DNA from: Heptranchias perlo
Taxonomy: Eukaryota
Length of the DNA: 64,000 nt
Reading direction: 5' to 3'
Assembly: GCF_035084215.1 (NCBI RefSeq)
Contig: NC_090363.1
Location: forward strand, 5,022,001 to 5,086,000
The notes under the pieces were generated by a model. That model saw nothing but the letters and a program-made list of their open reading frames with translations. It was not told the DNA's origin and did not search any database. The position numbers were made by a program, and so were the translations under genes. Below, one piece after another: positions 1-64,000 of the stretch (its first letter is position 1; every line of letters starts with the position of its first letter).

Positions 1-1014
1 TTTGCGGTTCTCAATACAAGTTCTTCGCATAAACCAGGTTTATAATCAAATTTTACAAGTGGGTGTCCAACAAATTCCACCCTGTCTCAAAAACATAAAT
101 ATGTTAACATTAGGAGCTAAAGCATTTAAAGGGCAGCTGGATAAGCACATAAGGGAGAAAGGAATAGTGGGATATGCTGATAAGGTAAGATGAAGTAGGG
201 TGTGAGGAGGCTCGTGTGGAGCATAAGCACTAGCATGGACCAGTTGGGTCGAATGGCCTGTTTCTGTGCTGTGGATTCTATATGTAGCTAGTCATCAGCC
301 TCGGTGCTTCATCTTCATTTGCTACTTTACGCCTCAATAACTCCTCCACGTCGATAACCTAGACGGTTCAATGATCTTTTTAAGGTAGCAAATTAAAGTG
401 TTAACCACAAGAATCATTGGGGTTAAAATTCAACTTCGGCGAGGGGGGCACAGAACAGGCGGTAGCGGATTGGCCCCCCGTTATACACCCCACACAAACC
501 CCGATTCTCCTTTCCAATGGCCCTATGTTGTCTGCAAGAAGCTCAGCTTCTTCTCTTGTGTTAAACAACCCATTTCCTCCTCACCAACTCTTAAATCTTT
601 ACAAAGCCCTTGTCTGGAATACTGCTCCCATGCTGGGGGTGGGGTGGGGAAGGGGGATCTGATGCCTCTCGTGCTCTTAGACAGGATTCAAGATACTTAT
701 CGCTGATATATGAACCATTTTCACCTCTAGTCTCCAAACTCAGTCTCTTGGTTGCAACCTTTCTTGTCTCTATACTTTATTGCACTATAAGTCAATGCTT
801 CTCTCAACTTACTTTTTGATTCTCCCAAGCTGCACATATATCAATCTGCATGGCTCCTCCCCCTTACATCATCAAGATTCAGCGAGCTATCTTCTACTCC
901 AACCCATTTCCTAGGATATCAAAACTACGAAACTCCTTAATCTTAATCATTTAAAGTGTTTTATTCCTCATGTGAGCTGCAGTGCATTTAATCCTAAGCT
1001 CTTTAAAAAAAATT

Positions 1015-2200
1015 CTCAGGATGTGGGCAAAGCCAGCATTTATTGCCCATCCCTAGTTGCCCTTGAGAAAGTGGTGGCGAGCTGCCTTCTTGAACCGCTG
1101 TAGTCCTTGTGGTGAATGTACTCCTATAATGCTGTTAGGTCGGGAGTTCCAGGATTGTGACCCAGTTATGAAGGAACGGCCGATACATGGCCAAATCAGG
1201 ATGATGTGTGACTTGGAGGCAAACCGGGAGGTGGTGTTGTTCCCATGTGCCTGCTGCCTTTGTCCTTCTAGCTGGTAGAGGTCATGGGCTTGGGAGGTGC
1301 TGCCGAAGAAGCCTTGGTGGATTGCTGTAGAGCATCTTTTAGATAGGACACACTGCAGCCACAGCATGCTAATGGTGGAGGGGATTTATGTTTCGGCTAG
1401 TGTATGAGGTGCTGATCACACAGGCTGCTTTGTCCTGGATGGAGTAGAGCTTCTTGAGCGTTATTACAGCTGGATTCATCCAACGAAGTGCAATATGACC
1501 CTAATCTCATGGGTTGTGTAGGTGCCACTTCAGTGATAGGAATGTATCAGGTTGCTGGTTGCTGTGTATCAGCACGAGCCTCTTGGGAATAAGGTGACCT
1601 TCCTGGCAGGTGAATTCTGAGAAGGACTTGATGTAGCACTTTCACTGCTGCTTGGGAAGCCTGTGTGATTTCTAGCATGCATGGGCCTTGCGGGAGGGTT
1701 ACGGTGGGTTGGCATCCTGAGAAAAACCACCATCATCCATGTCCATTTAAACCACGGCATTTATGTGGCTGGTCCAGCTGAGTTTCTGGTCAATGGCAAT
1801 CCCCAGGATGTTGATGGCGGGGGATTCAGCAATGGTAATGCCATTGAATGTCACAGCGATAGTTATGCTCTCTCTTGTTGGAGATGGTCATTGCCTGGAA
1901 CTTGTGTGGCCTGAATGTTACTTGCCACTTATCAACTCAAACCTGGTTGTTGTCCTGGTCTTGCTGCATGTGGGCACGGACTGCTTCATTATCTGCAGAA
2001 TTACGAATGGAGCTGAACGCTGTGCAATCATCGGTGAACAGTCCCACTTCTGGCCTCATGATGGAGGGAAGGTCATTGATGAGTCAGCTGAAGATAGTTG
2101 GGCCTAGGATGCTGCCCTGAGGAACTCCTGCAGCAACATCCTGGGGCTGAGATAATTGGCCTCCAACAATCACAGCTATCTTTTTTTGTGTCAGGTATGA
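1015..2200 (-). mobile_element. Degraded CR1-clade LINE 3' portion (RT fragment plus 3' tail)
   Basis: Minus-strand ORF 2084..2272 contains VAAGVPQGSILGPTIFS (RT motif). The region 1020-1450 resembles the copy at 9655-10260. Boundaries approximate. Confidence 0.7.
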
Positions 2201-3577
2201 GACTTCATGGGGTCTAGTGTCAATGTTGAGGACTCCCAGGGCCACTCCCACCTGTAAACCCACGCTTAGCATCAGTCTCTGTTAATGTTCTCAATACAGG
2301 TTTGGCTGCAGTCACCAAATTTTTTCCTTCTCAATTTCTCTTCTCCCCCAATAATTTATGCCACTTTTTAATAAATCTGCTGTGCATTGTTATCCATTGA
2401 TCAGTATCGCTGTTTGACATGAAATCCATTTGTTCTAGCAGCGTTTCTCACTTTTCTCTCCCTTTTTAATGTTGACATATGCTGGGGTGTGGTTTCTGTG
2501 TGCCAGCAGCCCTATGATCACTCCTTCAAGTGAGCCCATATAGTAACAGTTGACAGGTTATTTGTCTGAGATTGGTTAACTCAGCATAGACTAGGAATTG
2601 AACCAGGGCCCTTCCCGGTCTGTGTGGGTCAGTATTTGACCAAGAAATATATTCACCACCCACCCAGCTTTGCAGCATCTCTTCAACCCCAAGTCACACT
2701 AGTGAATCTTTATCAGAAGGTTGTCTGTTGTGACAACTCTGTTCTGATATACACTTGATTAAGTTTAGGATGACATTGAAAAGCGCTTTAAGCAACAAGT
2801 CACAGATGATAAAAGGCCATTCATGTTTTTTCTCTCTACTACAGTCGCACCAGCCTAGCATCCAATGGCATTTTTAATGTCCCTGATGTCTTTGCCTCTA
2901 CTAGTTTAACTGACAGATTTACTCATGTTTGAGATAAGGAATGTTTTTTTAAGATCGGTTTATAAATATATTTTTCACCAGTATAATTATACATCCTTAA
3001 TATTATGGGTTTGCCATATCTATATTATTTAATGGCTTATATCACGGACATCAGCAAGAATAAGAGTTGAATTTTATTAGCATTACAATCTAGTCGCAAA
3101 GACAGTGAATTGAAATGCTGGGAGAGATTGCAGTCAGTTCTACATCTATACAAATGGAGCTGAGTTTCACTGCTGATTTTCAGTTAGCTCTGAGGACAAA
3201 GGTTTTTAATAATTCACTTGGGATGGGGCCATAGCTTTGGAACGCTGCTTTTTGCTTCTACAAGGCTCCTGGGCCACTAGTTTTACCAGTTTTCTTTGCT
3301 TCCCTTGCACCTGCTCTTGACCCATCTTTTTAACTATTGACACACTGTCTCGCATCTGTCTCTTACTTCTTTACAGGTCATTTTATTTCTTGTGCTTTTT
3401 ATTTCCCTTTCTCCTTGTCCAGTTCCTTTTCAAATACTTTCCAGCTGTAATATATTCTAGTTCTGATTAAAAGTTTTCACTCATAATGTTAATGTTTGTT
3501 CTTTCCACAGATGCTGCCTGGCCAGCGGAGTGTTTGCAGTATTTTCTGTTATACATCTTTCCATAAACAGTGTAAGT

Positions 3578-3593
3578 GGCTCTTAAAAGAGCC
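3578..3593 (-). terminator. Histone 3' stem-loop of H4
   Basis: Minus strand reads GGCTCTTTTAAGAGCC 26 nt after the H4 stop, followed by ACTTA and a purine-rich GGAAAGATG (HDE-like). Confidence 0.95.
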
Positions 3594-3619
3594 TTTCTTG
3601 AGGTTATTCTTGTCTTTCT

Positions 3620-4081
<462 letters not shown>

Positions 4082-4286
4082 TCATCTTTTTGCCGTCAAA
4101 AAAATTGACGCTCAACTGGATGTTCCAAAATTGACGAATAAACATCCATAATTAAACATAGATCTGTTGGTTTATCGTAGACTTAAAACATTAATAACGT
4201 GAAAGCAGAACGGATTGCTCTTGAGAACAAAGTCAAAAATGCACATTTTAAAGTGAAGCTGAAATCCTCAGTCAGTAACGAATGAA

Positions 4287-4761
4287 AAGAAAAAAACGTG
4301 CATTTATACAGTGCCTTTCACCACCTCAGGGCGCCTCAAAGCGCTTTACAGCCAATGAAGTATTTTTTTTGGCAATGTAGTCGCTGTTATAATGTGGGAA
4401 ATGCAGCAGCCAATTTGCGCACAGCAAGATCCCACACACAGCAACGTGATAATGACCAGATGGTCTGCTGTTTTTTAGTGCTGTTGGTTGAGCGATAAAT
4501 ATTGGCCAGGACACCAGGGAGAATTCCCCATCTCTTTTCCAAAATAGTGCCATGGGATCATTTACATCCACCTGAGAGGGCATACGGGGCCTCAGTTTTA
4601 ATATCTCATCTGAAAGAAGGCACCTCTGACAGTGCAGCACTCCCTCAGTACAGCGCTAGGAGTATCAGCCTGGATTTTGTACTCAAGTCCCTGAAGTGGG
4701 GTTGGACCCACAACCTTCAGGTTCAGAAGCAAGAGTGGTACCCACTGAGCCACAGCTGACA
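4287..4761 (-). mobile_element. tRNA-derived SINE (SacSINE1/DeuSINE-like)
   Basis: Minus strand starts TGTCAGCTGTGGCTCAGTGGG (A box) and has the CTGAGGGAGTGCTGCACTGTC core and a TAAATGCA tail. Related copies recur at ~9.2, 28.4, 30.0, 52.9, 53.5 and 55.5 kb. Confidence 0.8.
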
Positions 4762-5933
4762 TCTTGAAACTCAGCTTCAATTGTAAATTTTAGAGGTGGA
4801 CCAATAAAAATTATGGCGTTGATTTTTCAAGGCGTGTGTTGTAATGTGTTCATCTCCAAAATTATCTTTCCTTTTCCTCGTGTCCGCTCTTTCTCCGAGA
4901 ATGACAATGTCCTCCTCCCTTCCCACCCTATTGCCCTTACATCTACTTTCTAAAAGAAGAAACTGTTAACTCTCAAGTGAAAGTATCTGGGCAAATCTAT
5001 GATTGTCAATATGGTTTTTGGCGTGGTCATTTTACTGGTAGTTTTCTTGCCTAGAACTCTGATTTTTAGTGATTCAATTTTCACTCTTGGCCTCACCATC
5101 TTCCCTGTTTGCATCAAAATCTCACATATTTTCAAACGCTAAAGCAGCCTCCAAGAAGCTTGCTCTCCTCTTTTGAGTCTTTGTACAGTTCTACCAATCA
5201 ACCTTTTAATTCCATCAGGACCATTTCCATCTAAAACTTGATTACAATTTCCAACTCCGAAGAGGCCTTCAACCACCGTCATCATAATCCCAAAGAGGAT
5301 ATAAGAAAAAAAATAGTTTGACATCTTTTAGGCATTGTTTCTTACATATTCAACCCCTCCTCTCCCTGTCTCCATATCTTTTCTGGACTTTCTCTGTTTT
5401 ATTGAAACTACTGTAGAAAATATCCCTCTGATCTTTCCTGTCTTGTTCCTCCTAAAACTCCAAATACACCATCCTACACAGCTTCCCCTTCCTGCACCCT
5501 CAGTGCTTGACTCAAGATTCATTGCAACATCTCCTACTCTCATTCATTCTTTCTCAGGACCAGGAGTTTGTTCAATTTTGTACTCTGCAGGCTTTCCTCC
5601 CTCTTACATGTTACAGACTTTTAAATGTTAAACTTGGTGTCAACTGACCACTATTTTTAATTCACCTCATCTTCTTCAATCTTGGTGCTCTGGGCTTTAG
5701 CTCTTTGTCCAGATGACAAATAAAACAAACACCCAGGGCCACATAGATGTGAGTCATAGGTCAGTTAGAAACATCAAGGAACCCGCAAGAAAGTTTTAAA
5801 TAAGTGTAATTGTGAGCTTAAGGTAAAGATGCTCGATTTGACATTTATATAGCTGTGAAATAAAACAAAACAAAAACACGAGAGTAAGTGACACCGCAGC
5901 CAGCCCTGCATCGCGCTATCGACACCACACAAT

Positions 5934-6180
5934 TTAAGGGCTAGGGTTAGGGGTTAGTGGTTAAGGTTAGGAATTGGGGTTCGTGTTAGCTGTTAGAGTT
6001 ATAGTTAATTAGGGTTAGTGTTAAGGGTTAGTGGTTAAGATTAGGAATTGGAGTTAAGGCTATGGTGTTAGGGTCAGGGGTTGAGATCATAAGGTGTTAG
6101 AATTAAGGGTTAGGGTTAAAGTTAGGTGTTAGTGGTTAGGGTTTAGAATTAAGATCAAGCATTAGGGTTAGAAACGGTTA
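5934..6180 (+). repeat. Degenerate telomere-like (TTAGGG)n tract
   Basis: Many GGGTTA/GGTTAG/AGGGTT hexamers, with variants, over ~250 bp. Confidence 0.75.
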
Positions 6181-7524
6181 TAGATAATGCCGTTGTCACT
6201 TGATGTCTCCAAAAAATAAATCAGAACTTAAACCAACTGTTATGTGACCAGGTGACTGAGAATGGAGATAAGAGGAAGTATCAGTCCATGTACTTAACTT
6301 AATGCATCAAGAGTGTTTTAGTACTGTGTTAATTTGGTTAAGAATGGAAATGCCAAGTGTCTGACCTTAAAATTGATGTTCAGTTTCTCCTCATTGATGT
6401 TGCAATTTAATTCAAATTGTAAAAACAAAGACCAATGGAAGGGCAGAATTATGAGAGTGGATGTTGCTGTGATTCTATACAATGTCCTCAAATTCTCCTA
6501 ACAGTTTGGGGATAGTTTAGTCAGTGCCTGGTGAAATTAGATTAACCCATCCATAAACTAGCACATTTCCTTTACTGTTACATAGAATTACATATGATTT
6601 ACATCACAGGAACAGGCCAGTCGGCCCAACTGGTCTATACCGGCGTTTATGCTCCACACGAGCCTTCTCCCACCTTACTTCATCTAACCCTATCAGTATA
6701 CCCTTGTATTCCTATCTTCCTCCTGTATTTGTCTAGTTTCCCCTTAAATGCATCTTTGCTGATCCCCTCAACTACTCCCTGTGGTAACTTCCCACTCTCT
6801 GGGTGAAGAAGTTTCTGCTGAATTCCTTATTGGATTTATTAGTGACTATCCTATATTTATGGCCACTACTTTTCGACTCCCCACAAATGGAAGCATCTTC
6901 TCTAAGTAGAATCATAGAATGGTCATAGAATGGTTACAGCACATAAGAAGGCCATTCGGCCCATCGAGCCCGTGCCGGCTCTTTGTAAGAGCAATCCAGT
7001 TACCCTATCAGACCCTTTCATTTTCTTAAAGGTCAAACCTTCATCAGCAAAACAAATCTAACCTTCCCGGTGAAAGGCTTTCCTAGACCAAATCCCATAG
7101 GATCCTGTTAGATTTGCAACATGGCAGAATTCCTGCACTTGTCTGAGGGTTGCTTTTAGTTATAAGGAAATTCGTTTTCAGAAAAATAAAGACACGGGCA
7201 TCTTTTAGCCGTGAGGACATTGCAACTGAAACCGCACTGCCGCTCCCGCTGACTTTTTTATAAATCCAGCACAGTGACACAATGAACCGTTTGGGAAACG
7301 TGCACTGGGAACTTGGCATCGGATTAGAAATTTCAAAAAGAAAACGATGTGTTAACGGAACACTCGGTGCAGCGGCAAGAAAGGCGCCTGATAAAAAGAA
7401 ATTAAAATGTGATCAGGAGAATTTTTAAAAACAATGTTTCCTTCTATTGTTTATTCCTGTGTGTTTCCCATCTCATGGCCCATCTCCCATTGACTTCCCG
7501 CTAATGTGGGGTCGCTGCTCGGTT

Positions 7525-7715
7525 GAAATGACTCAGTCGACTTGCTTTGACGCCATTGGTTAAAAGGTGGTCTCGGTTTGCTGACTTCTGATTGGCTGTC
7601 GCTGCGCAGGTCTTGGGGCATATTTTCAATCCGCTTATGCAAATGAGCTTCCCCGTTACGTCACAAACCTGCTCCGTTTACCGTTGGCTGTTGGGAGGTT
7701 TGAATTTTCAAATCT
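7525..7715. promoter_or_regulatory. Orphan CpG-rich promoter-like element
   Basis: TGACTCA 7529, ATTGG 7555 and 7591, ATGCAAAT 7637 (context = reverse of CTCATTTGCATAA), TTACGTCA 7656, TTTGAA 7699 and TTCAAA 7707. Confidence 0.5.
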
Positions 7716-8186
7716 GCCGCCGGTACCGTCAAATCTTAATGACCCCAAACTATGCTGATAATAGTCCTCCAAACCTGTTTATTACGGGTAGCTCCCGAGG
7801 AGGAATTTGCCAACAATGCACCTTTAGGTTATTAGGCTTTATAAGGGATTTTTTCCCCCTGTGAACAATATTTAGTATTCCACATATGCTCTTTGCTCCA
7901 TGTACGTTTGGTGACCTAGGCTATGTTGAGACATCCTGAGGTTGTGTATCCAGAGGTGAACACTTTGAAGGTGGCAATCACCTTTCCTTCTTTTCCAAGG
8001 TCTTCAAATGCGTTGTCACCACCCAACTCCACGGTCACCCCTTCTAACACTTCTTTAAATGCCTTCAGTCTTCCCCACTGCACTGAGATGTCCCTGGACA
8101 AGGTCGCCAACAACATCCTCCCTAACTGTGACCATAGTGAGCAATCCTTCCTTCACCTTTTGCACGATTAATCACTCCATCTTCCT

Positions 8187-8640
8187 CTAGATTGATTCCT
8201 GGGATGAGAGGGTTGTCCTATGAGGAGAGGTTGAGTAGAATGGGCCTGTACTCTGGAGTTTAGAAGAATGAGAGGTGATCTCACTGAAACATAAAGGATT
8301 CTGAGGGGGCTTGACAGGGTAGATGCTGTGAGGTTGTTTCCTCTGGCTGGAGAATCTAGAACTAGGGGGCAAAGTTGAGCCCTTTAGGACTGAGAGGAGG
8401 AGAAATTTCTTCACTCAGAGGGTGGTGAATCTTTGAAATTCTCTACCCCAGAGGGCTGTGGATGCTCAGTCGTCGAGTATATTCAAGACTGAGATTGATA
8501 GATTTTTGGGCTCTAAGGGAATCAAGGGGTATGGGGATCGGGCTGGAAAGTGGAGTTGAGATCGAAGATCTGCCATGATCTTACTGATTGGCAGAGCAGG
8601 CTCGAGGGGCCGTATGGCTCCTATTTCTTATGTTCCTATC
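8187..8640 (+). mobile_element. CR1 LINE 3' fragment
   Basis: GAGGAGAGGTTGAGTAGAATGGGCCTGTACTCT...GAAATTTCTTCACTCAGAGGGTGGTGAATCT...CTCCTATTTCTTATGTT is a typical CR1 ORF2 end and 3' UTR. It interrupts an L2 fragment. Confidence 0.75.
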
Positions 8641-9174
8641 ATCTCCTGTCTGTGGCCCACCTCACTGGCTTACCCTCACTTGGCTTCACTTCAATCCAAT
8701 CTGTCCAAACACAGCCAACACACCTCTTGCAGTGATATCTTATGCCCCGCGTGGCTAACTCAAGTTTCGTGACCACATGTTTCTTCTCAGTGGCATCATC
8801 ATCCTTAGATGTGGGGTCAGCTTCCATATGTATGATGGTCACACCAAGCGGTACCTCTTTGTAACTGCTGTCAGTTCTTCTAACACCACTGTGCTGTCTG
8901 ACTGCTTGCTCGACATTAAGTCATGAATAAAGTAGAACTTTCTACAACTTAACACCAAAGCCAATTCTGTTTGGCTCCCTTTAAGAACTGCTCCCTAGCC
9001 CCCATACTATCCCCCACCCTTGGCTGAGTGTTTGGCCTGAATCTGGTGTCCTGTGCTTCAAACCCCAGTTTCTCTGCATCATGAGGACCTCCTATTGCCA
9101 CCTCCAGAACATTGTCTGTTTCAGCTCCTTCTTTTCCACTATCGCTGTTGAAACCCTCACCCACACCTTTGCCA

Positions 9175-9620
9175 ACTTGACTCAATGGTACCACTCTCAC
9201 CTCTGAATCAAAATATCATGGGTTCAAGCCCGGGATTTAAGCATACAATCTAGACTGAGATTTCTGTGCCATACCAAGTGGGGTTGCTGCACTGTTGGAG
9301 GTGCCATATTCCAGAGGAGATGGTAAACTGAGGCACTCTCTGCCTGTTCAGGTGAATATAAAAGATGTCATGGCACTTTTTGAACAAGAGCAAGGAGTTC
9401 TCCCGGTGGCCTGGCCAACATTTATCCCTCAGCCAACAGCTTGAAAGCAGATGAACTTGCCATTTATTTCATTACTGTTTGTAGGACCTTGCTGTGCGCA
9501 AAGTGGCTGTCGCGCTGGCCTACAAAAATGGCAGTGACTACACTTCAATTCATTGGCTGTGAAATGCTTTGGAATGTTCTGTTGGGGCTATATAAATGCC
9601 AATTCTTTCTTTCTTGTTGC
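9175..9620 (+). mobile_element. tRNA-derived SINE (same family as 4287-4761)
   Basis: CTCAATGGTACCACTCTCACCTCTGAATCA...GGGTTCAAGCCC...GCTATATAAATGCC tail. Confidence 0.75.
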
Positions 9621-9654
9621 CTCCAGGTTTGACTTCCACAACATTGTTTTTTAT

Positions 9655-10260
9655 TTGTGCTCAGGATGTGAGTGAAGCCAGCAAAGCCATATTCCACTGC
9701 CCATTCCTAGTTACCCTGAGAATGTGGTGATGAGCCTTCTCCTTGAACTGTAGCAGTCCTTGCGGTGATGGTGTTCCCTTGATGGTGTTAGGTAGGGAAT
9801 TCCGGGATTTTGAAGCAGTGCTGATGAAGGAATGGTGGTAAATGTCCAAGAGAGGATGGTGTGTGACTTTGAAGGGAACAGTGGGTTGGTGATGTTCCCA
9901 TGACATTACTGCTTTGTCCTGTGGCGGGTCATGGGGGTGGGAGGTGCTGGTGAAGTAAGTTTGGTGAGTTGTTGCAGTGTATCCTATAGATAGTACAGAA
10001 TGCAGCCACAGCGCCCAGGTGTAGATAGTGAATCAGCGGCAGGGACGCTGAGAAAGCAGAATTGCCCTTTTACGGACAGTTTCGAGTTTCTTGTGTGTTG
10101 TTGCAGCTGCACCCATCCAGGCTAGCGGTGAGTATTCCATCACACTCCCGACATGATCCTTGAGGACAGATTGTGGAGAAGCTTTGAGGAGTCAGGAGGT
10201 GAGTTGCTCCTTACAGAGTGCCCAGTCTTTGCTCAATGGCGACCTCCATGATGTTGATGG
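9655..10260 (-). mobile_element. CR1-clade LINE 3' fragment (same family as 1015-2200)
   Basis: Shares CTCAGGATGTG...GCCCAT.CCTAGTT.CCCT.GAGAA.GTGGTG..GAGC with 1015-1090. Confidence 0.65.
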
Positions 10261-11964
10261 TATGGGAGGAGAGATGAATGGGCCTTCCAGAAGATGGGAC
10301 AAATGCACATGAGGGCAGTTTACAGTATCCAATATGGACAACGAGGGGTTTCATTGTTCTGACCTCACCCGCCCAGGCCATTTTATTGTATGACTAGATA
10401 GTGGGCAGTAAAGTTAAACTCCTAATCGCACGTGATATGGGGGTCTGTTTATGGGAGAAACCATTGTCATGGGGCACAAGAGAATATCTATTGCAGACCC
10501 CAAATTTGCGACAGGTGGCAAACAGTGTTGTAGTTTGGACTTTCTCCCAACATCTCTACTCAAGAGAAGAGCTTGGAAGAGTTTCCATAAGCAGTCTGAG
10601 CATCTTATGAACTAAAACTTGCACCTTTATTTTCCCCTGTGATTAGTTAAGCATATCCCAGGTCCAATAATTAACCAAGACTTCAGTAACTCGGCTACTG
10701 GAGAATCTATGGATGCCCACCACCTGTCACCTCAGAAGGCAGAAAATATCACACCACTAGACCCTAGTATACAGGCTGAACTACTTGATCAGATCAATTT
10801 GCAGATCTAATAATATGCAGAAGCAGAAAGATAAGCAAATACTAACAATACAATAAGCAATCTTGAATTGACTATTTACACAAACTTCATCTTAGCAACT
10901 CCTTAGAAACAGATAGATGAAAAATAGGGCAGGCTCCCTTATGACTGTACACTCGTCCTCACCCGATTTTTCTGTAATCGCTGTGCCCAGGCAATTCACT
11001 ACCCCACCTGCAGGGAAAAAAAAGATTTGCCCCACATCTTCTCTGTTAAGTTGCAAACATTAAGACTTTTAATCCTTGTGCGCCAGGCATCAAAGTGTCT
11101 TTACCTTAATTGATTTCTGAACAAAAGGCATTTTGACCTCATCCACAGAGTGACTGCCTTCAGTCTAACACTTTGAATCTCAGTTAAAAGAGAGCAGCCT
11201 CCTTTTTGTGCCCTCATAAAAATCACATAAAGTAATGACAGAAATTCTTGTTTCGATCCCAGTTTTGATGCCCGGGAAAGGATAGGGAGGGAGGAAGTAA
11301 GTGTGTAGTCAGGATGCTCCAGCCATCATGAGCATGGGGCAGGCTTGATGGACCAAATCGTCTCTTCCTGCCCGTCAATTTCACATGTTCGTAAATGTCG
11401 ATAAGATAAAGAGAGATCAGAGAGGTTGCAACAAAGAGAGATTGTGAGAGAGAGAGAGAGTGAGATTAAAAGCTATTGGTGGGCGATAAATCGCCTATCA
11501 AATATTGTATTTTACCATTAATATGGTCACAATGGAATCATCATGCTAATCACAGGTTCAATGCTGTCATTCCACACAATTTCCACGTGCCTCCTTTTAC
11601 TAAATCATCTCAATTTAAGTGAAAAAAGGGAGGAAATTAAACAAGTTTTACGAAAAAGGAATTACCTCAGATAAATGTAAACTCCTGATAAAACTGGTGC
11701 TCAGTAAACGTGGCTGGTTAAGTTGGTGTTCATTTTACATTTACTTCATTTCCAGTAAGCAAGCAAGGCAGCTGTTTATTCTGCTTTGGTAAAATACATA
11801 CCTAGAGATATGGATTAAAAAAGTAGCGTCCATTTGAGTTAATAAGAGGCAACTTGCAAAGAAGGGTTCCTTATTGACAAGGACAGCTTGGGGCAGGGGA
11901 GTGGGGTCGCAGGATTGTCTGCGAGTGGTGTTAGTATTGTAAAATGTTTCAATAACTAATGGAA

Positions 11965-12400
11965 CTAGGTGATGCAGTGGACCTCACCCAGAAGACATTG
12001 GCCTTTCACCTCTGGGATTGGTGTTCGAAACCAACCCAGAATATGATGGGAGAAGTCATCGCTGTTAGATGTGAAATGGGTTTGGCCAGTCTCAGCCCAA
12101 TTCCTTGTGGTCACGGGTGCCCCCCCCACCCCACCACCCCCACTGCCCCAGCACAAAACTGCCCCATAATTTGGTACTGAATTGACTATCTCACTCTGAG
12201 AGGGCACAGGAGGTTGGTGTGGGAAATAGAAAATGCCACATTGGTTCTGTATGGGGTCATCTTCCGACACTGGGGCTGAGGCACATTATTGGAGCAGATC
12301 TGTATTCTGCATCTAATCATAAAAAACAACCAATGCTTGATGCCAATCCTGGGTACCTGAAGTGAAAAATGTTGGCTTCCCCAGCACTAATAGCCTTATC
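11965..12400 (+). mobile_element. Ancient LF-SINE-like element
   Basis: Ordered blocks GCCTTTCACCTCTGG, GTTCGAAACCAACCCAG, ATGTGAAATG, GTCTCAGCCCAATTCCT, CACAAAACT and GGGGCTGAGGCACATT match my recollection of the LF-SINE consensus. Not verified by search. Confidence 0.55.
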
Positions 12401-13179
12401 AACGATTCATGAAAATCCATTTGATTCAATGGATTTACCTGGCATCCCATTTTGCACTGGACACCCCAGAATCACAAGAGTAATCCCCTACTGCCAACCT
12501 TATGACCACTATGACTGAGGGTGACAATTTTGTTAGACTTGTTGTCGTCCAGTATACCATCCAAGCCTTGATAGTGAATGTTGGCAGGCTATCTGATGAG
12601 GGTGGAGGCAATGGATATCCCACTGATGGGCTTAGTCCTGTTTACTCACCATCTACACTCAAGCATTTTCCATCAGGATATGGTGGATAGTGATCAGAAG
12701 CAATTTCCAGCCCTCTCCTCCCACCACTCCTCCCCCCTCCTCAACAACCTCAGGGATTTGAGACCAATTGTAGCATTCTACCACAATACCAGTTGAGATC
12801 AAATAAACCAGCATTGATCCGGGATTAAACTTTGGATTCTGCTTGACAATATGATTCTGCTATTCACTAGGTAAACTTGGTGAGCTCTTGGAGAAGGGAG
12901 CAGTAAGACTGCTAATTTATGGAAATCTTCCGAGTGTATGCTGGCAATGAGGAATACTCACCCATTGCCAACGCATATCGCTCAGAGTTTTCCAGTATGT
13001 GCTATCGGTGGGTAAGGTTTTTCACAACCAGCATGTACTAGGAAAATTTAGACTTTAGTGTCAACTTGTAGGCATTGGGAATTGGGTTGATTCTGCCCAA
13101 AAAAAGTCACAAAAAAAATTTAAGTAGCACCCATAAAGAGCTCTAGGGCAAATTATAGCAACATGACTGTTGTCCTGAT

Positions 13180-14500
13180 TGAGAGGAGTGACAGAACACG
13201 GACAGGAGCTGGAAGCTGGAACCTTTCAGTACCAGGGTGAGAAATTTATATATGAGATGTCGAGGGATCAGGAGCCAAATGTAAGTCAGCGAGGACAGGG
13301 ATGATGGGTGACTGGGGTTTGGTGCACAATAGGATATGGGCAGAAGCATTTTGGACGAGCTGAAGTTTATGGAGGGTGTAGGATTGGAGGCCGGCCAAGA
13401 GAACATTCGAATAGTCGTGTATGGAGGTGACATAGGAGTTTCAGCGGAAGATGGGCTAAGACAGGGGAGGAGGTGGACAATATTACAGAGGTAGAAGAGA
13501 GTGGTCTTTGTGATGGAGAGATTATGCAGTTGGGAGCTCAGCTAGGGGTGGATTAGGACACTGTAGTTGTGAACAGTCTCATTCACCTGAGCTAGTGACT
13601 GGGGAGGGAACATAGGAACATAGGAACAGGATAGGTCATTCAGCCCCTCGAGCCTGTTCTGCCATTCAATTAGATCAAGGCTGATCCATATCTTAACTCC
13701 ATTTACCCGCCTTGGTTCCACAACTCTTAATATCCTTTGCCTAACAAAAATCTATCAATTTCAGTTTTGAAATTTTCAATCTCAACAGCTTTTTGCAAGA
13801 GTATTCCAGATTTCCACTCCCCTTTGTGTGAAGACCTGCTTCTTGACATCACCCCTGAATGGCCATCTCTAATTTTAAGTGTTCTGGACTCTCCCACCGG
13901 AGGAAATAGTTTCCCTCTATCTATCCTATCAAATCCTATAATCATCTTAAACACCTCAATTAGATCATTTTCTCTATTCAAGGGAATACAAGCCTAGTCT
14001 ATGCAACCTGTCCTCAATAATTTAACCATTTTAGCCCTGGTATCATTCTGAGGGGGGTGGTGTTTGTAGTAATGGTACAGAGTTTATGGCGTGGGCCAAA
14101 GACAATGGCTTTGTTCTTCCCAAGATTTAGCTGAAGGGAATTGCAGCTTATCCAAGACTGGTATTGGACCCCATAATCCTTGGATGATGTGGCCAAGGGC
14201 AAACATGTAGCTGAAGAAGAGAAGGGGGTCAAGATGGGACCTTGGAGGACTCCTGAGGTGATGGCGCAGCGGTGGGAAGAGAAGCCGTTGCTAGAGATGC
14301 TGTGGTGGCATTCACATTGGTAGGAGTAGAAACAATTGAGAACAATCCCAACGAGCTGGACAATGGAGGCAAGGCGTTGCAGGAGGTCAGTGCAACGTCA
14401 AAGGTCACAGAGAGGTTGAAGAAGTCCAGGAGGGATAGTGCGCCATGGCCACAGTCACAGAGAATGGGTGCCCATGAAGTTTGTTAGGGCTGTTTGTGTG
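13180..14500 (-). mobile_element. L2 LINE fragments interrupted by a CR1 3' fragment (13610-14050)
   Basis: Minus ORF 13727..13981 (DLIEVFKMIIGFDRIDRGKLFP) is CR1 C-terminal. Flanking ORFs (WISCNSLQLNLGKNKAIVFGP, LTYIWLLI) are L2-like. Confidence 0.65.
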
Positions 14501-14744
14501 CTGTGAATTGTATTTTTGGATCAACCAACCTTACAATGCTTAATTACAATTAAGCTTGGCCAGAAAACTGACTTCAAAAGACGTTGAGGGCAAAACTGGA
14601 TTTGGGCAGGAGCACCAAACAGGCGGAATCTCATTTTGCCGACTGTTATACGACACGACCGATATTCAGTCAATATCGTATAACATACCGTCTGCTTTGC
14701 ATCCCACCCAAGTCCGATTTCACCCTCATTAAGTAGGTAAAAAG

Positions 14745-17243
14745 AGGAACTGCTGACGACCCCCGAGTGCGGACCCTCCCCCTCAGGCCTTCTTCCTCAG
14801 CCCAAGGATCGTCCAGAAGTTCCTGCACACCATCCAAATGTAGAATCTGGACTGAGGGTTGGAAATGGACGCCGACTGATACAATTGTAAGACCTTAATA
14901 GTTGTCCTTTTTGTATTTTCAAAATGGTTTTAAAAATTGCATCCAGAAATGTGAATAGTATTAAATCGACTACGCGATGTGCTACGACCCTGAACTACCT
15001 GTCCGGGGTCAAGAGGGACACTCTGTTCTTGCAGGAGTGTGGGAACCCGTACCTCAGCATCTACCGGCAGTGGTCATGGATGTGGACCCAGGGGCAGTCG
15101 ATCTGATCGGGAGGCAACGATAGTCATTCCTCGGACCCAGGGATTCTGCTGCGAGGTGGTCAATTCACCATCACCGAGGTTAAGGAGGTGCTGGGGGTCC
15201 GCCTGCTCGTAGCAGACATTCTGTACAAGAACGCCCTGCTCTGACTGATCAATATGTATGCCTCGACCCTCAGGAGCGAGCGGATGGAGGGGATCCAGCA
15301 TCTCCCGATGCTGCTGGCGACCTCCAGGTCGGTGGTTCTCGCCGGAGACTTCAACTGCATCATCGATGGGGCTGGACGATCCAGCAGAGTTAACAGAATA
15401 CTGGACACCACGACCAAACTCCTGATAGAAGCGGTGAAAGGCGCAAAGCTTCGCAACGTCTTCAGCAACCCCGCAGACGGAGCGCCGCGGAGATACACCT
15501 GGTCCAGGCCAGACTGGTCTGTCTCTTCCAGGATAGACTTCCTTTTTGTGCCTCAAACGCTCAAGGTCAGATCCACTGATGCCCAGCCAGTGTTCTTCTC
15601 TGACCACTGCCTCCTACTGGCTGACTGTCAATCGCAGGAGGACCAGAAGGCTGGCAGGGGGATATGGAAGCTGATCACGAGACTGTTGCTCCTGGAGAAC
15701 ATCGAGGAACTAAAGAACCGTGAAACCCCTCTCTGACTCCACGGTGCACTGGTGGGAAGTGATCAAGGTCAACATCAAGAGGTTCTTCATCCTTGAAGGT
15801 GTTCAGAAGGCAAGAGAGAGAGACGGAGGGAAGTGTCCCAGCTCCAGAAAAGCATACAGGATCTGCTCCATCTGCAGTCGATGGGGGTCGAAGTCGGGGA
15901 GGAACTCTGAAAGGTGAAGGGCCAGCCAGCCTCATTCCGTTCCTGCAAGCCTCACCTTCCGTTCCTGCCCACGCTTCTTCTTCCAGAAGCTGCACAGATA
16001 GACCTCTGTGATCAGCAGCCTGAAGGAGGAAGATGGCTCGGTGACGTCTTCGCAGGCTGACATACTGAGGATCAGCCAAGCTGTATGACACGAAGCCCAC
16101 ATACAGCACGGCCTCCCAATCCTTCCCTGTTCTCTATCATGGAGGTCTTAGAAGACAGCGAGCGGGAGGGCATGGATTGGCCGCTGACTTTGGACGAGCT
16201 GACAAAAGCAGAATATCCCACAAGTAAATGATGCACGTGCTCTCCAAAATGGGGTTTGGGGAGGGAATCCGCAATTGGATCCCACTGCTCTACACGGACA
16301 TCCATAGCATACTCCTAATTAACGGGTGGGAGTCAGAGAGCTTTCCGATCAGATCTGGAGTCAGGCAGGGCTGTCCTCTGGACTGTACCCCACCACCTGT
16401 CCGAGGTAGAGAAGTTCCTGAGGAGGAACCCCTTCAACCACAAGGCCGTCAGACAGTGATCGACACCAAAACATTCTGAGAGTCCTGCAGGGAAGGGAGA
16501 GGGTGGATCCAATCGGGCAGTTCCCCAACCAGACGGTCAACGCCAATTGGCAGAATGTCTCATCACCAGAACTGACCAATAGGCACCAGGATGTAGCCTG
16601 GATGGTGATGAGAAGGGCCCTCTCAGTGCGGTCCTTCCAACACGCACGGAATCTCATCGCCACCATGAGCTGCCCTCGAGACTGTGGTGGGGACGAGACC
16701 GTCGTCCACTTCCTGGTGGACTGCCCCTTCGCGCAGAGCGTGTGGAGAGAGATGCGTTCGTATCCGTCCCCGTTCATCCCAAACATCTCGGTAATACAGG
16801 ACGCTGCTCTACGGGTTGTTCCCTGGATGCTCACCAAGACAGTAATCAGCTGCTGCTAGAAGACCATCAACTCAGTGAAGGAGGCCCTTTGGTCTGCCCG
16901 AAACATGCAGGTCTTCCCGCTGACGGAGCTGTCCATGACTGAGTGTTGCCGACTGGCACATTCCAAGGTCCAGGAGTACGTGCTGAGGGTCGCACTGAAG
17001 CGAGGTGCAGCCTCGTCAAAGGTTCTATGGGGAAAGGCCACCATGTAAGGCCACCCCGCTTTGTATTGTACAGAATGTATTGGAAGATATGTACTGTGTT
17101 TTGAATTGTAATAATGAGATCATAGTGTGTACAATCTGCATGGTGTTAGTTTGAACAGCATTGCTTGAAATTGTGTCTTTTTACATTGAACTATGTGTAT
17201 CTTTAAATTTTATGAAATAAAGTATATCTTGAGATATAAAAAA
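14745..17243 (+). mobile_element. Internally deleted Tx1-clade non-LTR retrotransposon (APE endonuclease, RT and zinc-finger remnants)
   Basis: MVLKIASRNVNSIK...FLQEC, VVLAGDFNC, SRIDFLF, FFSDH (APE); GVRQGCPL (RT); CPRDCGGDETVVHFLVDC (zf-RVT). The ORF ends LWGKATM* near 17048, with AATAAA and an A-rich tail near 17215-17243. Many stops and deletions. Confidence 0.9.
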
Positions 17244-17579
17244 GTGGACTCAGGCTTTTAACAGCTGATGACCCAAACTCCACCTGGATTCCCGCATGAT
17301 CGATTTCACACCATCTGCAACTGGAATGGAGCTGGTTTGTGCACTGAAAGGTGAAGATTTAATGCCTATTGCAGCTAAACAGCCCAGTTCGCAGCTCCGC
17401 TGGAACAGTTTCCTGACAGCCACGACTAACCAATCCAAAAAGAGTTTAGTTTGTCTCATGTAGGTGGAGTGCGTGAGATGCACTGCCCTGTGAAAACCAG
17501 CACATCATCCCGTGGAAAGGCATTGCAGGAAATCTGAGCCCATCATACGTGTCTCGGTGAAATTGCTCTTGATAACTAT

Positions 17580-17766
17580 GGGGGTGAAATTCACCTTGGG
17601 CTGCGGCGCAAAACGGGCCATAGCGAATCGGCAGCTCGTTTTACTCTGCCCCCGATTTTATATTCCATTGACTTCAATGCAAAAGAAATTTCGTCTGAGT
17701 GTAAAAACGGGCTGCCGATTCGCTATTGCCCCTTTTACGCTGTTGCCCATAACAAATGTCACCCTC
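17580..17766. mobile_element. Palindromic MITE-like element
   Basis: Arms ATAGCGAATCGGCAGCTCGTTTTAC and GTAAAAACGGGCTGCCGATTCGCTAT are near-reverse complements around a central CATTGACTTCAATG. Related elements occur at ~30950-31310 and ~54680-54850. Confidence 0.7.
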
Positions 17767-18712
17767 TAGGATTCAGCAATAATTTGAACAGTCAGTCACT
17801 TTTTTCATTAAGGTAATTGGCAATGGAACCAGAGGTGAGATGAGGAGAAGATGCTAGAGATAGAGAAGGTGACAGATCTAATTGAACGGCGGAACAGGCT
17901 AAAAGGGTCTGAATGGATCCTATGTTCCTAGATTTTTTTTTTACGCAGCGAGTGGTTATGATCTGGATTGCGGTCCGTGAAAGGGCGGTGGAAGCAGATT
18001 CAATAATAACTTTCAAAATGGAATTGGATAAATACTTGAAAAGGAAAAAAAAAAATTGCAAGGCTGTGGGCAAACAGCAGGGGAATGGGACTAAATGTTT
18101 CAAAGAGCAGTAGTAGAGGCGGGTACAATTTTGTCTTTTAAAAAGCATTTGGACAGTTACATGGGTAAGATGGGTATAGAGGGATATGGGCCAAGTGCAG
18201 GCAACTGGGACTAGCTTAGTGGTATAAACTGGGCGACATGGACATGTTGGGCCGAAGGGCCTGTTTCCATGTTGTAAACTTCTAGGTACGATGGGCCCAA
18301 TGGCCTCCTTATGTGCTGGATCAATCTATGATTCGATGAGCCAAGTGGCACCTTTCTGTTCCCAGGCGCGATCACATAACTGATCAGTCCCCAGGTCACC
18401 CTGCCGAGTTTCCCAGCCCTAACTGGTTCAGCCCCCTTGATCACCTTGAATTCCCTCCCCCCCCCCCCCCCCCCGCCCAGGATCGCCAGACTGATGGTGA
18501 ATTTAGTGCGGCTCATCGGGGCGAAACAGGACAACGTGTTTTACAAAACGGACATTTCAAGCTCCCCCCCCCCCCCCCGGTGGTGTTGAGACCCTCCCAC
18601 AGTTTGCACTTGTTTGTAGTTTGCCTGAAACCTGAGTGAGCGTTTCTGATTGGCCAATTAGACCCCATTGTTTCTATCTCATAATAGCAACATCAAAATA
18701 TGCGCCTTTTCA

Positions 18713-18770
18713 CCAATAGGAATGCATCAGTTTCCGATTCCTCATTTGCATACAGCGAGCTATTAAATAA
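18713..18770 (+). promoter_or_regulatory. H2B promoter: CCAAT, H2B box/octamer and TATA-like
   Basis: CCAAT 18713, CTCATTTGCATAC (octamer at 18744-18751) and TATTAAATAA 18761. Confidence 0.85.
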
Positions 18771-18818
18771 CGCGCCCAAGCGGGTTTTCCCCACAACAAA
18801 CCTGTTTGTTCGTTCGGG

Positions 18819-19199
18819 ATGCCTGAAGCGGCGTCAAAAGGTATGGCTCCTAAAAAGGGGCCAAAGAAAGCGGCCACCAAGAAGCGGGCCAAGGGTGAAA
18901 AGAAGCGCCGAAAGACAAGGAAGCAGAGTTATAGCATCTACATCTATAAAGTGCTGAAGCAGGTCCACCCGGACACGGGCATCTCCTCCTCGGCCATGAG
19001 TGTCATCAACTCCTTCGTCAACGACATCTTCGAGCGCATCGCCTGCGAGGCTTCCCGCCTCATCCGCTACAGCAAACGGCAGACCATCTCCTCCAGGGAG
19101 ATCCAGACCACCGTCCGCCTCCTGCTGCCCGGGGAACTGGCCAAACACGCCGTCTCGGAAGGGACAAAGGCCGTCACCAAATACACCAGCTGCAAATAA
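18819..19199 (+). CDS. H2B: Histone H2B, divergent cysteine-containing variant (126 aa)
   Basis: [21 protein letters not shown]...[26 protein letters not shown]. Octamer promoter upstream and stem-loop downstream. Confidence 0.97.
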
Positions 19200-19236
19200 A
19201 ACATCTTGATATTCCGCTTTAAAATTCAACCCAAAA

Positions 19237-19252
19237 GGCTCTTTTCAGAGCC
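19237..19252 (+). terminator. Histone 3' stem-loop of H2B (first copy)
   Basis: CCAAAA-GGCTCTTTTCAGAGCC-ACTCA. Confidence 0.95.
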
Positions 19253-19700
19253 ACTCACGATATCCAGAAGGGACTATTTGTTCTCAGTTGTTTGTCGTTT
19301 GAAGTATCGACAGGATCTCAAAGAATGAAACCCCTCACCTTTATTTTCCTTTCTTTCGAGAATCCACGGGCATTTGGAGCTGAAAGCCTGACTTAATTTA
19401 ATCGTAAAATTAACTCCACCGTTTCATTTTTTCCTATGTTCAGATTTGGTAGTGTCATGGAAATTTTGTATTAAAATATTTTTGTTAACTTAAAATGAGT
19501 TGACATTCCTGATTTACGCTATATGACCAATACAAAATATTGTAGTTACTGTGTCATGTTTTGTACGAACCACGCCGCTGAAAACTTGTGAAATTAAATC
19601 TGTCAGCTTATATCAAGATCCAGTAATTTTCAATGATCAATGTAACATAATTCAGATGTAATAATAATGACTGATTATTCAGTCCCACAGATCAGTTCTT

Positions 19701-19850
19701 TGGGCACCGCAGGGACTGGTGGGCATATTGGATGCGGGAGGCAACATTATTATGTAATTTGATAAGTTTCCTTTGTTTTTATTGATGATTTGGATTTCTA
19801 TTCTGCCCCTCTAAAAAGGGGGCATTTTAGTTACTTTAGTTAGTTTTTTT
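19701..19850 (+). mobile_element. Short non-LTR retrotransposon 3' end (Tx1-like)
   Basis: Encodes WAPQGLVGILDAGGNIIM*, then a T-rich UTR and hairpin TGCCCCT-CTAAAA-AGGGGGCA. Homologous to 23152-23291, 39854-40013 and 40181-40345. Confidence 0.6.
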
Positions 19851-19957
19851 GGTTTGATGAGCAGCCCAGTGTCTCCTTCTGGGTTTCTAAAGAAAAGTTT
19901 TTATTCTATAAACGCCCTTTTTATTTTTGTTACTTTTTCCCTCTTTTTTTCGGTTGA

Positions 19958-20530
<573 letters not shown>

Positions 20531-20573
20531 AATTTTCCGCGGCACTTTTACGTATTTAAGTAACGAAACCAAA

Positions 20574-20589
20574 GGCTCTTTTAAGAGCC
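20574..20589 (+). terminator. Histone 3' stem-loop of H3
   Basis: CCAAA-GGCTCTTTTAAGAGCC-ACTAA. Confidence 0.95.
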
Positions 20590-22370
20590 ACTAACTAAAT
20601 CCGTTGGAAAAAAGGCTGTGATGCAGAGAAGCGACTGAAGGGCAAATGTTTGAATAACATGAATGTTAGTGGGTTTTTTTGCTAACAGATTAAGAGCAGC
20701 ATTTGCCTGATGTTAAATCAACCATACAACACAAAAGCAGGCCATTCTGCCCATCGTGCCGTTGCCAGATCTTTCAAAGAACTATCCAATTAGTTCCCCC
20801 CCCTGTTCTTTCCCCAATACCTGCAACATTTTTCCTTTTCAATTATTCAATTCCCTTTTCAAAGTTACTTTTGAATCTGCTTTCACCACCCTTTCAGGCA
20901 GCGCAATCCAGATCGTAACTCACTGAGCATCTCATCCCACCACCCCCCCTCCCTGCCCTATTAATTCAAGGAAAATGCGAAAAACAAATTAAAACCACAA
21001 GAATATCATAAGGAATGATAGAAGGCGACCATTCGGCCCAATGTGCCTGTGATGGCTCTGAAAGCGTTCCGCTTCCTCCCATTCCCCGCCCTTTCCCCAT
21101 ATTTTATTTTTCAAATATTTATCCACTCCCCTTTTAAAAGCAAGGCCATTGAATTTTACAGCACAGCTATTCGTCTGAAAGAACTATCCACATACTCCCT
21201 TTCCCAAAAAAAACCTTCAAATGCTACATATTTCATATTTGATCTTCTTAAAAAGCGATTAAAGTGATTGTTTCCACCGCTGTTTCTGGCAGGACATAGA
21301 TACATACAAACATACAATTTAAAATAGTTGGCAAACGAAGTAGAGGGGAAATGCAGAGATTTTTATTTCACACAGAGGGTTGTTATGATCTGGAACGTAT
21401 TACCTGAAAGGGTGGTGGAATCAGATTCCATAGGAGCTTTCAAAAGGCAATTGGACATGTACTTGAAGAGGACTAATTTTCAGGGTTATGGGGAAAGAGC
21501 TGGGGTGTGGGACTAATTGGGCAGCTCTTTCAAAGAGCTGGCACAGGCACAACAGGCCGAATGGCCTCCTTCTGTGCTGTAAGAGGCTATGCGTTTTTGG
21601 CGGGAAATGGCAGTTGGTTCCCTCCCGCTGTTTGTTTTTTTCTCTCTCTGGTCACAGAACCGTCACATTCCCACTCGGTGCGTCCGCCTTCGCAAACCTT
21701 TTTTTTTCTTTATTGTAACATCAGCCGATGGTGTTTGTCCAGAACGGACTCCTCCCGAGGCCGTACCTCAGCCCGCCCTCCAACACATCGCCGAAAAGGC
21801 ATGAAATAGCCTGGGGGTTGTGGACAAACTCTTTTCGCTCCTCTTTCGAGAGAAAGATGGTTCAGTGACTCCTTGCAGCTGCTGCACTGATAAAAATGCA
21901 GCATTTTTGTTCAATATTTCTTACAGGTGTTCTCTACCTTGTTTCTTAGTTTAACATATTATTTAAAAAGAAAAATCACAAAAAAATCACCAACAAAACT
22001 ATTGTAACGGCGTACAGGAACAAATAATCTTTAATAAGATAACATTTTGATTGCAAAGCGTTCCTGCTGTTCACACCAGTTAAATCCTGTAGACTATACG
22101 TTGTTGGCCACGAATTTAGATCTTAGATTTTATGTCGAAAACATTGGGTTACATTCACCTAGTAAATTAATTCATTGCTCAACAATATTCCATATATAGT
22201 TAATATAGATAATGAAATTAGATGAATTTCGGGACGAAACTCCGCTGGCAGATTCCCAGTGGAGGCTCCCTGAAGGATACAACGTTTAATATAACTTTTC
22301 TAAGTTTGTTTAAATTAAAATCCCGAGTATACGCGACAATCTGATTCGAACTCTTTAGAAGGAGGTGGGT

Positions 22371-22386
22371 GGCTCTTAAAAGAGCC
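22371..22386 (-). terminator. Histone 3' stem-loop of H2A
   Basis: Minus strand reads ACAAA-GGCTCTTTTAAGAGCC-ACCCA, then the AAAGAG HDE. Confidence 0.95.
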
Positions 22387-22417
22387 TTTGTGAATTTGTT
22401 GAGTGATTTCTTTGTCT

Positions 22418-22864
<447 letters not shown>

Positions 22865-23042
22865 TTATATCAGTCGGCGGGATAGGGACGCAGTCGTTTT
22901 TCATTGGTTAATTATATTGTCTTTGTTTCTGATAGGCCTTTAATTCAGGAGAAATATTAATATTTGGCGAATGGGAATCGACGTCTTATCCATCCCTAAT
23001 TAGCATAAGCTGTTTTTCAAGTTAGATAAACAGCAAACTTGT

Positions 23043-23291
23043 AAACTCGGTTTTGGTTCTTTTTAGTATTGAAGCACACCCTACACCCCCCCTTCTTTTA
23101 AAAGGGGGGCCTAAAAATCACAACAAAAAAAGAAAAAAACAGCAAACTTGTGACCGGTATGCACCGCAGGGACTGGAGTGGATCCTTGACCAATATAGTA
23201 AAATTATTATTTGATTTTTATTTGCTTTTTATTAAAAAAAAGAACACCCTAAACTCCCCTGATTATAAAAGGGGCCTAAGGCAAAAAATCC
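23043..23291 (+). mobile_element. Two tandem retrotransposon 3' ends (Tx1-like) separated and flanked by a repeated CAGCAAACTT site
   Basis: 23043-23139 is UTR, CCCC/GGGG hairpin and A-rich tail. 23152-23291 is DRYAPQGLEWILDQYSKIII*, UTR, hairpin and A tail. CAGCAAACTT occurs at 23031, 23140 and 23292. Confidence 0.65.
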
Positions 23292-25452
23292 CAGCAAACT
23301 TTGGGGACACACGGAATTTAAATAGGTTCCCAATGTCAGTAGCAAAAATAATGAATTCCAACTGCAAATCCAATTCATCCATTCCAGCTTGTAAAATGAA
23401 AATAAAAGTAATGCACCAGAGAGTCCCCAGAGAGCAAATCGCAAACTCACGAGCAGATTGAGTTTATTGGTGGCTTTTGTCTGAGGGGAGCATATTAGAC
23501 AAGAATAAAACCATTAAAAGAAAAGTGTAAGAAATGCCGCATTACCCTACATAAATTCTCAATAGCTGTAAGAACACACATCCTAGTCCTTGGAGGAGAG
23601 GCAGAGAAAAGCCGATTAACTGATCTCTAGCGCCAGACGTCTGATTTATGAAGAAATAGTGGAGAAACGGAATTGCAATTGAAATACACACATTCTCACA
23701 CAGTATTCTTTTTCCGGAAATGTTTTAAGGGGATTTCACGAATTGAGAGGTATAGAAATTAGGAGTATTTTTAAAGTCATTATTATTATTAATAGTCAAA
23801 AATGCAATGTCATCCCATTTCCCCAATCACATTGCATTTTGCTCTCTTCAATTTTGGAGCAATTTTGCTCGCTTTTTGCCTTCCTAATTTTTTTTCATCA
23901 TAAAAACTATGTTCGTACATCATCCAGTAATTTCGACTTGTTCCAGTTTATATTCTATCCATTGCAAGGCCATTAATCATTTTAATGCTCAACATTAGTA
24001 CAGAGAGAATGAAGACGACAATGAAATCGTTTTTTCACTGGTTATTTCTTCTGCCATTGTTTCTGATCGGATGTAACCACCTCCTGCGGAAAGGACTATT
24101 AATGTAAACTCGTTTTTATTAAGTAAATTAGAATCAAATATCGAGCACTGTTCCCTGCGATTTTCTATTGCAATAAAGGTAAGTAATCAAGATCTCGTGT
24201 GATTGATCAAGCTGTAAAGAAAATGCTGTTGGCTGAAGTGAACATGCTTTCTAGTCGAGACTGGAAGCACTTTTCAGATGACTTTCTTGGGCTGCAATTT
24301 TCGCCTGGTAGCCTCTATGATTCGTATTGTATGTCTCATGAAGTTGGCTGCAGTAATTTCGCTTCTGCGATAACTCTCAAAGCAAAGACAAAAGAAAGGA
24401 CATCACACATTGTGCTTGAATCCTGGGGCGAATTCATCAGAGTGCAATCTTGTCAACTATTGTATGTAGCTCTGTCTCTCCTCGATTTCTGAAGCAGTAA
24501 AGAAAATAGCAAGAAGACCCTTAGTTAGCCCATACAGGACCCTCCTGTCTGAACTTACAATGCACTTTATTCTTAATATTCAACCAATTTTATTCAGATG
24601 AAAATCCAGGTCTTCAGCAATTCCCTTTTGGTTGAATGGTGGACAGCAATATAGACCATATGGTTCACCTATAAAAGCCTGAGATTCTTCACTTCAACAT
24701 AATCTCTAATTGCTAATTTAGTCCTGTGATTGAGACAATGCTACGTTATTCTATCCAGATATTCACCTCAACGAAGCTGCCAATTACTGTTTTTTTGTTT
24801 AATATTTCATTAGCACTGTCACTAGAAAATGCAACTAAATTGCTCTACAAATGTGTCACCGAATTCATGACAAACAAAACATCCAAACAGGCTCTGATAA
24901 TTCTATTTTTTTGTTACAGATCTCAAGACCATGTAAAGAGGGTGATCCGTTTGTCAGTGTCACACAAAGACATACCACTAGAGTAGTTTTGTTGCTATGG
25001 GTATGTAGAATCGTCGATTAAAATTGATATCTTACCGAAAACTGCTTTAATCTGAGTGCAGATTTTCGTCTGTAATTAGCAGAGCCTTAATAAAGCGGCG
25101 AGGAAGGACATGGGAAACTTAGCCGTTTTCAAATAACGATAATACATTCAGTCTGGCTCTTATTTAATTGCGCCTTTTACGTTTGTTGCTTTTACTGCTT
25201 TTTTTTCCTGCTCGAACGTCAGTTTTTAAGTTGATTTAAACAACCAAATTCAACATTCCCCGAGCGCCACTGCAGCTAGCTGATAACACGCACCACATTG
25301 ACGACGAGGTGTCGACAAATTAGTAAACTATCCGCGAGTTATCTGATGGGAACACACCAACTTTTGGCCACAAACGCTGCCTACAACAGTACCCCACTGG
25401 ACATCGTAAAACATCTTCGCTTGGATTTAGCCCTCGTTTGATTATTGTGTGT

Positions 25453-25468
25453 GGCTCTTAAAAGAGCC
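25453..25468 (-). terminator. Histone 3' stem-loop of H2B (second copy)
   Basis: Minus strand reads ACAAC-GGCTCTTTTAAGAGCC-ACACA. Confidence 0.95.
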
Positions 25469-25498
25469 GTTGTGTCGGTTTTTTTTTACCCGGGTTAC

Positions 25499-25879
25499 CT
25501 AAAGGGAATTGGTGTATTTAGTAACAGCTTTCGTGCCTTCAGAAACGGCATGTTTGGCCAGTTCCCCCGGCAGCATGAGGCGGACGGCACTCTGGATCTC
25601 CCGGGCTGAGATAGTCCGGCGATTATTGTAATGAATTAAATGGGAAGCCTCTGAGGCGATGCGCTCGAAGATGTCCACAACGAAGGAGTTCATGACACTC
25701 ATGGCCTTGGAAGAAATCCTGGTGGCGGGATGGACCTGGGTTAACACTCTGTAGACATAAGTGGAATAACTCAGCTTCCGACTTCTCCTCCGCTTCTTAG
25801 GAGTTTTCTTGTTGATTTTGGTAAGTGACTGCTTCGATAACTTTCTAGACGCAGCCCCTTTACTCGCCGCCTCAGGCAT
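25499..25879 (-). CDS. H2B: Histone H2B, highly divergent variant (126 aa)
   Basis: ATG at 25879 gives [16 protein letters not shown]...[45 protein letters not shown]...[23 protein letters not shown]. Intact ORF with stem-loop. Confidence 0.95.
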
Positions 25880-25933
25880 TCCAGTCAATTCAAACGAATT
25901 CTACTCAATCAAATTTAGACGTCCGCCCGTCTC

Positions 25934-26100
25934 ATATATAGACACCGTTATGCTAATGAAGGATGCAGAAAGAAGGATTTTTGATTGGCTAATATCCGGT
26001 TTTCAGCCAATCATGTTTCAGATTATTTTCCCACGTTCGGAGCCTATGGCCAATCGGAAGTACGAATCGTCCGGCTTGTCCACAAAAGGTGGGCGGTCCC
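25934..26100 (-). promoter_or_regulatory. Promoter of second H2B: TATA, variant octamer ATTAGCAT, multiple CCAAT, GC box
   Basis: TATATA ~25935, ATGCTAAT 25950-25957 (minus ATTAGCAT), ATTGG ~25984, CCAAT ~26007 and ~26050, GGGCGG 26091. Confidence 0.7.
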
Positions 26101-26841
26101 GGTAACCACTCAAAGCAGAGGGCGAGGTGACCTTTGACACCAAGGACCGCACCCAATACAGTCAAGATCTTGTGCTTTTCATCATTATAAGCAATGCTGA
26201 TGAAGGATCTTTTCAAACATTCACAGAAACCCCACCAATCTCTCCAGGAAAGAGATAGACCCAGATGGCGGATCAGGACAGGTTAACCGTTAACCTTGTC
26301 ATTTCTCTTTTCAGATGATAGGTTAAGTTGTTTTGTGAACTTCTAGCATCATCTGCTTTAATTTTAGCCGCCTGTGATAGAAGATTTAAGAAGTATCCAC
26401 TAAGTTTATTTTTTAAAAAAAAACATAACTTCTTTCACACTCTTAACTAAATTTGGTTTCAGAAAAAACTACAGGACTCAAAAATACTGCCAATTTTCTA
26501 CTGACTCGTATATTTAACCTCACGGTCTTTCTATCGCCCCTGTAGCCGATACGCTGAGTTTAATGAGGCGCCAGATTGTCCCCTAGAAGAATCAGCACAA
26601 GATCTGCAGCAGAGTAAGGAGCATCATTTTTCCATTTATTTTAGTGAATGCTTTAGGTAAACCTTCAATATTATTACAAACATGTTCCTAAGTGAATGCT
26701 GAATACATTTCGTCACGTAAAAGTGATACGGCAGGTTCATAACTAGACCCAGCCGACAAATTGTGACCCAGTTCAGGTGAAAATCGAGGAGGAAGGGGAG
26801 CATCAATGTCTTTAGCTCCTTTTTTGGTGGAATTTGTGGGT

Positions 26842-26857
26842 GGCTCTGAAAAGAGCC
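26842..26857 (-). terminator. Histone 3' stem-loop of H1-like gene A
   Basis: Minus strand reads CAAAA-GGCTCTTTTCAGAGCC-ACCCA. Confidence 0.95.
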
Positions 26858-26892
26858 TTTTGTGTTCAAATGGTTTGCCGCTCCTGTCCCGT

Positions 26893-27510
26893 CTACCTCC
26901 TCTTCGGGGCCTGTCGTTTACGCCCCACGGCCCGAGGTGCTGCGGGCCGCTTGGGTGCTTTTTTCGCCTTGGCAGTTCTCCCCTTCTGGGGGCTCTTGGC
27001 CGCCGACTTCTTGGCAGCTTTTGGTCTCTTGATGCTTTTATGAGGTTTGGCCTCCGTCGCCGCCGTTGTTGTTCTCTTGGGGGCCGGTTTCCTGCCCCGT
27101 CGTTTCTTCTTGGGTTCCCCTTCAGCCTCCTGAGGTTTACTGATCTGGAGGGAGCCCGGACCGCCGTTGGACCCACCGCCGCCCTGCACCAAGGAGCCTT
27201 TATTGATTAGAGTTTTAACGGACTGGACGGGCCGAGCGCCGCCGCTCTTCTCCATCTCGTAGCCCGAGGCCGAGATGGTCTTCTTCATGGTGGCCAAGGT
27301 GGCGGGAGCCTGGCGCTCCTTCGTGGCGGCCACCGCCTCCAGGATCTGCTCGGCCACCGCGGAGGGGGTTTTCTGCGGCCGGTAAGCGCTCTTCTTCTTG
27401 GTGGCTCCCGGGACCGCTGCCGGGCCGGTAGGAGCTGCGGGAGCCGCAGGTGCGAGAGCGGCGGCAACAGCGGGCAGATCCGTCTTGGCAGGAACAGTAA
27501 TGTCAGCCAT
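26893..27510 (-). CDS. H1: Linker histone H1-like A (205 aa) with degenerate globular domain
   Basis: ATG 27510 gives MADITVPAK...VAEQILEAVAATKER...KKTISASGYEMEK...VKTLINKGSLVQ plus a K/R/A/P tail. TATA 27563-27570, H1 box AAACACA 27643-27649, stem-loop. Confidence 0.88.
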   Translation of the reverse strand: MADITVPAKTDLPAVAAALAPAAPAAPTGPAAVPGATKKKSAYRPQKTPSAVAEQILEAVAATKERQAPATLATMKKTISASGYEMEKSGGARPVQSVKTLINKGSLVQGGGGSNGGPGSLQISKPQEAEGEPKKKRRGRKPAPKRTTTAATEAKPHKSIKRPKAAKKSAAKSPQKGRTAKAKKAPKRPAAPRAVGRKRQAPKRR

Positions 27511-28429
27511 CGGTAACACGACGTCGCCACAAAGATTATGGAGTAAGAGCGGCAGCGGCGGCTTTATAAAGGCGCAAGGCGGACGAGGTAGAGTCAACCT
27601 GCCGCCCAGCCGCGCCCTGTGCACCCCCTGCCCTCTGCACTTTGTGTTTCTCTCTCTTACAAAACGGGCGAATTTTCTTCGAAGCCAGATACCCTGAGAT
27701 TATACACGTGCATCATTCTGACGGGAACAGCACCTGCTTTGATATCAAACCGATTGGCGTCAAATGAAGCTAAATGGAAGTTTGCTATCTTCCACAGCAG
27801 CTGATCTGAGCTCGTGAAACCAGCAAGGATTATAAACTTTATTTATTCGTTTGTAACATTCCCGGATTATATCTAACACCGTGCTTGCAATTACCACTCC
27901 GATCCCTGCGGAATTGATGCAGTTAACATATCCGAGAGAGTGCGTTTTCTTATTCGAATTATGAACTTTTAAATGTCTTGCTAACTCCTGGCACAATAAC
28001 ACAATTTGGGCTCGTCGTTAACAGATTGAAAGTAAACTCGCCATTATACCATTAAAATCAAATGTGTCGGACGAATGATATCCAGTGCTCCTTGTTCACT
28101 CCTCCTCAAAACTCTTTACAGTTTTTCTAACCGAAAATAATATTTTTAAAAATGGGATTCTCATGTCCCAAGATTTTCAACTGAATTACGTTGAATACAT
28201 CAAATCTTGAATATTTCTTGAAAGGAATAGTTAGGAATCTTAAACCACTCTGTTTTGAGCTTTGGATAAATTGTGATTCACTTTCGAATATTAATCATCC
28301 ATCTCAGAACATTTAAGTTAAACATATTTGTTTTGAAAATTTGTATTTTTCCTACCATCACAATTATTCATAGTGAAATCTGAATTTATAAGGACATGCT
28401 CAGAAGTTGCTTGTGTTTATAAAACGTAG

Positions 28430-28810
28430 GTGTCAGCTTGGGTCAGTAGTGGCACTTTGGCATCTGAGTCAGAAGGTCAAGTGCCACTCCAGATATTTAA
28501 GCACATAATCCAGGCTGAGACCTCAGTACAGTACTGAGGGAGTGCTGCACTGTCGGAGGCGCTGTCTTTCAGATGAAACTTTAAAACGAAGCTCAGCCCA
28601 CCCTCTCGGGTGCAGGTAAATAATCCCGCAGAACTGTTTGACAAAGAGTAGCAGAGTCCTCCCCGTGGCCTGGCCATCAATTATCCCTCAACCAATACCA
28701 CTAAAACAGGTTATCTGGTCATTCGGTACATTGCTGTTTGTAGGACTTTGCTGGGGGCAAATTGGCTGCCAGGTTTCCCTCCTTACAACAGTAATGACTA
28801 CATTTAAAAA
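28430..28810 (+). mobile_element. tRNA-derived SINE (same family as 4287-4761)
   Basis: TGTCAGCTTGGGTCAGTAG...TCTGAGTCAGAAGG...CTGAGGGAGTGCTGCACTGTCGGAGG. Confidence 0.75.
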
Positions 28811-29389
28811 TAATAATAATAGGCTAATAGGCATTTTCCTGTATTTGATGTGCTCAGGCGAACCAATAGTCGCAGGCACAGGAACAGGAAAATTGCCCTG
28901 ATGTTTTTGTGCTGGGGCATGTGTGCTGAAGAGAGCTCATGTGATAGTCCAACTTGCTGCTCATCCCTAGTGGCAGATGCTTCCCCTTGTCAACACCCTG
29001 TACAAAGACTTAACATGGAGTATGCAGCAAATGGCTGTGCACACAGTAACAAGGCCAAGTGGTTCGAGATGGTCCACCATCACCTTCACATGGCAATTAG
29101 AGATGAACAATAACTGCAGACTTGCCAGTGTCGTCCACATCCCGAGAACAAATTTAAAAATTACAACCCGTGCTCATCTCACAATGTCAAAACAACAAAG
29201 ATACTCCTCCTCAGCTAGCCTTCAACATGAGATTGATGCTTGATAAACAATTGCTCACTTCTTATGTGGCGATATGGTATAACAGAGTGCTCTGATTAGC
29301 CCTGTATCACTGCAAGATTCAGATTCATTTACGAACTGGATAAAAATATAAACCCACAACTAGCAGCACCTAGCTACAGAGCTGGCTCA

Positions 29390-29715
29390 ATTTTATAATC
29401 CTCATCCTTGTTTTCAAATCCCTCCATTCCCTCTCCCCCTCTCTATTTCTGTAACTTCCTCTAGCCCTACGACCCTCCGAGATCTCCGCGTTCCTCCAAT
29501 TCTGGCCTCTTGCGTATCCCCGGTTTCCATCGCTCCACCATTGGAGGCCCCTAAGCTCCATAATTCCCTCCCTAAACCCCTCTACCTCTCCTCCTTTAAG
29601 ACACTGTGTCTTTCACGTGGCTCAGTTTTAAACTTTTCTTGATAATGCTCCTGTGAAGCGCCTTGGGACGTTTTACTACGTTAAAGATGCTATATAAATG
29701 CAAGTTGTTGTTGTC
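29390..29715 (+). mobile_element. L2 LINE 3' end
   Basis: CTCATCCTTGTTTTCAAATCCCTCCAT...CTCCAATTCTGGCCTCTTG...GCTATATAAATGCAAGTTGTTG. Similar copies occur at ~39015, 44140, 44710 (minus), 45850, 47940 and 48700. Confidence 0.7.
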
Positions 29716-29949
29716 TGTCAAAGTATCTGCAGAGAATCCTGCTCCTCTTGCTAACCAGATATGAGCTTTCAAGTCAAACGAAGCAATTAATTAAAATTCA
29801 ATGGAAACATAAATCGTGCGGTTTCTATAACGGTTGGCTGATCAGCAACACCAGTTATACGCCCGGACCATGAGTTCAAAATCTATGCCATCATCTAGTG
29901 AAGTCATACTTTGACCTTGTTGATCAGGATGAATTGGTAGATCATCATT

Positions 29950-30320
29950 TAAGTGTAAGTTCAAGCATCACTCCAGAGATTTGATATGATCCAGGCTGAC
30001 ACTTCAGTGCAGTACTGAGGGAGTGCTGCACCGTCAGAGGTACTGTGTTTGGGATGGGACGTTAAACCGAGGCCTCATCTGCCCTCCCAGGTGGACATAA
30101 AAGATCCCCTGGCACTATTTGCAGAAGAGCCAGTGTCCTGGCCAATATTTATCCCTCAACCAACACCTAAAAACAGATTAGCTGGTCATTATCACATTGC
30201 TGCTTGAGGGACCTTGCTGTGTGCAAATTGGCTGCCGTGTATCCTACATTAAGCGACTTCACTTTGAAAAGTACTTTGGGCCGTCCTGCAGTTGAGAAAT
30301 TTTAAGTCTTTCTTTCTTTC
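29950..30320 (+). mobile_element. tRNA-derived SINE abutting the H2A pseudogene
   Basis: CCAGGCTGACACTTCAGTGCAGTACTGAGGGAGTGCTGCAC core, ending in a TCTT tail at 30320. Confidence 0.75.
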
Positions 30321-30322
30321 AT

Positions 30323-30652
<330 letters not shown>

Positions 30653-31316
30653 ATCCTCTCTCCTCCTTTAAAGAGCTACCTCCTAATTTTCATTCCCAAT
30701 TGAGGTCATTGAATGGGCTGTTATAACAACCCACCTTGACCTCATATTATGAGTAGAGCCCAAGTGTTAGTGGTCTGAAGATGGTGAACGGCTTCTGGGG
30801 CGGTCGAAGCTCCTATCCCAGACTCTGAAGAGGAAAACCCGGGATCAATGGGGTCGATGTCCCGATTGCGCCGCTGGAGAGCGAGGCTCCACGATGTTGC
30901 TTGAATCGAGCTCCCATTTATACGAAGCGACTCAAAACCAAACGGGGGGTAGAAATTAATCTTGGGCAGTTGTGCAAAATGGGCGGAATCACCTGTTATT
31001 CAATTCTATTGAGGAGGGAGGGATAATTTTAACCTAACCCCGCCTGGTGGGAACAGACGGTTCGGGTAGGACTCTCGTTTTCCATCGCATCCGATATTAC
31101 TCCTTTGACTTCTTGCGGTGAAGGTTCGCTTTTACCCCCGGGATCAGCCGTCTGTTTTGCATATTGCTCGATTTTCATCTGCATTGAAATCAGTGCGAAT
31201 GAAAATCAGGCAGAGTGTAAAACAAGCCGCCGATCTGCATCCCCCCCTCCCGGTGTTTAAAGTGTTCAGCCAAACCCCCTAATGGAGCACAAAATCGGAC
31301 GGGTGTAAATTGGGCG

Positions 31317-31916
31317 TTGAGCTGAAGCTGGGCGGGTTAGGTTAAAATCGGGACTGAAATTGGTTTCACTCCCCCCGTAGCTAGAGCGGTCTTGCTAGTA
31401 CCCTCGGTAGCCTTCTGTTTACCAGGAACTTTTACTTCAATTGATTTGTGGGCAGTTTGCTTGATTCCTGTTATCTTCTGACAACTGCCACCAACCCACA
31501 TCTGTCCAGTTGTGGTTTTATATGACATAACCGTTTGTTTCAAGGTTGGGCGCTAACGCAGTATTGAATGCAATTGGAGTGCTTTTCAATTCCCCTTCTG
31601 AAGTACCGAATTTGCCGTCCCTCCTTTATAGTGTCCGTTTTATTGAAACTGCAGTGCGATCATTTTTCCTCTGAACTTTCCTTTCCTGATCCTCGTTGAT
31701 GGTTCTCTAATTCCTCATGGAAATCAAGGCACATCCCACGGTTTCCTACTCAAGCATGTCATGCTTTCGCAATACTGGACCATTGGAGAATGGCCTGGAT
31801 ATTCAGGGCTCGCTGAAAACAGACACCAGTGAACGTTACATCAAGAACGTTAACGGGGGGGAAGTGAAACCAATTTCAGTCCCGATTTTAACCTAACCCG
31901 CCCAGCTTCAGCTCAA
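31317..31916. repeat. ~60-bp inverted repeat (31317-31378 / 31853-31916)
   Basis: TTGAGCTGAAGCTGGGCGGGTTAGGTTAAAATCGGGACTGAAATTGGTTTCACT and its exact reverse complement. Confidence 0.9.
31361..31474 (-). pseudogene. Decayed H3 5' fragment (N-terminal tail only)
   Basis: ITGIKQTAHKSIEVKVPGKQKATEGTSKTALATGGVKP aligns without gaps to [37 protein letters not shown]. Upstream TATAAAACCACA resembles the H3 promoter TATAAAAATCACA. Confidence 0.75.
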
Positions 31917-34488
31917 GGACCGTTGACTAGGACCATTTTTTGTTACGATTTCTCACAAACGCGAGTCCAGAATAGCCTAAGACCGCCGATCATTTCCTTT
32001 CCAGAAGAGTTGTTACAGTAAACAGCTTCGGTAAATAACTCAAATTGTATCAAGTAGCTCGGGGCTGCAAGGAAAGCTCTTACTGCTGACTAAACATAGA
32101 AGCCAGAAGGAGGCCATTTGGCCCATTGTGCATCTGCTGGCTCTCTGAAAGAACTATCCAATTAGTCCAACGCCCCTACTCTTTCCCCATAGCACCGCAA
32201 TGTTTTTCCTCTTTAAGTATATTTCCAATTCCCTTTTGGAAGTTACTATCTGCTTTCAGGCAGTGCATTCCAGATCATAACAACTGGAATCTCTATGATC
32301 TTCTGCTCGCGGGCTGCTGAATAATGAATTTGCTCTCCAGACTCTTCAGCAAGCCAGACACAAAGCAGGTTGGAAAATTCAATCTACAATATTATTACTG
32401 AGCGGCCCGACTGCATCATATGATGAGATTTGACCTCTAAGGCTGAACAATTTGACATGGTGGTCGACAGGACAGCAGGCTTGTGCACTGTACACAGATA
32501 GACTATTCCTAGAGGAATATTAAAAGCTGCAGCGGCGAGCGCTGAGTATCCGGAAAAGTGCTTGTGAATGTGAGATTCCAACAGGCGCTTCTTCGAACTT
32601 GATGTCTTCCCTTATCGTTGACACAGTCATCCCTGCAACAACAACTTTGGGGAAAGCGATGTATTAGCACAGGTTCAACAACTTCTAAAAATAAATTTGT
32701 AACCATGCCCGGAAGAAGGTCGAGGTTTCCCGTGTCCGCAATTGCGGGTCCGCAATTTTCCTCTAGTCGTCGCAAATGGTACAAAAATGTCGAGCCAGCG
32801 AGCGCAGAAACGAAAAATCCAGGTTAAACTTTAGGGAACAAAATCTTTAGAGTGATTGGGTAACTTCTGTAGAATTACTTTCAGTACTAGATCAGAATGA
32901 TTAAATTGTATTTTTTTAAAAAGGAATGTATTTTAAAATCAAAATCGGTGGATGACAAACTTTAAACATAGATTGCGTCCCATTTGAACATTACGTTTAC
33001 TATTGAATTCTCCGTGGACTGTGATGCCCTGTCTCTGGTTCAGTGATAAATTGGTTGAAGAAATGTAAAGAGATTTCTCAGATCAATAATGTATATGTAG
33101 TGAAATAATTATGGAATAAATCGACCCAGTTCATTGGCGAAATAACTTATGGATTGGACGGTGCTTATCATGAGACGGAACACCCACAACTGCGATTGAG
33201 TGATTACAACCATCAATTGACCACTATTCATTGAAAAGTTAAAAAGAGCACAATTATTTTCATTCCGATGCTCATATCTAGTATATTATTTTCTCCGGGA
33301 TCCATTTATTCCTGATTTGGTGAATTGGCTGCGACCTCAAGCCTTGGAATGTATTGTAGCGCATCTTTAATATTTAAAAAATACGAATAGCAACTGATGT
33401 ACAAAATATTTATTTTACATCGGCACCATAATCATTTAACTTGAAAGCATTCATTCTTAGAGAGAATCTCCCTAATAAATTCAAATTTTATTAGTTAAAT
33501 TAGAAATCTTCTTTAGACCCTCAATCCCAACCTATCCTGAGAAAGATCAAATATCTGTTATGTAAAGCTCGCTAATAAGCATTGAGTAATTGGTGGTACA
33601 ATGACATGCACATGAGTTGCATTATAAAGTTTTTTTGTAAACTGGGCTGAGTTTCAAATCAGATTGGTTGGTTGTCCATTGGAATTACACCCTGATCAGG
33701 TCATAGTATGGGGCGTTGTGGGCTCGAACGTCTCCTCTCAAACTCTCATTGCTCACTTGTCCGATACACTAGCAATAGATATAAGCACATTTGGTACAGG
33801 TGATGTAGCCTATAACTTCCCACGGACATCTGAATGAGTGGTTTGTGTAAACAATAGCTGACATTTGTGTCTATAACGGAAATAACTCACGTCAATTCTG
33901 AAAAAAAATTAAATTAAAAAAACGAATGTCATTGAATAGTATTGTAAACGAATTAAGTTAAAGATTTTTGGGAGTACTCGGTATTTTTCCAGCAAATCAG
34001 GAAAAAAGTTCCAATACAAGTACATTTCAAAATACTACATCCCATTCTTGGAATCAAAAACCCTATTGCAGGTATTTATTAACGCAAGCGATCCCATTGG
34101 CTTAATCGAACTTGATGGTGTGTAGTCCCCGTTTCTGAATGACTTGTGTTACTGTAGCCACATTTATGGAATCATTTAAGAGCAACGTAAACTGTAAAAT
34201 CACGGATTCTTTTTAAAACTTTTAACTTAGCAACTCTGCTTTGAAGGAGATTTTTAATTTTCAACTAAACCTCAAAGTTTATTAGTTATTTCTAAGGAGG
34301 AAAGGATAAAACCCGAAAATGCGCCGCCGATTTTTGCACCACGATGCACATCAGGGCGTGTTTTAAAGATCCTTGGCGCGCAACGCCACGGCTATTGGAA
34401 ATTTTGCAGCGGGTGCGTTGGAATGGCCCGGGTTTAGGAGGTCGTGTCGGGCGGGTTTCGCAGGAATAAGGGGATTAGTAAAAGGGAG

Positions 34489-34573
34489 AAACACAAAAGG
34501 AGAAAGGGAGGCTGAGGGGGAGAGGAGGCGGGCGGCGGGTTGGTTCCAGTCCGTCCGCCTTTGATCTATAAAA
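34489..34573 (+). promoter_or_regulatory. H1 promoter: H1 box, GC box, GTCCG element, TATA
   Basis: AAACACA 34489, GGGCGG ~34530, GTCCG 34553, TATAAAA 34567. Confidence 0.8.
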
Positions 34574-34687
34574 GCGGCTCCTCCGCGGTCGCTGCCCTTT
34601 AGTCTCAGCCGCGTTTGGTGCGAGACTGGGACAGGGAGAGAGAGAGAGAAAGAACTGCCCCGGGGGCCCGGCAACCCCGAGCTGACC

Positions 34688-35464
34688 ATGGCGGATAGCG
34701 ACCCAAAGGCAGACGATGCCGGAGATTCGGGTGTCGACAAGGCGATGGCCAAGAAGAAGAGGAAGCAGCAGCGGGCCCTTCAGAGCCGCAAGAAGACGGG
34801 CCCCACCGTAGCCGAGCGGATCCTGCAGGTGGCGGCGGCCGCCACGGAGCGGCGCGGCATCTCGCTGGCCGCCCTCAAGAAGGCTCTGTCCGGCAGGGGC
34901 TACGACGTGTCCCGCAACAACACCCGCGTCAACCGGACCGTCAGGCAGCTGGTGAAGAAGGGCTCGCTGGTACAGACCGCGGGCATCGGGGCGTCGGGCT
35001 CCTTCAAGTTCAACAAGTCCAAGACCCACCCGGACCCCGCGATGGTGGCGGCGGCAGCGGCGGCGTCGATCAAAGAAGAGGCCGCCAAGAAGAAATCTTC
35101 AGCTAAGAAACCCACCCCGGCGTCCTCCAAGAAATCGTCCCAGACCAAGACCTCAGCTGCCAAGAAGAGCCACACTGCCAAGCGCAAGGTGGCGAAGCCC
35201 AGGAACGCGGCGCAAACCCGCCGCAAGCCGAAATTCGCCGCAGGGAGAGCCGCGCCCAGGACCGTCCGCGTCCATCTCAAGCCCAAATCCGCCAAGGGCA
35301 GGGCGGTGTGGGATTATCAGAAATACAAGCCCGCAAGAGGCAAGAAGGCGGCCAACACCTACCGCAGGCGATCGCCAGCCACCAAACCAAAGCGGCCGGT
35401 GGGGCGCCCCCGGAAAGTCCCGATTGTCCGGAAGTATAGGGGAAACTATTGTCGGCAAAAATAA
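34688..35464 (+). CDS. H1: Linker histone H1-like B (258 aa), long Arg-rich tail
   Basis: Globular domain GPTVAERILQVAAAATERRGISLAALKKALSGRGYDVSRNNTRVNRTVRQLVKKGSLVQTAGIGASGSFKFNK. Stem-loop downstream. Confidence 0.95.
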   Translation: MADSDPKADDAGDSGVDKAMAKKKRKQQRALQSRKKTGPTVAERILQVAAAATERRGISLAALKKALSGRGYDVSRNNTRVNRTVRQLVKKGSLVQTAGIGASGSFKFNKSKTHPDPAMVAAAAAASIKEEAAKKKSSAKKPTPASSKKSSQTKTSAAKKSHTAKRKVAKPRNAAQTRRKPKFAAGRAAPRTVRVHLKPKSAKGRAVWDYQKYKPARGKKAANTYRRRSPATKPKRPVGRPRKVPIVRKYRGNYCRQK

Positions 35465-35491
35465 AACTCTCAAAATTTATCTGAACACAAC

Positions 35492-35507
35492 GGCTCTTTT
35501 AAGAGCC
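35492..35507 (+). terminator. Histone 3' stem-loop of H1-like B
   Basis: ACAAC-GGCTCTTTTAAGAGCC-ACGGA. Confidence 0.95.
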
Positions 35508-36231
35508 ACGGATTTTAGCAAATTTGAGCTAAACTAGTTACCACTGTGCCAGTTTTTTTTTACATAGCTTGCTGCAGTTGAAAAGAGATAGATGTGTAAT
35601 TTTTCCACAATATAAAGGGAGGGGATACGAAATTCACTCATTGCAGCAAATTTCCCTTTCGGAAGGTTCAGTGAGTCTTCGATGGTTGGGAGCAAAGGAA
35701 AGTTATCCAAGTCCCAAACAGATCCGGAGAGCAAGAAAGACCAGTGACAATTAGCTGCCAACTGTCAAGGGCACATCCATCGAGCCTTCTGCACACCAGT
35801 GTGCAAAAGGCCACCAAGGTCGAGAAAAAAGGCAGGAAAGAAAAGCAAGAGATAATTGATTAGCCGGTGCCAGGCTTTGTTCTTAAAAGCTTCTTTATTG
35901 TAAAGGGAAGAGTGTAACTCGGGAGAGGCAGGGAGTTCTGAGAACGAATGTGTTGTATTAGGAAACAGGCTTGATCAACTCCCAAATTAGATATCTGAAA
36001 AGACAATTGTCACTCCAGTGTAGGGCACGGTTTGAAACAAAAACACTAATTGCCCTTTCAGTCATTTGAGGAGATGAGATGACCCCGGATCCTTTGAGCT
36101 GGGGGAGACCTTTGGGCTGCTTTGGCTCTGTAACGTCCGGCCCACTCGGTTAAATAGCTCCGGCTGACGGAAACCCTTCATTTCCCCTACAGTATCCGTG
36201 AAAGATTCGAGGGACAAGTCCCAACCCAGCC

Positions 36232-36894
36232 ATGACCGACACTCTGTCTGCCAAAAGCCCCAGGAAGAGGACCAAGGCTTCCCACTCCGCCAGAAGAACC
36301 GGCACCACCGTGTCCGAGCAGATCATGGAGGCGGTGGCGACCACCAAGGAGCGCCGCGGGCTCTCGCTGTCGGCTCTCAAGAAGATCCTCTCGGGCGGCG
36401 GCTACGACGTGGCCCGAAACAACTGGCGGGTCAACCAGGCGGTCAGGAGCCTGGTGAGTAAAGGCTCACTGATGCAGACCGCGGGCACGGGCGCCTCGGG
36501 TTCCTTCAAAGTCAGCAAGACCCAGAAGGACAAGGCGATCAGGACGGAGGAGAAGCCGAAGACGGAGTCCACCGGCACCAGGAGAAGGAGGAAAGGTTTG
36601 GCCAAGAGACCCGCCGCCGCCAAGAAGCCCAAAAAGCCCAAGAAGAGAGGGGCTCCCAAGAAGACCAAGAAACACGGCGCTTCCAGGAAGGTGGCGAGGG
36701 GGACTCGCAAGGAGAAAATCACCAAGGGGAGGAAGCCGGTGAGGAGTGGCCGAAAAGGGAAACACACAAAGCCGAGAAAGTTGGCCAAACACCCGGAGAA
36801 GGTGGAGGAGGCGGACAAGCCTCCCGCTCATAAGGAAACCTCCGTGTCTCACAAAGAAAGCCAAGATTGCTCAGAGCAACGGGGCAGCACCTGA
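36232..36894 (+). CDS. H1: Linker histone H1-like C (220 aa)
   Basis: [70 protein letters not shown]. Stem-loop downstream. Confidence 0.95.
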
Positions 36895-36937
36895 GCGGAG
36901 GCGAAGCACCCTGAATGCTTTATTTTAAAAAAACAAC

Positions 36938-36953
36938 GGCTCTTTTCAGAGCC
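36938..36953 (+). terminator. Histone 3' stem-loop of H1-like C
   Basis: ACAAC-GGCTCTTTTCAGAGCC-ACAAG, then the AAAGAG HDE. Confidence 0.95.
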
Positions 36954-37479
36954 ACAAGACAATCAGCAAAGAGCCGAACTAGTCGTAAAGGCCTTTCTTA
37001 AAATAGAGTTTGGAATTGAAAAAATAAAGGGTGGGAAAATACTTGCGCCTATACAACACATCAAGCAGCATTCGAAAGGCAGAACGCTGCGTAAATATTT
37101 ATGGTGAGGTCCTTCCTCCGCGCCTATCAGGTAGTCTCCAAAGCCGCTGTACATTGCCAGCATTTTTTAAAAAGATATTGTTTTATAGGAACTAAGTTAA
37201 AATGTAAGATGAGCCGGGAAGCTGCACGTTTGGGATCTGGAAATTGGCACATTTCACAAGTAGGCAAGTTGCAACAGGACGAAGCACGGGATTGGCAGGA
37301 GATTATGACCCCCGCGGCGGTGGTTTCCATCGTGTCCGCTTTGTGCCTTTAAATAGGAGCGACGGCGGCTGTTGCATCTTTTTTTTGACGGGGGGCGGGT
37401 CTGGAAATAATAGTTAACATCCATCCTTAAATTGGGTGGCACAGGTGGTGCAATTCAACCGTTCGAACCCACGCCCAAG

Positions 37480-37965
37480 ATGCCCACACTTGGCGTTAAC
37501 GCCGACCAGCAGAAAAAGAAGAAGAAGCGCCAGCACCGACCTTACCAGAGGAAGAAAGAGCTGCGGATCTCCCAGCTCATCCTCGAGGCACTGTCGGCCC
37601 GCAAGCAGCGCGGCGGCCTCTCGCTCGCCTCCCTCAGGAAGGCGCTGCTGGCCAACGGCTACGACGTGGAGAAGAACAAGGCCCGCGTCCAGCTGGCCGT
37701 CAAGAGCTTGGTGAGCAACGGCTCGCTGGTGCAGACCAAAGGTAAAGGCGCCACGGACTCCTTCATGCTCAGCAGGAGGGAGCAACAACAGCAGAAGGAA
37801 TCCGGGGCCGGGATCAAGGCCAAGAAGGAAACCAATAAGATCAAAGGGAGGACCAGAAACGCCGGCAAGAAACCCAGGGTGAAGCGAACTGCGAAGAAGG
37901 CAACTTCCAGAAAAACTAAATTGAAAAAATCTAAGAAAGTTAAAAGGAAAAGAAAGACAGTTTAA
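37480..37965 (+). CDS. H1: Linker histone H1-like D (161 aa, short)
   Basis: First ATG after TTTAAATA (37348) is at 37480. [68 protein letters not shown]. Confidence 0.93.
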
Positions 37966-37980
37966 AGCTCTGAACAAAAA

Positions 37981-37996
37981 GGCTCTTTTCAGAGCC
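37981..37996 (+). terminator. Histone 3' stem-loop of H1-like D
   Basis: AAAAA-GGCTCTTTTCAGAGCC-ACAGT. Confidence 0.95.
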
Positions 37997-39853
37997 ACAG
38001 TATCTCCGCAAAGGACTGAAATAACCATTCTAACCCAATTCATTTCTTATCTAGAAGAAAAATGAACAGGAAAGCTTAGATTTAAAACTATTAATGGTGA
38101 ATATGTGGAACAGATTACCAGTCGAGGCGGATAGTGTTCAAGGGGAAATCAGATGCACATTGAACAGAATGATTGAGGCCGCATAGGATTTGAGCAGCTT
38201 TAGGACAGCGGCAAATAAGTGTGATAGTCCTTTTTTAATCCTGCACATTGACAATGTAGGAATTGCTGAATTGTCTTACAGTTGAAATTAGAATCTGACA
38301 CTTTTTTCCCGGAGAGAATATGTTAAAAAGATCTGCCATTTGTTCCCTTCAGTATAGCTTGACACCAAATCCTTTGCGGTGGTTTTTCTCTTCAATCAAC
38401 CGGCTTGAGGTTTTGATTGCCCTTGTCAATATCTGAGGACACCCTCCAATAGATTGATGTCTACAACCTTGATGCAGGTGAGCAATCAGCTGGATCTTGG
38501 TTGCGTATTTTAGGTTACCTCAGGAACTACGATTACACCTTAGGAATGTACCCTTTCATGGCAACTGCATGCACTGTTGGGAGAGCTTTAATCGGCATCA
38601 ATGCTTCAAAACAAGTTATCATATTTAATCTCGGGCCAAAGTTATTTTCATCACTTTACCTGTGCCGTTGTTGGCATTTCATTCTCTTTTCCCATAAAGT
38701 CAGGTTTCCCAGGGGTTCTTTCCTCTATGGCTGGGATACTGGAGGTTTTCTGGACCCATTAGTAAGACGGAAAGTCATATTGGAGACACTACGAGCATTC
38801 TGGGAAAACTAAAGGGTTTAATCCTTGGTTTCTGTGAATTCCATGTTACAGAAAGGGCTCATGCCATAACTCATAACATCATGGTGTAAAAATTCAACTG
38901 ACTCTGTTTTGAACCCCTTCAATCGGGTTTCTGACCTTCCCACATCATCAAAACGGCCATAACCTAATTCATGAAATATTTTTTTCTGTGTCTGTTTCCC
39001 ATGGTGTACTGTCTCATTAAAAATTCTCATCCTTGTTTTTAAATCCCTCCTTGGCCTCACCTCTTCCCCAATTTTACAACTGCCCTCCAGACTCACTGTT
39101 CCTCCAACTCCGGCCTCTTGTGGATGCCCCCCTCCCCTCGTCCCACCTTTGATGATCGTGTCTTAAGCTGGATAGGCCCAGCACTCTGGAATCCCCTTCC
39201 TAACTTCTCCAGCACCTGCTCCTCATATAAGACTCTTTAAAAACCACCTTTTTGACCAAGATGTTGGTCATCTCTCCCAACATCTTCTTTAGCTTGCATT
39301 TTTCCTTTTCTTCCGTTATTTTCGATTATAAAGGATCCCTGGATTCACACCTCCAGAATAAACAGGGAGATTTAATGAGGCAGGGAGCCGGTTTTCCTAC
39401 ATTACAACAGTGACTATATACTCCAATACTCCATTGGCTGTAAAGCGCCTTGGGATGTCCTGAGGTCGTGAAAGGTGCTCTGTATATGTTTTATCTTTCT
39501 TTCATTAAGCATATGAAATTGGCACATGACATTTGCTTAAATAATGAATAGTAAAAATGCATTAAAAATTCTTTCTTTCGGTTTATATTGTAATCGTTTT
39601 CTGATTCTTTGTGTTCTGCAAGGAGTTCGGCCCCAGTGGCTTAGTAATTTATGAAACTTCGAGTTGGGTCAAATTCCTTCGATTTCTAAGGCAGGAATTG
39701 TGCCAAATAGAACTATATTCGGCTAATTTCGGAATACCTAATTCTGCAGAAAATACAATAAGACCTATTATGCTACATCACAACAGTGACTACACTTCAA
39801 AAGTGCTTCATTGGTTGTAAAGTGCTTTGGGATGTTCTGAGGCCGTGAAAATG

Positions 39854-40345
39854 TTTTTTTTTTGTGATTTTAGGCCCCCCTTTTATAAGGCGGGGGGGGG
39901 AGGGGGGGTTAGGGTGTGTTTGTGTACAACCAAAGAAAACCAAAACCAGTGTCAAATTAAGATTTTATTATTCTTGTCCCGGATGCACTCCAGCCCCTGC
40001 GGTGCCCACCGGTAAATGCAAGGTCTTTTTTTCTTTGATGTTTCTCCTCACCTCACCTCTCATTCAATGCCTTCTCCCGGATTCAGAGGTATGCAAACAC
40101 GCAAGCAAAGGCGGTTGTTCTGCTCTGCCTTCCCCTTTTTTTCCATGGGGGATTTTGTAGAAAGAGGTTTGTTCCGGGTGTTTTTTTGTCCTTTTTCTTT
40201 TAGGCCTCCCCCCCCCCTTTTATAAGAAGGGGGGTTTAGGGTGTGTTTATGTACGAAAATCCCAAAGAAAAACCAAAACAAGTTCAAATCATAATTTTAT
40301 TATTCTTGTCCAGGATGCAGTCCAGCCCCTGCGGTGCCCACCGGT
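39854..40345 (-). mobile_element. Two retrotransposon 3' ends (Tx1-like; 39854-40013 and ~40181-40345)
   Basis: Minus strand encodes YRWAPQGLECIRDKNNKILI* and YRWAPQGLDCILDKNNKIMI*. Each is followed by CACACCCTAA-CCCC..TTATAAAA-GGGG and an A-rich tail. Confidence 0.65.
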
Positions 40346-40506
40346 AAATGCAAGGTCTTCTTTCCATGGCAGAGTAACCCAGGGCTGGGGGCGTGGCCTA
40401 GCGGGAGCTTGACTCTACCTCGTCCGCCTTTCGCCCTTATATAAAATGTCGCCGCCGCGGCTCCGCCACATCTTTGCGCGACGTCCATGAGCTTGGACTT
40501 TGCTCA

Positions 40507-41103
40507 ATGGCCGATATCGTCCCTGCGAAAGCCGATGTCTCCGCACCCACTCCTCCCGATGCCGCCGCCACCCCGGCCGTGGCCCCGGGAGCCGCCAAGA
40601 AGAAGGCCGCTTACCGGCCGCAGAAAGGCGCCACCGCGGTGGCCGAGCAGATCCTGGAGGCGGTGGCCGCCACCAAGGAGCGCCAGGCTGCCAAACTGGG
40701 CGCCGTGAAGAAGATCATCTCGGCCTCCGGCTACGAGGTGGAGAAGAGCGGCGTTCGGCCCAACCAGTCGGCCAGTGCCCTGGCCAACAAGGGCTCCCCG
40801 GTGGAATCCGGCGCCGGCCCCGGTCCGTCCTCGGCCTCCGTTCTTCTGAACCAAGAGAAGGAGGAGGAGGAGGAGGAGGTCGAGGACTGGACCAAAGGAG
40901 GCGCCAAGAGGAAACGACGAGCCAAGAAACCGGCCCAGAAGAGAGCGGCGGCGGAAGCCAAACTTGCCCACAAACCCGCCAAGAAGCGAAAAGCCGCCAA
41001 AAAGTTGCCGGCGGTCAAGAGCCCCCGGAAGGGGAAAGCGGCCAAACGTCCCGCAGTATCCAAGGCCGTGGGACGTAAGCGACGGGCCCCGAAGAGGAGG
41101 TAG
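40507..41103 (+). CDS. H1: Linker histone H1-like E (198 aa), paralog of A, with degenerate globular domain and poly-Glu
   Basis: ATG 40507 gives MADIVPAKAD...AYRPQK...AVAEQILEAVAATKERQA...KKIISASGYEVEKSG. TATATAAAA 40438 and stem-loop. Confidence 0.88.
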   Translation: MADIVPAKADVSAPTPPDAAATPAVAPGAAKKKAAYRPQKGATAVAEQILEAVAATKERQAAKLGAVKKIISASGYEVEKSGVRPNQSASALANKGSPVESGAGPGPSSASVLLNQEKEEEEEEVEDWTKGGAKRKRRAKKPAQKRAAAEAKLAHKPAKKRKAAKKLPAVKSPRKGKAAKRPAVSKAVGRKRRAPKRR

Positions 41104-41138
41104 ACGGGACAGGAGCGGCAAACCATCTGAACACAAAA

Positions 41139-41154
41139 GGCTCTTTTCAGAGCC
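41139..41154 (+). terminator. Histone 3' stem-loop of H1-like E
   Basis: CAAAA-GGCTCTTTTCAGAGCC-ACTCA. AATAAA at 41169. Confidence 0.95.
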
Positions 41155-41499
41155 ACTCACAGATTTCCAATAAAAGAAGCTAAATGCATCGATTGACGCT
41201 CTTCCCCTCCCGAATCTCACTTGAACTGGTTCACAATTTGTTGGCTGGGTCTCGTTATTAATCATAAAATCGCACAGAATGCGGCGGTTAGACCCATCGT
41301 GTCTGTGTCGGCTCTTTAAGAGAGCTATCCCAGTCACTGAATACATTTAAGAAGAAGCTAGATAGATTCCTTGACACAAAAGGCATCAAGAGGTATGGGG
41401 AGAGAGTGGGAATGTGATATTGAGATGAAGGATCAGCCATGATCATATTGAATGGTGGAGCAGGCTCGAAGGGCCGAATGACCTACTCCTGCTCCTATT

Positions 41500-43260
41500 T
41501 TCTATGTTTCTATGAAAGTTACCATTGAATCTGCTTCCATCACCCTTTCAGGCAGTGCATTCCAAATCATTAGGACTTGCTTAAAAAGTTTTTTCCTCAT
41601 GTCGCCTCTAGTTCTTTTGCCGATCACCTTAAATCTATGTCCTCTGCTTACTGATCCTTCTGCCACTGGAAACATTTTCTCCTTATTTACTCTATCACAG
41701 CCATTCATGATTTTGAACACATCTATCAAATTTCCTCTTAATTTTCTCTGCTCTAAGGAGAACAACCCCAGCTTCTCAAATCTCTCCACGTAACTGAAGT
41801 CCTTCATCCCTGGAACCATTCTAGTAAACCTCCTCTGCACCGTCTCTAAGGCCTTGGCATCCTTCCTGAAGTATGGTGCCCAGAATTGAACACAATACTT
41901 CAGCTGAGGCCCAACTAGTGTTTTAAAAAGGTTGAGCATAACTTCCTTGCTTTTGTACTCTATGCCTCTATTAATAAAGCCCAGGATCGCAAATGCTTTT
42001 TTGACAACATTCTCAACTCATCCTGCCACCTTCAAAGATTTGTGCACGTACACCACCCAGGTCTCTCTATTCCTACACCCCCTTTAAAATTGTACCATTT
42101 AGTTTATATTGCCTCTCATTCTTCCTACCAAAATGCATCACTTCACACTTTGCTGAGTTAAATTTCATCTGCCACCTGTCTGCCCATTTCACCAGTCTGT
42201 CTTTGTCCTCCTGATGTCTGTTACTATCCTCCACATTGTGTACTACATTTCAGAGTTTCGTATCATCTGCAACTTTAAAATTATACCCAAGTCCAGGTCA
42301 TTAATATATATTAAAAAGAGCAGTGGTCCTAATACCGATCCCTGGGGAACACCACAGTATACTTCCCTCCAGTCTGAAAAACAACCATTCACCACTACTC
42401 TCTGCTTTCTGTCCCTTGGCCAATTTTGTATCCACGCTGCCACTGTCTCTTTAATCCCATGGGCTTTAATTTTTCTAACAAGTCTATCATGTGGTACTTG
42501 ATCAAACACCTTTTGAAAGTCCATATGGACAACATCAACATCACCACCCTCATCAACCATCTCATTACTTCATCAAAGAACTCAATCAAGTTAGTTAAAC
42601 ACGATTTACCTTTAATAAATCTGTGCCGACTTGCATTTATTAGCCCATACTTTTCCAAGTGTCAATTAATTTTATCTTAGTTTATTGTGTCTAAAAGTTT
42701 CCCTACCACTAAAGTCAGGCTGACTGGCCTGTAATTGCCACGTTTCTCCCTCTCCCCTTTGCTGAACATTTGCAATCCTCCAGTCCTCTGGCACCACCCC
42801 CATATCAAAGGAGGATTTGAAGATTGTGGCCAGAGCCTCTGCAATTTTCACTCTTACTTCCCGAAATAATTTAGGATGCATCCCATCCAGACCGGGTGAC
42901 TTTCCTACTTTAGGTACGGCCAACCTTTTAATGACCTTCGCTTTATCTATCTTAATCGCATCTAATATGGCCACTACCTCCTCCTTTACTGTTAAATTGG
43001 CAGCATTCTCTTTAGTGAAGACAGAGGCAAAGTACTCATTTAGCACCTCAGCCATACCCTCTGCCTCCAAAAGAAGATCTCCTTTTTGTTCCTTAATTGG
43101 CCCCACCCTTCCTTTGACTACCCTTTTACTAGCTTCTCTAGTCTCTCCACATAACAAGTCCCATATCCCTGGTACCATTCTAGTAAATTTCCTCTGCACC
43201 CTCTCTAAGTCCTTGACATCTAACCTAAAACCCAGAATTGGACAAAATACTCCAATTAAT
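41500..43260 (-). mobile_element. CR1 LINE ORF2 remnant (RT to C-terminus)
   Basis: [66 protein letters not shown] and LKYCVQFWAPY in broken frames. Confidence 0.92.
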
Positions 43261-45212
43261 GCACCTGTAACCATGTTACTTTATGTGGGAATTTGTATAT
43301 TTATTTTTAACCAAAGACTAAAATAATTGTCTTTGCTTATCTTTACCCAGAGAGTGGTTAGAATGTGGAACTTTCTACCTCAGGGAGTATTGAGGCGAAC
43401 AGGGGAAGCTAGATAAGTACATGAGGGAGAAAGGAATAGAAGGTTATGCTGTTTGGGTTAGATGAAGTAAGGAGGGAGGAGGCTCATGTGGAGCATAAAC
43501 ACCAGCATAGATCTTTTGGGCTGAATGGCCTATTTCTGTGCTGAAACTTCTATGTAAATTGGCAATTTCTGCTCCTTTTCTCCAGATCTGATACCACTGG
43601 CTGCAGATCATCTGGAAAATCACCAAACTCAGGGAAAACCTAGAGGGACAATATAAATAGTATGGGATGATAAAATTTAAATCCAGGATATTAAAGCATT
43701 TCTATTTCCCCATGGATATTAACTGCATTCATGGGAAGATATCTGGAAGGTTCCTCACACTTGAAATAAGTCAATTTGTAAAATCTGGCTTCTGTTTTGA
43801 CAAATCATGAGTCCGGAGATAATTGTTGAAACTTTATGGAAATAATATTTCCTGTTGTAAATGTAATTAATGGAAAGTGCGATTTGAACAGATGTAATTC
43901 TTTTTCTTAATCGTTTTTCTGTGCAGCTTTTATTTGAAATTTCTAGGTTTAGGAATATAGGAACAGGAGGAGGCCATTCAATTACATCATGGCTGATCTG
44001 TACCTCAACTCCATTTACCCACCTTTGATCCATTTCCCTTGATACCCTTGCCTAATAAAAATCTGTCGATCTTAGTCTTGAAAATTTCAATTGTCCCAGC
44101 AGCCACAGCCTTTTGAAAATGGGATCTGGCTGGGAATTCACTACATGGCCTCGCCCCTCCCTATCTCTGTAACCTCATGCAGCCCTACAACCTTCCAAGA
44201 TCAATGCATTCCTCCAATTCTGACCTCTTGTGCATCCCCAATTTCCTTTGTTCCAACATTGGCGGCCATGCCTTCAGCTGTCTCGGTCCCAAGCTCTGGA
44301 ATTCCCTCCCTAAACCTCTCTTCCTCTCTCTCCTCCTTTAAGACACTCCTTAAAACTTATCTCTTTGACCAAGCCTTTGGTCACCTGTCCTAATGTCTGG
44401 TTATGTGGCTCAGTATCAAATTTTGTCTGATAATCGCTTCTGCGAAGCACCATGGGATGTTTTGCCATGTTAAAGGTGTTATATAAATGCAAGTTGTTGT
44501 TATTGCAGCTGTACCCCTCCTCACCTCTGCTGAGCAGGATTTTGCTGGCCGATTTGCACCACTCTGCCATTAGCTTTGCGAAAATGGCATCTCATGCTTA
44601 ACCTTCCTGTGATTTTCATGGAGTTGCTGCATTTGCACATTAATTGCCCATTAACTCGCCACAGAAAGTTAAATCTAGTAATTAATAGCAGAAGTACTCT
44701 TTTAACGAGAGATTTAAGAGAATTCCAGAGCTTTGGGCCTAGGCAGCTGAAGGCACGGCAGCCAATGGTGGAGTGATTAAAATTGGGGATGCGCAAGAGG
44801 CCAGAATGGGAGAGGCGCAGAGATTTCGGAGGGTTGTAGGGCTGGAGGAGGTTACAGAGACAGGAGGAGTGAGACCATGGAGGGAATTGAAAACAAGGGT
44901 GAGAATTTTAAAATCAAGGCATTGCCGGACCAGGAGCCAATGTAGGTCAGTGAGCACAGGGGTGATGGGGTGAATGGGACTTGGTACGAGTTAGGATATG
45001 GGCAGCAGACAAAGCCAATAAGAGTGTTGAAACATATAGACAAAACAACAGAATATAAGTCAGAGGAGGTAATGAACAAACTTTGTAATGTTCTGGTCAT
45101 GTAGCAACCTGTATACTTGCATCCACTTCTGGTCACCAGAAAACATGGCAGACATTCAAGTGCAGAAAAGAGCCTTGAGCTGGATCCCTGGTTTCAGAGG
45201 TCTAAGTTATGA

Positions 45213-45706
45213 CCCCTGAAGCTCAACGTAAGCTCGAGGAACAGCACCTCATCTTTTGTTTAGGCACTTTACAACCTTCTCGACTCAACATTGATTTCAA
45301 TAACTTCGATCATAACAACTGCTCCCATTTTTTCGGACAGCAAGTGCTGGTAATGGTTCTGGTGTTGCCACTCACAGCTACTCTAGACCGATCTTTTGTT
45401 TCTTTGTTGTCCCATTACCACCCCCTTTGCCTTGCACCATCATCCTTTTTGTCATTTAATCACTCTTGCTCTCTACCCGATCACAGACCTTCCCTTTTGT
45501 TCTTTCCTCCCATCCTCCCCCTTTTCCTGGCTCTGTACTTGCTTAAAAACTTTAACTCTTTAACATCTTCCAGTTCTGACAAAAGGTCTTTGACTTGAGA
45601 CATTAACTCTATTTCTTTCTCCACAGATGCTGCCTCACTTGCTGAGCTTTTCCAGCATTTTCTGTTTTTATTTCAGATTTCCAGCATCCGCAGTATTTTG
45701 CTTTTG
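45213..45706 (+). mobile_element. Penelope-like element 3' remnant
   Basis: EAQRKLEEQHLIFCLGTLQPSRLNIDFNNF resembles the GIY-YIG C-terminal end, followed by a TCCACAGATGCTGCC...TTCCAGCAT tail. Confidence 0.7.
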
Positions 45707-46869
45707 TCTAAGTTATGAGGATAGATTAGAGAAACATGGGTTTTTAAGCCCAGAAAGATGTCAGAGAGGTGATCTTATGCAAGATAGTTAAGAGAATAGA
45801 AAGAGTAAACCTGTAATATTATTGTAAATTAAATTGTGGGACAAGGATAAGGTGCTCCCGGTCCGGGAATGCCTCGATTTTAAAATTCTCATCCATGTTT
45901 TCAGATCCCTCCATGTCCTTGCCCCTCCCTATCTCTGTAACCTCCTCCAGCCCTACAACCCTCAGATCTCTGTGCTCCTCAAATTCTGGCCTTTTGTGCA
46001 TCCCCCATTTCCACTGCCCCACCATTGGTGGCCGTGCCTTTAGCTGCCTAGGCCCCAAGCTCTAGAATTCCTACCCTAAAACTCTCCACCTCTCTCTCCT
46101 CCTTTAGGACGCTCCTCTTTGATCAAGTTTTTGGTTACTTGTGCTAGTATCTCCTTATGTGGCTCAGTGTCAAATTGTGTCTGATAATCGCTCCTTTGAC
46201 GTGCCTTGGGACGTTTTACTACATTAAAGGCGCTGTACAAATGCATGTTGTTGATGTTGACACAGGTTCAAACTATTAAAAGGTAATTTTCTGACTGATA
46301 TCAGGAAAATCTTCTTCACACAAAGGATGATAAATGTGGAATAGGCTTCCAGATAAAGCAGTGGAGTTGATAATCCTGGGGCCATTTAGGTAACAATTGG
46401 ATATAATGGAGACTTTAGCACCTTTCTGGATCAATGAATCAAGAGGAGCGAATGACCTTCCTCATCTGTTATTGTCTTGTCTATATTTCTAAAGGATATT
46501 GGCTATGAAGTACTTTGAGATAACCCGAGGATGTGAAAGGGTGCTATATAAGCTCTTTCTCAGCACTTAAAGATTGTACCATCGCAGAAATTCCACGTAT
46601 ACATTTGCCAAAAACACAAGACTGTAAGTCTGCATATTTTCTGAAAACGGTGCGGCGCAATTCCTTGTTTACACTGGATATAAATATTTTATTTAGAAAT
46701 ATGAACCAACAGGCAATACAATTAAAGTATTAGGAAAATGTAGACTGCTGATAATAATCTTTCAGTTTCGATTAATTAGAACGAGAACCCAAATATGCTG
46801 TTCAACTTATTTCCTCGTTGCAAACTCTTCACCTCTTCTAACCACAAGGTGCCGCTGGCTAGCAACAGA

Positions 46870-47147
46870 AATTCGCATGCGCATTCCAGACGGGTATTTA
46901 TGCGTCCTTCTCTGTGCCGGACGAGAAAGAAAAGGAAACGTTTTTGCAAACAGCAATTAGCAGAAGGTTTGCACGCCGCCAACCTGATAGCATTATCTTT
47001 TTTATTATATTATACAAAATGTTTTAGGATGCTTGTGGGATCTGAGTCTCCAGGAGAAGATTGGGGGGGGGGGGGGGGGGGCAGTCCCAGCCTTGGGGTC
47101 TTGGTTCTGCTCGGAGCACGTGGGTGTCAGTGTGGAGTGCGGAGCCG
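46870..47147 (+). promoter_or_regulatory. VARS1: Probable VARS1 promoter and non-coding first exon
   Basis: NRF1-like CGCATGCGCA 46874, E-box CACGTG 47117, CpG enrichment, and strong donor CCG|GTGAGT at 47147/47148. The first coding exon has an acceptor at 48241, so an upstream exon is needed. Confidence 0.5.
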
Positions 47148-47174
47148 GTGAGTGCTGGGTTGGAACAGGGCCGA

Positions 47175-47304
47175 GTTCCATTCGAACCCCGGGCTGTCAC
47201 ACGGCGTTCCATTCGAACCCCGGGCTGTCACACGGCGTTCCATTCGAACCCCGGGCTGTCACACGGCGTTCCATTCGAACCCCGGGCTGTCACACGGCGT
47301 TCCA
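47175..47304 (+). repeat. 31-bp minisatellite, 4 perfect copies
   Basis: Unit GTTCCATTCGAACCCCGGGCTGTCACACGGC at 47175, 47206, 47237 and 47268. Confidence 0.95.
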
Positions 47305-48263
47305 CGGTGAGCACTGTCCGATCAGGGGGCGCGTTTCATTAAGGGACAGAAGCGCGGACCCGACTTACATACGAGGGATACAACCGACCTTCCCAGACCC
47401 CCCCCCCCCCCTTTTTTATCCCGTCATTTATTTCTCACGGTTGACCCGGGGGTCTGCTTTGCAATTGTTTGTTCCTTCCCTCGGTGCATCGCTCTGGGGT
47501 TCCCTTCCTGTTGGCCGTGTCAACCCGAACAACTGATGCAACACCGCAGCAGAGGTTGATCTAGCTGGAATGTTTTGAAGATCTTTAAGGTGCAGGATTC
47601 CCAATTCTCTTGCCATTGTCTTTTTTTTTGTTTCTGATCTCGGGCTGCTTCCTATTTAAGTGATCCTTACAAGGACCGAGTTTACTTTTTCTAATGCTTC
47701 ACTTTCTCTCCTGAAGGTGCTGCCTCTTGTTGGGCCATTTGTGATCTCTCCCCCTCCCCTTGTGTCCAAAAACATACATTTTCCAGCAGGGGTGGCTGGA
47801 TAATGATCAAAAGATCAAAAACAGGAACCCTCCCCCAACCCAAGGAAGGACTCTCTGGTCAATTGCTGCATCTCAGTTACTGCTCTGCCCGTCATCAGTC
47901 CTCTGCACAGATCAAATCTGGGACATTCTGGCATAGTTCCATTTATCGCCCTGCCATTGGTGGCCGTTCCTTCAGCTGCCTAGGCCTTAAACTTTGGAAT
48001 TCACTCCCTCAACCTCTCTGCCTCTCTCTCCTTTTAAGACACTCCTTAAAACCTACCTCTTTATGTGGCTTGGTGTCAAATGTTTTGTCTGATGATGCTC
48101 CTGTGAAGTCCGCTGCGGACGTTTTACTATGTTAAAGGCGCTATATAAATGCAAGTTGTTGCTGTTGTTATCAATACGGACGTTGCGGGGTCATAAAGAA
48201 TGATCTTAATTAAAATTCCCTGCTTTTTGCCCCCTTTGTAGCTCTACACCCGAGTAACTCAGA

Positions 48264-48626
48264 ATGGCCTCGCCTGCCCTCTACCTCTCTCCTCACCCAC
48301 ACAACTTTCAGAATGCAAAGGTTCTCGTCACCCTAGAGTATGGAAGGTTGAAGCTCAAGGTCGTCGAAATCAGGGGGCCCGCTGCCGGAGATACCCAGAG
48401 CCAGTTGACGCTGGCCAGATTGCCAGCGGTGGAAACCGACTCCAAACTTTGCATCTGCGGAGCGACCGCCGTGGCGCACTACCTGGCCTCGGACTGGATG
48501 AGGGGATCCGGCCCGAAGGACGAGGCGTTGGTCCAGCAGTGGCTGAGCTTTGCGGATAACGAGGTTGTTCAGCCGGCCTGCGCGTGGGCTTTCCCTGTTC
48601 TGGGCCTGCTGAAGCACAACAAACAG
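48264..48626 (+). CDS. VARS1: Valyl-tRNA synthetase coding exon 1 (GST-like N-terminal domain)
   Basis: MASPALYLSPHPHNFQNAKVLV...LVQQWLSFADNEVVQPACAWAFPVLGL. Acceptor TGTAG 48241, donor CAG|GTACGG, phase 0. Confidence 0.88.
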
Positions 48627-49608
48627 GTACGGCGACTGACAGACTTTTAACTGGGCTTCTGCGATGAGACAGTTCACGCAGCTTGTATAAACTCTGTAAA
48701 CTGGAGCTCAGGAGCTCGTCCAGAACCCTGCTGCCCGCAATCCCAACTCACTCCAAGTCCCGTTCACCCATCACCCCCCCCAACCCCGGTACTCGCCGAC
48801 CTACCTTGACTCTCAGTCCACCAACGCCTTGGTTTTCAAATTCTCATCCTCGTGTGCAAATCCCTCCCAGTCTCTCTAACCTCCTCCAGCCCTGCAAGCC
48901 CCCCTGAGATCTCTGCGTTCCCCCACCTCTGGCCTCTTGTCCATTCCCCACTTCCTACGCCCTACCATTGGCGGCCGTGCCTTCGGCTGCCTAGGCCTTA
49001 AGCTCTGGAATTCCCTCCCTAAACCCCTCTTCCTCTCTCTCCTTCCTTAAAATCTAACTATTTGACCAAGCGTTTGGTCGCCTGTCCTGATATTTGCTTC
49101 TTTGGCTCGCTGTCAATTTTCTTTCTCTGATTACATTCCCGTGAGGCGCCTTGGGACGTTTTACTACGTTAAAGGTGCTATATAAATGCAAGTTATCGTT
49201 GTATGCTATTATTGACTGAATCGATGTGAGGCGCAGCCCTGTTAGATGCTATAGGACGGGGTGAACAAACATTACTTGCAATATTACAGGAATGTAGGAG
49301 CATACAGGTCTGGAAAAGATGACACCATGCCATAGTTACATACAACGGGCAGAATTTTCCAAGACTTCGTGCCACTGGTGGGGCTTCACTCGGCAGGTGG
49401 CTTATCGGAAAAAAACGCCGGAGATACACCTGGGATTTTTCCTGATAAACCTCTGGCGGCCTGGGGCTTTGGAAACTCTGGCATGTTATCTGTAGTGTCA
49501 GCCTGGGTTATATGCTGAGGTCTCTGGATTGGGGCTTGAACCTATGACCTTCTGACTCAGAGGTGAGATTGCTACTCCCTCCTCACTCCCTCCTCTGTTC
49601 TGCCGCAG

Positions 49609-49752
49609 GCCGTTGAAAGAGCGCAGCTGGAGCTGAAGAAGATTCTGAAGTTCCTCGATGACCATCTGAGGCTGCGAACCTACCTGGTGGGAGAGGGAGT
49701 CACCTTGGCCGACATCGCTGTGAGCTGCGCCCTGCTGCTACCCTACAAGCAC
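49609..49752 (+). CDS. VARS1: Valyl-tRNA synthetase coding exon 2
   Basis: AVERAQLELKKILKFLDDHLRLRTYLVGEGVTLADIAVSCALLLPYKH (GST C-terminal motif). AG/GT bounded, 144 nt. Confidence 0.9.
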
Positions 49753-50021
49753 GTACGTAGTAAACACTTTCCAACTGCAGAGCGGAGCAGTCGACTCGAC
49801 CAAATCTTAACTAACGTCTGTATTTATAACCCGTGTTGATCCCAATAGCCTGCCAATAATCAGGTCCCAGGGCTCACGCGTGTGGACTGGGCTGTTAGGC
49901 AAGATACCGCTGACCCCTGTTCAGCTGTACCCCAGGAGAGGAGGTGGGATAAACTAAGAGGGCCTCGCCCTTGACAACTAAAGGACACTTAGTTCTGATG
50001 CCACCGCTTGCTTCCCTGCAG

Positions 50022-50151
50022 GTCCTTGAGCCCGACTTCAGGAAGCCTTACGTGAATGTGAACCGCTGGTTCCTGACCTGCGTGAACCAGCCTGAGTTCA
50101 AGAGAGCGCTGGGAGAGGTTAAGCTGTGCGAGAAGATTGTGCCTGTGACCG
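50022..50151 (+). CDS. VARS1: Valyl-tRNA synthetase coding exon 3
   Basis: [49 protein letters not shown] acceptor, G|GTGAG donor, 130 nt. Confidence 0.9.
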
Positions 50152-51134
50152 GTGAGAAATGTCCAGGTGCGTAGAGAAGTGACACTGAGGAAGAGGATGG
50201 GGGGAGGTGCGGGGAAGAGGAGAGGAGTTGCACACTAGATTTAAAATGGGGTGTCGCCATTGCGGTTTCCCAAGAAGAGAATAAAAACAAATTGGGACTG
50301 GGGAGAGGAAGTGTTTAGCTTATTCCCGTGCAGTGAGCAGGGGCCTCTGCAATTCTGTACAACACAATAAGATTGTTGAACAGTTTGGTGCCTGTTCTGG
50401 TGGTTCAGTCGGATATTTAAAAAGAAAATCCCATGGCAGAATTTGAAGAACAACTGCATTCTCTCAGCCTCTTGGCTAACGTTCCTTACTCAGTCAATGC
50501 CACCCAAAATCAGATGCGCTCGGTCATTCCTCTCGCTGCTAACTGGCATAATGCTGGCGCAGAAAGGTGGTCAGGTTTGCCTGCATAGCGATTGTGGCTG
50601 CATTCTAAAAGCCGTGGGACATTTAGGTGTGGTGTGATTTTAGGCTTTTGGATATTTATCTGCTACGAAGGTAAAATTCAATTTAGCATTAGGTCACGAC
50701 AGGCACGAGAGGAGAAACTGCATTCTCGTAAACCGGCAGTCCACACAAGGGCTGTGGGGAAAGAGCAGGGGAAGTGTGGGACTAATTGGCTAGCTCTTTC
50801 AAAGAGCCGGCACAGACACGATGGGCCGAATGGCCTCCTCCTGTGCTCTATGATTCTGTGACCCACGCACTTCAAAGTAGTTCCTTTGATTGTAAAATGC
50901 TTTCAAACTTTTGAGAGGTAATCCCTTGGCACCCAGCTTCAAGGCTTTCCTTAGCACGGACACTTGATCTGATTCCCCGCTTTCCTAAATTATGGGGATG
51001 GACATTGAAATTCGGACCTTGGAGCATTGAGCTGGCTGTGGCTGTACTTTCAGAGCACCTGAAGCATTTTGCTTTCACTTTTAGTTGATTTTTGTTTTGT
51101 TCTTTCAGTTTCTATTTCTCCAGCACTGACAAGA

Positions 51135-51650
51135 TTCAAAGAATCTTACAGTACAGAAGGAGGCCATTTGGCCCATTGTGCCTGTGCCGGCTCTTTGAAA
51201 GAACTATCCAATTAGTCCCACTCCCCCCTGCTTTTTTCCCCATGGCTCTGCAAATTTTTCCTTTTCAAGTACTTCCCTTTTGAAAGTTACTATTTTGAAA
51301 GTTACTATTGAATCTGCTTCCACCACCCCTTCAGGCAGCACATTCCAGATCATAACTCGCTGTGTTAAAAAAAAATTCTCCTCATTTCCCCCCCCCCCAC
51401 CCCGGTTCTTTTGCCAATTATCTTAAATCTGTGTTCTCTGGTTACCGACCCTCCTGCCGCTGGAAACAGTTTCTCCTTATTTACTCTATCAAAGCAAAAC
51501 CCCTTATAATTTTGAACACCTCTGTTAAATCTCCCCTTAACCTTCTCTGCTCTAAGGAGAACAATCCCAGCTTCTCCAATCTCTCCACATAACGGAAGTC
51601 CCTCATCCCTGGTTTCATTCTGGTGACTGTCCACTGCACCCTCTCCAAGG
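51135..51650 (-). mobile_element. CR1 LINE 3' fragment in VARS1 intron
   Basis: DRVNKEKLFP...HRFKIIGKRT on the minus strand, near-identical to 41520-41830. Confidence 0.75.
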
Positions 51651-51898
51651 ATGTTAATGTTATGCTAAACCCTCATCCATGCCTTTGTTACTTCCAAACT
51701 TGGCTAATGCTCTCCTGGCCCACCTTGCACCCTCCATAAACTTGAGCTCATGCAAAACTCTGCTGCCCGCACCCTAACTCGCACCAAGTCCCGTTCACCC
51801 ATCACCCCTGGGCTCGCTGACCTACATAAGGTGGGTGGGGTGGGGGGCTTTGATGTTTTTCACACTTGCATCCAAAGTCTCTTCCCTTCGTTACACAG

Positions 51899-52077
51899 GG
51901 CGGCAGCAGCAGCAGCAGCAGCAGCGCGTGGTCAGTCCAGAGCCAGTCGCGCCTGCGGAGGAGCCGGTGAAGAAGACACCAGCGCAGCTGAAGAAGGAGG
52001 CCAAGAAGAAAGAGAAAATGGACAAGTTCCTGCAGAAACAGGACAAGCTGAAGGAGCAGCAGCAGGCGCAGCCGGAG
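51899..52077 (+). CDS. VARS1: Valyl-tRNA synthetase coding exon 4
   Basis: RQQQQQQQRVVSPE...KTPAQLKKEAKKKEKMDKFLQKQ. 179 nt, phase compatible with both neighbours. Confidence 0.88.
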
Positions 52078-52297
52078 GTCAGTATGGGGTCAGTGGGAGG
52101 TTAGTGGGTCATTGCTGGCAGTTTAGCCTTCTCAAGAATGAGGCAGCTCCCCAGCCACCAACCCGTGCCCTGTGTTAATATGATGGCCGGGTTCCGCGCC
52201 CATGAGGACGGCCTCGGCCGGGACCTTGGGTTCGTGTCGCGCTGCACGTGACCCCGCCAGCGAAGGGGGAGAAAGGAGTTGTGTTTTTGATATTCTC

Positions 52298-52329
<32 letters not shown>

Positions 52330-52379
52330 TCTCTCTCTGCCATTTGGGTTTCTTTCTGTCTGTCTGTGTAATTGACACA

Positions 52380-52600
52380 ATGTATATCCAGTGTACTGGG
52401 ACATGCTGTTCTCCGTGACTGGCCTGTTTGAACAACAACGACACCTTTTGATTGGTGTGATGATGTCCCAGCATAGTATAAGATATGCGATTTGAGAACC
52501 TTTTCACTCATTCACCTGACGAAGGGGATAATCTCCGAAAGCTTGTGATTTAAAAATAAATTTGTTGGACTATAACCTGGTGGTGTAAGATTCCTTACAC
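52380..52600 (+). mobile_element. Penelope-type terminal fragment with minimal hammerhead-like motif (52511-52548)
   Basis: TCAC-CTGACGA-AGGGGATAATCTCC-GAAA-GCTT-GTGA followed by AATAAA...GTTGGACTATAACCTGGTG. Confidence 0.55.
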
Positions 52601-52883
52601 CTGTGTTAATATGGCGCAGCGATGAATACCACTGGTCGCACCGCGCTGTGAGAAAAAGTTATGCTGGTTGTCAATTAAGGGTAAGATTCCCAAATTAATT
52701 TTGTCTGCTTTTTTTTAAAATTTAAACTGCTGTTGTATTTTAAAGAAACATAAAATGCATTGCCGAAACAAAACTAGACTGATCTGATTGCATTGCGCCT
52801 GGATTGTAATCTCACTGAGCAGACTTACATGACATTTGGGAAAGATATAAACTGAGAAGTCAGCCCCCACTCCCTGATCTATA

Positions 52884-53351
52884 AAGAAAGACTTGCATTT
52901 ATATAGCATCTTTCACGACTTTAGGACATCCCAAAGCGCTTTACAGCCAATGAATTACTATTTTGAAGTGTAGTCACTGTTGTAATGTAGGAAATGTGAC
53001 AGCCAATTTGCGCACAGCAAGATCCCACAAACAGCAATAAGATATTGACCAGGCAATCTTATTTCGTGATGTTGGTTGAGGGATAAATATTGGCCCAGGA
53101 CACCAGGGGAGAACTCCCCTGCTCTTCTTCAAAATAGTACCACGGCATCTTTTACGTCCACCCGAGAGGGCAGACGGGGCCTCGGTTTAACGTCTCATTC
53201 GAAAGACGGCACCTCCGACAGTGCAGCACTCCCTCAGTACTGCACTGGGTGTGTTAGTCTGGATTTTGTGTTTTAAGTTTCCGGAGTGGGACTCAAACCC
53301 ACAACCACTGACTCAGAGGTGAGAGTGCTACCGACTGAGCCATGGCTGACA
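52884..53351 (-). mobile_element. tRNA-derived SINE, full length
   Basis: Minus strand TGTCAGCCATGGCTCAGTCGG...GCTATATAAATGCAAGTCTTTCTT. Confidence 0.8.
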
Positions 53352-53462
53352 TCTCTCAGAAAGGAATCACAGCCGCGTTTCATGTACAGTGAATGTCTAT
53401 GAAGTGCTGTGGCCGTCGTTTAGCAAGATCTCACAAGCCATGGGATGAATGCGGAGTTAAGG

Positions 53463-53905
53463 AGTCAGCCGTGACAGAGTAGCGTTCTCGCCTCTGAGTC
53501 AGAAGGTTGTGGGTTCAAATTGCACTCCAGAAAATTGAGCACAAAATCCAGGCTGACACTCCCAGTGTAGCACTGACGGAGTGCTGATTTGTTGGAGGTG
53601 CCGTCTTTCGGATGAGACGTTAAACCCGAGGCCCCGTCTGCCCTCTGACACTACTTGAAGAAGAGCAGGGGAGTTCTCCCTGGTACCCTGACCAATAATT
53701 ACCCCCTCAACCAACATCACTAAAAATATTATCTGGTTATTATCTCATTGCTGTTTGTGGGATCTTGCTGTGCGCAAATTGGTTGCCGCGTTTCCTACAT
53801 TACAACAGTGATTACACTTCAAAAACAACTTCATTGGCTGCAAAGCACCTCCAGGCGTCCTGAGGTGGTGAAAGACACTATATAAATGCAAGTTTGTTCT
53901 TTCTT
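53463..53905 (+). mobile_element. tRNA-derived SINE, head-to-head with 52884-53351
   Basis: GTCAGCCGTG...CTCGCCTCTGAGTCAGAAGGTTGTGGGTTCAAAT...CTATATAAATGCAAGTT. Confidence 0.8.
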
Positions 53906-55180
53906 TTCGGTGATGATTGAGGGAGAAATGTTGGCCAGGGCACTCGAAAGAGCTCCCTGCAAATAGTGCGGTGGGATCGTTTAATATCTGCCTGAGTATG
54001 GTAGATGGGGCCTTAGTTTAACATCTAAGGGTTGGACCTCTGACAGCGCAGCACTCCCTCGGTGTACCGCACTCGAGTGTCGGCCTAGGTGACGTCCTCA
54101 CTTCACCGCCGTCCCGTCAGACCCTGGACATCCTCCACAGACCTGGATCCTTGCGAATCAGGCACACTCGTGGCTGCTCCATTTTTAAGCTTCCGCTCGG
54201 CTATGCGCGTACCAGAGGAGCCAGGCATCTCTCTCTAGATCCTTCTCCTTAACCTTGCATCATGAACCCCCGTGCCCTTCTCTCTCGGACGCACAGTGGC
54301 CTTGTCACGGCCCGTTGAGTGATTAAGCTGTATTACACCTCACCGCTGGTCGTAACCATGTAATCAACTTACCTTCTGAAGCTTGTGCTGATACATTCAC
54401 TCATGCAAGGACAGAAGGGGTGGCTTAATTCAGTTGTCCTGGTGCCCTGGCAACATATGTTCCTCAACCAGCTCCACCAAGAAACAGATTAACTGGTCGT
54501 TTATCTCACTGCGGTTTGTGGGACCTTGCTGTGCACAAATTTGCCTACAAACGACAGTGGCTACAATTCATTTCATTGGCTGCGAAGCACTTGGGCACAT
54601 CCTGAGGACAGGAAAGGCGCTGCATAAAATGCAAGTTCCTTCTTTTCTTTCGAACACAGTTTTACACCGAAATACAGGGGGGCAATTTTAACCTAGCCTG
54701 CCCGTCGCAAAACTGATGGGATCGGGTGCAACGCTGGTTTTACACTCCGCCCAAAGTCAACAAAGAGTAATATCGGACGGGCTGCAAAATTGGCGTTCCA
54801 CCTGATCCCCTGTGGGATTCCCGCCAGGCGAGTTAGGTTAAAATAACGCCCACAGTCTCACTGGTGAATCACAACCGTACACAAGATAGTCTAGAAATTA
54901 CTGTTGGCGACATTAGTGAGTGAACATTTCATATGTTTATGTGGCATTCCTCAATCCTCTCTTTTAAAGCAGATAATAGCCCATTTCTTTTAATACCTCT
55001 GCTAAAACAAACAGTGGGTTGTCATTACAAGCACGTGAAACATTCATCCACCGATATCACCAACAGTAATATCTGGGTTCTTGTATCTTAAATCTTTCCT
55101 TCCTCCAGTTTAATAGAATCACAAAATGAGAAGCTGATGGGATTTAAAAAAAAAAAAAAAATAATTTCCCACGTTTTCAG

Positions 55181-55265
55181 AAAAAAGCCAAAGCAGAGAA
55201 GAAAGAAAAGAAGGATCTGGGAGTGATTACGTACGACGTTGCGACTCCCGCAGGAGAGAAAAAAG
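55181..55265 (+). CDS. VARS1: Valyl-tRNA synthetase coding exon 5
   Basis: KKAKAEKKEKKDLGVITYDVATPAGEKK. TTTCAG acceptor, G|GTGAGG donor, 85 nt. Confidence 0.92.
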
Positions 55266-55479
55266 GTGAGGTGGGAGTGCAGTGTAACCGCTGATAACTG
55301 GCTAGCTGGGAACGTTAGTATCTGGTACTGGGGTGACCTGGCGCTCGTCGCACTTTACTCGTCATTACTCCTAAATTTTCCTCTCTAACTCCTAAACTCC
55401 AAACACACCGTGGTACATGCTCGTCCTCCTCCCTGTCCCTCACGGCGTTGAAATTCAGCGCCGTCTCCTTTAACGCACT

Positions 55480-55720
55480 CGGTTGGTGGCCCTCTCGCCT
55501 CTGAGTCAGAAGGTCGTGGGTTCAAGCCCCACTCTAGAGACTCGAGCACATAATCCAGGCTGACACTCACGGTGCCAGCACTGAGGGAGTGCTGCACTGT
55601 CGGAGGTGCCGTCTTTCGGAAGAGACGTTAAACCGAGGCCCCGTTGGGTGGACATAAAAGATCCCGCGGCCGCTACGCGGAGAAGAAATTGAGGCGTTTT
55701 CGCTGGCCAATATTTATCCC
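55480..55720 (+). mobile_element. tRNA-derived SINE fragment
   Basis: CTCTCGCCTCTGAGTCAGAAGGTCGTGGGTTCAAGCCCCACTC...CTGAGGGAGTGCTGCACTGTCGGAGG. Confidence 0.75.
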
Positions 55721-55789
55721 GCCCGAGAGCTTATCTGAAGGAACGAGTGTGATGCACGGTCCTTGACGTGCTGTTTTTCTGGACTCTAG

Positions 55790-55890
55790 ATGTGACTTGC
55801 CCGATGCCGGATTCCTACAGCCCTCAGTATGTGGAAGCAGCCTGGTACGCCTGGTGGGAAAAGCAAGGATTCTTCAAACCCGAGTACGGG
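55790..55890 (+). CDS. VARS1: Valyl-tRNA synthetase coding exon 6
   Basis: [34 protein letters not shown]. 101 nt, GGG|GTAAGC donor. Confidence 0.95.
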
Positions 55891-56471
55891 GTAAGCTCGA
55901 GGGGCCGATCCTCCGCGGCTACGTCACTAATCTCAGCCCAGCCTTACGGTGCACGGGCGTGAGTTTTCCATCCTGAATCCCCTTGAACGGTTGAAAAACG
56001 TCCAGCAGCAGAATGTTCCTTGTTTTGAGGGTCTGGACTAGGGGAGGGATGGAGAGGCGGGGGGGGGGGGGGGGGTGGGGGGGGCGCTGCGGGCAGTGGG
56101 GGCAGAGAGCCACTGATCCTGGTCTTCATTGCTATCTGGCGCCTCCTACTGGAAAATGCATGGACATCAGTTGAGGAGAGAGTCGGGCTCAGCTGTGACG
56201 GCCTCCACAGTTGAACAGCCCCCTGGTACTTGCCGTCAAAGCAGAATACTGGTCCCTTCGTACAGTACCGGAGAGCAACCAGTACATGTACAACAGTAAC
56301 TCCATGAGGAGATTAGCTCAGGGAGCATTAGTGAGCGCTCTGAATCAGAATCCTGTTGTGCGATAGTCTTGTTTTATTTTTGGACGGCTCTGGGAGGGTT
56401 TTCTTTTGTGTACGTGTGTAGGAGTTGAACTGATTTCCAAACGTTTTTTTCTCTTTTTTTTGTTCCCGCAG

Positions 56472-56596
56472 CACAATATCTCTGAACCCAACCCGAAGGG
56501 GACGTTCATGATCTGCATCCCTCCGCCGAATGTGACTGGGTCCCTGCATCTGGGCCACGCCTTAACCAACGCAATTCAGGACTCACTCACCCGCTG
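56472..56596 (+). CDS. VARS1: Valyl-tRNA synthetase coding exon 7 (HIGH-type motif HLGH)
   Basis: [42 protein letters not shown]. 125 nt. Confidence 0.96.
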
Positions 56597-57074
56597 GTAA
56601 TGCCCCTCCCCCGCCCCCACGCCATTAACGGACGCTGCTTGCCAGACGGAGCTGCTCGCCCGTTTTTTCCCCGTCTATAGTTAGCGACTGTGCCGGACGT
56701 CTGTAGCGCACGGACTGGGCATGTTCGGCTTGGGCGTTGGAAGAAGCGGCAGAATGTTCTGGAAACGCTCGGCGAGCTGATCAGCACCTGAAAGGGAAAC
56801 GACAGGTTGATGCTTCGAGTGGGAGACGCCGTCAGAATGCCAGGCCGACTCTTCTAATTATTTTAACTCTTAAAAAAACCTTTTCCTTATCAATATTAGT
56901 ACGCACGTGTATATAAGTATACACAAGTGGACCATCCCTTGGATTGATTGCAGTGAATTGTGGCATGCGATGGTTCATAAAGTCGGCCTGCAGCAATTAT
57001 CCCTCCAGCAGAGACACAGATTCGACCCAATCCCAGCATCACAATTACTTTATCCTCCGACTCAACAGGGTGTC

Positions 57075-60000
57075 TCCCCCCCCCCCCCTTTCCCTGCCTT
57101 TCTCTCTCTCTCTATCCCCCTTCTTTCTCTCTCTACCCCACTTCTTTCTCTTTTTTCTCACTCTCTCTCTCCCCCCCTTCCCTCTCGCTCTTCCCCCCCC
57201 TTCCCTCTCTCTCTTCCCCCCCTTCCCTCTCTCTCTTCGCCCCCTTCCCTCTCTCTCTTCCCCCCCTTCCCTCTCTCTCTTCCCCCCTTCCCTCTCTCTC
57301 TTCCCCCCCTTCCCTCTCTCTNNNNNNNNNNNNNNNNNNNNNNNNNNNNNNNNNNNNNNNNNNNNNNNNNNNNNNNNNNNNNNNNNNNNNNNNNNNNNNN
57401 NNNNNNNNNNNNNNNNNNNNNNNNNNNNNNNNNNNNNNNNNNNNNNNNNNNNNNNNNNNNNNNNNNNNNNNNNNNNNNNNNNNNNNNNNNNNNNNNNNNN
57501 NNNNNNNNNNNNNNNNNNNNNNNNNNNNNNNNNNNNNNNNNNNNNNNNNNNNNNNNNNTCCCTCTCTCTCTTCCCCCCTTCCCTCTCGCTCTTCCCCCCC
57601 CTTCCCTCTCGCTCTTCCCCCCCCTTCCCTCTCGCTCTTCCCCCCCCTTCCCTCTCGCTCTTCCCCCCCCTTCCCTCTCGCTCTTCCCCCCCTTCCCTCT
57701 CGCTCTTCCCCCCCCTTCCCTCTCGCTCTTCCCCCCCTTCCCTCTCGCTCTTCCCCCACTTCCCTCTCGCTCTTCCCCCACTTCCCTCTCGCTCTTCCCC
57801 CACTTCCCTCTCGCTCTTCCCCCCCTTCCCTCTCGCTCTTCCCCCCCTTCCCTCTCGCTCTTCCCCCACTTCCCTCTCGCTCTTCCCCCCCCTTCCCTCT
57901 CTCTCTTCCCCCCTTCCCTCTCGCTCTTCCCCCCCTTCCCTCTCGCTCTTCCCCCCCCTTCCCTCTCGCTCTTCCCCCCCTTCCCTCTCGCTCTTCCCCC
58001 CCTTCCCTCTCGCTCTTCCCCCCCCTTCCCTCTCGCTCTTCCCCCCCTTCCCTCTCGCTCTTCCCCCCCCTTCCCTCTCGCTCTTCCCCCCCTTCCCTCT
58101 CGCTCTTCCCCCACTTCCCTCTCGCTCTTCCCCCCCTTCCCTCTCGCTCTTCCCCCCCTTCCCTCTCGCTCTTCCCCCCCCTTCCCTCTCGCTCTTCCCC
58201 CCCCTTCCCTCTCGCTCTTCCCCCCCCTTCCCTCTCGCTCTTCCCCCCCCTTCCCTCTCGCTCTTCCCCCCCTTCCCTCTCGCTCTTCCCCCCCTTCCCC
58301 CTCGCTCTTCCCCCCCTTCCCTCTCGCTCTTCCCCCCCCTTCCCTCTCGCTCTTCCCCCCCTTCCCTCTCGCTCTTCCCCCCCTTCCCTCTCGCTCTTCC
58401 CTCCCCTTCCCTCTCGCTCTTCCCTCCCCTTCCCTCTCGCTCTTCCCCCCCCTTCCCTCTCGCTCTTCCCCCCCTTCCCTCTCGCTCTTCCCCCCCTTCC
58501 CTCTCGCTCTTTCCCCCCCTTCCCTCTCGCTCTTCCCCCCCCTTCCCTCTCGCTCTTCCCCCCCCTTCCCTCTCGCTCTTCCCCCCCCCTTCCCTCTCGC
58601 TCTTCCCCCCCCTTCCCTCTCGCTCTTCCCCCCCTTCCCTCTCGCTCTTCCCCCCCCTTCCCTCTCTCTCTTCCCCCCTTCCCTCTCTCTCTTCCCCCCT
58701 TCCCTCTCTCTCTTCCCCCCTTCCCTCTCTCTCTTCCCCCCTTCCCTCTCTCTCTTCCCCCCTTCCCTCTCTCTCTTCCCCCCTTCCCTCTCTTCCCCCC
58801 CCCTCTCTCTCTTCCCCCTTCCCTCTCTCTCTTCCCCCTTCCCTCTCTCTCTTCCCCCTTCCCTCTCTCTCTTCGCCCCCTTCCCTCTCTCTCTTCGCCC
58901 CCTTCCCTCTCTCTCTTCGCCCCCTTCCCTCTCTCTCTTCGCCCCCTTCCCTCTCTCTCTTCCCCCTTCCCTCTCTCTCTTCCCCTTCCCTCTCTCTCTT
59001 CCCCCTTCCCTCTCTCTCTTCGCCCCTTCCCTCTCTCTCTTCGCCCCTTCCCTCTCTCTCTTCCCCCTTCCCTCTCTCTCTTCCCCCTTCCCTCTCTCTC
59101 TTCGCCCCCTTCCCTCTCTCTCTTCGCCCCCTTCCCTCTCTCTCTTCGCCCCCTTCCCTCTCTCTCTTCGCCCCCTTCCCTCTCTCTCTTCGCCCCCTTC
59201 CCTCTCTCTCTTCGCCCCCTTCCCTCTCTCTCTTCGCCCCCTTCCCTCTCTCTCTTCGCCCCCTTCCCTCTCTCTCTTCGCCCCCTTCCCTCTCTCTCTT
59301 CGCCCCCTTCCCTCTCTCTCTTCGCCCCCTTCCCTCTCTCTCTTCGCCCCCTTCCCTCTCTCTCTTCGCCCCCTTCCCTCTCTCTCTTCGCCCCCTTCCC
59401 TCTCTCTCTTCGCCCCCTTCCCTCTCTCTCTTCGCCCCCTTCCCTCTCTTCGCCCCCTTCCCTCTCTCTCTTCGCCCCCTTCCCTCTCTCTCTTCGCCCC
59501 CTTCCCTCTCTCTCTTCGCCCCCTTCCCTCTCTCTCTTCGCCCCCTTCCCTCTCTCTCTTCGCCCCCTTCCCTCTCTCTCTTCGCCCCCTTCCCTCTCTC
59601 TCTTCGCCCCCTTCCCTCTCTCTCTTCGCCCCCTTCCCTCTCTCTCTTCGCCCCCTTCCCTCTCTCTCTTCGCCCCCTTCCCTCTCTCTCTTCGCCCCCT
59701 TCCCTCTCTCTCTCTTCGCCCCCTTCCCTCTCTCTCTCTCTTGCCCCCTTCCCTCTCTCTCTCTCTTGCCCCCTTCCTTCTCTCTCTTCGCCCCCTTCCC
59801 TCTCTCTCTTCGCCCCCTTCCCTCTCTCTCTTCGCCCCCTTCCCTCTCTCTCTTCGCCCCCTTCCCTCTCTCTCTTCGCCCCCTTCCCTCTCTCTCTTCG
59901 CCCCCTTCCCTCTCGCTCTTCCCCCCCCTTCCCTCTCTCTCTTCGCCCCCTTCCCTCTCTCTCTTCGCCCCCTTCCCTCTCTCTCTTCGCCCCCTTCCCT

Positions 60001-60862
60001 CTCTCTCTTCGCCCCCTTCCCTCTCTCTCTTCGCCCCTTCCCTCTCTCTCTTCGCCCCTTCCCTCTCTCTCTTCGCCCCTTCCCTCTCTCTCTTCGCCCC
60101 TTCCCTCTCTCTCTTCGCCCCTTCCCTCTCTCTCTTCGCCCCTTCCCTCTCTCTCTTCGCCCCTTCCCTCTCTCTCTTCGCCCCTTCCCTCTCTCTCTTC
60201 GCCCCCTTCCCTCTCTCTCTTCGCCCCCTTCCCTCTCTCTCTTCGCCCCCTTCCCTCTCTCTCTTCTCCCCCTTCCCTCTCTCTCTTCTCCCCTTCCCTC
60301 TCTCTCTTCTCCCCCTTCCCTCTCTCTCTTCGCCCCCTTCCCTCTCTCTCTTCGCCCCCTTCCCTCTCTCTCTTCGCCCCCTTCCCTCTCTCTCTTCGCC
60401 CCCTTCCCTCTCTCTCTTCGCCCCCTTCCCTCTCTCTCTTCGCCCCCTTCCCTCTCTCTCTTCGCCCCCTTCCCTCTCTCTCTTCGCCCCCTTCCCTCTC
60501 TCTCTTCGCCCCCTTCCCTCTCTCTCTTCGCCCCTTCCCTCTCTCTCTTCGCCCCCTTCCCTCTCTCTCTTCGCCCCCTTCCCTCTCTCTCTTCGCCCCC
60601 TTCCCTCTCTCTCTCGCCCCCTTCCCTCTCTCTCTCGCCCCCTTCCCTCTCTCTCGCCCCCTTCCCTCTCTCTCTCTCTTGCCCCCTTCCCTCTCTCTCT
60701 CTCTCTTGCCCCCTTCCCTCTCTCTCTCTCTCTTGCCCCCTTCCCTCTCTCTCTCTCTTGCCCCTTCCCTCTCTCTCTCTCTTGCCCCCTTCCCTCTCTC
60801 TCTCTCTCTTGCCCCCTTCCCTCTCTCTCTCTCTCTCCCTCTTTCCCCCCCCCGCCCCCCCC
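57075..60862 (+). repeat. Polypyrimidine minisatellite (~21-24-bp units, e.g. TTCGCCCCCTTCCCTCTCTCTC), with N gap 57322-57558
   Basis: Directly visible ~3.8-kb array almost devoid of A, with at most one G per unit. Confidence 0.97.
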
Positions 60863-61215
60863 GGACGTTTTGCCTTCCATGTGATGCCCTCCATGTTGGG
60901 ATAGCCGTGTTACGGTTCACACATTACAATTGGTTACTTGGGTGATGGAGAGTCGGGAGTTTTGGGAGAAAAGATTTGGTGATGTGGGGAGAGGGAGGGG
61001 TAAAGAATTGCATGTTAATTAGGACTTGGCACCCTCCCTGTTGGTGATGTCATCAGCGCTCGACTGAAATGGATACATTAAAATGAAAGATCGTTAACAA
61101 TCGCGATCCTCGGTGACCGGACACCTCTTCCAGTCGGGCGGGTTTTCCACCTTATGTTTAAAAAGGTCCTCGACCAGACTCCCATTGTTCTTGGTGTTTT
61201 TTTTTCTTTAACCAG

Positions 61216-61380
61216 GCACCGTATGCGCGGAGAGACGACGCTGTGGAACCCCGGGTGTGATCACGCCGGCATCGCCACACAAGTCGTGGTGGAGAAGAAG
61301 CTTTGGCGCGAGACGGGGAGAACCCGGCACGACCTGGGTCGGCAGAGCTTCATCGAGGAGGTGTGGAAGTGGAAGAACGA
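61216..61380 (+). CDS. VARS1: Valyl-tRNA synthetase coding exon 8 (gene continues beyond window)
   Basis: [32 protein letters not shown]...[19 protein letters not shown]. 165 nt, AG/GT bounded. Confidence 0.96.
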
Positions 61381-61779
61381 GTGAGTGCGGATCGAAGCCC
61401 TCGTCGGCACTTCCTCCGGGGTGGGGGGGAGGGGGCGGCTGTGTAGGAAACGTGGGCTCCCGATCCCGACCAGGGGAATTGTATCGTCCGAAGGTGAATG
61501 GCGGAAGCTGCTTGGCTCGGTCGAGCGTTAATGGCAGTCGTTTCGTCGATTGGGATCGGAGTTTGAACCCGTCCTACTTTTTAAGTGGGATGAAAGTCTT
61601 CTCACTGTGCCCGATTGGGGGGTCCGACATGCAGTGAGTTTGCAGCAGCCTCGGGCCAGGTACTTGTTCCTAACTCTGGGAACAACAGTACATCCTTCTC
61701 CACTTGACCGTGTCTGCCAAGCAGTGGGGTGTTGACATAGCTGGGAATCAGTGCTGCTCATTCTCCTTTTTATCCTCTT

Positions 61780-64000
61780 TCTCGCCTTCCTTCGCCTCCG
61801 TCTCCTTCCTTCGCCTCCTTCTCCTTCCTTCGCCTCCGTCTCCTTCCTTCGCCTCGTCTCCTTCCTTCGCCTCCTTCTCCTTCCTTCGCCTCGTCTCCTT
61901 CCTTCGCCTCCGTCTCCTTCCTTCGCCTCCGTCTCCTTCCTTCGCCTCCTTCTCCTTCCTTCGCCTCGTCTCCTTCCCTCGCCTCGTCTCCTTCCCTCGC
62001 CTCGTCTCCTTCCTTCGCCTCGTCTCCTTCCTTCGCCTCGTCTCCTTCCTTCGCCTCCGTCTCCTTCCTTCGCCTCCGTCTCCTTCCTTCGCCTCGTCTC
62101 CTTCCTTCGCCTCGTCTCCTTCCTTCGCCTCCTTCTCCTTCCTTCGCCTCCGTCTCCTTCCTTCGCCTCCGTCTCCTTCCTTCGCCTCCGTCTCCTTCCT
62201 TCGCCTCCGTCTCCTTCCTTCGCCTCGTCTCCTTCCTTCGCCTCCTTCTCCTTCCCTCGCCTCGTCTCCTTCCTTCGCCTCCTTCTCCTTCCTTCGCCTC
62301 CGTCTCCTTCCTTCGCCTCGTCTCCTTCCTTCGCCTCCGTCTCCTTCCTTCGCCTCCTCCTCCTTCCCTCGCCTCCTTCTCCTTCCTTCGCCTCCTTCTC
62401 CTTCCTTCGCCTCGTCTCCTTCCTTCGCCTCCGTCTCCTTCCCTCGCCTCCTTCTCCTTCCCTCGCCTCCTTCTCCTTCCTTCGCCTCCGTCTCCTTCCT
62501 TCGCCTCCTCCTCCTTCCCTCGCCTCCTTCTCCTTCCCTCGCCTCCTTCTCCTTCCTTCGCCTCCGTCTCCTTCCTTCGCCTCCTTCTCCTTCCTTCGCC
62601 TCCTTCTCCTTCCTTCGCCTCCGTCTCCTTCCTTCGCCTCCTCCTCCTTCCCTCGCCTCCTTCTCCTTCCCTCGCCTCCTTCTCCTTCCTTCGCCTCCGT
62701 CTCCTTCCTTCGCCTCCGTCTCCTTCCTTCGCCTCCGTCTCCTTCCTTCGCCTCCTCCTCCTTCCCTCGCCTCCTTCTCCTTCCCTCGCCTCCTTCTCCT
62801 TCCTTCGCCTCCGTCTCCTTCCCTCGCCTCGTCTCCTTCCTTCGCCTCCGTCTCCTTCCTTCGCCTCCTTCTCCTTCCTTCGCCTCCGTCTCCTTCCTTC
62901 GCCTCCTCCTCCTTCCTTCGCCTCCTTCTCCTTCCTTCGCCTCCGTCTCCTTCCTTCGCCTCCGTCTCCTTCCTTCGCCTCCTCCTCCTTCCCTCGCCTC
63001 CTTCTCCTTCCTTCGCCTCCGTCTCCTTCCTTCGCCTCCGTCTCCTTCCTTCGCCTCCTCCTCCTTCCCTCGCCTCCTCCTCCTTCCCTCGCCTCCTTCT
63101 CCTTCCTTCGCCTCCGTCTCCTTCCTTCGCCTCCTTCTCCTTCCTTCGCCTCCTCTCCTTCCTTCGCCTCCGTCTCCTTCCTTCGCCTCCTTCTCCTTCC
63201 TTCACCTCCGTCTCCTACCCTCGCCTCGTCTCCTTCCTTCGCCTCCTTCTCCTTCCTTCGCCTCCGTCTCCTTCCCTCGCCTCCGTCTCCTTCCTTCGCC
63301 TCCTTCTCCTTCCTTCGCCTCCGTCTCCTTCCTTCGCCTCCGTCTCCTTCCTTCGCCTCCTTCTCCTTCCTTCGCCTCCTCTCCTTCCTTCGCCTCCGTC
63401 TCCTTCCTTCGCCTCCTTCTCCTTCCTTCGCCTCCTTCTCCTTCCTTCGCCTCCTTCTCCTTCCTTCGCCTCCGTCTCCTTCCTTCGCCTCCGTCTCCTT
63501 CCTTCGCCTCCTTCTCCTTCCTTCGCCTCCGTCTCCTTCCTTCGCCTCCGTCTCCTTCCTTCGCCTCCGTCTCCTTCCTTCGCCTCCGTCTCCTTCCTTC
63601 GCCTCCGTCTCCTTCCTTCGCCTCCTTCTCCTTCCTTCGCCTCCGTCTCCTTCCTTCGCCTCCTTCTCCTTCCTTCGCCTCCGTCTCCTTCCTTCGCCTC
63701 GTCTCCTTCCCTCGCCTCCGTCTCCTTCCTTCGCCTCCTTCTCCTTCCTTCGCCTCCGTCTCCTTCCTTCGCCTCGTCTCCTTCCTTCGCCTCCTTCTCC
63801 TTCCTTCGCCTCCTCGCCTTCCTTCGCCTCCGTCTCCTTCCTTCGCCTCCTTCTCCTTCCTTCGCCTCCCTCTCCTTCCTTCGCCTCCGTCTCCTTCCTT
63901 CGCCTCGTCTCCTTCCCTCGCCTCGTCTCCTTCCCTCGCCTCGTCTCCTTCCTTCGCCTCCGTCTCCTTCCTTCGCCTCGTCTCCTTCCCTCGCCTCGTC
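61780..64000 (+). repeat. Polypyrimidine minisatellite (18-19-bp units TTCGCCTCC(G/T)TCTCCTTCC)
   Basis: Directly visible array running to the window end. Confidence 0.97.

Follow-up and report, generated by a model that had tools for sequence, protein, structure and literature searches.

The 64,000-nucleotide stretch of Heptranchias perlo DNA analysed here (the window) holds five H1-like genes, A–E, all of them intact open reading frames with the positions and lengths given in a first-pass annotation. They share the window with core histone genes and exons of VARS1 (Table 1). As had been claimed, H1 outnumbers each core histone in the window—five H1-like genes against one H4, one H3, one H2A plus a broken copy, and two H2B. 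The five had also been called mutually divergent, but A and E belong together, at 61% identity, and the five genes therefore represent four lineages.

Table 1. Histone genes, associated elements and synteny anchors in the window
Feature	Position	Strand	Remarks
H4 of cluster	3620..3931	-	ORF
Second divergent H2B with stem-loop	18819..19199	+	ORF, profile match, stem-loop
H3 of cluster	20120..20530	+	ORF
H2A of cluster, partly N	22418..22807	-	ORF
Divergent H2B variant with stem-loop	25499..25879	-	~70% identical to other window H2B
Histone 3' stem-loop of A	26818..26862	-	Rfam RF00032, 38.2 bits
H1 variant A, 205 aa	26893..27510	-	A/E lineage, degenerate globular domain; Pfam H1 19.8 bits, below cut-off
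H1-box-like element upstream of A	27643..27649	-	Motif search; presumed H1 box
H1-box-like element upstream of B	34489..34495	+	Motif search; presumed H1 box
H1 variant B, 258 aa	34688..35464	+	Globular domain intact; Pfam H1 56 bits
Stem-loop of B	35487..35531	+	RF00032, 31.3 bits, E 2e-6
H1 variant C, 220 aa	36232..36894	+	Winged-helix domain predicted intact; 62.7 bits
Stem-loop of C	36933..36976	+	RF00032, 32.6 bits
H1 variant D, 161 aa	37480..37965	+	Tail short; Pfam H1 58 bits
Stem-loop of D	37976..38022	+	RF00032, 32.7 bits
H1 variant E, 198 aa	40507..41103	+	A/E lineage, degenerate globular domain then acidic run; 14.8 bits
Stem-loop of E	41134..41179	+	RF00032, 36.8 bits
VARS1 first (GST-like) exon	48264..48650	+	Synteny anchor
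VARS1 synthetase exons	56481-56600, 61217-61387

The array runs past the window. In total, 15 intact divergent H1 ORFs, together with variant H2Bs, occupy ~270 kb in two sub-clusters flanking VARS1. Six lineages are distinguished among these H1s: A/E, B, C, D, F and G. At least 150 further H1 matches lie elsewhere in the genome. The copies in the two sub-clusters share just ~1 kb gene-sized blocks (93–98%), and histone-sized genes lie on both sides of vars1 in sawfish and catshark; on these two grounds the second sub-cluster was rejected as an assembly artefact. A decayed E-type copy is found on another contig, C4, for which the label of retrocopy is not supported.

Sawfish chromosome 34 carries, in order, three HSP70 genes, LSM2, H2B (-), H1 (-), H4 (-), H2B (+), H3 (+), H2A (-), H2B (-), H1 (-), vars1 (+) and SAPCD, with a second histone group past vars1/SAPCD (PMC10751288 supplement). 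Order and strands on C42, the contig of the shark locus, match this MHC chromosome, and the cluster is placed in the MHC class III framework, between LSM2/HSP70 and VARS1. What ties the locus to the MHC is VARS1, together with a second synthetase at 7.8 Mb, the HSP70s and the sawfish map; all 43 MHC class I matches are on small scaffolds and none on C42, and a search for class II beta found nothing. A candidate proteasome exon lies at the end of C42. Orthology of the locus with mammalian HIST1 is not supported, the reedfish and lungfish gene lists having no histone-like rows beside VARS1; in reedfish the histone cluster is ~280 Mb from VARS1, amid zinc-finger genes. Three features had escaped the first-pass annotation: that the locus has a second sub-cluster, that its synteny is MHC-linked, and that the A/E globular domain shows a conserved degeneration, described below.

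Genes A–E have the layout of replication-dependent histone genes: each is intronless, has core histones alongside and ends in a 3' stem-loop with a purine-rich downstream element. The stem-loops, previously noted on all five, were confirmed 15–43 nt past each stop; those of A and E score over the RF00032 cut-off of 34 bits, and those of B, C and D just under it (E about 1e-6). The GTCCGC element, TATA-like sites and stem-loops are common to the variant genes and the bulk S-phase histone genes. In the A promoter, the GTCCGC element and TATA-like site lie closer to the start than a further upstream element, which, like that of B, we take to be an H1 box. The H1 box is present in 8/8 bulk H1 promoters, but was not found in the promoters of C, D, E or F (for C, D and E, within 300 nt).

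B, C and D score 56–63 bits against the Pfam H1 domain (PF00538), above its cut-off of 22.4 bits, while A and E (19.8 and 14.8 bits) fall under it. The homology of A/E to GH1 nevertheless remains clear (E 5e-8), so that, despite the sub-cut-off score, A/E is H1-derived. Proline occurs inside helix 3 in 13 of 15 A/E rows, and conservation within the lineage is 0.95 in helix 1 versus 0.54 in the wing. AlphaFold models were made of E and of C as a control, at equal alignment depth (15 rows). That of E contains helix 42–57 alone, with a pLDDT under 60, low confidence being no proof of disorder; that of C is a winged helix with a pLDDT of about 90, matching H1.1, H1.2 and H1.4 with a TM of 0.92–0.96 of the target. 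A and E are thus set apart from winged-helix H1s by low Pfam bits, the helix-1-only model of E and the helix 3 proline, and are predicted to lack the recognition-helix/wing fold; helix 1 is retained, as is a basic motif at the N-terminus. All five proteins have a basic low-complexity C-terminal tail with a net charge of 0.26–0.42 per residue.

Each of the six lineages has orthologues in other sharks, and mostly also in rays. C orthologues in Cetorhinus, Pristiophorus and Carcharodon are 53–55% identical over the full length, with others in Stegostoma, Heterodontus and Hemitrygon; D has orthologues in six named shark species; seven shark or ray proteins are B orthologues among the ten matches named; and among the 15 matches listed for A/E are 12 proteins from nine other shark and ray species. 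One catshark protein, XP_038672875.1 (named 'dapper homolog 3-like'), consists of fused B-, C- and E-type ORFs in window order; XP_038671872.1 and XP_038672869.1 are further examples of orthologues next to vars1. In the main tree (71 rows by 78 columns) the lineages form single cross-species clades—B (97/98), C (92/83), D (100/99), F (98/91) and G (100/93)—and B, C, F and G form a clade with three Callorhinchus proteins (94/84), so that relatives of the variants are present in chimaera. A quick tree of 42 rows places A and E in a single clade (SH-aLRT 98) within the B+C+F+G group. In the 71-row tree neither the bulk H1 nor the H1.0 of this genome groups with the variants, both lying outside. 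Grouping with ordinary somatic H1 and lack of conservation across sharks had been named in advance as outcomes counting against a specialised family, and neither was observed. The idea of an expanded, specialised linker-histone family is therefore supported: its lineages are distinct, and they are kept across sharks and rays.

The bulk H1 genes share with the variants their intronless, stem-loop and GTCCGC/TATA layout. They differ in forming their own clade (100/100), with 31–46% domain identity to A–E and Lys-only tails, and in being near-identical copies in large tandem arrays on C49, C1456, C1562, C1275 and other contigs. The domains of B, C and D are 62–65% identical to reedfish H1 and 54–58% to macaque H1.3, and only 38–46% to bulk H1 of their own genome. 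This greater proximity to bony-vertebrate replication-dependent H1 favours an independent shark radiation of replication-dependent subtypes, comparable to mammalian H1.1–H1.5, expressed in S phase across many tissues or in particular somatic lineages and tuning chromatin locally; so do the gene layout, the bulk-like promoter elements and the clustering with near-canonical H3, H4 and H2A. We consider such a radiation unlikely, although to be taken seriously, in view of the loss of the H1 box in four lineages, the many H1 genes already present elsewhere, and the composition of replication-dependent somatic H1 in 11 bony vertebrates sampled, where R/(K+R) is 0.03–0.24 with 2–5 S/TPxK/R sites.

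In A–E, R/(K+R) is 0.32–0.40 (Arg 7–11%), and it reaches 0.73 in variants of other species; the 26 bulk-type H1 proteins obtained by translating 30 loci of the same genome all lie between 0.09 and 0.15. The earlier description of the genes as Arg-enriched holds relative to bulk H1, but Lys still exceeds Arg in A–E, which are thus Arg-shifted rather than Arg-rich. The counts of S/TPxK sites (one each in A, C and E, none in B or D) were as first given; they are indeed low, but bulk H1 itself has only 1–8, mostly 2, and the contrast is modest.

Such a shift could arise if the genes were redundant and, with selection on them relaxed, were decaying, while GC-biased substitution, acting on a small chromosome, replaced Lys by Arg. 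Four-fold-site GC is 0.70–0.89 in the variants versus 0.66–0.76 in bulk H1, and the locus holds broken H1, H2A and H4 copies and an orphan stem-loop. Turnover appears fast, with dN/dS of 0.5–0.9 between diverged paralogous copies of B, C, D and E, a crude NG86 estimate from few sites in which GC bias and gene conversion may play a part. GC bias as the sole cause of the Arg shift was however ruled out: A has a bulk-like GC4 of 0.70 yet an R/(K+R) of 0.33, and H1.0a a GC4 of 0.83 yet an R/(K+R) of just 0.14. Open frames, stem-loops, gene order and lineage identity are moreover kept in sharks, rays and partly chimaera, A/E helix 1 is 95% conserved, and F and F' differ by four synonymous and no non-synonymous changes. 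Decay is thus a very improbable account of the cluster.

The Arg shift also recalls the protamine-like (PL) sperm nuclear basic proteins, whose role is DNA condensation at the late spermatid and sperm stages, and which have an H1-derived winged helix and a Lys-to-Arg shift in common with B, C and D. PLs are characterised by a stretch of 30–50 Arg/Lys residues resembling protamine and by an H1.0/H5 origin (PMC13148410); a passage of the same paper, citing Bloch 1976, has sharks using PL-type sperm proteins. In the 71-row tree D adjoins four teleost proteins annotated 'protamine-like', albeit weakly (93/56), a link that the 42-row tree does not resolve, and the top ESM Atlas matches of E include clusters auto-named 'protamine-like protein' (0.94–0.95; all PF00538). 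The variants are nonetheless less basic than PLs. K+R makes up 18–33% of the proteins, and the best 40-residue windows scanned hold 17–23 K+R but just 6–9 Arg, with no protamine-like Arg run. Whole-protein net charge per residue is 0.09–0.25 in A/E, C, F and G and up to 0.27–0.30 in B and D, compared with 0.27–0.28 in bulk H1, 0.24 in macaque H1t and 0.29–0.33 in the four teleost proteins; the variants are mostly below bulk H1, and the tails of D and some ray B proteins are charged like bulk H1 (0.40–0.43). S/TPxK/R sites number 0–3, against 4–6 in PLs. Neither the tree nor the domain identities support descent from H1.0/H5: B, C and D share the H1 fold with these proteins but are 31–33% identical to them in the domain, and the two shark H1.0-type genes, on C43 and without stem-loops, are 19–33% identical to A–E. 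The comparison with protamine-like proteins and H5 originally drawn is accordingly not borne out. Dogfish sperm contain short Cys/Arg-rich protamines, a further point against PL function, which we regard as improbable.

A closer likeness is to mammalian H1t (H1.6), which like the variants descends from replication-dependent H1 and whose Arg-shifted tail carries roughly one S/TPxK site; the tail of C (K 25%, R 12%, one site) is close to that of H1t (K 27%, R 11%, one site). Its gene, likewise, has a stem-loop and sits in a cluster of core histones on the chromosome that carries the MHC. It is, however, one gene in the extended class I region, whereas the shark set comprises six lineages and 15 genes in class III (LSM2/HSP70–VARS1), and in the tree the two rows of H1t make up a clade (98/97; 78 columns) separate from all shark variants. 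Without a grouping in the tree, the likeness is convergent at best. The nearest functional analogue of A/E may be HILS1 (H1.9), which lay outside the sequences sampled in the trees and which a passage of PMC6069787 describes as having a divergent globular domain, low helicity and poor condensing ability. Passages of PMC7057672 and PMC6069787 present both H1t and HILS1 as poor condensers, and attribute the weak condensation by H1t to the absence of S/TPKK motifs.

By analogy with these proteins, our preferred reading, to which we give a probability of roughly 45%, is that this old cartilaginous-fish cluster of six variant H1 lineages replaces ordinary H1 in male germ cells, where the variants would loosen rather than compact chromatin ahead of a takeover by protamine-type proteins. 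B, C and D, with a predicted winged helix (modelled for C), would bind nucleosome linkers and condense weakly through H1t-like tails. A/E, predicted to have lost the recognition-helix/wing fold, would be disordered for the most part and would bind either DNA or a protein partner, in the manner of HILS1 or a transition protein. The tissue, spermatocyte or spermatid, and any staging of the variants we infer only by analogy. The bulk-like stem-loops, GTCCGC elements and TATA-like sites, and the H1 box kept by A and B, fit replication-coupled expression and so count against this reading. Five variant accessions (two S. torazame F-type, three Callorhinchus) do not occur in a catshark sperm list (PMC11083954), which is accession-only and, since it makes a histone control impossible, tells nothing either way. 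The word 'histone' does not occur in the text of an elephant-shark cDNA paper (PMC3466250), and no earlier description of the cluster was found in the literature searched.

The tails of C, D, E and F have lower charge and acidic patches, features reminiscent of oocyte H1s. The variants might thus instead be weakly condensing H1s of the female germline or early embryo, loaded in oocytes or cleavage-stage embryos, and PMC8857922 indicates that germline H2B variants can be ovary-enriched. The variants are, however, intronless stem-loop genes of replication-dependent lineage, and a far more divergent, apparently intron-containing H1-like exon on C5 could be the oocyte type; a maternal role is likewise improbable. 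A bolder form of the male germ-cell reading, itself doubtful, would have A/E give up the winged-helix fold before the shark/ray split and be kept for helix 1 and the basic N-terminal motif, as a new type of disordered protein, derived from H1 and serving spermatids as a transition protein or decoy. It would take part in a relay together with another four or five H1s, each specific to a stage, and variant H2Bs, all encoded at a single MHC-linked locus, and would be a living intermediate on the proposed path from H1 to protamine through Arg shift and globular-domain loss.

H1 subtype diversity has been described chiefly in mammals. In cartilaginous fishes a set of six H1 lineages, independent and far older, occupies a single conserved locus, hidden by annotations such as 'histone H1-like', 'uncharacterized' and 'dapper homolog 3-like'. 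The conservation of one helix in A/E, apparently without the H1 fold, points to a function of helix 1 outside the winged helix. The shark testis is ordered in zones by stage (PMC13052469), so that existing catshark testis data should allow a direct test of why several H1s are needed in germ cells, and of how H1 turns into transition or protamine-type proteins.

The first-pass annotation had placed five H1-like open reading frames with stem-loops in the window, and all five were found at those positions by an ORF and Rfam check. These intronless ORFs, variants A–E, have stem-loops 15–43 nt beyond the stop codon (Rfam score 31–38 bits) and, as had also been proposed, few or no S/TPxK sites (one each in A, C and E, none in B and D). 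The species' own H1 served as control: of 264 candidates for the Pfam H1 profile (PF00538, cut-off 22.4 bits) 150 were scored; every one of these exceeded the cut-off, and none lay on the window's contig, C42. Translation of 29 of the 30 listed H1 loci gave 26 bulk-type H1s (R/(K+R) 0.09–0.15; 1–8 S/TPxK sites, mostly 2) and three H1.0-type loci without a stem-loop. With R/(K+R) of 0.32–0.40 in A–E, the proposed Arg enrichment is thus real as a shift above bulk H1, although Lys remains the majority. GC bias as the sole cause does not account for the Arg. Against the same profile B, C and D score 56–63 bits; A (19.8) and E (14.8) fall below the cut-off. H1.0/H5-type genes occur as a tandem pair on contig C43 (loci L001 and L002) and a truncated copy on C18 (L004).

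Divergent H1 and H2B genes of the C42 histone locus
Feature	Position	Strand	Basis
H1 variant A	window 26893-27510	-	ORF
H1 variant B	window 34688-35464	+	ORF
H1 variant C	window 36232-36894	+	ORF
H1 variant D	window 37480-37965	+	ORF
H1 variant E	window 40507-41103	+	ORF
Divergent H2B	window 25499-25879	-	stem-loop
Divergent H2B	window 18819-19199	+	stem-loop
Divergent H2B copies beyond window	C42 5,011,096; 5,197,768; 5,214,868

The window spans C42 5,022,001–5,086,000, and the contig was scanned from 4,822,001 to 5,390,000, minus 5,086,001–5,090,000. Its histone genes fall into two sub-clusters, at 5,011–5,063 kb and 5,197–5,278 kb, the first in the order H2B-variant, H1-F, H1-G, H4, H2B-variant, H3, H2A, H2B-variant, A, broken H2A, B, C, D and E. 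The second holds F', C', D', B', two E-types, B'', D'' and one broken H1 (primes denote further copies), together with two variant H2Bs and several H2A, H3 and H4 genes. There are 15 intact divergent H1 ORFs across both, 14 with a matched stem-loop (none was matched within 300 nt of D'); the scanned region contains no bulk-type H1. Variant promoters have the GTCCGC/TATA layout common to bulk H1, the H1 box being retained only in A and B types. Between copies in the two sub-clusters, similarity is confined to blocks about 1 kb long, the size of a gene (C/C' 93%, E/E' 95%, F/F' 98%); the copies thus arose by gene duplication or conversion, and a duplicated assembly segment as the origin of sub-cluster 2 is rejected. 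Broken H2A, H4 and H1 copies keep their stem-loops (window 30324-30652, +; C42 5,210,486; C42 5,268,807). An orphan stem-loop 3' of a variant H2B (L057:8500-8560; C42 ~5,010,535, minus strand) has a downstream element resembling that of H1-C. In sub-cluster 2 this H2B type precedes C', so the stem-loop appears to be left over from a C gene that was deleted.

Valyl-tRNA synthetase (VARS1; GST-like first exon plus synthetase exons, top PDB match ValRS) sits between the sub-clusters, and five HSP70 ORFs lie just upstream. A second class I synthetase lies at C42 7.8 Mb. One exon of VARS1 has two matches, one of them inverted (C42 5,104,969, minus; 5,108,112, plus), through local inverted duplication or as an assembly feature, and a VARS1 intron contains a purine/pyrimidine simple repeat several kb long (window 57000-64000) that yields spurious long ORFs. 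On the sawfish MHC chromosome, the accessible part of the PMC10751288 supplement lists three HSP70 genes, LSM2 (smx5), H2B-, H1-, H4-, H2B+, H3+, H2A-, H2B-, H1- and vars1+, with SAPCD, a second histone group and ABHD16A 3' of vars1+. Gene order and strand pattern are those of C42, and the first H1- is 720 bp, the length of the G-type protein P0011. These histone rows come from the supplement, the word 'histone' not occurring in the accessible text of PMC10751288, and B–E are absent from its listing of the 26-kb interval before vars1. In catshark, short unnamed genes flank vars1 on both sides; among them are genes of 615 and 447 bp, which match the catshark E- and D-type proteins in length. 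Directly upstream on the vars1 strand lies a model of 6.7 kb. It is probably the S. canicula 'dapper homolog 3-like' protein (P0136, XP_038672875.1), in which ORFs of types B, C and E are mis-joined in the order that they have in the window. Histone rows are missing next to VARS1 in the reedfish and lungfish lists, which suggests a location peculiar to cartilaginous fishes. The divergent H2Bs, of three types, show 70–84% identity to the H2B at window 18819; they have stem-loops, Arg-shifted N-tails and sites matched by sawfish H2B rows, and are possible uncharacterised germline H2B variants.

Conservation across sharks, which the first-pass annotation had made a test of its proposal, was found, with orthologues mostly also in rays. 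C has full-length orthologues at 53–55% in Cetorhinus, Pristiophorus and Carcharodon, and further members of its lineage occur in Stegostoma, Heterodontus and Hemitrygon. The 15 matches of A comprise two from its own genome, 12 from nine other shark or ray species and one teleost H1, and a precomputed Pfam domain is lacking from all 14 shark or ray matches. D has orthologues in six named shark species, with no ray among the named matches, and the ten best named matches of B are seven shark or ray B-types and three unrelated multi-domain H1s. At least three related proteins occur in Callorhinchus, two of them encoded on a single 64.6-kb contig. Sharks and rays split roughly 270–300 My ago, and chimaeras roughly 400 My ago.

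The globular-domain phylogeny that had been called for (71 rows, 78 columns; A/E rows and one C5 fragment excluded as long branches) grouped the variants neither with bulk shark H1 (100/100) nor with H1.0, and H1t was also separate. B (97/98), C (92/83), D (100/99), F (98/91) and G (100/93) each form a single cross-species clade; G joins Callorhinchus XP_007882588.1 (97/88), and B+C+F+G join three Callorhinchus rows (94/84). D falls outside, next to four teleost 'protamine-like' annotations with weak support (93/56), and its position was not settled in a quick 42-row tree, where A+E form one clade (98) within the variant group (96). That the variants are somatic H1 subtypes is a possible but doubtful reading. 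B, C and D domains are 62–65% identical to reedfish H1 versus 38–46% to H. perlo bulk H1. The bulk arrays (C49, C1456, C1562, C1275, C1499) have their own globular-domain type, which shares only 56–60% identity with reedfish H1 and macaque H1.3, the variant cluster being closer to bony-vertebrate H1. Divergent Arg-shifted H1s of paddlefish (Polyodon, P0207) and smelt (Osmerus, P0286) have a helix-3 signature in common with the shark variants, yet group separately (84/51). The data show a variant-histone locus of the replication-dependent type that is old, ordered and composed of several lineages.

Across 15 A/E proteins the mean majority fraction is 0.88 in the N-terminal basic motif and 0.95 in helix 1, both above the 0.72 of helix 1 in 15 C/F/G rows. 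Helix 3 is conserved at 0.65, with Pro in 13 of 15 and core hydrophobics lost, and the wing at 0.54 versus 0.81 in C/F/G. An AlphaFold model of E (15 A/E rows) has only a helix at 42–57 and no residue at pLDDT 90; the control, C (15 rows), has three helices and a beta-wing at pLDDT ~90 and matches H1.1/H1.2/H1.4 structures. E-types carry an acidic run C-terminal to the domain, and helix 3 is less decayed in A, the fold prediction having been made on E. Our reading, a prediction, is that the lineage lost the winged-helix fold and has conserved that loss while keeping helix 1. Neutral decay of the genes is the least probable of the alternatives. By crude NG86 estimates, dN/dS of paralogous B, C, D and E pairs is 0.5–0.9, suggesting that these copies evolve fast, and F/F' has no non-synonymous changes. 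A decayed E-type fragment lies on a different chromosome, at L085:1130-1480 (C4:133,674,131; 69% DNA identity), with no promoter or stem-loop seen.

Composition was compared in 49 variant proteins (K+R 18–33%, R/(K+R) 0.32–0.73, 0–3 S/TPxK/R sites). Whole-protein net charge per residue is 0.09–0.25 in A/E, C, F and G and 0.13–0.30 in B and D; it is 0.27–0.28 in bulk H1 (n=3), 0.22–0.30 in bony-vertebrate H1 (n=11), 0.24 in H1t and 0.29–0.33 in teleost 'protamine-like' proteins (n=4). No 40-residue window of A–E holds more than nine Arg. The proposed likeness to condensing protamine-like proteins is not supported by this comparison: sharks use such proteins according to the accessible part of PMC13148410, but the charge and Arg windows do not fit them as defined there, and this role is unlikely. 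The profile is like that of H1t and HILS1, described as poor condensers in the accessible parts of PMC7057672 and PMC6069787. By analogy with these and with germline H2B variants (PMC8857922, as far as accessible), the variants may be used in spermatocytes and spermatids to relax chromatin ahead of protamine-type proteins, a reading to which we give slightly under an even chance (about 0.45). The tails of B, C and D, which would bind nucleosomes, are predicted to condense weakly, and A/E would be unable to dock as a winged helix. Use as an oocyte or embryo H1 is improbable, marginally more so than the condensing role.

The genes are present in RefSeq under generic names. No paper describing the variants was found in the literature searched, most subscription journals and older dogfish sperm-protein work lying outside it, and the accessible parts of PMC11607694 and PMC3466250 hold nothing specific to them. 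The variants extend known H1-variant diversity, and their novelty would rest mainly on deep conservation and on the predicted fold-degenerate A/E lineage.
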